Notes under the pieces: generated by a model
The model's input: only the letters and a program-made list of their open reading frames with translations
What the model was told of the DNA's origin: nothing
Database searches by the model: none
Shown: positions 1 to 64,000 of the stretch, piece by piece
Position numbering within the stretch: the stretch's first letter is position 1
Layout: each line of letters begins with the position of its first letter
NCBI GenBank assembly: GCA_964016885.1
Contig: OZ024764.1
Coordinates: 25,110,001-25,174,000, forward strand
Origin: Eledone cirrhosa
Taxonomy: Eukaryota
DNA length: 64,000 nucleotides
Direction of reading: 5' to 3'
Made by a program: the position numbers and the translations under genes

Positions 1-1067
1 AGCGTTTCCAATTCTCTGATAAATATTTGTGAAAGTTCAATCCGTATTTTGATTTAGACTGTTCATATATCTGGACTTCTAAGTATGCCATGACTAAGTT
101 GGCATAAGTTGGAGCGGCTTTTGTGCCCATCGCAGTCCCCGATATTTGCTTGTAAGTATTGCCATCGAAATCAAAAAAGTTGTTCTGTAGGATGAATTTT
201 AATCCCTCGGTGATGAAGCTTTTTTCTATTCTGTCAGGTATCTCATTGGGATATTTCTCTAGCCAGAATCCTATTGCTTCTAGTCCGTATTGGTGTGGGA
301 TCGTTGTGTAGAGATTCACTACATCGAAAGACACAATAATAGTGTCGTTGTTGACATGTTTGGGGAGGTGGTTTAAGAGGTCCAGATCGTCTCTTACAAG
401 GCTTGGTATGTGTTTCAGTATTGGTTTCAGTAGTATGTCTATAAAGTTGCTCAATCTGTGTGTTTCACATTGTGGGCCCGCTACAATTGGTCTTAATTTA
501 AGATCTGTGGGGTATTGTGTGTTCACGCAGGCTGAGGTGGATTGTTTACAGGCATCGTTGATTATTTTACATTTGTGGATCTTCGGAAGTCCGTAAAGGT
601 TGCTGGTTTTGTATTCAAAATTTGTTAAATAATCGCGTTCCTTTTTAGTTAGGTCTTCCTGGTATCGATAAATCAGTGTGTTTAATTTGGTCATTATTTT
701 TGATTGCTGGTAGTTTTTTACTCTTTCATAGTAATTAGCATTTTGTAAGAGAGAGAACATAGAATTTTTATATTTTTCAGCCTCCATAATGACAACAGTA
801 CTTCCCTTGTCCGCTTCCTTAATTACAATGTCCGGATTGTTTTTTAGTTCATGGATAATCTCCCATTCCCTTCGACTTGTGTTGGGTTTGGGTTTAGGTT
901 GCGGTAGTTCATGGTATGGGAAGGTAGCTATGTGGTCACAAAATTTGTCCAGAACTCTGTTTCTACCTTTTGTTGGGTTGTAGCTGCTTTTATTCCGTAC
1001 AATTGATTCGTCGTTATTCTCCTTGTCAAAGAATTCCTCTGTGAGACGTAATTTTCTACAGAAGTGT

Positions 1068-1069
<2 letters not shown>
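1..1069 (-). mobile_element. Penelope-like element, RT-coding fragment running off the window edge
   Basis: Near-identical to 26327-27393, which encodes PLE RT motifs ([34 protein letters not shown]). Truncated at (TA)n at 1070. Confidence 0.9.
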
Positions 1070-1125
<56 letters not shown>

Positions 1126-1126
1126 T

Positions 1127-1222
<96 letters not shown>

Positions 1223-1223
1223 T

Positions 1224-1270
<47 letters not shown>

Positions 1271-1271
<1 letters not shown>

Positions 1272-1450
1272 TTTTTTTGTGTTGCACCATAGAGCATGTG
1301 TGTTCACGTATGTCATTGTGTTTATATGTGGGTAGAGATGTGTGCTGATGTAGGTATGTATGTTGAAGTGTGTATGTTGTGGGTTCGTCTTAGGGAGAAG
1401 TGTTTAGACGGGGTCCGTATTTGTTAATGAAGTAAGATACCTTGCTGATG
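1271..1450 (-). mobile_element. PLE 3' fragment (end of GIY-YIG ORF plus start of 3' UTR)
   Basis: Matches 55950-56122, where the minus strand reads ...SYFINKYGPRLNTSP*. Another copy at 27625-27803. Confidence 0.75.
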
Positions 1451-1460
1451 TATATATATA

Positions 1461-1530
<70 letters not shown>

Positions 1531-1534
<4 letters not shown>

Positions 1535-2130
1535 GAAAAATAAATGTTACGGGCGAAAGAGAGGAATATCCATCGTCAGTTGTCTGCTAGGAATCATAGG
1601 TATTTCTTCGTGTTAGGGGCAAGATACTTCAGCCTAGGGTGAACTATAACTAAAATAAGTTATTAGGATAAAAAAAGAGAGGAAAGAGAGAAAAACATGT
1701 AAACAGACACGAAGGGTGAAGCAACGTAAAGAGAGGAAAAATAGGAAATATATCAAGTCAACAACTCATTTCGAACGTAAGAATGATGAGTTTGACGACA
1801 GAGAAAACGACACGTCTTCACTGTTGCAGTGTTAGCGAGAGAAGAGGCTGCTTACAGTGGTGGACAAGGGAGGAAGTGAACTAGTGGAGAGAGGGAGTGA
1901 GTGAAAGTAAGAGGAAGCGAGAAAGAGATAGTTATAGTGGCAGGGTAGCCGAGATAAGGTGACTAGCAGAGGGGGTGAGCGAAAGTAAGAGGGAGAAGGA
2001 GAGAGAAGGGGGAGAGAGATGATAGGAAGAAGGGGAGAGAAAAGTGACGGGTCACAGCGAAGAAGGAAGCTTATATGAATAAAATGGTGAGCTGTGTGGT
2101 TGCAAATAAGTATAATGAAATAAAAATCTA
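1531..2130 (-). mobile_element. Non-coding dispersed repeat, probable PLE 3' UTR/pLTR remnant
   Basis: Copies at 9181, 27828 and 36307. Minus strand is pyrimidine-rich and carries CTGACGA near its (TA)n end. Related to 2620-2860 (+). Confidence 0.5.
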
Positions 2131-2266
2131 TCTATATAACATGGACCTCCAAGGGCCTGGAGATTAGGTCACAAATTTGATCCCTCTTACAATCTGGAGA
2201 TATGGTCAATATTGGGCCTTAAAACCTTGAGTCCCTTTTATTCTGTGTATGAACATAAATAAATAA

Positions 2267-2450
2267 TTGTTTCTACTTTTGGCACAAGGCCAGCAATTAT
2301 CCAGTGCATTACTGGTACTTTATTTTATCGACCCCGTAAGGATGAAAGGCAAAGTTAACCTCGGCAGGATTTGAACTCAAACCATAAAGGGGCGTAACTC
2401 TTCGCTGCAAAGCATGGCGTCAGACCCTCTACCGATACTGCCAACCCTGA
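2267..2450 (-). mobile_element. tRNA-derived SINE
   Basis: Minus strand has an A-box-like TGGCAGTATCGG, B box GAGTTCAAATCC and the central domain GCCTTTCATCCTTACGGGGTCGATAAAATAAAGTACCAG. Copies at 9917-10100, 28561-28745, 37044-37227; fragments at 29535, 46532 (+), 57259 (+). Confidence 0.85.
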
Positions 2451-2856
2451 AATAATGTAATATATATATATATATATATGTATGTGTGTATATATCTATT
2501 TATATATTGAACTATATTTTTTGTAATCACAGAGCTGGACAGAGTCTACTTCCACAACCCAGTGACGTGTAAGTTTTAGTTTTATACACTATCTAACCAT
2601 TATTCTCTCTGTTCATTCCCGTCTCTCTCTAACTTCACGATTTCACCGAACTTATATTCATGGAAATTTGGGACTTGACTCCTTCTTCCTCACTTTTCGT
2701 TGCTTCACCATCTTTGTTTGTTTACACTCTCGTGTCCCCTTTATTTACGTGTTCCAACGACTTTTTTTAGCCGTTGCTCGCACCAACCGGAGGTATATGG
2801 TCTTTAAAGCGATGAAATACCAATGATGGTTGGAAGATCACTGATGAAGGACTAAC

Positions 2857-2903
<47 letters not shown>

Positions 2904-2945
2904 TGGCTGCCAACTCGTTTTCGAGTACGGCCACTACTTTATATC

Positions 2946-5900
2946 CAGTGAAACTGCCGGCCAAACACTTGTTGTACACCACTTACCATAACTCTAGCAA
3001 CCCACCACATTTATTTCTACTAAATCTCATATTTGTTAAGACTAACGTAGAGATTATAGAAATATCAATGTCTTACTGTAGCTTATAGTGTAGGTTACCA
3101 TAGGGTAGGTTACTGGAGGGTAGGATACCGTAGGGTAGGTTACTGTAGGGTAGGGTACCATAGGGTAGGTTACCATAGGGTAGGTTACCATAGGGTAGGT
3201 TACTGTAGGCTAGGTTACTGTAGGGTAGGATACTGTAGGGTAGGTTACCATAGGGTAGGTTACTGGAGGCTAGGATACCGTAGGGTAGGTTACCATAGGG
3301 TAGGTTACCATATGGTAGGTTACCATAGGGTAGGTTACTGTAGGGTAGGTTACTGTAGGGTAGGTTACTGTAGGCTAGGATACTGTAAGGTAGGTTACTG
3401 TAGGGTAGGATACCGTAAGGTAGGTTACTGTAGGGTAGGTTACTGTAGGGTAGGATACCGTAAGGTAGGTTACCATAGGGTAGGTTACTGTAGGGTAGGG
3501 TACCGTAAGGTAGGTTACCATAGTGTAGGTTACTAGAGGGTAGGTTACTGTAGGGTAGGTTACTGTAAGGTAGGTTACTGTAGGGTAGGTTACTGTAGGG
3601 TAGGTTACTGTAGGGTAGGATACCGTAAGGTAGGTTACCATAGGGTAGGTTACTGTAGGGTAGGATACCGTAAGGTAGGTTACCATAGGGTAGGTTACTG
3701 GAGGGTAGGTTACTGTAGGGTAGGATACCGTAAGGTAGGTTACTGTAGGGTAGGATACCGTAAGGTAGGTTCTGTAGGGTAGGTTACTGTAGGGTAGGAT
3801 ACCGTAAGGTAGGTTACCATAGGGTAGGTTACTGTAGGGTAGGATACCGTAAGGTAGGTTACCATAGGGTAGGTTACTGTAGGGTAGGATACCGTAAGGT
3901 AGGTTACCATAGGGTAGGTTAGTGTAGTGTAGGTTACTGTAGTGTAGGATACCGTAAGGTAGGTTACCATAGGGTAGGTTAGTGTAGTGTAGGTTACTGT
4001 AGGGCAGGATACCGTAAGGTAGGTTACTGTAGGCTAGGATACTGTAAGGTAGGTTACTGTAGGGTAGGATACCGTAAGGTAGGTTACTGTAGGGTAGGTT
4101 ACTGTAGGGTAGGTTACTGTAGGGTAGGATACCGTAAGGTAGGTTTACATAGGGTAGGTTACTGTAGGGTAGGGTACCGTAAGGTAGGTTACCATAGGGT
4201 AGGTTACTGGAGGGTAGGTTACTGTAGGGTAGGTTACTGTAGGGTAGGTTACTGTAAGGTAGGTTACTGTAGGGTAGGATACCGTAAGGTAGGTTACTGT
4301 AGGGTAGGTTACTGTAGGGTAGGTTACTGTAGGGTAGGATACCGTAAGGTAGGTTACCATAGGGTAGGTTACTGTAGGTTAGGATACTGTAAGGTAGGTT
4401 ACCATAGGGTAGGTTACTGTAGGGTAGGATACCGTAAGGTAGGTTACCATAGGGTAGGTTAGTGTAGTGTAGGTTACTGTAGTGTAGGATACCGTAAGGT
4501 AGGTTACCATAGGGTAGGTTAGTGTAGTGTAGGTTACTGTAGGGCAGGATACCTTAAGGTTGGTTACCATAGGGTAGGTTAGTGTAGTGTAGGTTACTGT
4601 AGGGTAGGATACCGTAAGGTAGGTTACCATAGGGTAGGTTACCATAGGGTAGGTTAGTGTAGGGTAGGCTACTGTAGGGTAGGTTACTGTAGGGTAGGTT
4701 ACCATAAGGCAGGTTACCATAGAGTAAGGTACCTAAGTTTAGGTTACCATAGGGTAGGTTATTTAGGCTAGGTTACTGTAGGTTAGGTTACTGTATGGTA
4801 GGTTGCCATAGGGTAGGTTATCATAGTGTAGGTTACCATAGGGTAGGTTTCTGGAGGGTAGGTTATTATAGCGTAGGTTACCATAGTGTAGGTTACCATA
4901 GCGTAGGTTACCATAGGGTAGGTTACCATAGGGTAGGTTACTGGAGGGTAGGTTATTATAGGGTAGGTTAACATAGGGTAGGTTAACATACTGTAGCTTA
5001 CCATAGGGTAGGTTATTATAGGGTAGGTTATTATAGGGTAGGTTACCATAGGGTAGCTTACTGGAGGGTAGGTTATCATAGGGAGGGTTACCATTGGGTA
5101 GGTTACTGTAGGGTAGGGTAGGTTACTATAGGGTAGGTTACTATAGGGTACGTTATTATAGGGAAGGTTACCAATGGGTAGGTTACTGTAGGTTAGGTTA
5201 CCATAGGGTAGGTTACTGTAGTGTACCGTAGTGTAGGTTACCATAGGGTAGGTTACCATAGGGTACGTTATTATAGGGTAGGTTTCCATAACGTAGGTTT
5301 CCATAGAGTACGTTAGCATAGGGTAGGTTACCTTATGGTAGGTTACCATAGGGTAGGTTACCATAGGGTAAGTTACTATAGGTTAGGTTACCATAGGGTA
5401 GGTTACCGTAGTGTAGGTTAATGTAGGGTAGGTTACTATAGGATAGAGTACCATAGGGTAGGTTACAATAGGGTATGGTACCATAGGGTAGGTTACCATA
5501 GGGTAGGTTACCATAGGTTAGGTTACCTTACGTTAGGTTACAATAGGTTAGGTTATCATAGGTTAGTATACTATAGGATAATGTTACCATAGGGCATGTT
5601 AGCATAGGCTTGGTTACCATAGGGGAGGTTACTATAGGTTGTTACCATAGGGTAGGTTACCATAGGGTAGGTAACTATATGGTAGGTTACTGTAGGGTAG
5701 ATTACCATAAGGTAGGTTACTATAGGGTAGGTTACCATAGGGTTGATTACCTTAAGGTAGGTTACCATAGGGTAGGTTACCTTAGGGTAGGTTACTATAG
5801 GGTAGAGTACCAAAGGGTAGGTTACTCTAGGGTAGATTACCATAGGGTAGGTTACCATAGGGTAGGTTACCATAGGGTAGGTTACCATAAGGGAGGTTAT

Positions 5901-6980
5901 TATAGGGTAGGCTACCATAAGCTAGGTTACAATCGGGTTGGTTACTACAAGATAGGTTACCATAGGGTAGGTTAGCATAGTGTAGGTTACTATAGGGTAG
6001 GTTACCATAAGTTAGGTTACTATAGGGTAGGTTATATATGACAGTTTACCATAGGGTAGGTTACCATAGGGTAGGTTACCATAAGGTGGGTTATCATAGG
6101 CAGGTTACCATATGTTAGGTTACCATAAGTAGGTTACCATAGGCTAGTTTACCATAGGTAGGTTACTATAGGGTAGATTACTGTAGGGTAGATTACCATA
6201 AGGTAGGTTACTATAGGGTAGGTTACCATAGGGTTGATTACCTTAAGGTAGGTTACCATAGGGTAGGTTACCTTAGGGTAGGTTACTATAGGGTAGAGTA
6301 CCATAGGGTAGGTTACTCTAGGGTAGATTACCATAGGGTAGGTTACCATAGGGTAGGTTACCATAGGGTAGGTTACCATAAGGGAGGTTATTATAGGGTA
6401 GGCTACCATAAGCTAGGTTACAATCGGGTTGGTTACTATAAGATAGGTTACCATAGGGTAGGTTACCATAGTGTAGATTACTATAGGGTAGGTTACCATA
6501 AGTTAGGTTACTATAGGGTAGGTTATATATGACAGTTTACCATAGGGTAGGTTACCATAGGGTAGGTTACCATAAGGTGGGTTATCATAGGCAGGTTACC
6601 ATATGTTAGGTTACCATAAGTAGGTTACCATAGGCTAGTTTACCATAGGTAGGTTACCAGAGGTTGTCATAGGGTAGGTTACCAAACCATAGGTTACCAC
6701 AGGGTAGGTTACCATAGGTTAGGTTACCATACCATATGTTTGTTAAGGTTAGGCTAGGCTGGTTTACTCGGTGAGTTAGAACTCACTTGTGACTGTAGTG
6801 TTTTAGAAGAAGGGTCTTAACATTTAGTGCACCACTAAATTTTTTAGCTGATTCCCCTGCAACTGCCTTATTTTGGGGGGGTCGTCTTATCAATGCAATA
6901 GGGTCCTAAACCTAAGTTACACCTCAGAATTTTAGGGGCCGACCTATGTACCAGATAGACTTGTACACCGGCATATATGG
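2946..6980. mobile_element. Left-truncated copy of the minisatellite-bearing TIR element
   Basis: Same unique flanks and right TIR (CTTGTACACCGGCATATATGG|TA) as 15873-18325. Confidence 0.75.
3088..6740 (+). repeat. 15-bp G-rich minisatellite (TAGGGTAGGTTACCA / TAGGGTAGGTTACTG variants)
   Basis: Direct tandem periodicity; source of the spurious VTYP and VGYHR ORFs. Confidence 0.97.
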
Positions 6981-7199
6981 TATATATATATATATGCAAA
7001 GAGAGAGAGAGAAAGAGGAAGTGAGAGAGATGCATTAAAACAATAACAGAAGGTCTGACTGGAGAATTTACTTTAGAATTTTAAGAGAAAAGAGGAAGGT
7101 TTCAGACTTCTGGAATTCCTTCACGAAAATGTCCAATTTATCTGTAACAAACTTCAAGAAACGAGACAACCACTTAATAACCTATAGATCAAGTTAGCC

Positions 7200-8560
7200 C
7201 ACCAGCTAGATAGATTTCATTGTTACCAGAAGACAGAGTGACTGTTATAAACACAAAGTCCGTCCCTAGTGAAGAATGCACCTCCCAACATACCTTAGAA
7301 GACAACCTGGAAGAAAAGAGTAGAGATCAAAATCAAAAGGTCTTAAAGTCAATTTGGTAAAGATTAAAGTTCTAGTAAGTAGAAAGGAAAACAGGGCCCA
7401 GATCTCTTCAGGTAAACTGTCCTGCTCAGTGTGCAGAAAAGGAGTAGGTAGAAATTCCATCCTATGTCCCATATAGAAATGATGGGTACACAAAAGATGT
7501 TGTGGGATATCAGGCAGGCTAACAAAGAAAGTAGCTTCTATATGTGGCCAATGAACAGGGGCAGTAAATAACAAGAGCTCTCAGGTTACAATCTCCTTCA
7601 AATGCCCAGAAATCTCTGTAGAGGTGGTAGATAGTTTCTGTTACCTGGGTGACCAAATCAGCAGTGTAGTAGGGTGGTCCAAAAACTCAGTAACCAGAGT
7701 GAGATTAGATTGGCGAAAGTGCAGGGATCTACTACTACTGCTAACTACAAAAGGTTTTTCCCTCAAAATGAAGGGCAGATTGTCTGATGCAGGTATACAA
7801 ACAACAATGTTGCACAGCAGCGCGACCCGGGCACTGTCCGCAGAAGATCTGTAAAGATTGGAAAGAAATGAAGCCTCCATGCTTCAATGGATGTGCCATA
7901 GTAATATATGCAAATGGCAAAACATAAATGTACTGTGAGAGAAATTAGGCATAAGAGGGATTAGTTGCAGTGTGCAGGAGAGGAGATTGTTTTGGTTTAG
8001 ACATGTGATGTGTATGAAGGGTGACAGCAATACAAAAAGGTTCTAAACGCACAAAGTTGACAGAAGCCATGGAGTGGGCAGGTCTAGGAAGACTTGGGAT
8101 GAGGTAAGGAAAGCTGACTTTGCACAATTACACCTCGCTAAGGCAATGACACAGGATGTTGACCTCTGGCGCTATGCACAATTATAGAGGACCTGCCCTC
8201 ATAAAGACACGAGCTGAGGCATATATCTAGTATGTAACACCTTCCCCACCATCTTCCCTCCCAAACATCTCAATAGATGTTATCATCCCACCCCTATAAC
8301 AACATCCACAATCCACCAGACATTTTCCCTACCAACACCCCACTCAAGTTCCCAAACTTCACCATAAAGAGGTCCCACTGCAGCCATGACAACGTGTCCA
8401 GTCCACACTGTACAGTGTTCATGTAGGTGTCCTTACAAAAAGCACCCAGCACACTGTACAAATGTGGTTGGCATAAGAAAGGGCATCCAACCATAAAAAC
8501 CAAGCTAAAATCAGTTCCATGTGAGTGAAACATGGTCCTCTGACCTCATCTCCCACAAAG
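7200..8560 (+). pseudogene. Decayed RTE-clade LINE 3' portion (RT C-terminus plus 3' UTR)
   Basis: VDSFCYLGD, GFSLKMKGRL and LWRYA motifs homologous to 47622-48746, with many stops. Copies at 18543-19900 and 34373-35740. Confidence 0.85.
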
Positions 8561-8950
8561 GTACAACCCATCCAACACATTGCCATTCCTTAAGTGCCTT
8601 TCCAGACATCAAGGCCACCTGGCACACACAAGTCAGCCAGAGAATACCTTCTTTATTTAAGGCTTTTAACATCTGAAGCCAGATTTCATCTTCCCCAGCA
8701 GTTTTACCACATTTGAGCTCTTTAACTGCTCTTGTGACCTCAGCCTCTGAGAGATTAGTCACCACTCCCAGATACACCTCATCTACATCCAAAGATGCTG
8801 TTGTGGTCGGGTTTAGGAGGTCAGCAACATATTCTCTCCACCTGGTGGGGATGCACCTTTCTGAAAATAGGAGAACCCAGGATTAATACTTGATAGCAGG
8901 TGTGGAGGAAGGCTTCGTATTACGAAGCCGGCAGATGATCTGCCAGATCA
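8560..8950 (-). pseudogene. RTE LINE fragment, Rex3/Expander-like region upstream of RT
   Basis: EVTRAVKELKCGKTAGEDEI...LKALNKEGILWLT...EWQ. Copies at 19900-20280 and 35730-36110. Confidence 0.75.
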
Positions 8951-8993
8951 CATTATTTGCATATATGTGTATATATATACACATATATATATA

Positions 8994-9027
<34 letters not shown>

Positions 9028-9028
9028 A

Positions 9029-9119
<91 letters not shown>

Positions 9120-10363
9120 TTTATATATATATGTGTGTGTGTGTGTATATATATATATACACATATATATATATATATATAATGAAAAATAAATGTTAGG
9201 AGCGAAAGAGAGGAATATCCATCGTCAGTTGTCTGCTAGGAATCATAGGTGTTTCTTCGTGTTAGGGGCAAGATACCTCAGCCTAGGGTGAACTATAACT
9301 AAAATAAGTTATTGGGATAAAAAAAAGGGGGGAAAGAGAGAAAAACATGTAAACAGACACGAAGGGTGAAGCAACGTAAAGAGAGGAAAAATAGGAAATA
9401 TATCAAGTCAACAACTCATTTCGAACGTAAGAATGGTGGTGAGTTTGACGACAGAGAAAACGACACGTCTTCACTGTTGCAGTGTTAGCGAGAGAAGAGG
9501 CTGCTTACAGTGGTGGACAAGGGAGGAAGTGAACTAGTGGAGAGAGGGAGTGAGTGAAAGTAAGAGGAAGCGAGAAAGAGATAGTTATAGTGGCAGGGTA
9601 GCCGAGATAAGGTGACTAGCAGAGGGGTGAGCGAAAGTAAGAGGGAGAAGGAGAGAGAAGGGGGAGAGAGATGATAGGAAGAAGGGGAGAGAAAAGTGAC
9701 GGGTCACAGCGAAGAAGGAAGCTTATATGAATAAAATGGTGAGCTGTGTGGTTGCAAATAAGTAAAATGAAATAAAAATCTATCTATATAACATAGACAT
9801 CTAAGGGCCTGGAGATTAGGTCACAAATTTGATCCCTCTTACAATCTGGAGATATGGTCAATATGGGCCTTAAAACCTTGAGTCCCTTTTCTTCTGTGTA
9901 TGAACAGAAATAAATAATTGTTTCTACTTTTGGCACAAGGCCAGCAATTATTCAGTGCATTATTAGTACTTTATTTTATCGACCCCGTAAGGATGAAAGG
10001 CAAAGTTAACCTCGGCGGGATTCGAACTCAAACCATAAAGGGGCGTAACTCTTTGCTGCAAAGCATGGCGTCAGACCCTCTACCGATACTGCCAACCCTG
10101 AAATAATGTAATATATATATATATATATGTATGTGTGTATGTATCTATTTATATATTTAACTATATTTTTTGTAATCACAGAGCTGGACAGAGTCCACTT
10201 CCACAACACAGTAACGTGTAAGTTTTAGTTTTATACACTATCTAACCATTATTCTATCTGTTCATTCCCGTCTCTCTCTATCTCTCTCTCTATATATTTA
10301 TATATATATATACATAAGTATGTATATATATATAAGTATGTATACGTACATAGATATATGTAT

Positions 10364-10627
10364 CCATGTAGGGGCTCCCAAAGGAGCACTGAGTGCAATG
10401 TCAACTCTGGATGTCGGTGAGTATGTCCAGCTAACCTCAGTCTCCTCTGTGTCACCTTTGAGCTGACCTTTGGACACACTAGAAGAGGAAGACCAAGGTT
10501 AACGTATGTTGATGCCCTAAGGACAGACACTGGTCTGTTGGAGACGCAAGAGATGGCAGCGATAATGAGGGACAGAGACCGCTGGAGAGAACTCGTCCAT
10601 GGATCTCGGGAATTTTACCCGCCTTAG
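10364..10627 (+). mobile_element. Short 3' fragment of the 49490-52539 RTE with a 5' inversion
   Basis: 10471-10627 matches 52383-52538; 10364-10470 is the inverted upstream segment. Copies near 29005 and 37485. Confidence 0.85.
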
Positions 10628-10630
10628 CGA

Positions 10631-11327
10631 TATATGTATACAGACGTACAGTAGTATGTATATCTATATACATACATGCACACACATATATATATGAACG
10701 TATGGATTCACCGAACATTTATTATAATGCTCGGTGTGTTTGTAAACAAACATCCCCAATTGTGCCTGACAGTGTCTCACTGTGTCATTTCCCACTCTTA
10801 GTACGTGTGTATACATATATGTATGTACGTATACATACTTATATTTAAGTAACAGCCGTACTAAGAGTGAGAAATGAAATTTCGTTTCATTTTTCCGTTT
10901 ATCCTTTTCGGTATCCCGGCCGAATAACTCACTCGATATGAAAATTAGGCTGCTCAGCTGTTAATATGCATAAGCAGAGTATATACTTTCAGACGTTCAA
11001 CCATCTGGCAGGAATGTATACGTTGCTGACGATATCTAATAAGCTTGAAACTAGTACATCATTCCTTTGTCAGTGTTGAACAAATGAGCAACGATGGTTG
11101 GTAAACACTGTACGGCTTAATTCGGGATGTTTGTTTACAAATACACCGAGCATTATAATAAATGTTCGGTAAATCCATTCGTACATATATATATATGTGT
11201 GCATGTATGTATATATATATACATACTACTGTACGTCTGTATACATATATGTATGTACGTATACATACTTATATTTAAGTAACAGCCGTACTAAGAGTGA
11301 GAAATGAAATTTCGTTTCATTTTTTCT
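10631..11327 (+). mobile_element. Decayed retrozyme-like element (family C) with inverted arm
   Basis: Contains an HHR-like core, a direct repeat with 430-bp offset (10809/11239) and an inverted arm (10631-10775 vs ~11100-11249). Copy at 37738-38434. Confidence 0.6.
10995..11081 (+). ncRNA. Degenerate type I hammerhead ribozyme
   Basis: CTGACGA-tatct aata agctt-GAAAC TA GTA, inside extended stem I pairings gttcaac/gttgaac, ctggca/tgtcag and ggaat/attcc. Copy at 38102-38188. Confidence 0.65.
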
Positions 11328-11332
11328 GCTTA

Positions 11333-12120
11333 TCTATATATATAAAACTGTGGTTGTCTGTCTGTCTATCGATTTTTGGCACACATCTCCTCTTAGAATC
11401 TCTCACGGAATTGCACCGAAATTGCTATACTTGTACATTGAGCCCTAGCGAAGACATCGGAAAAAAAAATATTTCAAATTGACCCACTCTATGTGACGAA
11501 ATCGAATATAATGTATCGATTTTTGAGCGTAAGTGATCAGTTATTTCCCTTTGTTCTGTTTACATTGAGCGTCTTACGTAAAAAATTACGCTGGCTTTAA
11601 CAGTTGTCGAGCCAGCAAAATACTGACCTGCAAAATTCATCAGTTCGAACACTAAGCTTCCGTTTTGCTTCATTTCCATTTAAAAGCATTTTAAAACAAT
11701 ATTTTTACTTGAAAACAAGTCTATTTAAAGACTACGTAAAACAAGCAAATATTTCGTCGTTAGGCGTGCAGACAGACAGTCGTGCAGAGAGGTGATATAG
11801 GCGTGCAGACAGACATAACTGATAATTTGGTTACGCTAATGTTTTTCTCTGCGTTGCAGTGTTTACATTTTCGATCTTTGTTAATAAATAACCAGTGCAG
11901 TTTCTATCCCCAGAATCCTCTTTTGTTATAACATTCGGGTTATCGTTATGTTTTCTTAACTTCATAAGGCATATTGTTGGTTGAGGGAATATTAATCAAA
12001 AACACCACATGCAAGTCTGCACAGTAGACACTACAGTTTTTAAGCCAAGAAAGAAACTTAACATTGTAACTTTAACACAGCTACTGAGCGACCCCGAGCA
12101 ACGCCGGGCTTTACTGCTAG
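11333..12120 (+). mobile_element. Non-autonomous Helitron
   Basis: A|TC...CTAG|T ends, subterminal hairpin CCCGaGC-aac-GCCGGG shortly before CTAG, no TSD. Confidence 0.85.
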
Positions 12121-12266
12121 TATATATATATAGTAAGGTGTATTATTAGTTGTGTAAAACGGTCCAATAAATTTTTGTTACCAATATTAAGTTCTCCACG
12201 CTTTTGTATATCTCCAATTCCATTCAAGGGAACAGCTAGATGATGTAAAACGGAGTATTTCTATCA

Positions 12267-12359
12267 AAATGAAAATCCGAAGGCAAGGTAAAATTTCCAA
12301 TCATTTTAATCCCGTCGTGATTAAAATGATTGGAAATGTTACCCTCCCTTCGGATTTTC

Positions 12360-12363
<4 letters not shown>
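12267..12363. repeat. Fold-back inverted repeat, ~45-bp arms and 7-nt loop
   Basis: aaatgaaaatccgaagg...attttaatc ccgtcgt gattaaaat...ccttcggattttcattt. Copy at 39517-39613. Confidence 0.9.
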
Positions 12364-12397
<34 letters not shown>

Positions 12398-12910
12398 GAA
12401 AGTATAGAAATTATTGTGAGCGTGAAGCCAACAGCATTTCATAATATATGTGACTATAACGTCAAAATGGAAAATAATTAACGTAAGATGTGGGAAAAAT
12501 AATTCAAACTCAATTTTAAAAAATCAAGACAGATTTATCCATAGAATTTTGTGAAATCCAGGGAAAAATCTATAGAGCCTTAACTCTGAATAAAATAAAG
12601 TTTAAATACTCATCCTTCAATTTGGAAAAACTTCAAATGCTCTATATAGTCTTAAAAAGACTATTTCACGAAACTTTCAGTGGGGATGGTCACGGTTGGA
12701 ACCGTTCATCAGTAGAGCTCAACATGGTAACCCTAAACCACTGCCAGAATATGCTAAAAAGGGAATTTCAAAGCAGCCTAGTTCAACTCATGCGTAAATA
12801 TGAAAATAAACGCACATGGAGAGACATGGCTGGTGACGTCAGAATGAGACGAATGTCTGTTTACAGGAAACAGCAGTCAAAAAACATTCCGAAAAAAAAG
12901 TCTACAAATG

Positions 12911-12968
<58 letters not shown>

Positions 12969-13734
12969 GGATACTATTTATAGTTATGTATATTTTAAAT
13001 TATAAACAGGGAATATCAGTAATTTATTACTACCTTATTACCATAAGATAAATAGCTCAATGTAATAACATCAGTTGTTCTACAGAGCAGTTATATAGAA
13101 TTTACAAGAATCAAAGCTATGTTCAAAGCATTTATTCACTTACAACTGTTACATCCAAACCTTGGCTTGGGGCCTTCGGACCATTTTTTAATGCTTGTAC
13201 AAATAATTGACCTCCTATCCAACGCAACAAACATTCAGATACATATATATATTGACGTACACCGGAGCGACATATATTATACTATACTATATTTTTATAG
13301 TAATTCAAATTTAAAATCAAAATTAAAATACAGGCGTCAAGTAACACAGATAATGCAAGAGAATAGTTCAATAATCTGATCTAGTAGACAGTGTATGCGT
13401 TAGTCATATATACAAGTGTGTCTCATTTATATAAGAGTATTGTGTGGCAAGGTATTACATGTAATACAAGCACTTTAAGCGGGTAAGAAAGAGTATTATG
13501 GTGGTTGTAGTGGGAGAGTATTTTTTGTATAGATCGAATTAGTATGTGTGCAGAAGAAGAAAAAGAGAGTTATAGTTTCACATCCACCGCCATTTTCACA
13601 TCCAGAAAAAGGAAGTTATGTCTATTACATCCATCACATTTGTTACTTAATACGAATACATCGTTTACAAATGTACTCTATATACTAAATATATATATAT
13701 ATATATATATATGACTCTGTCTCTTATAAACCAC

Positions 13735-14096
13735 GTTGGCTATTATGAACCCCTCTCTCTCTCTCTCTATGCTGGCTATTATGACTATCTCTCTCTCTTT
13801 CTATGTTGGCTATTATGACTCTCTCTCACTCTCTCTATGTTGGCTATTAAGACTCTCTCTCTCTCTCTCTCTATGCTGGCTATTATGACTCTCTCTCTCT
13901 CTCTCTCTATGTTGGCTATTATGACTCTCTCTCTCTCTCTCTATGTTGGCTATAATGACTCTCTCTCTCTCTCTATGTTAGCTATTATGTCTCTCTCTCT
14001 CTCTAAGTTGGTTATTATGACTCTCTCTCTCTCTATGTTGGCTATAATGACTCTCTCTCTCTCTATGTTAGTTATTATGTCTCTCACTCTCTCTCT
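13735..14096. repeat. Compound minisatellite, ATGTTGGCTATTATGA plus variable (CT)n
   Basis: About a dozen units of ~30 bp with varying CT tract length. Confidence 0.9.
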
Positions 14097-14479
14097 GTTC
14101 AAGATTTACAAAGTTAGATGAACATCTTCAAAGTCCTCCCATACTCACCTTGTCTAATATGCGTTCTTGTACCTGATTATTTCCTCCAAATCTCCTGGGA
14201 TGTTACAAGCCATGATGGCTACCTATCTCACAATTTCCCTCCTGCCCACCCCCTCACACCACCATAGTGTATTCGACCAATCAAACCTCAGCAACCTGTC
14301 CCTCACCCATTACCAACCCCAACAAACTCTGCCTTTACTACTACTTCTACTTTTCTTCTGGCCCTTACCAGCCCCAAAAAACCCTGCCATTATTACTATT
14401 ATTGTCCTTCTAGCCCTGAATTCTTTTACTGTTATGTAAGGGTGAGCTGAGGATAAATGGGGCAACCCCAAATTAATAA

Positions 14480-15869
14480 ATGAATATGAATCCGCGAGTT
14501 ACCAAGCACCCATGCAAAGCTTTAATTCAGAGACAGGAAGCTATCACACCCCACTGCAAAAATTCACCCTTTCCCACGAGTGGTGGCAAATGCCCAAAAC
14601 TCCGAGTTGGAACCATCAATGTAAGCACAATGAAAGGAAGAGCAGGAGAAATTGTAGAGATGCTAGAGCGAAAGGAAATTGATGTATGCTGTGTGCACGA
14701 GACTAGATGGAGAGCAGAGACCGCTAGAGTCCTTGCAGGTAGAAGTCAGTGCTACAAATTTTTCTGGGTAACAAATGACAACAGGATGGGAGGTGTAGCT
14801 ATCCTATTAGCTGACAAATGGGTAGATAAGGTAATCTCAGTGAACAGCGTGAAGGCAAGAACCATGAAACTCGGACTAGTCCTGAATAAAACAATTGCCA
14901 CAATAATATCAGCTTACGCACTCCAAATGGGGTTGTCAGGCGACTATAGCGGGGAACTTAGCGTAGATGTCGGTGTCCACCAGGGTTCTGTTTTTAGCCC
15001 TCTCCAGTTCGTTATAGTATTGCAGGCAATAACAAAGGTGATTATGACCGGATGCCCATGGGAACTCCTATATGCGGATGATCTCACACTTATAGCCGAA
15101 TCTATGGTGGAACTATACTTGCTCAGTATGTAGGAAAGGAGTAGGCTGGATACAAAAGGCTTCCCCCTCAAAATGAAAGGAAGGCTGTATGATGTGGGTA
15201 TACGAACAGCAATGTTACATGGTAGTGAAACCTGGGTACTGTCTGTGGAAGACTTGCATAGATTAGAAAGAAACGAAGCCTGCATGCTCCGAAGGATGTG
15301 TAATAGTAATATACGCGAAGGGCAAAGCATAAATGAATTGAGAGAGATACTGAGCATAAGAGGAATGAAATGTTGTGTGCAGGAGAGGAGGTTGCATTGG
15401 ACATGTGATGCGTATGAAGGATGACAGCTGTATAAAAAGGTGTAGAGCACTAGAAGTCGATGGAAGCCGTGGAGTGGGGAGACCCAAGAAGAGCTGGGAT
15501 GGGGTGATAAAAGCCGACCTTACCCAGTTGCACCTCTCAAAGGCGATGACACAGGACCGTCACCTCTGGCATCACGCAGTAATACAGAAGACCCGGTTCC
15601 CCACAGCTACAAGCGGAAGCCGAAGCGTATGCTCCCACCATCTCCGACTGTAAAGTGGACGTATAGGTGACACAGAAAAAAAGCGCCCAGTACTCACTGT
15701 AAATGAGGTTGGTGTTAAGAAGGGCATCCAGCTGTAAGAATCAAGCCAGAATCAGTTCCCGTATGAGCAAGACAAGGTCAGCTGAACAGACACTGCCCAC
15801 AACAGGACAACCCGTCTAACCCATGCTAGCGTGGAAGAACGGACGTAAAACAGTGATGATGAAGATGAT
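14480..15869 (+). mobile_element. Internally deleted RTE-clade LINE
   Basis: APE N-terminus (RVGTINVSTM, CVHETRW) joined to RT (GVHQGSVFSP, LYADD), then the C-terminus, 3' UTR and a (GAT)n tail. Confidence 0.9.
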
Positions 15870-15872
15870 ATA

Positions 15873-18325
15873 TCATATATGCCAGTGAACAAGGTTACAT
15901 TTGGAGCCTAAAAATATCTCTCCAAAACCAGGGGTCGACTTGTCTGCTAAATATAGTATGTTAACCTTTACCACTGAGGGGTAACAGTGAAACTGCCGGC
16001 CAAACACTTGTTGTACACCACTTACCATAACTCTAGCAACCCACCACATTTATTTCTACTGAATCTCATATTTGTTAAGTCTAACGTAGAGATTATAGTA
16101 ATATCAATGTCTTACTGTAGCTTATAGTGTAGGTTACCATAGGGTAGGTTACTGTAGGGTAGGATATCGTAGGGTAGGTTACCATAGGGTAGGTTACCAT
16201 AGGGTAGGTTACTGGAGGCTAGGATACCGTAGGGTAGGTTACCATAGGGTAGGTTACTGGAGGCTGGGATACCGTAGGGTAGGTTAGCATAGGGTAGGTT
16301 AGCATAGGGTAGGTTACTGTAGGGTATGTTACTGTAGGGTAGGTTACTGTAGGGTAGGGTACCGTAGGGTAGGTTACTGTAGGGTAGGTTACTGTAGGGT
16401 AGGTTACCATAGGGTAGGTTACTGTAGGGTAGGATACCGTAGGGTAGGTTACCATAGGGTAGGTTACCATAGGGTAGGTTACTGTAGGGTATGTTACTGT
16501 AGGGTAGGTTACTGTAGGGTAGGGTACCGTAGGGTAGGTTACTGTAGGGTAGGTTACTGTAGGGTAGGTTACCATAGGGTAGGTTACTGTAGGGTAGGAT
16601 ACCGTAGGGTAGGTTACCATAGGGTAGGTTACCATAGGGTAGGTTACTGTAGGGTATGTTACTGTAGGGTAGGTTACTGTAGGGTAGGGTACCATAGGGT
16701 AGGTTACTGGAGGGTAGGTTACCGTAGGGTAGGTTACTGTAGGGTAGGTTACTGTAGGGTAGGTTACCATAGGGTAGGTTACTGTAGGGTAGGATACCGG
16801 AGGGTAGGTTACCATAGGGTAGGTTAGCATAGGGTAGGTTACTGTAGGGTATGTTACTGTAGGGTAGGTTACTGTAGGGTAGGTTACCATAGGGTAGGTT
16901 ACTGTAAGGTAGGGTACCATAGGGTAGGATACCGAAGGGTAGGTTAATGTAGGGTAGGGTAGCGTAGGGTAGGTTACCATAGGGTAGGTTACCATAGGGT
17001 AGGTTACTGTAGGGTAGGTTACTGTAGGGTAGGTTACTGTAGGGTAGGTTACCATAGGGTAGGTTACTGGAGGCTAGGATACCGTAGGGTAGGTTACTGT
17101 AGGGTATGTTACCATAGGGTAGGTTACTATAGAGGAGGTTACCATACGGTAGGTTACCTTAGGGTAGGTTACCATAACGTTGGTAACTATAGGGTAGGTT
17201 ACCATAGTGTAGGTTAATGTAGGGTAGGTTACCATAGGATAGGGTACCATAGGGTAGGTTACAATAGGGTATGGTACCATAGGGTAGGTTACCATAGGGT
17301 AGGTTACCATAATTTAGGTTACCTTAGGTTAGGTTACAATAGGGTAGGTTATCATAGGTTAGTATACTATAGGATAGGTTACCATAAGGTAGGTTAGCAT
17401 AGGCTTGGTTACCATAGGGGAGGTTACTATTGGTTGTTACCATAGGGTAGGTTACCATAGGGGAGTTTACTATAAGTTGTTACCATAGGTTAGGTTACCT
17501 AGGGTATGTTACTATATGGTAGGTTACTGTAGGGTAGATTACCATAAGGTAGGTTACTATAGGGTAAGTTACCATAGGGTTGATTACCTTAAGGTAGGTT
17601 ACCATAGGGTAGGTTACCATAGGGTAGGTTACCTTAGGGTAGGTTACTATAGAGTAGAGTACCATAGGGTAGGTTACTCTAGGGTAGATTACCATAGGGT
17701 AGGTTACCATAGGGTAGGTTACCATAAGGGAGATTATTATAGGGTAGGCTACCATAAGCTAGGTTACCATCGGGTTGTTTACTATAAGATAGGTTACCAT
17801 AGGGTAGGTTACCATAGTGTAGGTTACTATAGGGTAGGTTAACATAAGTTAGGTTACTATAGGGTAGGTTATATATGACAGTTTACCATAGGGTAGGTTA
17901 CCATAGGGTAGGTTACCATAAGGTGGGTTATCATAGGCAGGTTACCATATGTTATGTTACCATAAGTAGGTTACCATAGGCTAGTTTACTAGAGGTAGGT
18001 TACCAGATGTTGTCATAGGGTAGGTTACCAAACCATAGGTTACCACAGGGTAGGTTACCATAGGTTAGGTTACCATACCATATGTTTGTTAAGGTTAGGC
18101 TAGGCTGGTTTACTCGGTGAGTTAGAACTCACTTGTGACTGTAGTGTTTTAGAAGAAGGGTCTTAACATTTAGTGCACCACTAAATTTTTTAACTGTTTC
18201 CCCTGCAACTGCCTTAATTTTGGGGGTTGTCTTATCAATGCAATAGGGTCCTAAACCTAAGTTACACCTCAGAATTTTAGGGGCCGACCTATGTACCAGA
18301 TAGACTTGTACACCGGCATATATGG
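15873..18325. mobile_element. Non-autonomous Tc1/mariner-type (Tc2/pogo-like) TIR element carrying the 15-bp minisatellite
   Basis: Left end TA|TCATATATGCCAGTGAACAAG vs reverse-complemented right end TA|CCATATATGCCGGTGTACAAG. Subterminal GGGGTCGACTT-like motifs at both ends. Confidence 0.75.
16128..18080 (+). repeat. 15-bp G-rich minisatellite
   Basis: Same unit as 3088-6740. Confidence 0.97.
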
Positions 18326-20302
18326 TATATATATATATGCAAAGAGAGAGAGAGAAAGAGGAAGTGAAAGAGATGCATTAAAACAATAACCGAAGGTCTG
18401 ACTGGAGAATTTACTTTAGAATTTTAAGAGAAAAGAGGAAGGTTTCAGACTTCTGGAATTCCTTCACGAAAATGTCCAATTTATCTGTAACAAACTTCAA
18501 AAAACGAGACAACCACTTAATAACCTATAGATCAAGTGAGCCCACCAGCTAGATAGATTTAATTGTTACCAGAAGACAGAGTGACTGTTATAAACACAAA
18601 GTCCGTCCCTAGTGAAGAATGCACCTCCCAACATACCTTGGAAGACAACCTGGAAGAAAAGAGTAGAGATCAAAATCAAAAGGTCTTAAAGTCAATTTGG
18701 TAAAGACTAAAGTTCTAGTAAGTAGAAAGGAAAACAGGGCCCAGATCTCTTCAGGTAAACTGTCCTGCTCAGTGTGCAGAAAGGGAGTAGGTAGAAATTC
18801 CATCCTATGTCCCATATAGAAATGATGGGTACACAAAAGATGTTGTGGGATATCAGGCAGGCTAACAAAGAAAGTAGCTTCTACATGGGGCCAGTGAACA
18901 GGGGCAGTAAATAACAAGAGCTCTCGGGTTACAATCTCCTTCAAATGCCCAGAAGTCTCTGTAGCGGTGGTAGATAGTTTCTGTTAAATGGGTGACCAAA
19001 TCAGCAGTGGAGTAGGGTGGTCCAAAAACTCAGTAACCAGAGTGAGATTAGATTGGCGAAAGTGCAGGGATCTACTACTACTGCTAACTACAAAAGGTTT
19101 TTTCCCTCAAAATGAAGGGCAGATTGTCTGATGCAGGTATACAAACAACAATGTTGCACAGCAGCTAGACCTGGGCACTGTCCGCAGAAGATCTGTAAAG
19201 CTTGGAAAGAAATTAAGCCTCCATGCTTCAATGGATGTGCTATAGTAATATATGCAAATGGCAAAACATAAATGTAGTGTGAGAGAAATTATGCATAAGA
19301 GGGATTAGTTGCAGTGTGCAGGAGAGGGATTGTTTGGGTTTAGACATGTAATGTGTATGAAGGGTGACAGCTGTATAAAAAGGTGCATAACACACAAAGT
19401 TGACAGAAGCCATGGAGTGGGCAGGTCTGGGAAGACTTGGGATGAGGTAAGGAAAGCTGACTTTGCACAATTACACCTAGCTAAGGCAATGACACAGGAT
19501 GTTGACCTCTGGCGCTATGCAGAATTATAGAGGACCTGCCCTCATAAATCCACGAGTTGAGGCATATATCTAGTATGTAACACCTTCCCCACCATCTTCC
19601 CTCCCAAACATCTTAATTGATGTTATCATCCCACCCCTATAACAACATCCACAATCCACCAGACATTTTCCCTACCAACACCCCACTCAAGTTCCCAAAC
19701 CTCACCATAAAGAGGTCCCACTGCAATCATGACAACGTGTCCAGTGTTCATGTAGGTGTCCCGACAAAAAGCACCCAGCACACTGTACAAATGTGGTTGG
19801 CATTAGAAAGGGCATCCAACCATAAAAACCAAGCTAAAATCAGTTCCATGTGAGTGAAACATGGTCCTCTGACCTGATCTCCCACAAAGGGACAACCCAT
19901 CCAACACATTGCCATTCCTTAAGTGCCTTTCCAGACATCAAGGCCACCTGGCACACACAAGTCAGCCAGAGAATACCTTCCTAATTTAAGGCTTTTAACA
20001 TCTGAAGCCAGATTTCATCTTCCCCAGCAGTTTTACCACATTTGAGCTCTTTAACTGCTCTTGTGATCTCAGCCTCTGAGAGATTAGTCACCACTCCCAG
20101 ATACACCTCATCTACATCCAAAAATGCTGTTGTGATCGGGTTTAGGAGGTCAGCAACATATTCTCTCCACCTTGTGGGGATGCACCTTTCTGAAGATAGG
20201 AGAACTCAGGATTCATACTTGATAGCAGGTGTGGAGGAAGGCTTCATATTACGAAGCCGGCAGATGATCTGCCAGATCATTTGCATATAAGTGTATATAT
20301 AT

Positions 20303-22985
<2,683 letters not shown>

Positions 22986-23010
22986 AAAAAATATATATAT
23001 ATATATATAT

Positions 23011-23539
23011 TTAAAAGAATAGAGATGTAACACACAAGTTATTATATATTTGTAAACGGAATAGAAAATGCTGACAAATTGTTCACAGTTGAAAAATGGT
23101 TTAATTAGGAATAAAAGAGTATTAGTAATTGTATGGGTTAGTATTCAGTTGTGGTTTTAAGTTTTTAAGTTTTTACCGGTTGCGCATTTCTAAATGCTTT
23201 TCAAAAATAATTTTGAGATAGAGTGTCCGTGTTGTTTGCTCTGATCTGATTAGTTTTGGGAATTCTACCTGTTTTTATGTTAAAAAAGTGGCTCCAGCGC
23301 TACTTTCGTGTTGCAAAAATTCTTGTGGTCAAAACAATTTTGATTGGTCGGTAGAGGTCATGTGAATGTAAAAAATTGATTTTGCGCCAAGACTGTTTTT
23401 ATGTTAAAAAAGTGGCTCCAGCGCTACTTGGTGTTTGCAAAATTTCTTGTGGTCAAAACAATTTTGATTGGTCGGTAGAGGTCATGTGAATAAAAAATTG
23501 ATTTTGCGCCAAGACTGAGAAATGACTCTTTCACAACAA

Positions 23540-23581
<42 letters not shown>

Positions 23582-23649
23582 TAGTAGTAAAGTGCTCGAT
23601 GTTGTGATAATGGTTAGCAGGGATGTGTGTCAAATGGCTATTAAGTTAA

Positions 23650-23680
<31 letters not shown>

Positions 23681-24041
23681 TGAGTGTGTATATAGCAGAG
23701 TAATTCGTGGTAGCGGGGATGGTCAGTAGGAATGTGTCTGTAAGCAGTGGAGGGTATTTTAGCATGTCAAAAGATATTTTTCAGCTTTTGTCTTATACGG
23801 AGAAGTGTGTGTGTGTGTGTGTATAAGTCTCTTTGTATGTTAATGTACGCGTGTGTATGTGTGTGTGTGTGTGTGTATATATATGTGTGTGTGTGTGAGA
23901 ATGTGTGTGTGTGTGTGGGTGGACCAGTATTTTATTCCCCCTGGTAAAGTGGTGTTCATTATTCGATATTTTCAGTAAAATCGGTTCTCTTAATAGAACA
24001 TCAAAATTCTTAACAATAAAAGGTGTGAAATGATATTCACT
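23011..24041 (-). mobile_element. PLE 3' UTR/pLTR remnant of the family at 54869-56794
   Basis: Homologous to 54869-55860; includes the ~123-bp duplicated block and the HHR-like motif at 23170-23207. Confidence 0.8.
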
Positions 24042-24214
24042 ATATATATATATTTATATATATATATATATATATATTAGAAAGTGAGGTTTTTTTTACA
24101 AAATGAAAAATAACCGAGGTGTCCTACACGAGTGGAAGTATAAAGAAAAAAGGATGAAATCGAGAATGCAACTGAAGTCTTATTTTTTTTAAAAATATAT
24201 ATATTTATTTGGTT

Positions 24215-24252
24215 CCTTTACCGGTTTCGCAGTTCTTCTGCTTTTCAAAAGG
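24215..24252 (-). ncRNA. Minimal type I hammerhead, U3-A8 core variant
   Basis: cctt TTGAAAA gcag aagaa ctgc GAAAC CG GTA aagg. Confidence 0.7.
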
Positions 24253-25271
24253 TGAGTTGAGATGGAGGGTCTGTGGTTTTTCTCACATCTGGTTGGTCTC
24301 TAAATGTTACTTGTTTTATATGGAAAAACTGGCTCGAAAACCAGGTTTTTCGAGAAGTAATTTGATTGGTTTGTCAATAATTATAATAAATTTCGCGCCA
24401 GTTCGCGTTACAATAGTTCTTCAAATAAGAGAGGGGGGGGGGGGTTGTCACAGGTTGTTTTTTCATATATGAGTGTTTGAATTTCTTTTTACTTGAAAAA
24501 ATGAGGCTCACGAAGGCTTTTTTTTGGTTGGTTATAAATGAAATTTGGCTGTCACGTGAACAAGTTTTTATTACATTTTTGCGCCCTTATTTGGAAAACT
24601 ATTCTGTAGTCTTTATAGTGAAAGTTATGACAATGGAGAGATAGTGGTCAAGGGAAATGGGATTGGGAGAAATGTTCTGGTTCAGTGAATATGGCCAGCT
24701 GTCAGAGTTCAGGTGTCAGAGTTCAGATTTTCTATTGAGACTGAAGATACGTGTTTATTTGTGTGCTTGTGTGTGTGTATATGTGTATTGGAAGATGATT
24801 CTATTAGTAGAGATGGGGGAGGGAGTTGTGTGTGTGTGTATATGGGTGTTATGTGTGTGTGTGTGCGAGTATGTTAGATAGAGAGAATATATATTTTTTG
24901 TGTGTGTGTATATATATATGTGTGTAGGAAAGTGGTTCTATTAGTAGAAATGGGGAGGGTGTTGTAGGTGTGGGGGTTTTTATGTGTGTTTATGGGTGTT
25001 ATGTGTGTGGGAGTATGGTTAGCATGTTAAGATGAAGAGAATATATATATATATATATATATATTGTGTGTGTGTATGTGTGTGTGGAGGAAAATGATTC
25101 CTTTAGTAGGAATATTTTTGAATGAACATATTTTCCTGACTTTTTCGTGTTTGCTGTTGTATTGCCAGTGAAAACGTATGTTTAAGGTTTATTTAGTTCG
25201 GGTTTTTATTTTCTAAAGTAGGTGTTATGTGTGTGTGTGTATGTCATATTGTGGTGTTGACATAATGTATA

Positions 25272-27391
25272 TTAAACCTTATTTAATGTTGGTCTATATT
25301 TTTGAATAAACATATTTTCCTTATTTATTCGCATTTGTTCTGTTGTATTGTTAGCGCAAAGGTAAAATGGGAAGACTTGGAATTTGGGTGTCTTATTACT
25401 TGCGCAAATGTCTAGATGTGCACTTAGTGGTATTTGTCTCGTGGTTGGATCTCGTAATTGTTGGCGATGAACTGTCATTCTGTTTCTGAGTGTGAGTTTA
25501 GTTTGTCCTATATAATCTTCATTGCATCCTTTACATTTAATGGCATAAATTAGATTTTTTGATGAGCAAGTGAAGTGATTTTTTACAGTAAAATTTTGTC
25601 CTGATTTAAATGTATACGTGTTGCCTTCAATGAGGTGAGTGCAGGTTCCACAATTAGAGCGACCACATTTTTTGATACTTGGTTGTGGGTTTGTGGTAGG
25701 TAATTTGGCATTGGTGAGTAATGTTTTCAGTGATTTTGGTTGTCTTTTGCTTTTGATTATTTTGTGTGTTTCAAGGGCTTTTTTCATTCTTGGGTTTTGT
25801 TTTAGTAGTGGGATGTTATTGTGAATAGTGTTGTAAGCTTCCGCATTTCTTGGGTTGTGTGTTGAGATATATGATAGAATATTGGACGTACCTTGAATTT
25901 GTTTCTGTTTCCGTAATTCATCAATGCCTATTGCTTTAGCCCTTTCTATTCCATTATTTATTAGTAATAGTGGGTACTCTCTCTCAAGTAGAATTTCCTT
26001 TAATTCTTGAAGTCTTTTATTTCGCGTTTCATAATTGGAGACAATTGTGCAAATTCTTCTTGCTAGGTTAAAAGGAATGTTCGTCTTCGTGTGCTTTGGA
26101 TGGTTGGAGGTGAATAGCAGATATTGTTTGGAATCTGTTGGTTTGTAGTGTATGTCAGTTTCGATATTTGTGTCTTTTTTTGTGATTAAGATGTCCAGAA
26201 ATGGGAGTTGATCTTGGCTGTATTCCATTGTGAATTGGATGTGGTTATTGATGCCGTTTATTAAGTTTTTGAAATCCTTCAGTTGGTCGAGTGTGTGGGA
26301 CCAAAGAATGAGGCAATCATCCAAGTAGCGTTTCCAATTCTCTGATAAATATTTGTGAAAGTTCAATCCGTATTTTGATTTGGACTGTTCATATATCTGG
26401 ACTTCTAAGTATGCCATGACTAAGTTGGCATAAGTTGGAGCGGCTTTTGTGCCCATCGCAGTCCCCGATATTTGCTTGTAAGTATTGCCATCGAAATCAA
26501 AAAAGTTGTTCTGTAGGATGAATTTTAATCCCTCGGTGATGAAGCTTTTTTCTATTGTCAGGTATCTCATTGGGATATTTCTCTAGCCAGAATCCTATTG
26601 CTTCTAGTCCGTATTGGTGTGGGATCGTTGTGTAGAGATTCACTACATCGAAAGACACAATAATAGTGTCGTTGTTGACATGTTTGGGGAGGTGGTTTAA
26701 GAGGTCCAGATCGTCTCTTACAAGGCTTGGTATGTGTTTCAGTATTGGTTTCAGTAGTATGTCTATAAAGTTGCTCAATCTGTGTGTTTCACATTGTGGG
26801 CCCGCTACAATTGGTCTTAATTTAAGGTCTGTGGGGTATTGTGTGTTCACGCAGGCTGAGGTGGATTGTTTACAGGCATCGTTGATTATTTTACATTTGT
26901 GGATCTTCGGAAGTCCGTAAAGGTTGCTGGTTTTGTATTCAACATTTGTTAAATAATCGCGTTCCTTTTTAGTTAGGTCTTCCTGGTATCGATAAATCAG
27001 TGTGTTTAATTTGGTCATTATTTTTGATTGCTGGTAGTTTTTTACTCTTTCATAGTAATTAGCATTTTGTAAGAGAGAGAACATAGAATTTTTATATTTT
27101 TCAGCCTCCATAATGACAACAGTACTTCCCTTGTCCGCTTCCTTAATTACAATGTCCGGATTGTTTTTTAGTTCATGGATAATCTCCCATTCCCTTCGAC
27201 TTGTGTTGGGTTTGGGTTTAGGTTGCGGTAGTTCATGGTATGGGAAGGTAGCTATGTGGTCACAAAATTTGTCCAGAACTCTGTTTCTACCTTTTGTTGG
27301 GTTGTAGCTGCTTTTATTCCGTACAATTGATTCGTCGTTATTCTCCTTGTCAAAGAATTCCTCTGTGAGACGTAATTTTCTACAGAAGTGT

Positions 27392-27393
<2 letters not shown>
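25272..27393 (-). pseudogene. PLE reverse transcriptase/GIY-YIG endonuclease, frameshifted and 5'-truncated
   Basis: ORF track translations; 2-bp deletion relative to the paralog at position ~231. Confidence 0.9.
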
Positions 27394-27439
<46 letters not shown>

Positions 27440-27440
27440 T

Positions 27441-27550
<110 letters not shown>

Positions 27551-27551
27551 T

Positions 27552-27623
<72 letters not shown>

Positions 27624-27797
27624 TTTTTTTGTGTTGCACCATAGAGCATGTGTGTTCACGTATGTCATTGTGTTTATATGTGGGTAGAGATGTGTGCTGA
27701 TGTAGGTATGTATGTTGAAGTGTGTATGTTGTGGGTTCGTCTTAGGGAGAAGTGTTTAGACGGGGTCCGTATTTGTTAATGAAGTAAGATTCCTTGC

Positions 27798-27828
<31 letters not shown>

Positions 27829-30001
27829 ATGAAAAATAAATGTTACGGGCGAAAGAGAGGAATATCCATCGTCAGTTGTCTGCTAGGAATCATAGGTATT
27901 TCTTCGTGTTAGGGGCAAGATACTTCAGCCTAGGGTGAACTATAACTAAAATAAGTTATTGGGATAAAAAAAGAGAGGAAAGAGAGAAAAACATGTAAAC
28001 AGACACGAAGGGTGAAGCAACGTAAAGAGAGGAAAAATAGGAAATATATCAAGTCAACAACTCATTTCGAACGTAAGAATGATGAGTTTGACGACAGAGA
28101 AAACGACACGTCTTCACTGTTGCAGTGTTAGCGAGAGAAGAGGCTGCTTACAGTGGTGGACAAGGGAAGAAGTGAACTAGTGGAGAGAGGGAGTGAGTGA
28201 AAGTAAGAGGAAGCGAGAAAGAGATAGTTATAGTGGCAGGGTAGCCGAGATAAGGTGACTAGCAGAGGGGGTGAGCGAAAGTAAGAGGGAGAAGGAGAGA
28301 GAAGGGGGAGAGAGATGATAGGAAGAAGGGGAGAGAAAAGTGACGGGTCACAGCGAAGAAGGAAGCTTATATGAATAAAATGGTGAGCTGTGTGGTTGCA
28401 AATAAGTATAATGAAATAAAAATCTATCTATATAACATAGACATCTAAGGGCCTGGAGATTAGGTCACAAATTTGATCCCTCTTACAATCTGGAGATATG
28501 GTCAATATGGGCCTTAAAACCTTGAGTCCCTTTTCTTCTGTGTATGAACAGAAATAAATAATTGTTTCTACTTTTGGCACAAGGCCAGCAATTATCCAGT
28601 GCATTACTGGTACTTTATTTTATCGACCCCGTAAGGATGAAAGGCAAAGTTAACCTCGGCGGGATTTGAACTCAAACCATAAAGGGGCGTAACTCTTTGC
28701 TGCAAAGCATGGCGTCAGACCCTCTACCGATACTGCCAACCCTGAAATAATGTAATATATATATATATATATGTATGTGTGTATGTATCTATTTATATAT
28801 TTAACTATATTTTTTGTAATCACAGAGCTGGACAGAGTCCACTTCTACAACCCAGTAACGTGTAAGTTTTAGTTTTATACACTATCTAACCATTATTCTC
28901 TCTGTTCATTCCCGTCTCTCTCTATCTCTCTCTCTATATATTTATATATATATACATAAGTATGTATATATATATAAGTATGTATACGTACATACATATA
29001 TGTATCCATGTAGGGGCTCCCAAAGGAGCACTGAGTGCAATGTCAACTCTGGATGTCGGCGAGCATGTCCAGCTAACCTCAGTCTCCTGTGTGTCACCTT
29101 TGAGCTGACCTTTGGACACACTAGAAGAGGAAGACCAAGGTTAACGTATGTTGATGCCCTAAGGACAGACACTGGTCTGTTGGAGACGCAGGAGATGGCA
29201 GCGATAATGAGGGACAGAGACGCTGGAGAGAACTCGTCCATGGATCTCGGGAATTTTACCCGCCTTAGAGATATATGTATACAGACGTACAGTAGTATGT
29301 ATATCTATATACATACATGCACACACATATATATATGAACGTATGGATTCACCGAACATTTATTATAATGCTCGGTGTGTTTGTAAACAAACATCCCCAA
29401 TTATGCCTTACAGTGTCTCACTGTGTCATTTCCCACTCTTAGTACGTCTGTATACATATATGTATGTACGTATACATACTTATATTTAAGTAACAGCCGT
29501 ACTAAGAGTGAGAAATGAAATTTCGTTTCATTTTTCCATAAAGGGGCGTAACTCTTTGCTGCAAAGCATGGCGTCAGACCCTCTACCGATACTGCCAACC
29601 CTGAAATAATGTAATATATATATATATATATGTATGTGTGTATATATCTATTTATATATTGAACTATATTTTTTGTAATCACAGAGCTGGACAGAGTCTA
29701 CTTCCACAACCCAGTGACGTGTAAGTTTTAGTTTTATACACTATCTAACCATTATTCTCTCTGTTCATTCCCGTCTCTCTCTAACTTCACGATTTCATGG
29801 AAATTTGGGACTTGACTCCTTCTTCCTCACTTTTCGTTGCTTCACCATCTTTGTTTGTTTACACTCTCGTGTCCCCTTTATTTACGTGTTCCAACGACTT
29901 TTTTTAGCCGTTGCTCGCACCAACCGGAGGTATATGGTCTTTAAAGCGATGAAATACCAATGATGGTTGGAAGATCACTGATGAAGGACTAACTTTATTT
30001 A

Positions 30002-30076
<75 letters not shown>

Positions 30077-30118
30077 TGGCTGCCAACTCGTTTTCGAGTA
30101 CGGCCACTACTTTATATC

Positions 30119-33100
30119 CAGTGAAACTGCCGGCCAAACACTTGTTGTACACCACTTACCATAACTCTAGCAACCCACCACATTTATTTCTACTAAATCT
30201 CATATTTGTTAAGACTAACGTAGAGATTATAGTAATATCAATGTCTTACTGTAGCTTATAGTGTAGGTTACCATAGGGTAGGTTACTGGAGGGTAGGATA
30301 CCGTAGGGTAGGTTACTGTAGGGTAGGGTACCATAGGGTAGGTTACCATAGGGTAGGTTACCATAGGGTAGGTTACTGTAGGCTAGGTTACTGTAGGGTA
30401 GGATACTGTAGGGTAGGTTACCATAGGGTAGATTACTGGAGGCTAGGATACCGTAGGGTAGGTTACCATATGGTAGGTTACCATATGGTAGGTTACCATA
30501 GGGTAGGTTACTGTAGGGTAGGTTACTGTAGGGTAGGTTACTGTAGGCTAGGATACTGTAAGGTAGGTTACTGTAGGGTAGGATACCGTAAGGTAGGTTA
30601 CTGTAGGGTAGGTTACTGTAGGGTAGGATACCGTAAGGTAGGTTACCATAGGGTAGGTTACTGTAGGGTAGGGTACCGTAAGGTAGGTTACCATAGGGTA
30701 GGTTACTAGAGGGTAGGTTACTGTAGGGTAGGTTACTGTAAGGTAGGTTACTGTAGGGTAGGTTACTCTAGGGTAGGTTACTGTAGGGTAGGATACCGTA
30801 AGGTAGGTTACCATAGGGTAGGTTACTGTAGGGTAGGATACCGTAAGGTAGGTTACCATAGGGTAGGTTACTGGAGGGTAGGTTACTGTAGGGTAGGTTA
30901 CTGTAAGGTAGGTTACTGTAGGGTAGGATACCGTAAGGTAGGTTCTGTAGGGTAGGTTACTGTAGGGTAGGATACCGTAAGGTAGGTTACCATAGGGTAG
31001 GTTACTGTAGGGTAGGATACCGTAAGGTAGGTTACCATAGGGTAGGTTACTGTAGGGTAGGATACCGTAAGGTAGGTTACCATAGGGTAGGTTAGTGTAG
31101 TGTAGGTTACTGTAGTGTAGGATACCGTAAGGTAGGTTACCATAGGGTAGGTTAGTGTAGTGTAGGTTACTGTAGGGCAGAATACCGTAAGGTAGGTTAC
31201 TGTAGGCTAGGATACTGTAAGGTAGGTTACTGTAGGGTAGGATACCGTAAGGTAGGTTACTGTAGGGTAGGTTACTGTAGGGTAGGTTACTGTAGGGTAG
31301 GATACCGTAAGGTAGGTTTACATAGGGTAGGTTACTGTAGGGTAGGGTACCGTAAGGTAGGTTACCATAGGGTAGGTTACTGGAGGGTAGGTTACTGTAG
31401 GGTAGGTTACTGTAAGGTAGGTTACTGTAGGGTAGGATACCGTAAGGTAGGTTACTGTAGGGTAGGTTACTGTAGGGTAGGATACCGTAAGGTAGGTTAC
31501 CATAGGGTAGTTTACTGTAGGTTAGGATACTGTAAGGTAGGTTACCATAGGGTAGGTTACTGTAGGGTAGGATACCATAAGGTAGGTTACCATAGGGTAG
31601 GTTAGTGTAGTGTAGGTTACTGTAGTGTAGGATACCGTAAGGTAGGTTACCATAGGGTAGGTTAGTGTAGTGTAGGTTACTGTAGGGCAGGATACCTTAA
31701 GGTAGGTTACCATAGGGTAGGTTAGTGTAGTGTAGGTTACTGTAGGGTAGGATACCGTAAGGTAGGTTACCATAGGGTAGGTTACCATAGGGTAGGTTAG
31801 TGTAGGGTAGGCTACTGTAGGGTAGGTTACTGTAGGGTAGGTTACCATAAGGCAGGTTACCATAGAGTAAGGTACCTAAGTTTAGGTTACCATAGGGTAG
31901 GTTATTTAGGCTAGGTTACTGTAGGTTAGGTTACTGTATGGTAGGTTGCCATAGGGTAGGTTATCATAGTGTAGGTTACCATAGGGTAGGTTTCTGGAGG
32001 GTAGGTTATTATAGGGTAGGTTACCATAGTGTAGGTTACCATAGCGTAGGTTACCATAGGGTAGATTACCATAGGGTAGGTTACTGGAGGGTAGGTTATT
32101 ATAGGGTAGGTTAACATAGGGTAGGTTAACATACTGTAGCTTACCATAGGGTAGGTTATTATAGGGTAGGTTATTATAGGGTAGGTTACCATAGGGTAGC
32201 TTACTGGAGGGTAGGTTATCATAGGGAGGGTTACCATTGGGTAGGTTACTGTAGGGTAGGGTAGGTTACTATAGGGTAGGTTACTATAGGGTACGTTATT
32301 ATAGGGAAGGTTACCAATGGGTAGGTTACTGTAGGGTAGGTTACCATAGGGTAGGTTACTGTAGTGTACCGTAGTGTAGGTTACCATAGGGTAGGTTACC
32401 ATAGGGTACGTTATTATAGGGTAGGTTTCCATAACGTAGGTTTCCATAGGGTACGTTAGCATAGGGTAGGTTACCTTATGGTAGGTTACCATAGGGTAGG
32501 TTACCATATGGTAGGTTACCTTAGGGTAGGTTACCATAGGGTAAGTTACTATAGGTTAGGTTACCATAGGGTAGGTTACCGTAGTGTAGGTTAATGTAGG
32601 GTAGGTTACTATAGGATAGAGTACCATAGGGTAGGTTACAATAGGGTATGGTACCATAGGGTAGGTTACCATAGGGTAGGTTACCATAGGTTAGGTTACC
32701 TTACGTTAGGTTACAATAGGTTAGGTTATCATAGGTTAGTATACTATAGGATAATGTTACCATAGGGCATGTTAGCATAGGCTTGGTTACCATAGGGGAG
32801 GTTACTATAGGTTGTTACCATAGGGTAGGTTACCATAGGGTAGGTAACTATATGGTAGGTTACTGTAGGGTAGATTACCATAAGGTAGGTTACTATAGGG
32901 TAGGTTACCATAGGGTTGATTACCTTAAGGTAGGTTACCATAGGGTAGGTTACCTTAGGGTAGGTTACTATAGGGTAGAGTACCATAGGGTAGGTTACTC
33001 TAGGGTAGATTACCATAGGGTAGGTTACCATAGGGTAGGTTACCATAGGGTAGGTTACCATAAGGGAGGTTATTATAGGGTAGGCTACCATAAGCTAGGT

Positions 33101-34153
33101 TACAATCGGGTTGGTTACTACAAGATAGGTTACCATAGGGTAGGTTAGCATAGTGTAGGTTACTATAGGGTAGGTTACCATAAGTTAGGTTACTATAGGG
33201 TAGGTTATATATGACAGTTTACCATAGTGTAGGTTACCATAGGGTAGGTTACCATAAGGTGGGTTATCATAGGCAGGTTACCATATGTTAGGTTACCATA
33301 AGTAGGTTACCATAGGCTAGTTTACCATAGGTAGGTTACTATAGGGTAGATTACTGTAGGGTAGATTACCATAAGGTAGGTTACTATAGGGTAGGTTACC
33401 ATAGGGTTGATTACCTTAAGGTAGGTTACCATAGGGTAGGTTACCTTAGGTTAGGTTACTATAGGGTAGAGTACCATAGGGTAGGTTACTCTAGGGTAGA
33501 TTACCATAGGGTAGGTTACCATAGGGTAGGTTACCATAGGGTAGGTTCCCATAAGGGAGGTTATTATAGTGTAGGCTACCATAAGCTAGGTTACAATCGG
33601 GTTGGTTACTATAAGATAGGTTACCATAGGGTAGGTTACCATAGTGTAGGTTACTATAGGGTAGGTTACCATAAGTTAGGTTACTATAGGGTAGGTTATA
33701 TATGACAGTTTACTATAGGGTAGGTTACCATAGGGTAGGTTACCATAAGGTGGGTTATCATAGGCAGGTTACCATATGTTAGGTTACCATAAGTAGGTTA
33801 CCATAGGCTAGTTTACCATAGGTAGGTTACCAGAGGTTGTCATAGGGTAGCTTACCATACCATAGGTTACCACAGTGTAGGTTAGCATAGGGTAGGTTAC
33901 CATACCATATGTTTGTTAAGGTTAGGCTAGGCTGGTTTACTCGGTGAGTTAGAACTCACTTGTGACTGTAGTGTTTTAGAAGAAGGGTCTTAACATTTAG
34001 TGCACCACTAAATTTTTTAGCTGATTCCCCTGCAACTGCCTTATTTTGGGGGGGTCGTCTTATCAATGCAATAGGGTCCTAAACCTAAGTTACACCTCAG
34101 AATTTTAGGGGCCGACCTATGTACCAGATAGACTTGTACACCGGCATATATGG
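30119..34153. mobile_element. Copy of the minisatellite-bearing TIR element (array 30261-33910)
   Basis: Paralog of 2946-6980. Confidence 0.8.
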
Positions 34154-36165
34154 TATATATATATATATGCAAAGAGAGAGAGAGAAAGAGGAAGTGAGAG
34201 AGATGCATTAAAACAATAACAGAAGGTCTGACTGGAGAATTTACTTTAGAATTTTAAGAGAAAAGAGGAAGGTTTCAGACTTCTGGAATTCCTTCACGAA
34301 AATGTCCAATTTATCTGTAACAAACTTCAAGAAACGAGACAACCACTTAATAACCTATAGATCAAGTTAGCCCACCAGCTAGATAGATTTCATTGTTACC
34401 AGAAGACAGAGTGACTGTTATAAACACAAAGTCCGTCCCTAGTGAAGAATGCACCTCCCAACATACCTTAGAAGACAACCTGGAAGAAAAGAGTAGAGAT
34501 CAAAATCAAAAGGTCTTAAAGTCAATTTGGTAAAGATTAAAGTTCTAGTAAGTAGAAAGGAAAACAGGGCCCAGATCTCTTCAGGTAAACTGTCCTGCTC
34601 AGTGTGCAGAAAAGGAGTAGGTAGGAATTCCATCCTATGTCCCATATAGAAATGATGGGTACACAAAAGATGTAGTGCGATCTCAGGAAGGCTAACAAAG
34701 AACGTAGCTTCTACATGGGGCCAATGAACAGGGGCAGTAAATAACAAGAGCTCTCAGGTTACAATCTCCTTCAAATGCCCAGAAATCTCTGTAGAGGTGG
34801 TAGATAGTTTCTGTTACCTGGGTGACCAAATCAGCAGTGGAGTAGGGTGGTCCAAAAACTCAGTAACCAGAGTGAGATTAGATTGGCGAAAGTGCAGGGA
34901 TCTACTACTACTGCTAACTACAAAAGGTTTTTCCCTCAAAATGAAGGGCAGATTGTCTGATGCAAGTATACAAACAACAATGTTGCACAGCAGCGCGACC
35001 CGGGCACTGTCCGCAGAAGATCTGTAAAGATTGGAAAGAAATGAAGCCTCCATGCTTCAATGGATGTGCCATAGTAATATATGCAAATGGCAAAACATAA
35101 ATGTACTGTGAGAGAAATTAGGCATAAGAGGGATTAGATGCAGTGTGCAGGAGAGGGATTGTTTTGGTTTAGACATGTGATGTGTATGAAGGGTGACAGC
35201 AATACAAAAAGGTTCGAAACGCACAAAGTTGACAGAAGCCATGGAGTGGGCAGGTCTAGGAAGACTTGGGATGAGGTAAGGAAAGCTGACTTTGCACAAT
35301 TACACCTAGCTAAGGCAATGACACAGGATGTTGACCTCTGGCGCTATGCACAATTATAGAGGACCTGCCCTCATAAAGACACGAGCTGAGGCATATATCT
35401 AGTATGTAACACCTTCCCCACCATCATCCCTCCCAAACATCTTAATTGATGTTATCATCCCACCCCTATAACAACATCCACAATCCACCAGACATTTTCC
35501 CTACCAAGTTCCCAAACTTCACCATAAAGAGGTCCCACTGCAGCCATGACAACGTGTCCAGTCCACACTGTACAGTGTTCATGTAGGTGTCCCGACAAAA
35601 AGCACCCAGCACACTGTACAAATGTGGTTGGCATTAGAAAGGGCATCCAACCATAAAAACCAAGCTAAAATCAGTTCCATGTGAGTGAAACATGGTCCTC
35701 TGACCTGATCTCCCACAAAGGGACAACCCATCCAACACATTGCCATTCCTTAAGTGCCTTTCCAGACATCAAGGCCACCTGGCACACACAAGTCAGCCAG
35801 AGAATACCTTCTTTATTTAAGGCTTTTAACATCTGAAGCCAGATTTCATCTTCCCCAGCAGTTTTACCACATTTGAGCTCTTTAACTGCTCTTGTGATCT
35901 CAGCCTCTGAGAGATTAGTCACCACTCCCAGATACACCTCATCTACATCCAAAGATGCTGTTGTGGTCGGGTTTAGGAGGTCAGCAACATATTCTCTCCA
36001 CCTTGTGGGGATGCACCTTTCTGAAAATAGGAGAACCCAGGATTAATACTTGATAGCAGGTGTGGAGGAAGGCTTCGTATTACGAAGGCCGCAGATGATC
36101 TGCAAGATCACATTATTTGCATATATGTGTATATATATACACATATATATATATATATATATGTG

Positions 36166-36245
<80 letters not shown>

Positions 36246-38439
36246 TTTATATATATATGTGTGTGTGTGTGTATATATATATATACACATATATATATAT
36301 ATATATAATGAAAAATAAATGTTACGAGCGAAAGAGAGGAATATCCATCGTCAGTTGTCTGCTAGGAATCATAGGTGTTTCTTCGTGTTAGGGGTAAGAT
36401 ACCTCAGCCTAGGGTGAACTATAACTAAAATAAGTTATTGGGATAAAAAAAAGGGGGGAAAGAGAGAAAAACATGTAAACAGACACGAAGGGTGAAGCAA
36501 CGTAAAGAGAGGAAAAATAGGAAATATATCAAGTCAACAACTCATTTCGAACGTAAGAATGGTGGTGAGTTTGACGACAGAGAAAGCGACACGTCTTCAC
36601 TGTAGCAGTGTTAGCGAGAGAAGAGGCTGCTTACAGTGGTGGACAAGGGAGGAAGTGAACTAGTGGAGAGAGGGAGTGAGTGAAAGTAAGAGGAAGCGAA
36701 AAAGAGATAGTTATAGTGGCAGGGTAGCCGAGATAAGGTGACTAGCAGAGGGGGTGAGCGAAAGTAAGAGGGAGAAGGAGAGAGAAGGGGGAGAGAGATG
36801 ATAGGAAGAAGGGGAGAGAAAAGTGACGGGTCACAGCGAAGAAGGAAGCTTATATGAATAAAATGGTGAGCTGTGTGGTTGCAAATAAGTATAATGAAAT
36901 AAAAATCTATCTATATAACATAGACATCTAAGGGCCTGGAGATTAGGTCACAAATTTGATCCCTCTTACAATCTGGAGATATGGTCAATATGGGCCTTAA
37001 AACCTTGAGTCCCTTTTCTTCTGTGTATGAACAGAAATAAATAATTGTTTCTACTTTTGGCACAAGGCCAGCAATTATTCAGTGCATTATTAGTACTTTA
37101 TTTTATCGACCCCCTAAGGATGAAAGGCAAAGTTAACCTCGGCGGGATTTGAACTCAAACCATAAAGGGGCGTAACTCTTTGCTGCAAAGCATGGCGTCA
37201 GACCCTCTACCGATACTGCCAACCCTGAAATAATGTAATATATATATATATGTATGTGTGTATGTATCTATTTATATATTTAACTATATTTTTTGTAATC
37301 ACAGAGCTAGACAGAGTCCACTTCCACAACCCAGTAACGTGTAAGTTTTAGTTTTATACACTATCTAACCATTATTCTCTCTGTTCATTCCCGTCTCTCT
37401 CTATCTCTCTCTCTATATATTTATATATATATACATAAGTATGTATATATATATAAGTATGTATACGTACATACATATATGTATCCATGTAGGGGCTCCC
37501 AAAGGAGCACTGAGTGCAATGTCAACTCTGGATGTCGGTGAGCATGTCCAGCTAACCTCAGTCTCCTCTGTGTCACCTTTGAGCTGACCTTTGGACACAC
37601 TAGAAGAGGAAGACCAAGGTTAACGTATGTTGATGCCTTAAGGACAGACACTGGTCTGTTGGAGTCGCAGGAGATGGCAGCGATAATGAGGGACAGAGAC
37701 GCTGGAGAGAACTCGTCCATGGATCTCGCCTTAGAGATATATGTATACAGACGTACAGTAGTATGTATATCTATATACATACATGCACACACATATATAT
37801 ATGAACGTATGGATTCACCGAACATTTATTATAATGCTCGGTGTGTTTGTAAACAAACATCCCCAAGTATGCCTTACAGTGTCTCACTGTGTCATTTCCC
37901 ACTCTTAGTACGTGTGTATACATATATGTATGTACGTATACATACTTATATTTAAGTAATAGCCGTACTAAGAGTGAGAAATGAAAATTCGTTTCATTTT
38001 TCCGTTTATCCTTTTCGGTACCCCGGCCGATTAACTCACTCGATATGAAAATTAGGCTGCTCAGATGTTAATATGCATAAGCAGAGTATATACTTTCAGA
38101 CGTTCAACCATCTGGCAGGAAGGTATACGTTGCTGACGATATCTAATAAGCTTGAAACTAGTACATCATTCCTTTGTCAGTGTTGAACAAATGAGCAACG
38201 ATGGTTGGTAAACACTGTACGGCTTAATTCGGGATGTTTGTTTACAAATACACCGAGCATTATAATAAATGTTCGGTAAATCCATTCGTACATATATATA
38301 TATGTGTGCATGTATGTATATATATATACATACTACTGTACGTCTGTATACATATATGTATGTACGTATACATACTTATATTTAAGTAACAGCCGTACTA
38401 AGAGTGAGAAATGAAATTTCGTTTCATTTTTTCTGCTTA

Positions 38440-39370
38440 TCTATATATATAAAACTGTGGTTGTCTGTCTATCTATCGATTTTTGGCACACATCTCCTCT
38501 TAGAATCTCTCACGGAATTGCACTGAAATTGCTATACTTGTACATTGAGCCCTAGCGAAGACATCGGAAAAAAAAATATTTCAAATTGACCCACCCTATG
38601 TGACGAAATCGAATATAATGTATCGATTTTTGAGCGTAAGTGATCAGTTATTTCCCTTTGTTCTGTTTACATTGAGCGTCTTACGTAAAAAATTACGCTG
38701 GCTTTAACAGTTGTCGAGCCAGCAAAATATTGACCTGCAAAATTCATCAGTTCGAACACTAAGCTTCCGTTTTGCTTCATTTCCATTTAAAAGCATTTTA
38801 AAACAATATTTTTACTTGAAAACAAGTCTATTTAAAGACTACGTAAAACAAGCAAATATTTCGTCGTTAGGCGTGCAGACAGACAGTCGTGCAGACAGAC
38901 AGTCGTGCAGACAGACAGTCGTGCAGAGAGGTGATATAGGCGTGCAGACAGACAGTCGTGCAGAGAGGTGATATAGGCGTGCAGACAGATAGTCGTGCAG
39001 AGAGGTGATATAGGCGTGCAGACAGACAGTCGTGCAGAGAGGTGATATAGGCGTGCAGACAGACATAACTGATAATTTGGTTACGTTAATGTTTTTCTCT
39101 GCGTTGCAGTGTTTACATTTTCGATCTTTGTTAATAAATAACCAGTGCAGTTTCTATCCCCAGCATCCTCTTTTGTTATAACATTCGGGTTATCGTTATG
39201 TTTTCTTAACTTCATAAGGCATATTGTTGGTTGAGGGAATATTAATCATAAACACCACATGCAAGTCTGCACAGTAGACACTACAGTTTTTAAGCCAAGA
39301 AAGAAACTTAACATTGTAACTTTAACACAGCTACTGAGCGACCCCGAGCAACGCCGGGCTTTACTGCTAG
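38440..39370 (+). mobile_element. Non-autonomous Helitron with expanded internal VNTR
   Basis: Paralog of 11333-12120 with extra 37-bp and 16-bp units at 38870-39065. Confidence 0.85.
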
Positions 39371-39609
39371 TATATATATATAGTAAGGTGTATTATTAGT
39401 TGTGTAAAACGGTCCAATAAATTTTTGTTACCAATATTAAGTTCTCCACGCTTTTGTATATCTCCAATTCCATTCAAGGGAACAGCTAGATGATGTAAAA
39501 CGGAGTATTTCTATCAAAATGAAAATCCGAAGGCAAGGTAAAATTTCCAATCATTTTAATCCCGTCGTGATTAAAATGATTGGAAATTTTACCCTCCCTT
39601 CGGATTTTC

Positions 39610-39669
<60 letters not shown>

Positions 39670-40267
39670 GAAAGTATAGAAATTATTGTGAGCGTGAAGC
39701 CAACAGCATTTCATAATATAAGTGACTATAACGTCAGAATGGAAAATAATTAACGTAAGATGTGGGAAAAATAATTCAAACTAAATAAAAAAAAAATCAA
39801 GACAGATTTATCCATAGAATTTTGTGAAATCCAGGGAAAAATCAATAGAGCCTTAACTCTGAATAAAATAAAGTTTAAATACTCATCCTTCAATTTGGAA
39901 AAACTTCAAACGCTCTATATAGTCTTAAAAAGACTATTTCACGAAACTTTCAGTGGGGATGGTGACGGTTGGAACCGTTCATCAGTAGAGCTCAACATGG
40001 TAACCCTAAACCACTGCCAGAATATGCTAAAAAGTTGACATTTGGAGCCTAAAAATATCTCTTCAAAACCAGGGGTCGGCTTGTCTGCTAAATATAGTAT
40101 GTTAACCTTTACCACTGAGGGGTAACAGTGAAACTGCCGGCCAAACACTTGTTGTACACCACTTACCATAACTCTAGCAACCCACCACATTTATTTCTAC
40201 TGAATCTCATATTTGTTAAGACTAACGGAGAGATTATAGTAATATCAATGTCTTACTGTAGCTTATA

Positions 40268-41943
40268 GTGTAGGTTACCATAGGGTAGGTTACTGTAGGG
40301 TAGGATACCGTAGGGTAGGTTACTGTAGGGTAGGGTACCGTAAGGTAGGTTACCATAGGGTAGGTTACTGGAGGCTAGGATACCGTAGGGTAGGTTACTG
40401 TAGGGTAGGGTACCGTAAGGTAGGTTACCATAGGGTAGGTTACTGGAGGCTAGGATACCGTAGGGTAGGTTACTGTAGGGTAGGTTACCATAGGGTAGGT
40501 TACTGGAGGCTAGGATACCGTAGGGTAGGTTACCATAGGGTAGGTTACCATAGGGTAGGTTACCATAGGGTAGGTTACTGTAGGGTAGGTTACTGTAGGC
40601 TAGGATACCGTAGGGTAGGTTACTGTAGGGTAGGGTACCGTAAGGTAGGTTACCATAGGGTAGGTTACTGGAGGCTAGGATACCGTAGGGTAAGTTACCA
40701 TAGGGTAGGTTACCATAGGGTAGGTTACGGTAGGGTAGGTTACTGTAGGCTAGGATACCGTAGGGTAGGTTACTGTAGGGTAGGGTACCGTAAGGTAGGT
40801 TACCATAGGGTAGGTTACTGGAGTCTAGGATACCGTAGGGTAAGTTACCATAGGGTAGGTTACCATAGGGTAGGTTACTGTAGGGTAGGTTACTGTAGGG
40901 TAGGTTACCATAGGGTAGGTTACTGGAGGCTAGGATACCGTATGGTAGTTACTGTAGGGTAGGGTACCGTAAGGTAGGTTACCTTCGGGTAGGTTACTGG
41001 AGGCTAGGATACCGTATGGTAGTTACTGTAGGGTAGGGTACCGTAAGGTAGGTTACCTTAGGGTAGGTTACTGGAGGCTAGGATACCGTAGGGTAGGTTA
41101 CCATAGGGTAGGTTACCATAGGGTAGGTTACCATAGGGTAGGTTACTGTAGGGTAGGTTACTGTAGGGTAGGTTACCCTAGGGTAGGTTACTGGAGGCTA
41201 GGATACCGTATGGTAGTTACTGTAGGGTAGGGTACCGTAAGGTAGGTTACCATATGGTAGGTTACCATAGGGTAGGTTAGCATGGGGTAGGTTACTGTAG
41301 GGTAGGTTACTGTAGGGTAGGTTACCATAGGGTAGGTTACTGTAGGCTAGGTTACCATAGGGTAGGTTACCATAAGGTAGGTTAGCATAGGCTAGGTTAC
41401 TGTAGGGTAGGTTACTGTAGGGTATGTTACTGTAGGGTAGGTTACCATAGGGTAGGTTACTGTAGGCTAGGATAACGTATGGTAGGTTACTGTAGGGTAG
41501 GGTACCGTAAGGTAGGTTACCTTAGGATAGGTTACCATAGGGTAGGTTACTGTAGGGTAGGTTACTCTAGGGTAGGTTACTGTAGGGTAGGTTACCATAG
41601 GGTAGGTTACTGTAGGCTAGGATACCGTATGGTAGGTTACTGTAGGGCAGGGTACCGTAAGGTAGGTTACCATAGGGTAGGTTACCATAGGGTAGGTTAC
41701 TTTAAGGTAGGTTACTGTAGGCTAGGTTATTGTAGGCTAGGTTACTCTAGGGTTGTTTACCATAGGGTAGGTTATCATAGTGTAGGTTACCATAGGGTAG
41801 GTTTCTGGAGGGTAGGTTATTATAGGGTAGGTTATTATAGGGTAGGTTACCATAGGGTAGGTTACCATATGTAGGTTGCAATAGGGTAGGTTACTGGAGG
41901 GTAGGTTATCATAGGGTACGTTAACATAGGGTAGGTTAACATA
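40268..41943 (+). repeat. 15-bp G-rich minisatellite, truncated at a duplication breakpoint
   Basis: Same unit; abuts RTE 3' sequence at 41944. Confidence 0.95.
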
Positions 41944-42130
41944 CTGCACTCAGTGCTCCTGTGGGAGCCCCTACATGGACACACTAGAAGAGGAAGACCA
42001 AGGTTAACGTATGTTGATGCCCTAAGGACAGACAATGGTCTGTTGGAGATGCAGGACATGGCAGCGATAATGAGGGACAGAGACCGCTGGAGAGAATTCG
42101 TCCATGGATCTCGGGAATTTTACCCGCCTT

Positions 42131-42191
<61 letters not shown>

Positions 42192-43137
42192 AATCTATCT
42201 ATATAACATAGACACCTAAGTGCCTGAAGCTTAGGTTACAAATTTGATCCCTCTTACAATCTGGAGATATGCTCAATATTGGGCCTTGAAACCTTAAGTC
42301 CCCTTTGTTCTGTGTATGAACAGAAATAAATAATGTAATATATATATATGTATGTATGTGTATCAATTTATATATTTAACTATATTTTTCTCATCACAGG
42401 AAACAATTTTGTAGCTGGTTTGCTGAACACAAGTGTTTAGGGTAAGTGTTATCTTAACACACTGTCTAACCATTGTTTAATCTGCTCCTTCCACAACCTC
42501 TCCCTTTATACACACAGACACATATACATATGTATACACACACACACATATATATACACCTATATATATATATGTATACAGACACACACATATATATATA
42601 TATATACACATATATATATATACACATATATACATCTATATAAACACACATATATATATACACATATATATATATACATATATACAAGCGAGACACGGCC
42701 TGCCGACCAATCTCGCCTTAAGTGGGACAAAACCGTCCAACCCATGCTGGCGTGGAAGATGGACTTTAAATGATGATGATATATACACACTGACACATAT
42801 TATACATATATATATACACATATATATACGCATATATATATATATATAAAAACAAATAACGAAACGAAATTAAATTTCGTTTCGCTTCTAACTCACTTTT
42901 GTATGACTGACGCTTAAACAATTAAGTTAAAGTGTACATCTACATATGTATACGGAAGTATTAGTATGCATATAAATACACACATGTATACATATGTACA
43001 TGTACTCAGCTTTTCACTAGACACTTTACAGTGAGTGTCAGCTAGTCTGTATGTAACCACACAGGCGGACCGGGTTTTAGAGTCATACGAGTTTTCAAGG
43101 AAACACATTTCCTCTATTCTCCAGAGGGCCAGACAGG

Positions 43138-43182
43138 AATATTGGACTAGTTTCGATGTTATTACATCTCATCAGCAATATT
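43138..43182 (-). ncRNA. Type I hammerhead ribozyme (inverted arm)
   Basis: Reverse complement reads aatattg CTGATGA gatgt aata acatc GAAAC TA GTC caatatt. Confidence 0.9.
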
Positions 43183-43466
43183 TACCTATCTTCCGGCTTC
43201 ATATACATATGTAGATGTACACTTCCGTATACATATGTAGATGTACACTTTAACTTAATTGTTTAAGCGTCAGTCATACAAAAGTGAGTTAGAAGCGAAA
43301 CGAAATTTAATTTCGTTTCGTTATTTGTTTTTATCGTTTCCGCTGAACCGGTGCGTACAATGACTCACGTTCTATGCAAATTAGTCTACCCACTACTAAT
43401 TTTCATAGAAAAAGCATATAACGATATGTGCTTTTACAATTCTCCAGAGAAGCCGGAAGATGGGTA

Positions 43467-43511
43467 AATATTGCTGATGAGATGTAATAACATCGAAACT
43501 AGTCCAATATT
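43467..43511 (+). ncRNA. Type I hammerhead ribozyme; predicted cleavage after C43504
   Basis: aatattg CTGATGA gatgt aata acatc GAAAC TA GTC caatatt; stem I extends over 43440-43532. Confidence 0.93.
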
Positions 43512-43935
43512 CCTGTCTGGCCCTCTGGAGAATAGAGGAAATGTGTTTCCTTGAAAACTCGTATGACTCTAAAACCCGGTCCGCCTGTGTGGTTACATAC
43601 AGACTAGCTGACACTCACTGTAAAGTGTCTAGTGAAAAGCTGAGTACATGTACATATGTATACATGTGTGTATTTATATGCATACTAATACTTCCGTATA
43701 CATATGTAGATGTACACTTTAACTTAATTGTTTAAGCGTCAGTCATACAAAAGTGAGTTAGAAGCGAAACGAAATTTAATTTCGTTTCGTTATTTGCTTT
43801 TATCGTTTCCGCTGAACCCGTGCGTACAATGACTCACGTTCTATGCAAATTAGTCTACCCACTAATAATTTTCATAGAAAAAGCATATAACGATATGTGC
43901 TTTTACAATTCTCCAGAGAAGCCGGAAGATGGGTA

Positions 43936-43980
43936 AATATTGCTGATGAGATGTAATAACATCGAAACTAGTCCAATATT
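43936..43980 (+). ncRNA. Type I hammerhead ribozyme
   Basis: Identical motif, +469 bp. Confidence 0.93.
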
Positions 43981-44404
43981 CCTGTCTGGCCCTCTGGAGA
44001 ATAGAGGAAATGTGTTTCCTTGAAAACTCGTATGACTCTAAAACCCGGTCCGCCTGTGTGGTTACATACAGACTAGCTGACACTCACTGTAAAGTGTCTA
44101 GTGAAAAGCTGAGTACATGTACATATGTATACATGTGTGTATTTATATGCATACTAATACTTCCGTATACATATGTAGATGTACACTTTAACTTAATTGT
44201 TTAAGCGTCAGTCATACAAAAGTGAGTTAGAAGCGAAACGAAATTTAATTTCGTTTCGTTATTTGTTTTTATCGTTTCCGCTGAACCTGTGCGTACAATG
44301 ACTCACGTTCTATGCAAATTAGTCTACCCACTAATAATTTTCATAGAAAAAGCATATAACGATATGTGCTTTTACAATTCTCCAGAGAAGCTGGAAGATG
44401 GGTA

Positions 44405-44449
44405 AATATTGCTGATGAGATGTAATAACATCGAAACTAGTCCAATATT
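44405..44449 (+). ncRNA. Type I hammerhead ribozyme
   Basis: Identical motif, +938 bp. Confidence 0.93.
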
Positions 44450-44873
44450 CCTGTCTGGCCCTCTGGAGAATAGAGGAAATGTGTTTCCTTGAAAACTCGT
44501 ATGACTCTAAAACCCGGTCCGCCTGTGTGGTTACATACAGACTAGCTGACACTCACTGTAAAGTGTCTAGTGAAAAGCTGAGTACATGTACATATGTATA
44601 CATGTGTGTATTTATATGCATACTAATACTTCCGTATACATATGTAGATGTACACTTTAACTTAATTGTTTAAGCGTCAGTCATACAAAAGTGAGTTAGA
44701 AGCGAAACGAAATTTAATTTCGTTTCGTTATTTGTTTTTATCGTTTCCGCTGAACCGGTGCGTACAATGACTCACGTTCTATGCAAATTAGTCTACCCAC
44801 TACTAATTTTCATAGAAAAAGCATATAACGATATGTGCTTTTACAATTCTCCAGAGAAGCCGGAAGATGGGTA

Positions 44874-44918
44874 AATATTGCTGATGAGATGTAATAACAT
44901 CGAAACTAGTCCAATATT
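44874..44918 (+). ncRNA. Type I hammerhead ribozyme
   Basis: Identical motif, +1407 bp. Confidence 0.93.
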
Positions 44919-45143
44919 CCTGTCTGGCCCTCTGGAGAATAGAGGAAATGTGTTTCCTTGAAAACTCGTATGACTCTAAAACCCGGTCCGCCTGTGTGGT
45001 TACATACAGACTAGCTGACACTCACTGTAAAGTGTCTAGTGAAAAGCTGAGTACATGTACATATGTATACATGTGTGTATTTATATGCATACTAATACTT
45101 CCGTATACATATGTAGATGTACACTTTAACTTAATTGTTTATA

Positions 45144-45195
<52 letters not shown>

Positions 45196-45199
<4 letters not shown>

Positions 45200-45709
45200 A
45201 AAGAATAGAGGTGTAACACACAAGTTATTATATATTGATAAACGGAATAGAAAATGCTGACAAATTGTTCAGTTGAAAAATGGTTTAATTAGGAATAAAA
45301 GAGTATTAGTGATTGTAAACACACATGCTCTATGGTGCAATACAAAGAAATATATGTGCATATATATGTATGTATATATGTATATATATATATATATATG
45401 TAGTGGATATATGTATGTGTGTATGTGTATATAGTGAATATCATTTCACACCATTTATTGTTAAGATTTTTGATGTTCTATTAAGAGAACCGATTTTACT
45501 GAAAAAATCGAATAATGTACACCATTTTACCAGGGGGAAAAAAATACTGGTCCACCCACCCACACACACACACACACATATACACAAACACATACACATG
45601 CGTACATCAACATACTAAGAGACTTATACACACACACACACACACACACACGCACTTCTCCGTATAAGAGAAAAGCTGAAAAATATCTTTTGACCTTCGA
45701 ATGACTCTG

Positions 45710-45783
<74 letters not shown>

Positions 45784-45854
45784 ATCTTAATAGCCATTTG
45801 ACACACATCGCTGCTGGCCATTGTCGCAGTATCGAACACCTTACTACTACTACT

Positions 45855-45940
<86 letters not shown>

Positions 45941-46426
45941 ACACACACACACGTATTTGTTGTGAAAGAGTCATTTCTCAATCTTGGCGCAAAACCAATT
46001 TTTTATCCACATGACCTCTACCGACCAATCAAAATTGTTTTGACCAAGAATTTTTGCTGGAGCCACTTTTTTAACATAAAAACAGTCTTGGCGCAAAATC
46101 AACTTTTTACATTCACATGACCTCTACCGACCAATCAAAATTGTTTTGACCACAAGCATTTTTGCAACACAAAAATAGCGCTGGAGCCACTTTTTTAACA
46201 TAAAAACAGGTAGAATTCCCAAAACTAATCAGATCAGAGCAAACAGCACGGACACTCTATCTCAAAATTATTTTTGAAAAGCATTTAGAAATGCGCAACC
46301 GGTAAAAACTTAAAAACTTAAAACCACAACTGAATACTAACCCATACAATCACTAATACTCTTTTATTCCTAATTAAACCATTTTTCAACTGTGAACAAT
46401 TTGTCAGCATTTTCTATTCCGTTTAT

Positions 46427-46430
<4 letters not shown>
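45196..46430 (+). mobile_element. PLE 3' UTR/pLTR remnant with two outward-facing 3' ends
   Basis: 45196-45316 equals 54869-54989; 45317-46430 is the reverse complement of ~54907-55980. Confidence 0.85.
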
Positions 46431-46491
<61 letters not shown>

Positions 46492-46639
46492 TATATATAT
46501 ATATATACATATATATACATATATATATATATGAGTTCAAATCTGCCGAGGTTAACTTTGCCTTTTATCCTTACGGGGTCGATAAAATAAAGTACCAGTA
46601 ATGTACTGGGTAATTGATGCCAAAAGTAGAAACAATTAT

Positions 46640-46930
46640 TTGTCTAAGCAGACAGTACTTGATTTAGGAGTTGCAGAAAGACAATACAGGATATTACCAA
46701 CCTTCCAGGGGTCCGGGTATAATTTTCAATCATATTTTATTTGTTTGACCCGAATTACTTGGTCGTTTCGATGGCTGTGCGGATAATGGTTTAACCATCG
46801 TCTCAGTGTGTTTTGCCTTTTAACTTATGTTGATGCTCTAGTTCACTAGCTTCTATGGAGCGCTTGCCACACATCTCGGAAGTTGTTTTTCGCTAATTTC
46901 CAATAGCAGAAATACGATTCTCGCTAAATT
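46640..46930 (-). repeat. Partial member of the ~617-bp family
   Basis: Reverse complement begins aaatttagcgagaatc like 61980 and stays colinear for ~290 bp. Confidence 0.75.
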
Positions 46931-46949
46931 TATATATATATATATACGT

Positions 46950-47285
46950 ATAAGGGATAACAAAATATCGTTATAGGTAATCCAGGTAGAGGTTGTGAAT
47001 ACTCTGTATTGTGGTTAGTCTTAGTCTACGGCGTTGTTTGACTCGACAAGAGGTTTCCGTAGGTGGCAAGTATTTGAGTTCTCTTGAATTCCTATGTAAG
47101 TTTATCTTGGAGTAATAATATTGAAAGAGTGAAGAATAACATGGTCAACAGTACAAAAAGAGGTTTTATTTACAGTATTAACAATTGTTTCACTGATTAA
47201 GTTGTCTAAAAATTGCTGAACACTTGAAGCTGTGCCACTCAATTTTAAATATGTTGTTAGCTTAACCAGATCATCACAATATTTA
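46950..47285 (-). mobile_element. PLE pLTR end with mutated HHR core
   Basis: Near-identical to 63193-63525, but the core reads GTGATGA. Confidence 0.7.
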
Positions 47286-47291
47286 TATATT

Positions 47292-47363
<72 letters not shown>

Positions 47364-47479
47364 TGAAGTTCATCAAGGCTCTGAGCTTAGCCCCCTCTTA
47401 TTTATTATTGCCCTTCAGGCTATAACAGAGGAGTTCAAGACCGGTTGCCATGGGAACTCCTACACGACCTCATTTATTT

Positions 47480-49075
47480 AGGACTGGATGTTGTGGTACC
47501 AACAAACATAACTTTACATCGGTGGTGTGGATGGGGTGGTAGTGGTGGGGCGGGGGTATTTTTTGGTAAGAGGTGCCTACTAACTGTAGGTTTCGCTTTG
47601 CACTTAGGCAAGGCGGGTCTTCTATATGACTGCGTAGCGCCAAAGATCTTCGTCCAGTGACCTTGTCTTGGAGAGGTGTAAGTGTGTGAGGTCGGAATTT
47701 ATCAAGTCGTCCCAGGTTTTTCTGGGTCTGCCTACTTCGTGGCTACCATCTATTTTTATTGCCCTGCACTTTTTTATACAGCTGTCGTCTTTCATGCGCA
47801 TCACGTGACCATACCAATGTAGCCTTCTCTCGAGTAAACAGCATCTGATCCTTCTTATTCCTAATTTCTCCCTTAGTTCATTTATGCTTTGCCGTTCACG
47901 TATATTACTATTACACATCCAACGGAGCCTGCAAGCTTCGTTCCTCTCTAGTCTGCGTCGATCCTCTGCACACAATGACCCAGTCTCACTTCCATGTAAC
48001 ATTACTGTTCGTATGCAGGCATCATACAGCCTGCCTTTCATTTTTAGAGAGAAACCTTTAGCGGCTAATAGTGGTATAAGCTCTCTGAACTTTTTCCATC
48101 CCGTTCTGACTCTAGCTACAGTACTTTCAGCACACCCTCCCCACCTGCTGATTTTGTCACCCAGGTAACGGAAGGTGTCCACTATTTCTATAGAACCATC
48201 TGTGCAATGGAATCGGCTAGTATTCTGTGGGCACTTGCTGCTACTTATTGCACCTGAGCACCGGCCACATATAAAATCTATATTCTTAGTTAGCTTACCT
48301 GTGATCCCACTACATCTTTTATGAACCCATACTTTGCATTTGGGACATAAAATGGAGTTTCTGCCTACTCCGTTCCTACACACTGAGCATGGCCATTCCC
48401 CAGATGGGACCAGTGCCCTATTTTCCTTCCTACATACTAGAACTTTAGTCTTAGACAGGTTAATTTTAAGGCCTTTTGATTCTAGGCCATGCTTCCATGT
48501 TTGGAATTTCTTCTCTAGTTCGACCATTGATTCAGCTATAAGCGTTAGATCATCAGCGTATAGGAGTTCCCATGGGCAGCCGGTCTTGAACTCCTCTGTT
48601 ATAGCCTGAATGGCAATAATAAATAGGAGGGGCCTAAGGACGGAGCCCTGATGAACACCAACTTTTACGCTAAACTCATCACTATATTCGTTGTTAATTC
48701 TAACCTTGCTGACTGTTTCTTTATACATGGCTTGTATAGCTCTCACAAGCCATTCATCAACACCTAGTTTTCTGAGAGCCCACCAGATAGTGGGGCGTGG
48801 GACTCTGTCAAAGGCTTTCTCCAGGTCTACAAAAGCTAAGTAGAGGGGTTTACATTTAGCTAGGTACTTCTGTAGTTGTCATACAATGAAAAGAGCGTCT
48901 GTGGTACTTTTACCTGACACAAACCCGAACTGCATTTCATCCAGATCAATTCGCTCTCTGACTAGTTGTGCTATTACTTTTTCTGTGACCCTCATGACCT
49001 GGTCAATTAATTTAATGCCACTATAGTTTCCTCTATCTAGGCAATCTCCTTTACCCCTGTAGCAGTTAATGATGA
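47480..49075 (-). mobile_element. 5'-truncated RTE-clade LINE (RT domain and C-terminus)
   Basis: ORF 47622-48746 has GVHQGSVL and LYADD; FVDLEKAFD and QFGF lie upstream. Short opposite-strand RT fragment at 47360-47465. Confidence 0.92.
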
Positions 49076-49152
49076 TGATATATATATAAAAGAAATAGGA
49101 TATATATATATATAAAAGAAATAGGATTTCGCTTCAAGCATATCATTATACA

Positions 49153-49481
49153 ATATGTATAAATATTTTGTATCTCCAAAGAAATACGGTTTTAGGAAGC
49201 CATAGCTCTGCAAACCCTGGGAGGGTTAACGTCCTCTGGTGATGTCCAGCAGAAGATAGGGGGAAAACCGTATATGCATTCAGGCTTAACTGGCCATCGT
49301 CAGAACGGTCCCTCCCACTGCTTGCAACTGCTGGCCAATTAAGCATGAAATGCATAAACGGTTGTCCCCCTTGATTCTGCTGGACATCACCAGAGGGCGT
49401 TAACCCTGCCCTCCCCGTGTTTGCATAGCTACGGCTTCCTAAAACCGTATTTCTTTGGAGATACGAAATATTTATACATAT
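49153..49481. mobile_element. Fold-back element made of two opposed HHR-bearing termini
   Basis: Imperfect arms of ~140 bp. Left arm minus strand reads ccgtt CTGACGA tggc..gcct GAATGCATA; right arm has GAAATGCATA aacgg. Confidence 0.7.
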
Positions 49482-49489
49482 ATATATAT

Positions 49490-52400
49490 ATCCTCAGTCC
49501 ATCCAATCTCTCTCTCTTCTGTCTCTCCAGACAGAGCACTGAACCCGTTCCTCGCTTCCACTGTGAACCTCTCCTGTAGCTTATCATTTTCCTTGAAAAC
49601 TCCACAGTCATAGATTTCTCTCCGGGGCTGAGCCTTTCTCTTTCTTAAGCTCACGCGGACCTCACTCATAACAAGCCGGTGGTCACTACCCAGTGTACTG
49701 AAATAGTTGTATGGTTCTGTGTTCAGAACACTATTCCGCCACTTTTTCCTCACCAGAATGAAATTAATCTGGGACTTGGACTCTTCCTAAACCTTAGGTT
49801 GGTCGCCATCAAGTTCGCCTCCAGCAGGGTGTCTCTCAGTAGTCTTCCATTTCGGTTGGTGTTGTTATGGAAGTACCAGCAAGGATCTTCACTGCCCTCC
49901 TTACTCAGATGTGCATTGAAGTCCCCCAAAACAAGCAGGATATTGTGTGCTTGAGTGGTGTTGACAGCTCTACACACCTCCTCATGGAACTCTTCCGCAC
50001 TCACATCACTGTCCCCCTCAGTTGGACTATAGGCTGAGATGACTGTCAGTCTTGGGTTTCCATTGAAGGTCATCCTCAACACTCGCGGGGAGACAGGCAT
50101 TATTTCCCTCACCAATAGACTGGTTTTTGTGCTGAAAACAAAACCCACTCCTCCTACTGCAGCATTTGTTGTGTTCTTCACTGCCGATGTAGTGATGAGA
50201 TGGCTCCTCTTCCCGATCATCACACTCCTCACGGGCTCATCGTGTAGGATCCTGTGTTCTTGGATCGCAAGTATCTGTATACCACTCTCCTCGAACAGAT
50301 GTCCCAACTCCCCTCTCTTCTCCAGCGTCCGAATAGTCCTCACATTCAAAGTGCCCATTTTGATGGCTCTTCTGCAGGACAAACCTGCATTCTTTATATT
50401 TGTCTCAGAGACAGCTGATCCATCATCCACTGGCCCTCCCTGTGGCTCTAAGCCAGCAGAGTCATAACGACCAGAGTGCTCCTTGACAGTGTAATTAGGG
50501 GCTCTAACCCTAGTGCTGTTAGATCGACTCTCCATATTTCTTTTCAATGGCTGACAATACCTTACCGGCGCCACTCGAATAAGGTAGTGACGAGGAGGTA
50601 CGGGCACTTCACCAATGCAGTGGCGGAAGCAAGTGAAACCCTGGTGCCGAGGAAAAAGAACAAAAGGAAGCACGTCAGCTCTGCAAACCCAAAAGTGTGT
50701 GCAGCCAGAGAACACCTGAAAGCTGCCAGAGACCAATTCTATGCTGATCCTACGGAGGAGACGATGGAGACTGTGGAGGTGATGAGGGAAGAACTCTGTA
50801 CCGCTTACACTGAGGCCAGAGAGGAGGCACTGATAGAGAAGATCAGAAGTGTGGAGAGAGCTGTTGACAGATCTGGATGTAAGGAGAGCTGGATGATCAT
50901 CAACGAGATCACAGGGAGGAAGAGAAGGTGTTCGAGTCAGATCCAGGGAATGGGGCCTGAGGATAGGAAGAGGAAATGGCTAGACCATTTTAGGACCCTA
51001 CTAGGAGAGCCACCCTTCACAGCCCGGAGCACTGGGGAGATCAGGCGGCTGTTTGAGGAACTGGATATTGAGATAGAGCCCTTCACCAGAGAGGAGCTTC
51101 AGAGAGCCAAGAAGAGGATCAAGGAGGGCAAGGCTCATGGAGAAGATGGAGTGGCATCAGAGGTGATGAAGAGGTGTGATTTTGATGATATCATCCTGGG
51201 GTTCTGTAATCGGGCACTGGAGAAAGGAGTTGCCCCGAATCAGTGGAGGATCAGTAACATCGTCCCAGTGCCAAAGAAGGGAGATCTCTCTAACACCAAC
51301 AACTACAGGGGGATCTCACTGACGTCACTTGTGGCAAAGACCTTCAACAGGATGATTCTTGATTCTTAACAGGATCCAGCCTGAGATGGAGAAGAAGCTC
51401 AGGGACAACCAGAACGGCTTCAGAGAGGGAAGATCAACCACCAGTCACATACTGATGCTGAGGATGATATTAGAGGGAGCTAGAGCAAAGTGCCTTCCTG
51501 CAGTCATGGTTTTCATTGACTTTAGGAATGCCTTTGATTCTGTGGACCATCACTGCTCTACACCAACACCAAAGCCCAAGTCATTACACCTGATGGCATG
51601 ACAGAGTTCTTTGAGATACTGGCTGGAGTGCTCCAGGGAGATACATTGGCTCCCTACCTTTTTATCATCGTAGTGGACTATTGTATGCGCCTTGCACTGG
51701 AGAAACACCAGGACTCTGGCTTTACTGTAGCACCGGCTCAGAGCAGGAGAGTTAAGGCGAAAAAGGTATCGGATGCTGAATTTGCCGACGACATAGTTTT
51801 GGTGACAGATACAGTGAAGGAGGCAGAGGATTTGATGCAGGAAGTTGAGACTGTGTCGATGAGTGTGGGGCTGAGAATGAATGAGACTAAAACAAAATAT
51901 CTGGTAGAGAATGTTGAGAAGCAAGAGGAGATCACTAATGTAGGCGGGAAGCCGCTAAAATTGGTTGAGGGCTTCCTGTATTTGAGAGCAAAGATTGGGA
52001 ATACAGAAGATGATGTGGTTGAGAGGAAGAGCAAAGCCTGGGCGGCGTGTCCCAGCTTGAGATCGGTGTGGAAGTCGGACCTTCGTAAAGACCTGAAAAT
52101 CTGCCTCTTCATTGCTGTAGTGGAGTCTGTGCTGCTGTACGGGTTTGAGACTTGGACACTGACCAAGAAACTCACTCAGATGGTGGATGGGTGCTACACG
52201 AGAATGCTGAGGATGGCTCTGAACATTAATCAGTATACACTGAGGATGAAAAACTCAGAGCTGTATGGGAGCATCCCAAAAGTCAGCTCAAAAGTGACAC
52301 AGAGGAGACTGAGGTTAGCTGGACATGCTCACCGACATCCAGAGTTGACATTGCACTCAGTGCTCCTGTGGGAGCCCCTACATGGACACACTAGAAGAGG

Positions 52401-52537
52401 AAGACCAAGGTTAACGTATGTTGATGCCCTAAGGACAGACACTGGTCTGTTGGAGATGCAGGACATGGCAGCGATAATGAGGGACAGAGACCGCTGGAGA
52501 GAATTCGTCCATGGATCTCGGGAATTTTACCCGCCTT

Positions 52538-52539
<2 letters not shown>
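49490..52539 (+). mobile_element. Near full-length RTE-clade LINE with inverted 5' third (APE on -, RT on +)
   Basis: Minus strand has GTLNVRT, IQEHR, GDFNAH and SDH. Plus strand has NYRGISL, QNGFR, GVLQGDTLAP and FADD. Junction at ~50586; frameshifts near 51360 and 51555. Confidence 0.93.
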
Positions 52540-52594
<55 letters not shown>

Positions 52595-53229
52595 AATCTA
52601 TCTATATAACATAGACACCTAAGTGCCTGAAGCTTAGGTTACAAATTTGATCCCTCTTACAATCTGGAGATATGCTCAATATTGGGCCTTGAAACCTTAA
52701 GTCCCCTTTGTTCTGTGTATGAACAGAAATAAATAATGTAATATATATATATGTATGTATGTGTATCAATTTATATATTTAACTATATTTTTCTCATCAC
52801 AGGAAACAATGTTGTAGCTGGTTTGCTGAACACAAGTGTTTAGGGTAAGTGTTATCTTAACACACTGTCTAACCATTGTTTAATCTGCTCCTTCCACAAC
52901 CTCTCCCTTTATACACACAGACACATATACATATGTATACACACACACACATATATATACACCTATATATATATATGTATACAGACACACACATATATAT
53001 ATATATACACATATATATATATACACATATATACATCTATATAAACACACATATATATATACACATATATATATATACATATATACAAGCGAGACACGGC
53101 TTGCCGACCAATCTCGCCTTAAGTGGGACAAAACCGTCCAACCCATGCTGGCGTGGAAGATGGACTTTAAATGATGATGATATATACACACTGACACATA
53201 TTATACATATATATATACACACATATATA

Positions 53230-53304
<75 letters not shown>

Positions 53305-53527
53305 CAATTAAGTTAAAAATGTACATCTACATATGCATACTGAAATACTAGTGTGTATATGAATACACACACGTATACATATGCAGATGTAACAAGTCTT
53401 TCACTGGTTGCTTTACCGTGAGCAACTCAGCTATTCTGTATGTAAACACACAGACAAACCGGTTTTTAGAGTCATACAGGTTTTCGAGGAAACATCTTCC
53501 CTCTATTCTCCAGAAAGCCAGACAAGG

Positions 53528-53572
53528 AATATTGAACTAGTTTCGTTGTTGTTACAACTCATCAGCAATATT
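53528..53572 (-). ncRNA. Type I hammerhead ribozyme (GUU cleavage triplet)
   Basis: Reverse complement reads aatattg CTGATGA gttgt aaca acaac GAAAC TA GTT caatatt. Confidence 0.92.
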
Positions 53573-53994
53573 TACCTATCTACCGGCCTTTCTGGAGAAT
53601 TGTAAAAGCACATATCGTTATATGCTTTTTCTATGAAAATTAGTAGTGGGCAGACTAATTTGCATAGAGTGTGAGTACGCACCGGTTCAGCGGAGACGAT
53701 AAAAACAAATAACGAAACGAAATTAAATTTCGTTTCGTTTGTAACTCACTTTTGTATGACTGACGCTTAAACAATTAAGTTAAAAATGTACATCTACATA
53801 TGCATACTGAAATACTAGTGTGTATATGAATACACACACGTATACATATGCAGATGTAACAAGTCTTTCACTGGTTGCTTTACCGTGAGCAACTCAGCTA
53901 TTCTGTATGTAAACACACAGACAAACCGGTTTTTAGAGTCATACAGGTTTTCGAGGAAACATCTTCCCTCTATTCTCCAGAAAGCCAGACAAGG

Positions 53995-54039
53995 AATATT
54001 GAACTAGTTTCGTTGTTGTTACAACTCATCAGCAATATT
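53995..54039 (-). ncRNA. Type I hammerhead ribozyme
   Basis: Identical motif, +467 bp. Confidence 0.92.
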
Positions 54040-54461
54040 TACCTATCTACCGGCCTTTCTGGAGAATTGTAAAAGCACATATCGTTATATGCTTTTTCTA
54101 TGAAAATTAGTAGTGGGCAGACTAATTTGCATAGAGTGTGAGTACGCACCGGTTCAGCGGAGACGATAAAAACAAATAACGAAACGAAATTAAATTTCGT
54201 TTCGTTTGTAACTCACTTTTGTATGACTGACGCTTAAACAATTAAGTTAAAAATGTACATCTACATATGCATACTGAAATACTAGTGTGTATATGAATAC
54301 ACACACGTATACATATGCAGATGTAACAAGTCTTTCACTGGTTGCTTTACTGTGAGCAACTCAGCTATTCTGTATGTAAACACACAGACAAACCGGTTTT
54401 TAGAGTCATACTGGTTTTCGAGGAAACATCTTCCCTCTATTCTTCAGAAAGCCAGACAAGG

Positions 54462-54506
54462 AATATTGAACTAGTTTCGTTGTTGTTACAACTCATCAGC
54501 AATATT
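54462..54506 (-). ncRNA. Type I hammerhead ribozyme
   Basis: Identical motif, +934 bp. Confidence 0.92.
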
Positions 54507-54834
54507 TACCTATCTACCGGCCTTTCTGGAGAATTGTAAAAGCACATATCGTTATATGCTTTTTCTATAGAGGGAAGATGTTTCCTCGAAAACCAGTATG
54601 ACTCTAAAAACCGGTTTGTCTGTGTGTTTACATACAGAATAGCTGAGTTGCTCACAGTAAAGCAACCAGTGAAAGACTTGTTACATCTGCATATGTATAC
54701 GTGTGTGTATTCATATACACACTAGTATTTCAGTATGCATATGTAGATGTACATTTTTAACTTAATTGTTTAAGCGTCAGTCATACAAAAGTGAGTTACA
54801 AACGAAACGAAATTTAATTTCGTTTCGTTATTTG

Positions 54835-54868
<34 letters not shown>

Positions 54869-54872
<4 letters not shown>

Positions 54873-55380
54873 AAAGAATAGAGGTGTAACACACAAGTTA
54901 TTATATATTGATAAACGGAATAGAAAATGCTGACAAATTGTTCAGTTGAAAAATGGTTTAATTAGGAATAAAAGAGTATTAGTGATTGTATGGGTTAGTA
55001 TTCAGTTGTGGTTTTAAGTTTTTACCGGTTGCGCATTTCTAAATGCTTTTCAAAAATAATTTTGAGATAGAGTGTCCGTGCTGTTTGCTCTGATCTGATT
55101 AGTTTTGGGAATTCTACCTGTTTTTATGTTAAAAAAGTGGCTCCAGCGCTATTTTTGTGTTGCAAAAATGCTTGTGGTCAAAACAATTTTGATTGGTCGG
55201 TAGAGGTCATGTGAATGTAAAAAGTTGATTTTGCGCCAAGACTGTTTTTATGTTAAAAAAGTGGCTCCAGCAAAAATTCTTGGTCAAAACAATTTTGATT
55301 GGTCGGTAGAGGTCATGTGGATAAAAAATTGGTTTTGCGCCAAGATTGAGAAATGACTCTTTCACAACAAATGTGTGTGT

Positions 55381-55444
<64 letters not shown>

Positions 55445-55515
55445 AGTAGTAGTAGTAAGGTGTTCGATACTGCGACAATGGCCAGCAGCGATGTGTGTCA
55501 AATGGCTATTAAGAT

Positions 55516-55563
<48 letters not shown>

Positions 55564-55885
55564 CAGAGTCATTCGAAGGTCAAAAGATATTTTTCAGCCT
55601 TTGTCTTATACGGAGAAGTGCGTGTGTGTGTGTGTGTATAAGTCTCTTTGTATGTTGATGTACGCGTGTGTATGTGTTTGTGTATATATGTGTGTGTATG
55701 TGTTTGTGTATATGTGTGTGTGTGTGTGTGGGTGGGTGGACCAGTATTTTTTTCCCCCTGGTAAAATGGTGTACATTATTCGATTTTTTCAGTAAAATCG
55801 GTTCTCTTAATAGAACATCAAAAATCTTAACAATAAATGGTGTGAAATGATATTCACTATATACACATACACACATACATATATC

Positions 55886-55924
<39 letters not shown>

Positions 55925-57135
55925 TACATATATATGCACATATATTTCTTTGTATTGCACCATAGAGCATGTGTGTTTACGTGTGTCATTGTGTTTATAT
56001 GTGGGTAGAGATGTGTGTTGATGTAGGTATGTATGTTGACGTGTGTATGTTGTGGGTTCGTCTTAGGGAGAAGTGTTTAGACGGGGTCCGTATTTGTTAA
56101 TGAAGTAAGATTCCTTGCTGATGCGCTGGGCGTGGGTGGCATTATCTTTAAATTTGTAGAGGGGAAAGATTCTGAAGTTGGGATGATTTTGGGCGGCACA
56201 GGTATCAATGTGTTCACTCAGTGGTATTTTCCTGTATTCCGTATTTTAATTTGGGATCTATGGACAGTCATGCGTTGGCGGAGGCTGTTTTTGGTCTGGC
56301 CTATGTATTGTTCTCGACAACCTGAACAAGTTAATACATATATTAGATTTTCCGATGCACATGTGAAGTTGTGTTTTACTATAAAACGTTGTCCATCTTT
56401 GAAATAGAATTCCGAACCCTCTATTAGGTTGATGCAAATGCCACAGTTGGGTCTATCGCATTTTTTTACTGTGGGTTTCGTTGTTGTGGTTGGCAGTACT
56501 TTGGCATGTGTTAAGATGTTTTTCATTGACTTGGATTGTCTTTTGCTCTTTATGATATCGTGTGTTCGTAGAATTTGGCTCATTCTATGGTCCTTTTTCA
56601 ATACAGGTGTCAAAGGCCTCATTGTTGAGGGGTTGTGTGTGGAGATGTATGGAAGAGCTTTTAGTTTTGGTTGATTTACTTTGGGGTGTCTAAGGTCCTG
56701 GGTACTGAGTTTTAGGGCACGTTGGATTCCATTGTCAATTAGTGATGCAGGGTAGTCCCTGCCTATGAGTGTGTCCTTTAGTTCTTGTAGCCGTAAAAAC
56801 AGTCTTGGCGCAAAATCAACTTTTTAAATTCACATGACCTCTACCGACCAATCAAAATTGTTTTGACCACAAGCATTTTTGCAACACAAAAATAACGCTG
56901 GAGCCACTTTTTTAACATAAAAACAGGTAGAATTCCCAAAACTAATCAGATCAGAGCAAACAGCACGGACACTCTATCTCAAAATTATTTTTGAAAAGCA
57001 TTTAGAAATGCGCAACCGGTAAAAACTTAAAAACTTAAAACCACAACTGAATACTAACCCATACAATCACTAATACTCTTTTATTCCTAATTAAACCATT
57101 TTTCAACTGTGAACAGCATTTTCTATTCCGTTTAT

Positions 57136-57138
<3 letters not shown>
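54869..57138 (-). mobile_element. 5'-truncated Neptune-like PLE (GIY-YIG plus 3' UTR) with inverted pLTR arm 56795-57138
   Basis: ORF 56218-56622 has CDRPNCGIC and LIYVLTC..YIGQT. The arm is the reverse complement of ~54907-55250. Confidence 0.88.
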
Positions 57139-57182
<44 letters not shown>

Positions 57183-57212
57183 TATACACACACACATACA
57201 TATATATATATA

Positions 57213-57262
<50 letters not shown>

Positions 57263-57495
57263 TTCAAATCTGCCGAGGTTAACTTTGCCTTTCATCCTTA
57301 CGAGGTCGATAAAATAAAGTACCAGTGGTGTACTGGGGTAATCGCTGGCCTTGTGCCAAAAGTAGAAACTATATTTATATATATATATATATAAGTATTG
57401 AAATTTCCGTTGGAAACAGAAAAGGTCATAGAAGTGAAGAGTGCTCTATTTAAGTATCAGAGCAAAATTTAATGTATAAAAATCAATACAATATA

Positions 57496-57573
57496 ATTAC
57501 CTCATTACCAGAGGTTTCCCGAATGAGGCGAATACGAAATAAACGTCTTCATTCGTTCGTCAGACGAGGCAAT
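57496..57573 (-). ncRNA. Type I hammerhead ribozyme (inverted pLTR arm)
   Basis: Reverse complement reads attgcctcgt CTGACGA a cgaatga..tcattcg g GAAAC CTCTG GTA atgaggtaat. Confidence 0.82.
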
Positions 57574-57773
57574 ATAAAACATGGGTAAATACTTAGAAAA
57601 AATCATCTATTACTCAGACCCTTTTAGTGAAAGCTTTAAATTTCGCTAGAGGGTTCACTAATATCTCCGATATTGAGGAGAATGTCATCTTGCATTCTAG
57701 GAACACTCTACTTTTTAATGATAATGACACTTGGGTAAAAATATCTAACCCATAGAACCCATTTGATGTCTCA

Positions 57774-58922
57774 ATGGGCTCTTATGACAGTGCCGATGTT
57801 TGTGATCTGGTCGGCCTATTCCTCTTACATACACTTAAAGAAAAATTTCCTAACCATATTTTGGGACTTTATCGCGACGATGGTCTAATACTTTCCCATA
57901 CCACCATAGGCCATAACTTAGATAGATTAAGGAAAGACTTAATAAAAACCTTCGCTAGTTTTAATCTTAAAATTACTATTGACACTAACCTTTCCAACGT
58001 AGATTTCCTAGATATAAACCTAGATTTGCCTACTGCTTCTTATAAACCATACCATAAACCTAATGAAAACTTAAAATATATAAATAAAGGATCTTGCCAT
58101 CCACCTATAGTTTTTAAAAACCTTATCCCTAATATTAGCCGTAGGATCTCCACCCTCTCTTCCTCAGAAGCTATTTTTAATAAGGCACCCCCCTACTATA
58201 ATAAAGCCCTCCAAAATAGCGGTTTTAGCGAACCGATTAAATACATACCTAACTACACTAACTCTATTAAACATAAAAATAGGAAAAGAAAAATAATCTG
58301 GTTCACACCCCCCTACTCTCTAGCAGTTAAAACTAATGTAGGCAAAAAATTCCTTGAGCTCCTAGATAAACATTTCCCTAGAACACATAGATACTATAAG
58401 ATCTTTAACAGAAACTGTGTTAAAATTAGCTATTCCTGCGGTCCCCCTATTAAGTCCTATATCCTCAACAAAATATCACCTAGAGAAAATCAAACTTGCT
58501 CCTGTAGAATCAAAAGTGAATGCCCATTACAAGGTAAATGCAACACCAAAGCCATTGTATATGCGGCTAAAGTGACAACCATCAGCAACAACCATCCAGC
58601 CACCAGTGAACGATATGTGGGTATGACGCAAGACAGATTCAAAACGCGTTATTACTCACATGTCGCATCCTTTCGACATCCAGAAAAAAGATTTACAACA
58701 GCTCTGGCTAGCAGAATATGGGATTTGAAAGACCAAGGCATCCAATATAAATTAGATTGGTCAATTTTGAACCAATCTAAAAAATATGCTAGAGGAACAA
58801 GAAAATGCACGCTCTGCATAAATGAAAAATATTGGATATTGCAAAATCTAAAATCACCAAAGACCTGCCTGAACACAAAGACGGAAATTTTCACCACACA
58901 TGAAATCACACCTGCTTTCTAG
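57774..58922 (+). pseudogene. PLE RT C-terminal half plus GIY-YIG endonuclease
   Basis: MGSYDSADVCDLVG, GLYRDDG, VDFLDI, CSC..CPL..C, IVY..YVG and CTLC. Homology continues upstream past a stop to ~57605. Confidence 0.9.
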
Positions 58923-59356
58923 CTCATATAAACTTAACACACTTTCAGATACTTATCCTCCATAAACTCTTATTATTCTCTTTTTAATTACCCTTTCTGA
59001 CTTACTTTCTTTTTTATCCTTGTCAATAATTTCATTTATTTTAATTTTTATTTTTACTTCCCATCCACCCCCCCCCCTTTATTCTCCGATTCACTTTCCA
59101 TTTTTTACTTTCCCTTCTTTTACTTCCCTTTTTCCTCCACTAACTGATTACACTTGTCTTTTGTGTTTTTCATCCAGATATATTTTCCATTTTTATTTTT
59201 ATTTTTTATTTTTGCGCAGCCAATCTTACAATTTTATATTTGTACTTACTTATCCACAAGTTTTTTACACCCTGTATCAATATGGCTGAACGCCTTAATG
59301 TGTGTATACTTTTATATATGTACATGAGTGACTACGTATGTGCGCGCGCGTGCGTG

Positions 59357-59415
<59 letters not shown>

Positions 59416-60202
59416 ATATGTATGTGTGTGTGTATGTATATATTATGCGTATGTGTATGTGTCTTTATATCCGTGTTTTTTTTTGTTTTTTTTTGACATC
59501 TCGATTTTATGTTTTTGTTCCTTTTTTCTTCTCCCCCCCCCCTTTCCCCTTTTTTTACTTACTCAGTTTTATGCGTGTGCATGCATACAGGTCAATATGC
59601 GTGAGTGTAAGTATGTGTGTGTGTGTGTGTGTGTATGTACGTATCGAACGTATGGATGTGTAAGTGCGCGTGTGTATATAAGAATATATATTTTCGCTTT
59701 TCTTTTGTGAGACATGCGTGTCTGTGTATGCATGTACCCTTTTTTGTCTTCTTTTCTTTAATTTTTTCTTTCTAAAATTTTTTCTTTCTAAAATTTTTTC
59801 TTTCTAATCTAATTTATTGTTACATTTTTATAAATATATCGAGATTGATACTTTCCTTTAATTATTACACTCCCTTACCTCTTTTACTTCTGCATCTAAG
59901 TGTACGAGTGTGCAGGCGTTTTATGCGCGCGCCTTCATATTCATATATTTATGATGTAACTATTCTGTCTGTAGATTATAGATACATTTGCCCTAAATTT
60001 TAGAATTACGCACACTTTTTCACTATACGTATACATGTGTACATATACATATATGCACATCTGTGAGCGTATATACATACACATACACACACCTAACTAT
60101 ATTTCTTGATAGATTTTTATATATTTCAATTTCTAATTCATTTGTCTATATCTTTTTTTGATTTTCTTGATGATTTTTTCTAAGTATTTACCCATGTTTT
60201 AT

Positions 60203-60280
60203 ATTGTCTCGTCTGACGAACGAATGAAGACGTTTATTTCGTATTCGCCTCATTCGGGAAACCTCTGGTAATGAGGTAAT
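60203..60280 (+). ncRNA. Type I hammerhead ribozyme; predicted cleavage after A60270
   Basis: attgtctcgt CTGACGA a cgaatga..tcattcg g GAAAC CTCTG GTA atgaggtaat. Confidence 0.82.
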
Positions 60281-60302
60281 TATATTGTATTGATTTTTAT
60301 AC

Positions 60303-60344
<42 letters not shown>

Positions 60345-60432
60345 AAAGTTTTATTTAAAATTGTTGGGTTACAACAAGTAAATATTATATAACCGATATA
60401 AAGCACTCGACAAGTTTTTGGAGTAGATATAC

Positions 60433-61360
60433 GATATTAAACAAATGGAAACTATATTTATAAAACCATATGTATTTCATTATACATATTTCGCTTCAAT
60501 AATCATAAGAATTCTTTCACAGATCCAAACAAAAAATCCTCAACTTCGCTATCAAGCCTACTCTGGCAACTTAAGCGAGATAATGTTGAGTATTCGATGT
60601 TTTGGAATATTGTCTCAAGAGGGATTCCTTTTAATTCTTCATCTGAGACATGTGATCTCTGTGTGGAGGAGATATTCTTTATATTAAAATCCAAAAATTC
60701 CCTTAATTTAAGGAGCAATTTATTCAGTTGCTGCAGACATAGATTGAACTCAACGTTTAAATATAAATATAAATTTAAAATGTAGTATAATTAATTAAGA
60801 AATTTAATTAATGTATGAAAGCTGACGATAAATCTTTCGATTCCTTCAACTTTTTCTTTTAAACCTTCTTCATAAATATAAACAAATGATGTAATTAAAC
60901 TACTCTAAAATGTATATGCTCCCAATGTATTAAATAAATTTTACGCAAGATAAATTTCTATACTAAATATAAGGGCATCCGTAGAATCACTGGGTCTTCT
61001 AAATCCTTTAAATAATTTTTGTTAAATAATTTTTTGGTTTTTTATTTGGTTTTTTATTTGCTTTTTGATTCTGATTGCTTCTAAAAAACTTTGCAATATA
61101 TTGTCTGAAAAATTGGAAGGATAGATTTCTGTGGTAAATATATGAAGCATACTGTTTTGTGGCTTGAGATACTCTATGGTGTGTTGAAAATATTTTAACG
61201 TTTTGATATTTCTGTGCTGATATATTGATATCTGGTTTTCTCTATACAAAGGCCATATGTATTAACATGCATATGGAAAGATTACAGAGTCTATTTTATC
61301 TGTTCATGTGCCTGTATGTGTGCATAGAGATGCTGGAACACTCACGCAGATATCTTATGT

Positions 61361-61391
<31 letters not shown>

Positions 61392-61924
61392 GGTATAGTT
61401 CTGTATTGTTACAGATATGCATAATATTATATACATGAACGATAATCATATGTGTGAGTGCATGAATATTAATCATTTATTTTGTATGTATATATATATA
61501 CACTATATGCTTAACACTATAACTAAATAATTACCGTACTCCCTCTCTCTTAAATCTCTCTATTTGTATGGTGAATTATTATTATTCATCTGTTGCCTTC
61601 GGTTGCCTCTCTTTTTTCACCTCCTCCTTCTTTCTCTCTCCCCTATCTCTCTCTGTCTTTCTTTACATCCATTTCTTCTGTCTCTCCGTCTTTTTTTCTA
61701 ACTGTGCTTAACACTATAACTAAATAATTATAAACACTTCACTACCAAGCCAGCTTCCTACCTTAATGGTCGCTTATATTTATGGTACGTCAAAATTATT
61801 TATAAAACTGTTTATATATTGTATTTTATCTGAAGAAGGCATGCCATATTTTTAATATGGTATCCCTGAAATATGTATAATGAAATAAATATGGTTTTAT
61901 AAATATAGTTTCCATTTGTTTAAT

Positions 61925-61927
<3 letters not shown>
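60433..61927 (+). mobile_element. Short PLE remnant (GIY-YIG C-terminus, 3' UTR, degenerate HHR at ~61822-61890) with inverted arm 60433-60492
   Basis: LWQLK..WNIV..CDLCVEE..CRH. The arm is the reverse complement of 61868-61927. Confidence 0.8.
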
Positions 61928-61978
<51 letters not shown>

Positions 61979-61983
<5 letters not shown>

Positions 61984-62700
61984 TTAGCGAGAATCACATT
62001 TCGGCCGGTAGAAATTAGCGAAACGCAACTTCCGTATTGTGTAGACAAACGCTCAATGGATATAAAGAAGATAGCAGAGCTATAAACATAAGTTAAAAAG
62101 GTCATACAAACTGAGACGATGGTTAAGAAGCCATTAACCACCAGAGCCAAATAAGCGAACCAGCTAAACGGGTCAAACAAAATAAGATATGATTGAAATA
62201 GTTACCCGGACCCTCGGGGAAGATGCAATACTCCGAATTTGGGTTTCTGCAACAACTAAATCAATAATACTGTCTGTTTATAAAAAATAAGCTTTTGGTA
62301 TAATGATCGAACAAGGCATCGCTTTCTCAACAGGCATTTTGTTCTTCGTGGTCCAGAATCTAACAGGTTATGAAAGCACATGTGAGGTTCTAAGGGGAGA
62401 AAACCCCTATTTTGGCCAGTGAATTCAGCGTGTGTAGATATTGCAAACATTTGCAAAAACAGCACAAAACGAATTAAGCTTTCTACCGAGTTGTTTTTAA
62501 AATAAACTTAAGCGATTAATCAGTCAATAGAATTAACTAAAAAGCCAAAAAAATTAACTGGTTAATCGCTTGACTTGGGAGATTAATACAAATATAAATT
62601 TAGCGAGAATCGCAATTCGGCGGGTAGAAATTAGCGAAACGCAACTTCCGTATTGTGTAGACAAGTGGTCCATGGATATAAAGAAGATACCAGAGCTATA
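61979..62700. repeat. ~617-bp unit plus ~105-bp partial tandem copy, unidentified family
   Basis: 61979-62084 recurs at 62596-62700; (TA)n on both sides. Confidence 0.8.
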
Positions 62701-62778
62701 TATATATAGAGAGGCAAAATGAATAATGAAAGAGTTACAAGCCGTTAAAACATATCTTTATAAAGCTCTTACATATGT

Positions 62779-63191
<413 letters not shown>

Positions 63192-63192
63192 T

Positions 63193-64000
63193 ATAAGGGA
63201 TAACAAAATATCGTTATAGGTAATCCAGGTAGAGGTTGTGAATACTCTGTATTGTGGTTAGTCTTAGTCTACGGCGTTGTTTGACTCGACAAGAGGTTTC
63301 CGTAGGTGGCAAGTATTTGAGTTCTCTTGAATTCCTATGTAAGTTTATCTTGGAGTAATAATATTGAAAGAGTGAAGAATAACATGGTCAACAGTACAAA
63401 AAGGGTTTTATTTACAGTATTAACAATTGTTTCACTGATTAAGTTGTCTAAAAATTGCTGAACACTTGAAGCTGTGCCACTCAATTTTAAATATGTTGTT
63501 AGCTTAACCAGATCATCAGAATATTTTAAAATATGGAATAATTCCATATTGCAAATATAGTGTACCTATGTACTATAACTTTAGGTAACTTAGCATAGCA
63601 CCATATAGGTTCGACTGCGGGGTTCAAGAAAAGGTGGTATGTCCACAGACATTCTATAAATAACCGTAAACTTATGAACACAACGACACTCGCTAATAAA
63701 ATATGGCAGCTCAAAGATACAAACCAGGAATACAGAATTAACTGGTTGAAGTTGTCAACGGTAATGGCCTACTGAATTGGCATGTCCTATTGTAAACTTT
63801 GCAATATGGAATTATTCCATATTTTAAAAAATAACAGCAAAATTGAACGAACAATTTTCTGTAGGCATAAAACAGCGAGCGAATTCGATAATTTCCAACC
63901 AACTTAATTCATCCCATCTATTCCATAAGTCAAATTGTACCACCTGAATCTATTATCATCATCACTTTGCAGTGGAATAATAGGGACCCCAGTCCTATAA
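63193..64000 (+). mobile_element. PLE remnant: inverted pLTR arm (63193-63525) then GIY-YIG fragment
   Basis: From ~63550 the plus strand reads NIVYLC..HIGST..FKKRWY..TLANKIWQLK..CKLCNMELF. Confidence 0.8.
63418..63523 (-). ncRNA. Type I hammerhead with long stem II insertion
   Basis: Reverse complement reads tatt CTGATGA t ctggttaag..cttaatcag t GAAAC AATT GTT aata. Confidence 0.7.

What the first reader, a model, noticed from the sequence alone, without database searches (positions are those of the whole stretch)
42847..54840. Two different arrays occupy the same paralogous (TA)n site in opposite orientations
Seen: the ~900 bp left of each array is nearly identical, and both arrays are followed by (TA)n GTTAAAAGAATAGAGG. 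Yet array A is mainly plus-strand, array B is mainly minus-strand, and their monomers differ far more than the flanks. Inference: independent insertion into a hotspot, or whole-cassette inversion through self-complementary (TA)n followed by conversion. The distal SINE copies differ more than the left flanks, so the duplication age is uncertain.
Basis: partly seen in the sequence, partly recalled or inferred. Interest (0 to 1): 0.75.

Follow-up and report, generated by a model that had tools for sequence, protein, structure and literature searches.

The report
Ribozyme repeats inserted twice at microsatellite
The two repeat arrays are related mobile elements that each carry a hammerhead-ribozyme motif and most likely landed separately, in opposite directions, in two copies of one recently duplicated TA microsatellite; this is a known kind of element whose ends hint at which retrotransposon moves it.

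Summary
In detail: the shared flanks differ at 6 of 1,296 columns (0.46%), the repeat units by 11-12%, and the long parts face opposite ways. Each full 469-bp (A) or 467-bp (B) unit holds a type I hammerhead motif (8 Rfam HH9 hits below the gathering score; 8 descriptor hits, 0 in 30 shuffles). The units fold strongly (z about -10), and A/B differences spare base pairs. These are non-LTR retrozyme-type arrays. Each is a long tandem plus a short inverted arm, and both end at the same two unit positions 69 nt apart: the inverted copy and 'tail' described for Penelope-like elements (PLEs), which favour (TA)n. Internal junctions differ and neither array has tracts of the other subfamily, so inversion plus conversion is not supported. 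The right flank is itself a PLE 3' end, and the SINE body probably lies outside the duplication. Best reading: two separate PLE-driven insertions (0.55). DNA-level swap at (TA)n and mis-assembly stay open. Known kind; interest 0.4.

The parts
41945..42832 (+). Left flank of locus A: 3' end of an RTE-type LINE (41945-42132, cut short and joined to the 15-mer satellite with 2 bp of overlap), a (TA)n tract, then unique and microsatellite sequence
   Evidence: 826 matches, 4 substitutions against 52352-53232; junction
42832..42848 (.). (TA)n tract left of array A (17 nt)
42848..43200 (-). Array A short inverted arm, 353 bp: unit positions 186-469 plus the 69-nt tail; one hammerhead motif (core starts at 43175)
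43201..43220 (+). About 20 nt copied from the neighbouring unit end, at the inversion junction of array A
43221..45139 (+). Array A long part: a 43-bp partial unit plus four 469-bp units; hammerhead cores at 43474, 43943, 44412, 44881; predicted cuts after 43504, 43973, 44442, 44911
45140..45195 (.). (TA)n tract right of array A (56 nt)
45196..46428 (.). Element C at locus A: fold-back 3' end of a Neptune-like PLE; 122-bp forward arm, then about 1.1 kb inverted; its two ends are 40 nt apart in element coordinates
46533..46640 (+). 5'-truncated SINE; first 33 nt identical to the copy at 57260, body different (probable right end of the duplication)
50560..53232 (+). Left flank of locus B with the longer RTE-type LINE (RT ORF 51538-52539; start coordinate approximate); the duplicated part starts at 52352
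53233..53303 (.). (TA)n tract left of array B (71 nt)
53303..54568 (-). Array B long part: two identical 467-bp units plus a 332-bp partial unit; hammerhead cores at 53565, 54032, 54499
54567..54839 (+). Array B short inverted arm, 273 bp: unit positions 264-467 plus the 69-nt tail; no hammerhead; shares 2 of 2 diagnostic variants with the adjacent partial unit
54839..54868 (.). (TA)n tract right of array B (30 nt)
54869..57137 (.). Element C at locus B: 5'-truncated Neptune-like PLE (ORF piece 56218-56823 on the minus strand with CX4CxxC linker and a weak GIY-YIG match), about 1.9-kb forward arm plus 344-bp inverted arm
57260..57369 (+). 5'-truncated SINE at locus B
10630..11335 (+). Element D: distant family member (62% over 512 columns, E 2.5e-28), 430-bp period, inverted arm, hammerhead core with broken stem II; second copy at about 37737-38440, fragment at 29273-29535
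   Evidence: no Rfam hammerhead hit

Best explanation
Arrays A and B are two subfamilies of one non-autonomous, hammerhead-bearing retroelement (non-LTR retrozyme type) that is moved by the reverse transcriptase and GIY-YIG endonuclease of Penelope-like elements. Shown here: hammerhead motif in every full unit, conserved single-strand structure, long tandem plus inverted arm, two fixed end sites 69 nt apart, (TA)n on both sides, separate junctions, no mosaicism. Inferred: the array is transcribed and self-cleaves (probably as a dimer); the PLE protein nicks a (TA)n tract; reverse transcription starts at the inner site and copies several units; the other target end is joined at the outer site, by second priming or by fold-back of the cDNA, which gives the inverted arm with the tail; the two pieces join at short microhomology. 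Because (TA)n is self-complementary, orientation is free. The segment from the LINE end to the SINE was duplicated recently (0.46% divergence), B being the older copy. The paralogous (TA)n next to element C then received an insertion at each copy, or B was already present, was skipped during duplication, and A entered the empty site later.
For: Rfam HH9 aligns over model positions 1-77 of 77 with no non-standard pair flagged; 8 hits at 31.8-38.6 bits, E 3e-6 to 5e-4. Strict descriptor: 8 hits, all in A or B, 0 in each of 30 shuffles. One stem II pair changes on both sides between A and B. Fold z -9.9 and -10.7. A/B substitutions break 5 of 141 and 7 of 120 confident pairs against 16.5 and 15.5 expected (0 and 6 of 5,000 relocations). 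The hammerhead strand folds better than its complement by 17 and 31 kcal/mol. Both arrays use the inner site for the long part and the outer site for the arm. PLEs show inverted 5' copies, a tail and (TA)n bias (PMC8557442), and a purified PLE extends both target strands from two adjacent internal RNA sites (PMC11167929). Neptune-like and Hydra-like PLEs in this window show the same anatomy with tails of 40 and 77 nt. By my manual count 12 of 18 (TA)n tracts between 42832 and 63181 sit at the end of an inverted arm or repeated segment. Private changes inside the arrays (4 in 2,272 bp; 1-3 in 1,539 bp) fit an age near the duplication (expected 5.3 and 3.6).
Against: All Rfam scores are below the gathering cut-off of 52, and the 8 hits are copies of two sequences. 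Double-sided compensatory changes are not in excess (2 vs 0.98 expected, P 0.26; 1 vs 0.91, P 0.61). The tail (69 nt) is longer than the published 30-40 bp. No PLE end in the window is homologous to the unit (the two scores above shuffles, against a Hydra-like UTR, are low and were not inspected), so the helper is unidentified. No target-site duplication can be read in (TA)n. Two related insertions at paralogous sites within a short time is a coincidence that a general (TA)n bias only partly explains. The region is a patchwork of near-identical segments often joined at (TA)n, which keeps DNA-level routes open. Eight of nine Xenopus retrozymes did not cleave in vitro (10.64898/2026.07.22.740005), so activity cannot be assumed.
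Confidence: 0.55

Rival explanations
1. Both arrays are retrozyme insertions, but one was copied in at DNA level from a donor locus by template switching or gap repair between (TA)n tracts, for example while locus A was being duplicated from B.
For: Locus A already shows several switches: satellite to LINE (2-bp overlap), an inversion inside element C (3-bp overlap), and SINE to another SINE. A nearby 336-bp segment after a (TA)n tract is 334 of 335 identical to one at 63192. Larger duplications at 0.3-3% divergence fill the window.
Against: No second copy of either junction in the window. Switching by (TA)n alone carries the same coincidence as independent insertion. Homology-led repair should leave B-type sequence or the B end layout at locus A, and none is seen.
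Confidence: 0.22
2. Assembly artefact: a mis-join at (TA)n, or two haplotypes or other loci stitched in tandem.
For: Long (TA)n tracts and fold-back arrays are hard to assemble (PMC8557442); 0.46% divergence could be allelic (inference); no reads were available.
Against: No N in the window. Both loci carry private substitutions, indels and unique junctions, and are flanked by unrelated sequence on both sides. Each array is internally coherent, arm with tandem.
Confidence: 0.12
3. One ancestral cassette was duplicated, flipped through the self-complementary (TA)n tracts, and then converted or homogenised to another subfamily.
For: The end layout of A is the mirror image of B. Element C did undergo an internal rearrangement between the loci.
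Against: A flip keeps the internal junction, yet the junction positions differ. 11-12% divergence cannot arise while flanks diverge 0.46%. No B-type residue remains in A (0 of 75 windows). Full replacement through both ends is the donor-swap rival, not inversion.
Confidence: 0.04
4. The arrays are a DNA element (fold-back or MITE type with terminal inverted repeats, or a Helitron-linked tandem repeat), and the hammerhead is incidental.
For: Inverted ends, many hairpins and TA targets are features of some DNA elements (recalled, not tested against a library).
Against: The two ends are different unit positions, arm lengths and junctions vary, and the arms are made of the unit itself. The hammerhead core is intact in both subfamilies and in element D. 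Folding favours one strand.
Confidence: 0.07

Closest known systems
Metazoan non-LTR retrozymes (Cervera and de la Pena 2020, PMC7229834; Li et al. preprint 10.64898/2026.07.22.740005)
   Same: Short tandem units with a type I hammerhead in each unit, weak palindromic helix III, GC below 45-50% (36-37%), no LTR layout, stable predicted fold, PLEs in the same genome.
   Different: Units are 467-469 bp, just above the 150-450 bp range of the 2020 paper and inside the 51-972 bp range of the preprint. In the main texts searched, inverted arms and a tail are not described for retrozymes ('inverted' 0 times in PMC7229834; once, in a reference title, and 'tail' 0 times in the preprint). Units within an array share variants in blocks, which pure rolling-circle copying of one monomer does not predict.
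Penelope-like elements with endonuclease: Neptune, Hydra, Poseidon clades (PMC8557442; PMC11167929; PMC4209133)
   Same: Partial tandems, inverted truncated copy, tail at one end, hammerhead, (TA)n or AT-rich targets, two start sites.
   Different: No ORF; tail of 69 nt instead of 30-40 bp; hammerhead closer to the canonical form than to the minimal pLTR type; no homology to PLE ends in the window.
Non-autonomous Chlamys PLEs such as MRC1 (PMC8557442, passage)
   Same: Non-coding PLE dependants with multicopy head-to-tail insertions.
   Different: Those generally resemble their helper at the 3' end and come from a clade that mostly lacks hammerheads; here a hammerhead is present and no helper match was found.
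Twin-primed 5' inversions of LINEs (recalled)
   Same: An inverted arm joined to the main copy at microhomology.
   Different: Here the arm starts at a fixed site 3' of the main start and overlaps sequence already copied; in B it shares variants with the adjacent unit, which suggests fold-back.

Membership tests
Non-LTR retrozyme | Tandem units of a few hundred bp | tested here: met
   469 bp x4.1 and 467 bp x2.7; slightly above the 150-450 bp range, inside 51-972 bp
Non-LTR retrozyme | Complete type I hammerhead in at least two consecutive units | tested here: met
   4 consecutive in A, 3 in B; Rfam scores below gathering
Non-LTR retrozyme | Low GC, no coding capacity, no LTR layout | tested here: met
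   GC 0.37 and 0.36; no ORF of 100 aa wholly inside either array; PBS and PPT were not searched for separately
Non-LTR retrozyme | Stable, highly self-paired RNA fold | tested here: met
   z -9.9 and -10.7; substitutions spare pairs
Non-LTR retrozyme | Self-cleavage and expression as linear and circular monomers | not testable with these tools
   needs transcription assay and RNA data
Non-LTR retrozyme | Target-site duplication when present | tested here: inconclusive
   both sides are (TA)n of unequal length
Non-autonomous PLE derivative | Inverted truncated copy adjoining the main body | tested here: met
   arms of 353 and 273 bp
Non-autonomous PLE derivative | Tail of 30-40 bp at one end, from two start sites | tested here: inconclusive
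   a tail at one end is present in both arrays but is 69 nt; tails of 40 and 77 nt occur in coding PLEs of this window
Non-autonomous PLE derivative | Microsatellite (TA)n target | tested here: met
   4 of 4 ends of A and B abut (TA)n
Non-autonomous PLE derivative | Homology to the pLTR or 3' end of an autonomous PLE | tested here: inconclusive
   none convincing among five PLE end regions in the window; the rest of the genome could not be searched
Autonomous PLE | RT plus GIY-YIG ORF | tested here: not met
   no ORF in the arrays; such ORFs lie in neighbouring elements
TIR or fold-back DNA transposon (MITE) | Same terminus at both ends and a fixed internal structure | tested here: not met
   ends differ by 69 nt; arm lengths and junctions differ

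The most novel reading that the evidence does not exclude
These arrays record the insertion chemistry of animal retrozymes directly: a PLE protein starts on the retrozyme RNA at two fixed internal sites 69 nt apart, just around a conserved hairpin, and produces a tandem plus a fold-back arm in (TA)n, with a preference for tracts that adjoin an existing PLE 3' end. That would explain two independent hits at paralogous sites. It would be junction-level evidence for PLE-driven retrozyme movement, which the papers read here infer from co-occurrence and phylogeny, and would point to heterogeneous multimeric RNA rather than a single circle as the template.
Probability: 0.3. Interest if true: 0.62.

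Novelty: new member of a known kind. Interest (0 to 1): 0.4.

Why it matters
Retrozymes are known, and PLEs are their proposed helpers, but one review states that metazoan retrozyme repeats show no conserved motif that identifies the helper (PMC7761336). Two insertions from subfamilies 11-12% apart that use identical end sites and carry the PLE-type inverted arm and tail give a concrete, testable signature, and a defined RNA substrate for the in vitro PLE assay of PMC11167929. No cephalopod retrozyme study surfaced in the searches run, although hammerhead matches were counted in the giant squid genome. Practically, it warns that (TA)n tracts in such genomes are re-used landing sites, so shared insertion sites can mislead. 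The double occupancy alone is a curiosity.

Tried and rejected
Rfam over the whole window: the microRNA and snoRNA hits on AT-rich hairpins were set aside as composition matches; 150 of 226 rows were shown. Rfam on element D found no hammerhead, and the strict descriptor missed it because stem II is broken. No strict hammerhead was found at the ends of element C or the PLE at 23010; a CTGACAA-type near-core there points antisense to the ORF and was not accepted. Homology of the unit to five PLE end regions of the window: nothing convincing. Excess of two-sided compensatory changes: not found. Mosaic tracts between subfamilies: none. Second copies of six junctions in the window: none. The SINE test used provisional counts and is replaced. 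The shuffles permute two-letter blocks and are cruder than true dinucleotide shuffles. Pfam gave no hit for 2 of 8 proteins, including the Hydra-like ORF at 57756; its clade label rests on the CxCX5C motif only. Literature searches on parallel insertion and twin priming gave nothing relevant. No eukaryotic DNA collection was available, so copy number, donor loci and helper family stayed unchecked; the metagenome and viral collections were not searched, and the bacterial, phage and plasmid collections were not used as irrelevant. Supplements of the cited papers were not read and may show similar junctions.
Full report
Setting. The window is eukaryotic repeat-rich DNA without N. The nearest named relatives of a PLE protein at 25272-26582 come from Argonauta hians (60-61% identity) and Octopus bimaculoides (75% over 60% of the query), so an octopod host is likely but not shown. 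It holds 15-mer satellites, RTE-type LINEs, SINEs, several PLEs and 42 merged (TA)n tracts.

The observation. A segment from a LINE 3' end to a truncated SINE occurs twice, at about 41945-46565 and 52352-57292. The left flanks differ at 4 of 830 columns, the first 122 bp right of the arrays at 0, and the distal 344 columns of the right-hand element at 2: 6 of 1,296. The units of array A (469 bp) and array B (467 bp) differ by 11-12%. The long parts lie on opposite strands.

What the units are. Each full unit carries a type I hammerhead motif: stem I of 7 bp, core CTGATGA, stem II, GAAA, a palindromic CTAG helix III and a TC (A) or TT (B) cut site. A strict descriptor found 8 motifs in the window, all in A or B, and none in 30 shuffles. 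Rfam HH9 matches the same 8 places at 31.8-38.6 bits, below its gathering score of 52; the alignment for B covers the whole model with no non-standard pair flagged. One stem II pair changes on both sides between A and B. The hammerhead strand folds far better than shuffles (z -9.9, -10.7) and better than its complement. Substitutions between A and B break 5 of 141 pairs of the A structure and 7 of 120 of the B structure, against about 16 expected; two-sided changes are not in excess. This fits the published definition of non-LTR retrozymes (PMC7229834: passages, part 2 of 6 and Discussion; preprint 10.64898/2026.07.22.740005: parts 1-3 of 5 and passages). A weak palindromic helix III favours cleavage as a dimer (PMC4209133, part 1 of 4); the modelled intermolecular helix is about -6 kcal/mol. 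Activity is untested.

Anatomy. Numbering the unit from the base after the long part's 3' end, both long parts end at the last unit position (site b) and both inverted arms end at position 69 (site a), 12 nt after a 25-nt hairpin. The unit continues with TA at both sites, giving 2-3 bases of overlap with the tract. A: arm = positions 186-469 plus 1-69, about 20 copied bases, then 427-469 and four units. B: long part from position 136, arm from 264; both sides of the junction fall on the same 5-mer ATAGA with 2 bases of overlap. An inverted truncated copy, a tail at one end and (TA)n bias are described for PLEs (PMC8557442, passages only). A purified Poseidon protein nicks AT-rich DNA, extends both strands and starts at two adjacent internal RNA sites whose spacing is the tail (PMC11167929, parts 1-2 of 4). 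Coding PLEs in the window behave alike: the Hydra-like element at 57395-60304 (CxCX5C motif) has a 136-bp inverted arm, a 77-nt tail on the arm and (TA)n at both ends; the Neptune-like element C (CX4CxxC motif) has ends 40 nt apart. A third, distant family member (D, 10630-11335; 62%, E 2.5e-28) also has an inverted arm and ends after the homologous hairpin at a short TA run, but its long part carries the tail.

Variation inside the arrays. In A, units 1 and 4 are identical; units 2 and 3 share a change at 133 and both differ at 87. In B, units 1 and 2 are identical; the partial unit differs at 3 sites and the arm shares both that it covers. One homogeneous circle copied repeatedly would not give shared blocks. 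A heterogeneous multimer template, fold-back of the cDNA for arm B, or later local exchange would (inference; few sites). Private changes fit an age about equal to the duplication or younger.

The right flank and the SINE. GTTAAAAGAATAGAGG is the end of element C, a PLE 3' end also present at 23010 in a variant copy (about 7% divergent) with no array beside it. The forward arms at A and B share a 2-bp deletion absent from the inverted arms, so C was one insertion before the duplication. It now has a 122-bp forward arm and 1.1-kb inverted arm at A, and a 1.9-kb forward arm and 344-bp inverted arm at B. The SINEs match for 33 nt and then differ (p 0.004 against the flanks); the A body agrees with another window copy at sites where B differs. 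The duplication therefore probably ends inside the SINE. At the left, A's LINE is cut and fused to satellite while B's is longer, so B is the older copy.

How the two arrays got there. Inversion plus conversion fails on different junctions, arm-to-tandem identity and the absence of mosaic tracts (0 of 75 and 0 of 50 windows). Separate insertion is simplest: (TA)n tracts here are heavily re-used (12 of 18 tracts from 42832 to 63181 mark an element end, my manual count), orientation in (TA)n is free, and recently active PLE families are reported in Octopus vulgaris (PMC13282606, part 1 of 3, passages and supplement list only). I give it 0.55. Against it stands the coincidence of two related subfamilies at paralogous sites. 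A DNA-level swap from a donor through (TA)n (0.22) fits the patchwork character of the region but has no donor in the window. Mis-assembly (0.12) cannot be excluded without reads. Confidence that the arrays are retrozyme-type elements, whatever the route, is about 0.9.

Novelty. The element class is known. Searches for octopus or cephalopod together with hammerhead, Penelope or retrozyme and for inverted or twin-primed retrozyme junctions returned no description of this family or of this junction anatomy in retrozymes; the library is limited to open papers and supplements were not read. The giant squid paper counts 235 hammerhead matches (PMC6962438, passage). A review notes that no motif identifies the helper of animal retrozymes (PMC7761336, passages). 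The fixed two-site, inverted-arm signature is the most useful new observation. Verdict: new member of a known kind, interest 0.4.

Noticed in passing
10630-11335; 37737-38440; 29273-29535: Distant relative of the array unit (430-bp period, degenerate hammerhead, inverted arm) inserted directly at the 3' end of the same RTE-type LINE family that flanks loci A and B.
   Followed up: partly
57395-60304: Hydra-like PLE (ORF 57756-58922, CxCX5C motif) with a hammerhead core with long stem II, 136-bp inverted arm, 77-nt tail and (TA)n on both sides.
   Followed up: partly
23010-27394 (minus strand); copy at 1-1070: Neptune-like PLE with RT-region and GIY-YIG ORFs, a frameshift near 26500-26580, and a (TA)n tract plus a 267-bp piece of a related element interrupting the ORF.
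   Followed up: partly
20320-22315: Second Hydra-like PLE (CxCX5C motif, frameshifted ORF) ending in a 96-nt (TA)n tract.
   Followed up: partly
26327-41943 vs 1-18000: Patchwork duplication at 0.3-3% divergence, with several segment ends at (TA)n tracts or SINEs.
   Followed up: partly
3085-6731, 16124-18077, 30258-33904, 40266-41938: Four arrays of a strand-biased 15-mer satellite rich in TAGGG; locus A is fused to the end of the last one.
   Followed up: no
49750-52539: RTE-type LINE whose endonuclease part is on the minus strand and RT part on the plus strand, i.e. a 5' inversion; the LINE at 47359-49060 also has an inverted 109-bp piece.
   Followed up: no
49154-49477: Imperfect 324-bp palindrome (82%) between TA runs, preceded by a 26-bp direct duplication; no hammerhead found.
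   Followed up: no
22412-22990, 46640-46930, 61981-62696: Old dispersed family (62-74% identity, about 620-bp period at 62 kb) bounded by (TA)n; one copy occupies the site next to the PLE end at 23010 that corresponds to the array site.
   Followed up: partly
46949-47284 vs 63192-63526: Near-identical 336-bp segment (334 of 335) starting after a (TA)n tract; the 63-kb copy continues into a 35-bp inverted arm.
   Followed up: partly
12712 and 39985 (minus strand): A different hammerhead-like motif with long stems II and III, present in both copies of a duplicated segment.
   Followed up: no
42189-42400 vs 2125-2510: The left flank resembles a segment present four more times in the window, where a SINE interrupts it; loci A and B hold the empty form (seen by eye).
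   Followed up: no
60342-61927; 12268-12362 and 39518-39612: Further fold-back segments next to (TA)n (60-bp arms; a 95-bp hairpin).
   Followed up: no

Follow-up and report, generated by a model that had tools for sequence, protein, structure and literature searches.

Penelope-like elements (PLEs) insert with an inverted, truncated arm and a tail of 30–40 bp into (TA)n targets (PMC8557442), and their mobilisation in trans through pLTRs has been described (PMC3846280). In vitro, the PLE PAc Poseidon cuts both strands of AT-rich DNA and extends both, and its reverse transcription (RT) starts internally, at one site on either border of the genomic tail, hammerhead cleavage being unneeded (PMC11167929). 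Craig et al. give a CxCX5C linker for the Hydra clade of PLEs (PMC8557442). PLEs have also been proposed as the mobilisers of retrozymes, both by Cervera & de la Pena (2020), who take circles as the templates (PMC7229834), and in a 2026 preprint by Li, Clavereau & Pollet, which adds relatedness to pLTRs and co-occurrence with PLEs without settling the mechanism (10.64898/2026.07.22.740005). The target-site duplication of animal non-LTR retrozymes, when present, is described as longer than 4 bp. The class is further characterised by self-cleavage, by linear and circular RNA forms, and by having neither an LTR nor a primer-binding site or polypurine tract. The window analysed here, a 64-kb stretch of Eledone cirrhosa DNA, holds three loci, A, B and C, which, judged by their sequence, are members of this known class, the animal non-LTR retrozymes. 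Their insertion footprint is the known PLE tail signature and not a new mechanism. Retrozymes, PLE tails and inverted arms are each known, and we did not find the combination in print: a literature search that covered mainly the main texts of openly available papers returned no paper that combines a non-LTR retrozyme with inverted arms and a tail or fixed ends.

Tandem-repeat and alignment comparison across the 64-kb window resolved array A (42846–45141), with a unit of 469 bp, and array B (53303–54841), with a unit of 467 bp, the two units being 89% alike. Both arrays consist of two head-to-head arms that point outward, and their outer ends all sit in (TA)n, where target-site duplication cannot be read (Table 1). 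The GC content of array A is about 0.37. The ORF list contains no ORF of at least 150 aa within A or B, indicating that the RT/GIY-YIG ORF of an autonomous PLE is absent. The short arm of A carries one hammerhead and differs from the long-arm reference unit at a single position, 199, where it has the base of subfamily B. At the inversion junction of A, base 43201 fits neither arm and is followed by the 23-bp reiteration joined via ACTT that an earlier note on this DNA had described; it proved to be an exact copy of 43228–43250, with ACTT (43221–43224) common to the start of the long arm. In B the two arms simply overlap by 2 nt (AT). When public sequencing runs were searched with the A unit, 18 of the 24 matches listed held the stretch or part of it; five of the matches listed (3 organism labels, 3 studies) held at least half of its words, and no RNA run was among the matches listed. 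None of these matches enters the evidence used below.

Table 1. Positions of the retrozyme loci, their predicted hammerheads and the neighbouring PLEs in the window.
Feature	Position	Strand	Remarks
Array A, (TA)n tract at left end	42832..42848	.	
Array A, short (inverted) arm	42846..43200	-	355 nt; unit positions 186-469 plus 1-71; outer end T2
Array A, inversion junction	43201..43224	+	1 unmatched base, then 23-nt reiteration (43202-43224)
Array A, long arm	43221..45141	+	4.1 units of 469 bp; outer end T1 (after 45139)
Array A, (TA)n tract at right end	45140..45195	.	
Array A, predicted type I hammerhead	43467..43511	+	stem I 7 bp, CUGAUGA, stem II 5 bp, GAAA, minimal palindromic stem III
Array A, predicted hammerhead cuts	after 43504, 43973, 44442, 44911; after 43145	+; -	
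Array A, 68-nt tail	43733..43800	+	T1 (after 43732) to T2 (after 43800), internal A unit
Array B, long arm	53303..54568	-	2.7 units of 467 bp; three hammerheads; outer end T1
Array B, predicted hammerhead cuts, long arm	after 54469, 54002, 53535	-	
Array B, short arm	54567..54841	+	275 nt, no hammerhead; outer end T2
Locus C, left arm	10330..10775	-	outer end is T1 homologue
Locus C, junction filler	10776..10804	.	about 20 nt antisense to tail region; TACG joins right arm
Locus C, right arm	10801..11334	+	1.25 units of 430 bp; ends 0-4 nt past T2 homologue, then (TA)n
Segmental copy of locus C	37430..38444	.	702/711 aligned bases identical over compared part
PLE X beside A	45196..46428	.	minus arm 45196-45317 to its T2; plus arm 45315-46428 to its T1; 39-nt tail
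PLE X beside B	54869..57137	.	minus arm 54869-56794 (T2 end); plus arm 56794-57137 (T1 end)
PLE Z	57394..60304	.	minus arm 57394-57607 to T2; plus arm to T1 (60304); 78-nt tail

A motif scan detected the type I hammerhead motif once per unit, with stems I and II intact, five times in A (four in the long arm and one in the short arm) and three times in B. All eight are matched by Rfam HH9 at 31.8–38.6 bits (31.8–33.3 bits in A and 38.6 bits in the long arm of B), every match lying below the gathering score of 52; Rfam microRNA matches, also below the gathering score, were dismissed as TA-repeat noise. The monomers of both arrays are highly self-paired when compared to 60 shuffles each (z −10.3 for A and −11.2 for B). 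Elsewhere in the window, a solo type I hammerhead-like motif with long stems II and III occurs at 12645–12712 and 39918–39985 (minus strand), in a duplicated element near a 119-nt palindrome (12256–12374).

The long arms of A and B both stop at a site that we call T1 and the short arms both stop at a second site, T2, each arm continuing into (TA)n. Downstream of the predicted cut, T1 is reached after 228 nt in A and 232 nt in B, and T2 after 296 and 300 nt, respectively; the two sites have swapped sides between A and B. Since the hammerhead core fixes the sense of the RNA, all four outer ends are sense 3′ ends, away from the cleavage site as the earlier note had it; at 228–300 nt from the predicted cut, ends set by hammerhead cleavage were ruled out. 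That note also had the arms of both arrays running into (TA)n, which holds for the four ends, with the amendment that the overlap, 3 nt at both T2 ends and 2 nt at T1 of A, shrinks at T1 of B to 1 nt, which is not TA. The tail between the two sites measures 68 nt in A, 68 nt in B and about 54–58 nt in C, and both sites are U-rich in the retrozymes. Just before T2 lies a 13-bp tail hairpin (43763–43791; z −3.9 in A and −4.4 in C), which is kept in A, B and C; of its 12 consensus pairs, 3 differ at both bases, a pattern that is only suggestive, coming from what are in effect two lineages. A metagenome scan for the tail hairpin returned 0 loci, and one with a loose hammerhead pattern returned 50, none of which matched unit A or B by BLAST or the tail profile; eight of these 50 matched the hammerhead profile, in the core only. 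Loci L005, L008, L010, L020, L025 and L043 belong to an unrelated hammerhead-bearing repeat family from one public assembly, and L025 contains two inverted copies at a contig end, where an assembly effect is possible.

Locus C, found by sensitive BLAST of the A and B units against the window, lies at about 10330–11334 between flanks of its own and has a 430-bp unit, 71.5% identical to that of A and 69.6% identical to that of B. A LINE fragment (10364–10628, with an 11-nt target duplication) interrupts the left arm of C, which reaches the aligned T1 once the fragment is set aside. Beside this arm lies a 13-nt reiteration of the T1 end (10314–10326), and the stretch 10314–10335 resembles what an aborted start and renewed priming at T1 would leave. 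A small hairpin and the antisense filler mark the junction. A degenerate hammerhead core near 11027–11058 aligns to the core of A and B; it fails the hammerhead scan and is without a hammerhead fold. The segmental copy of C and a cut copy near 28950–29537 were counted together with it as one insertion, giving three retrozyme loci (n=3), all in one window. A head-to-head inverted, 5′-truncated arm is present at all three, as is a tail on one side only with two alternative 3′ends, and all six ends have a (TA)n target. The LINE 3′ fragment within C, which has copies near 29001 and 37480, shows a 5′ inversion of its own and comes from a family, presumably RTE-type, whose 3′ end precedes A and B.

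The outer ends at the three loci all fall within 4 nt of T1 or T2 (6/6), though C is only 70–72% identical to A and B. With any TA of the unit as the null, the chance that a further locus would meet both sites within 4 nt, a window picked after the ends were seen, is about 0.001 for B and 0.002 for C; under a stricter null of the six TTTA sites per unit (T1 and T2 both carry TTTA), it rises to about 0.06, a value for B only. The units contain longer TA-like runs (of up to 5 nt in A and B, and twice 12 nt in C) at which no end falls; since C bypasses both of its 12-nt runs, target overlap does not account for which sites are used. We confirm that the fixed ends at T1 and T2 are real and well above chance. 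Termini scattered at random over independent loci, the outcome that the earlier note had set against its own proposal, were not seen: all three loci end at T1 and T2, including the independent locus C, which is about 70% alike.

A and B occupy one (TA)n tract of a duplicated segment and may therefore not be fully independent loci. The left flank of A (41957–42846, plus strand) is a copy of that of B (52353–53250), with 880 of 884 aligned bases identical (99.5%), four mismatches and four gap events, and the right flanks are identical over 122 nt and have in common a 2-nt deletion that is absent from three other copies of the element lying there. Despite the shared flanks, the units of A and B are 11% different, the arms of each array are of its own subfamily and the junctions differ, and we read A and B as what appear to be two copying events at one duplicated tract. 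As the window holds 53 (TA)n tracts of at least 16 nt by hand count, the use of a single tract is a coincidence that calls for an explanation. The segments 41957–45317 and 52353–54990 bring two retrozyme subfamilies, in opposite polarity, to one duplicated (TA)n tract next to a PLE X tail; candidate explanations are a preference for the site next to the PLE tail, reciprocal loss through (TA)n from a double array that was ancestral, and replacement. Near 23010 lies a third X tail, which no retrozyme adjoins. A strand-skewed 15-bp satellite within a larger repeated module (3085–6731, 16124–18077, 30258–33904 and 40266–41938) meets the duplicated flank of A at 41940 through a short microhomology.

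The neighbouring PLEs had been credited with inverted arms, and PLEs X and Z do show a design of two ends and inverted arms; in X the two end sites are 39 nt apart both beside A and beside B. The X copy beside B contains a GIY-YIG fragment, below the Pfam cut-off, and a CX4CxxC linker, which is a Neptune/Nematis-type motif, while the CxCX5C linker of Z is a Hydra-type motif; these clade names rest on the linker motifs alone. GIY-YIG matches in the window were found in the neighbours alone and none in the arrays. The arm that bears T1 is the long one in A, B and Z and the short one in C and in the X copy beside B, so site and arm length are not linked. Each locus pairs a single T1 end with a single T2 end, and none has two of one kind (5/5, retrozymes and PLE neighbours together, X counted once). 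In shape, Z and the retrozymes have in common a long tail, T|TAA at T1 and a hairpin before T2 that is weak in Z (z −2.3), and a Hydra-type PLE such as Z would be a first guess, from shape only, at the partner enzyme. The T1–T2 region of the retrozymes has no significant sequence likeness to that of X or Z (6/6 comparisons, p 0.08–0.79), and BLAST of the A and B units gave neither a PLE match nor a pLTR parent in the window; X or Z as sequence parent of the retrozymes was ruled out by these BLAST searches and T1–T2 comparisons.

Several further features of this neighbourhood were observed. Z has a hammerhead-like core about 35 nt upstream of its T1, read by eye and missed by the scan, and the length of its tail is about twice the published 30–40 bp. 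The two X copies have a common left end and arms of 122/1114 nt and about 1925/345 nt, respectively, as if one long palindrome had lost different central parts. At 49153–49481 lies a MITE-like, 329-nt imperfect palindrome (82%) with TA-rich flanks. Copies of a tRNA-like SINE are present at 2261–2460, 46533–46641 and 57259–57378, those to the right of both X copies being cut at one point and differing by several percent, more than the left flanks of A and B do; this SINE presumably resembles cephalopod SINEs.

We consider it fairly probable that a PLE primed twice, at T1 and T2, on an uncleaved multimeric RNA, that the cDNA ends were joined mid-way and that short slips left the reiterations. 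A PLE enzyme supplied in trans would cut the (TA)n tract on both strands, and each cut DNA end would start reverse transcription, at T1 or T2 of a probably uncleaved multi-unit RNA. The source array would be transcribed to a multimer escaping self-cleavage, as the minimal stem III would allow, and the tail would be recognised, probably via the hairpin just before T2, with priming over an overlap of 1–5 nt. The two cDNAs would then grow toward each other until their 3′ ends are joined by 0–4 nt of microhomology, and the short reiterations would result if the polymerase slipped to a preceding ACTT at the A junction and to T1 once more in C. Counting against PLE double priming is the length of the tail at the three loci, which exceeds the published 30–40 nt, though that of Z is longer still. 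The small number of loci, the absence of significant T1–T2 likeness to X or Z and the U-rich sites, where PAc has an AC-rich stem-loop, also count against it. The two target-primed RT events put forward in the earlier note are supported by the footprint, from which we infer the priming itself. That note gave the template as circular or multimeric; of these, a mixed multimer suits the unit variants better than a monomeric circle does.

These variants are unevenly placed. Units 1 and 4 of array A are identical and units 2 and 3 have three differences each, one derived base being common to both, and position 87 occurs in three states among the units. Array B has three private differences, all in the innermost unit, and its short arm shares both of the differences that it covers with that unit (2/2). 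The short-arm base of A at position 199 is present in B and in no long-arm unit of A, suggesting that the short arm was probably copied from a unit outside the long arm. From this distribution, a multimeric RNA of mixed units seems to us the likelier template, as copying of one monomeric circle should yield uniform units in which errors are scattered. For A, a trimeric circle was ruled out by the short arm, which is without the unit-3 variant at position 191, and a start of both cDNAs in one unit of one RNA was ruled out by the short arm of B, which matches the innermost and not the outermost unit; that match also fits fold-back or later conversion. Both short arms fit priming at the first T2 downstream of the point where the long cDNA would have stopped. 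The unit differences could alternatively stem from later mutation and unequal crossover, and a fuller alternative of this kind, which we hold to be unlikely, retains the PLE enzyme and both sites and replaces the multimer by rolling copying of a monomeric circular RNA, with the differences arising later through mutation, unequal crossover and conversion. Such a circle is the published retrozyme model (PMC7229834), it suits a unit so highly self-paired, and two of the unit-3 changes in A are readable as CpG transitions. Clock-like decay should nevertheless spread the changes, whereas the six differences of A fall in units 2–3 with none in 1 and 4, and those of B fall in the innermost 332 nt with none in the outer 934 nt. 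That the arms pass the predicted cut site without ending there accords with a circle, but an uncleaved multimer passes it likewise.

Priming could also have occurred only once, giving the long arm, the cDNA then folding back to be copied into the inverted arm and the PLE endonuclease trimming the product at a second fixed site. The tail has earlier been attributed to endonuclease resolution (PMC8557442) and the palindromes at inverted junctions to self-priming (PMC3846280), and the variants in the short arm of B, the hairpin and antisense filler at the junction of C and the constant pairing of one T1 with one T2 end would all suit such an event. Yet the base at position 199 in the short arm of A is present in B and in no long-arm unit of A, the site that closes the long arm (T1 or T2) varies among loci, an overlap of 0–2 nt at the A and B junctions is too little for a stable fold-back, and the two sites of the PLE studied in vitro are both start sites (PMC11167929); we give this single-priming account little credence. 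Still less probable, in our judgement, is that there are no fixed sites at all and that the ends reflect chance (TA)n microhomology, common descent of A and B, or DNA rearrangement or misassembly in a nest of repeats. The flanks of A and B are indeed 99.5% shared, TTTA is carried by both sites and occurs just six times per unit, and the window is a patchwork of segmental copies. Against this, A and B differ by 11%, with arms of their own subfamilies, different junctions and swapped sides, the T1 overlap of B is a mere 1 nt, and C, elsewhere in the window and about 30% diverged, ends at the same two sites and bypasses its 12-nt TA runs.

The ends of the retrozymes appear to provide footprint-level support for mobilisation by PLEs, which so far has only been proposed (PMC7229834, 10.64898/2026.07.22.740005). 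Evidence from an insertion footprint bears more directly on how animal retrozymes enter genomes, and the one described here names two template positions, a candidate recognition hairpin and a likely template form, all testable with the existing PLE in vitro assay (PMC11167929). A broader and more doubtful reading, which we put forward tentatively, is that animal retrozymes are parasites of PLEs, the enzyme (Hydra-type here) reading a hairpin-marked tail cassette of 55–70 nt and priming both cut strands coordinately at T1 and T2 on an uncleaved multimer. If it is true, the abundant circles would be by-products and not transposition templates, tail length and shape could match a retrozyme family to its PLE partner without sequence homology, and the telomerase-like slips to T1 would be the trace of repeated initiation.

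In L1 twin priming, two primings take place on one target and the resulting inversion is joined through microhomology; the first end is poly(A) and the second site varies. The arrays resemble it in the two primings that they suggest at one target and in an inversion with a microhomology join, and differ from it in that neither end has poly(A) and both ends are fixed internal sites. Like animal non-LTR retrozymes, the arrays are non-coding, low-GC (<50%) tandem units with a type I hammerhead each, are highly self-paired and are found beside PLEs (PMC7229834, 10.64898/2026.07.22.740005). Their units of 467–469 bp are just above the 150–450 bp of one description (PMC7229834) and inside the 51–972 bp of the other (10.64898/2026.07.22.740005); inverted arms, fixed ends and a tail are absent from the published descriptions, as far as these two sources give them, and the variants found here favour mixed multimers over the circle template of the former. 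The non-autonomous Chlamys derivatives such as MRC1 are likewise non-coding PLE dependants with multicopy head-to-tail insertions, but their 3′ ends are in general similar to those of their autonomous partners, and canonical hammerheads are missing from most Chlamys (PMC8557442), whereas the arrays have hammerheads and no detected likeness to the PLEs in the window. When compared to PAc, whose sites lie in an AC-rich stem-loop about 90 nt from the cut (PMC11167929), the sites described here are U-rich and 220–300 nt from it. The arrays further differ from PLEs in being without an ORF, in a tail of 54–68 nt versus 30–40 nt and in having up to four full units per arm; with the tail and inverted-pLTR signature of PLEs they nonetheless have in common a head-to-head truncated arm, two alternative 3′ ends, a one-sided tail, an AT-rich or (TA)n target and ends that lie downstream of the hammerhead and not at its cut (PMC11167929, PMC8557442, PMC3846280).

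Follow-up and report, generated by a model that had tools for sequence, protein, structure and literature searches.

Non-LTR retrozyme families of Eledone cirrhosa keep a predicted RNA fold and insert with a layout resembling that of Penelope-like elements

Introduction

Metazoan non-LTR retrozymes, as the main text of PMC7229834 describes them for coral, mussel and axolotl, are dispersed tandem units of ~170–400 nt that each carry one type I hammerhead, have a GC content below 50% and no LTR, PBS or PPT, are predicted to adopt a highly self-paired fold, show duplications of more than 4 nt, and co-occur with Penelope-like elements (PLEs), which the same paper calls a strong candidate for copying animal retrozymes. 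A recent preprint (Li, Clavereau, Pollet 2026; bioRxiv 10.64898/2026.07.22.740005) comes to the view of the mobiliser that we also reach here, namely that retrozymes are non-autonomous PLE derivatives, on the evidence of vertebrate co-occurrence and pLTR similarity, and states in its main text that the mechanism of retrozyme mobilisation awaits elucidation. Selection on retrozyme structure has been argued from fold stability (PMC4918200, main text). In the main texts of these three works (PMC7229834, PMC4918200 and the preprint), and in the titles and abstracts of the literature that we searched, we found no comparative pairing test for retrozymes; nor did we find any mention of inverted arms or tails for retrozymes, although the model in Supplementary Figure S9 of PMC7229834 could bear on the latter.

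The available text of two studies of PLEs supplies the other point of comparison. PLE insertions are characterised by an inverted 5' copy and by a tail on one side, and Hydra PLEs target (TA)n (PMC8557442). In vitro, a purified PLE protein nicks the two strands of AT-rich DNA, extends them, and starts from two sites within the RNA, which delimit the tail; a dimer was predicted (PMC11167929).

Here, we describe retrozyme families in the octopus Eledone cirrhosa that are known from DNA alone, whereas RNA has been demonstrated for the elements of PMC7229834. Their units (465–469 nt in families A and B, ~430 nt in families C and D) exceed those of PMC7229834 and lie inside the 51–972 bp range of the preprint, and their stem III resembles that of the axolotl HHR_Amex1, a single pair with a palindromic tetraloop, in a hammerhead that cleaves in dimeric form (PMC7229834). 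They share with PLEs (PMC8557442, PMC11167929) an inverted, 5'-truncated arm, a tail at one end only, two internal (in the retrozyme, putative) RT starts, AT-rich or (TA)n targets and a hammerhead; unlike PLEs, they have no ORF, and their tail is 51–69 nt long, against 30–40 bp in those two sources and 78–79 nt in a local Hydra-type PLE. Literature searches on octopus retrozymes and on cephalopod hammerheads and Penelope, in which subscription papers were thinly represented, returned no description of these families. The element class itself is known; what is new here is the evidence on selection and on mobilisation, the latter in the form of an insertion footprint.

Results

We analysed a 64,000-nt window of the E. 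cirrhosa assembly (GCA_964016885.1, contig OZ024764.1, positions 25,110,001 to 25,174,000), and all coordinates below are positions in this window. AT-rich repeat DNA at 53303–54841 is flanked on both sides by (TA)n (left flank 53198–53302, right flank 54842–54868). An earlier note had drawn on 53303–54840. This stretch is not a plain tandem array, since 54569–54841 is an inverted arm. The main arm of this family-B insertion (53303–54568, minus strand) holds 2.7 units of 467 bp and its outer end, which is the RNA 3' end, lies at a site that we call Y, whereas the inverted 273-bp arm (54569–54841, plus strand; monomer positions 31–303) has its outer end at a second site, X. Type I hammerhead motifs occur in every tandem unit, three of them full in this array (53528–53572, 53995–54039 and 54462–54506, all minus strand, with predicted cuts after 53535, 54002 and 54469, respectively) and 4+1 in the family-A array. 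The hammerhead call is motif-based, Rfam at its gathering threshold giving 0 matches in the 64-kb window. The unit is 467–469 bp long with ~37% GC, contains neither an LTR nor, as judged by eye, a PBS or PPT, and has no RT or GIY-YIG ORF (no ORF of at least 120 aa lies inside the array), so that it is not an autonomous PLE. On these sequence features, we assign the repeat to the non-LTR retrozymes as a new member of the described class.

Two further families lie in the window. Family A is inserted at 42846–45141 (plus strand), with an inverted arm at 42846–43200 (X end) and 4.1 units of 469 bp (Y end), and family C at 10630–11335 (plus strand, ends approximate), with a second copy near 37900–38400; the 431-nt unit of family C is ~62–64% identical to those of A and B and has the helix layout in common with them. 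Two local duplicates carry, at the same (TA)n site, the A insertion in one and the B insertion in the other, in opposite orientations, and the duplicate flanks agree at 340/341, 132/133, 95/96 and 122/122 bases. No empty paralogous site for this pair was found, only 2 of 41 flank matches being near-identical (those of arrays A and B themselves), and 10 older paralogs of the flank that we inspected had no such retrozyme inside. Different families at one duplicated site may reflect a hot site, replacement during repair, or haplotypes assembled in tandem. Within a local duplication with a period of ~27 kb, long arrays of a 15-bp G-skewed unit adjoin the ends of RTE-like LINEs (3085–6731, 16124–18077, 30258–33904 and 40266–41938).

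First-look searches of the 3.0-Gb genome gave 717 candidates for family B, 526 for A, 3,583 for C, 810 for B3 and 3,866 for D, of which the best 37–40 were scored for each (B 40, A 37). From 200 loci, we obtained 151 independent places (A 17, B 27, B2 3, B3 14, C 33, C2 21 and D 36), which combine best-scoring matches with pattern-selected variants and are thus a non-random sample. Family representatives are 89–96% identical within the A/B group, 88–94% within the C/D group and 60–64% between the two, and the order of helices is identical in both groups. The dispersed families are young, and copies of family A are mostly identical genome-wide, among the best-scored matches. Pattern searches for new hammerhead variants returned mainly known families in mutated form; what they added were B2, B3 and D. 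An unrelated retrozyme-like family with units of 310–312 bp and a CGCG-loop hammerhead (L047 285–1420, L237 2004–3150) likewise ends in (TA)n and has an inverted arm in L237. In two more hammerhead repeats (L177, L203–L206 and L210; L068, L081, L085, L115 and L187), the loop of stem III is palindromic (UGCA and GCGC); these also end in (TA)n, with inverted arms in some.

The insertions carry a signature at X and Y that the earlier note had missed. RNA-sense 3' ends cluster at these two homologous places in all families, and 178 of 237 such ends abut TA-rich DNA. Y is part of a small hairpin that follows the long stem, and X lies 3' of Y by about 69–71 nt in A/B, 56 nt in C and 51 nt in D, an interval that we refer to as the ‘tail’. 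Among the 151 places, 80 insertions are head-to-head and two-armed, 58 are one-armed and 13 were incompletely covered; the 80 two-armed insertions comprise 56 with one X and one Y end, one XX, one YY and 22 with an off-site end. Long arrays covered whole followed the XY layout in 6/6 cases, the longest arm measuring 10.5 units. In one of the sampled loci (L241), the arms measure 4.7 and 4.9 units and 8/8 full units match the family representative exactly. A readable target-site duplication of mixed sequence, 7–12 nt long including an end overlap of up to 2 nt per side, was present in 13/80 two-armed insertions; three others had longer duplications, and the remainder had pure (TA)n or none. Inside the arrays of L244, L245 and L246, variants alternate with periods of 2 and 5 units, in L244 in both arms, which suggests either multimer RNA templates or later duplication.

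The predicted RNA of the unit is highly structured. The hammerhead consists of a 7-bp stem I, CUGAUGA, a 5-bp stem II, GAAA, a minimal stem III with palindromic CUAG, and GUU. Because stem III is one pair with a palindromic loop, for which cofolding predicts a two-molecule fold, cleavage would probably take place in a dimer. About 67% of bases are predicted to be paired, and circular folding of the units of the two arrays gave −148.9 kcal/mol (z −9.9) and −161.7 kcal/mol (z −12.5), with 60 shuffles each. The motif scan of the arrays found no minus-strand ribozyme. The segment comprising the Y hairpin, the tail hairpin and the X site (53699–53779, minus strand) is the most conserved between A and B, which differ there at 2/88 sites, against 51/463 overall.

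The earlier note had claimed that compensatory changes between families A and B indicate selection on whole-monomer RNA structure. Every change that it named is found in the sequence: stem II goes from GATGT/ACATC to GTTGT/ACAAC by one A-U to U-A swap, the stem-I extension from C-G to U-A, and the long stem shows changes that keep G-U pairing (A-U to G-U, U-A to U-G), while A and B have the core CUGAUGA..GAAA in common and differ in the triplet, which is GUC in A and GUU in B. The change in the distal hairpin (53874–53893, minus strand) from GACACT/AGTGTC to GTTGCT/AGCAAC is likewise present, except that its third swap depends on the alignment, a 1–2 nt indel lying beside it. Over 473 alignment columns, the A and B units of the window differ at 54 by substitution and at 10 by a gap. 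Double changes were not above chance on the structure of A (2 vs. 1.19 expected, P 0.34) or of the window's B (2 vs. 1.21, P 0.35), and exceeded expectation on a family-level B structure with a multi-family alignment (5 vs. 1.15, P 0.006). Broken pairs, on the other hand, numbered 7 vs. 19.7 expected, a value reached in 0/10,000 permutations that preserve substitution types, and on the modelled folds the avoidance of stem breakage is a clearer two-sequence signal than the double changes. We rejected the A/B compensatory count as proof of selection, as it is too weak and non-significant in most set-ups; the step from A/B pairs alone to selection is inadequate, and it holds once more families and controls are added.

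We therefore turn to a wider comparison, in which the structure was taken from one family and the changes from another, along the branches A–B3, B3–B and C–D. Over the whole unit, the three branches break 11 pairs, against an expectation of 34.7, and have 6 compensatory pairs vs. 1.26 (P 0.001), and without the ribozyme and the stem-I extension, 11 broken vs. 23.5 and 3 compensatory vs. 0.71 (P 0.028). Because the end-site segment is unusually conserved, the test was repeated with permutation in 40-nt blocks and with the variable domain alone. Stem-sparing persisted in both (outside the hammerhead, 11 broken vs. 29.3 under block permutation; in the variable domain, 10 vs. 17.3, P 0.005, and 8 vs. 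18.6 in the opposite direction), and the distal compensatory excess was marginal in these repeats (P 0.025–0.095). Deep comparisons of A/B with C/D gave 12–16 compensatory pairs vs. 6.0–7.6 expected, with the distal part significant in 2/5 (P 0.35, 0.077 and 0.068 in the others). Among the compensatory pairs that distinguish A/B from C/D are two separate ones in M1, a predicted long-range helix (5' strand 53937–53944, minus strand) whose partner (53754–53761) is ~180 nt away. As a cross-check only, given that its consensus structure derives from the same, related sequences, a 9-sequence alignment has changes on both sides of 20/89 consensus pairs, and outside the ribozyme and stem I of 10/72, where slid controls gave 0–2; 2 of the 10 helices never vary and are hence uninformative.

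Variants private to single copies, which are presumed to postdate insertion, served as a neutral control. Across 127 places in five families, 474/905 private variants break stems, with ~462 expected at random: single genomic copies drift neutrally. The earlier statement that the element is unlike a neutral satellite thus applies to the families, which spare stems, and fails for the single genomic copies. As these copies drift neutrally, selection most likely acts on the copying cycle and not through a host function.

The distal hairpin also records its changes one at a time, with stepwise intermediates in other copies. At this place, B3 and A2 have CA/UG, L136 has UA/UA, L019 and L026 have UG/UA, in which one pair is a G-U wobble, and UG/CA is the state of most B copies. 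We regard L136, L019 and L026 as true intermediates because they are intermediate at other diagnostic sites as well: at 26 such sites, L136 has 13 B and 12 B3 states, and L019 and L026 have 23 and 3. A stepwise change through a G-U intermediate argues against a single template switch. When folding was run with G-U pairs forbidden, the one-by-one mismatches in Watson-Crick helices, read on the hammerhead strand, were G-U in 15 cases and A-C in 2 (11:2 at distinct sites, P 0.02); at branch level, the ratio of WC-to-GU to WC-to-AC changes was 11:6, vs. 111:123 among private variants, which is not significant (P 0.21). Taken with the additional families, the private-variant control and the block permutation, these observed intermediates uphold the earlier suggestion that selection acts on pairing beyond the ribozyme, in a test built on predicted folds and about five independent branches.

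A 5'-truncated Hydra-type PLE lies at 57390–60307 (plus strand; ORF 57756–58922; hammerheads at 60213, plus strand, and 57563, minus strand), and has an inverted 5' arm, a 78–79 nt tail and the one-X-one-Y layout seen in the retrozyme. A strict rule of this kind is not stated for PLEs in the available text of PMC8557442 and PMC11167929. The family to which it belongs, abundant and young, gave 38,086 first-look candidates, of which the best 150 were scored and are 95–100% identical, and a 719-aa ORF is present in 4/4 loci checked. Read by eye in L233 against the definition in PMC8557442, it has the marks of the Hydra clade: RWK, DKT, a CxCX5C linker, CxxC and CxH motifs, no CCHH, an ORF below 3 kb, a hammerhead and a (TA)n target; Pfam gave no match for the ORF. 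Between the retrozyme and this one PLE family, we found no common sequence beyond TA-rich low complexity, and the PLE tail is predicted to fold unlike that of the retrozyme. We consider Hydra-type PLEs a candidate kind of retrozyme mobiliser. A second PLE fragment, at 54869–57140, has a weak GIY-YIG match (56218–56823, minus strand), inverted arms and a tail of ~40 nt, and part of it recurs inverted at 45196–46435. Hammerhead-like motifs also occur in probable PLE ends at 12663–12712 (minus strand), 39936–39985 (minus strand) and 61830–61883 (plus strand), and a family-B array (L012/L020) is inserted inside a PLE end of the 61830 type, with a duplication of 6–8 nt.

Discussion

We consider it likely that these repeats are non-LTR retrozymes whose fold is kept because only correctly folded RNAs are copied into new (TA)n sites, probably by a PLE-type RT. 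Under this mechanism, the arrays would be transcribed and the ribozyme, probably acting as a dimer, would cut the transcripts into monomers and multimers, which may be circularised. A PLE endonuclease would make staggered nicks in the two strands of AT-rich DNA, and each DNA 3' end would prime cDNA at an internal site of the RNA, Y for one end and X for the other, such that the two priming events would give head-to-head arms of possibly several units each. Selection would operate among RNA variants during this copying cycle, and the inserted copies would then drift.

Paired changes might instead arise at the DNA level, by template switching or conversion in quasi-palindromes and without any selection on RNA. 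This process can yield multibase compensatory changes (PMC8794818), and here it would find an element rich in inverted repeats and, in the distal hairpin, changes that are adjacent; yet we judge it very improbable, as it does not account for the fact that private variants show no stem-sparing, that the adjacent swaps appear singly, via G-U, in intermediate copies, or that the double changes of M1 are isolated in arms ~180 nt apart, and the 15:2 bias towards G-U on the hammerhead strand is unexpected of a strand-neutral process. It is hardly more probable, in our view, that structure is selected while a LINE, for instance an RTE-like one, does the mobilising by twin priming. RTE-like RT fragments do end in (TA)n directly beside arrays A, B and C, and twin priming produces inverted 5' arms in L1 (PMC2837659). 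The retrozyme, however, has neither poly(A) nor a simple-repeat 3' tail, its layout fits a PLE tail, and both of its putative priming points are internal and fixed across all families. In L1 twin priming, the internal site is variable.

Two further readings concern where selection on the fold would be exercised. The fold could be selected mainly in viroid-like RNA-RNA replication, or for RNA stability, with the genomic copies being by-products captured by PLEs; the strong self-pairing of the units (z −9.9 and −12.5) would suit such a life, and RNA-RNA replication is one option raised for the heterogeneity of the mussel retrozyme (PMC7229834). Given, however, that the motif scan of the arrays found no minus-strand ribozyme, that conservation peaks around the sites at which insertions end, and that the copies of family A are largely identical genome-wide rather than resembling a quasispecies, we place this reading on a par with the LINE alternative, as improbable. 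That the RNA is kept for a host function, with selection on the genomic copies, recalls the abundance of related retrozyme RNAs in other animals (PMC7229834), but genomic copies gain stem-breaking changes at the random rate and families turn over, and we give this reading almost no credence.

Returning to folded RNAs copied by a PLE-type RT, we tentatively propose a narrower form of that mechanism, for which we would put the chances somewhat below even: the fold may be a structural decoy that docks a PLE dimer, whose subunits would prime at Y and at X on the two nicked strands. If this is true, the one-X-one-Y rule, kept across families that are only 60% identical, would be an in vivo footprint of the PLE dimer, and the RNA of 430–470 nt would be a natural minimal template with which to study PLE integration and to show directly how animal retrozymes move.

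More broadly, the pair-by-pair evolution of an RNA fold, of which records are rare, can be followed in these families, where the intermediates are preserved and a neutral control is built in. They also bear a PLE insertion footprint in which the putative priming sites can be named, and their genome encodes enzymes of a candidate class in intact form; the question of how they are mobilised therefore reduces to one in vitro assay.
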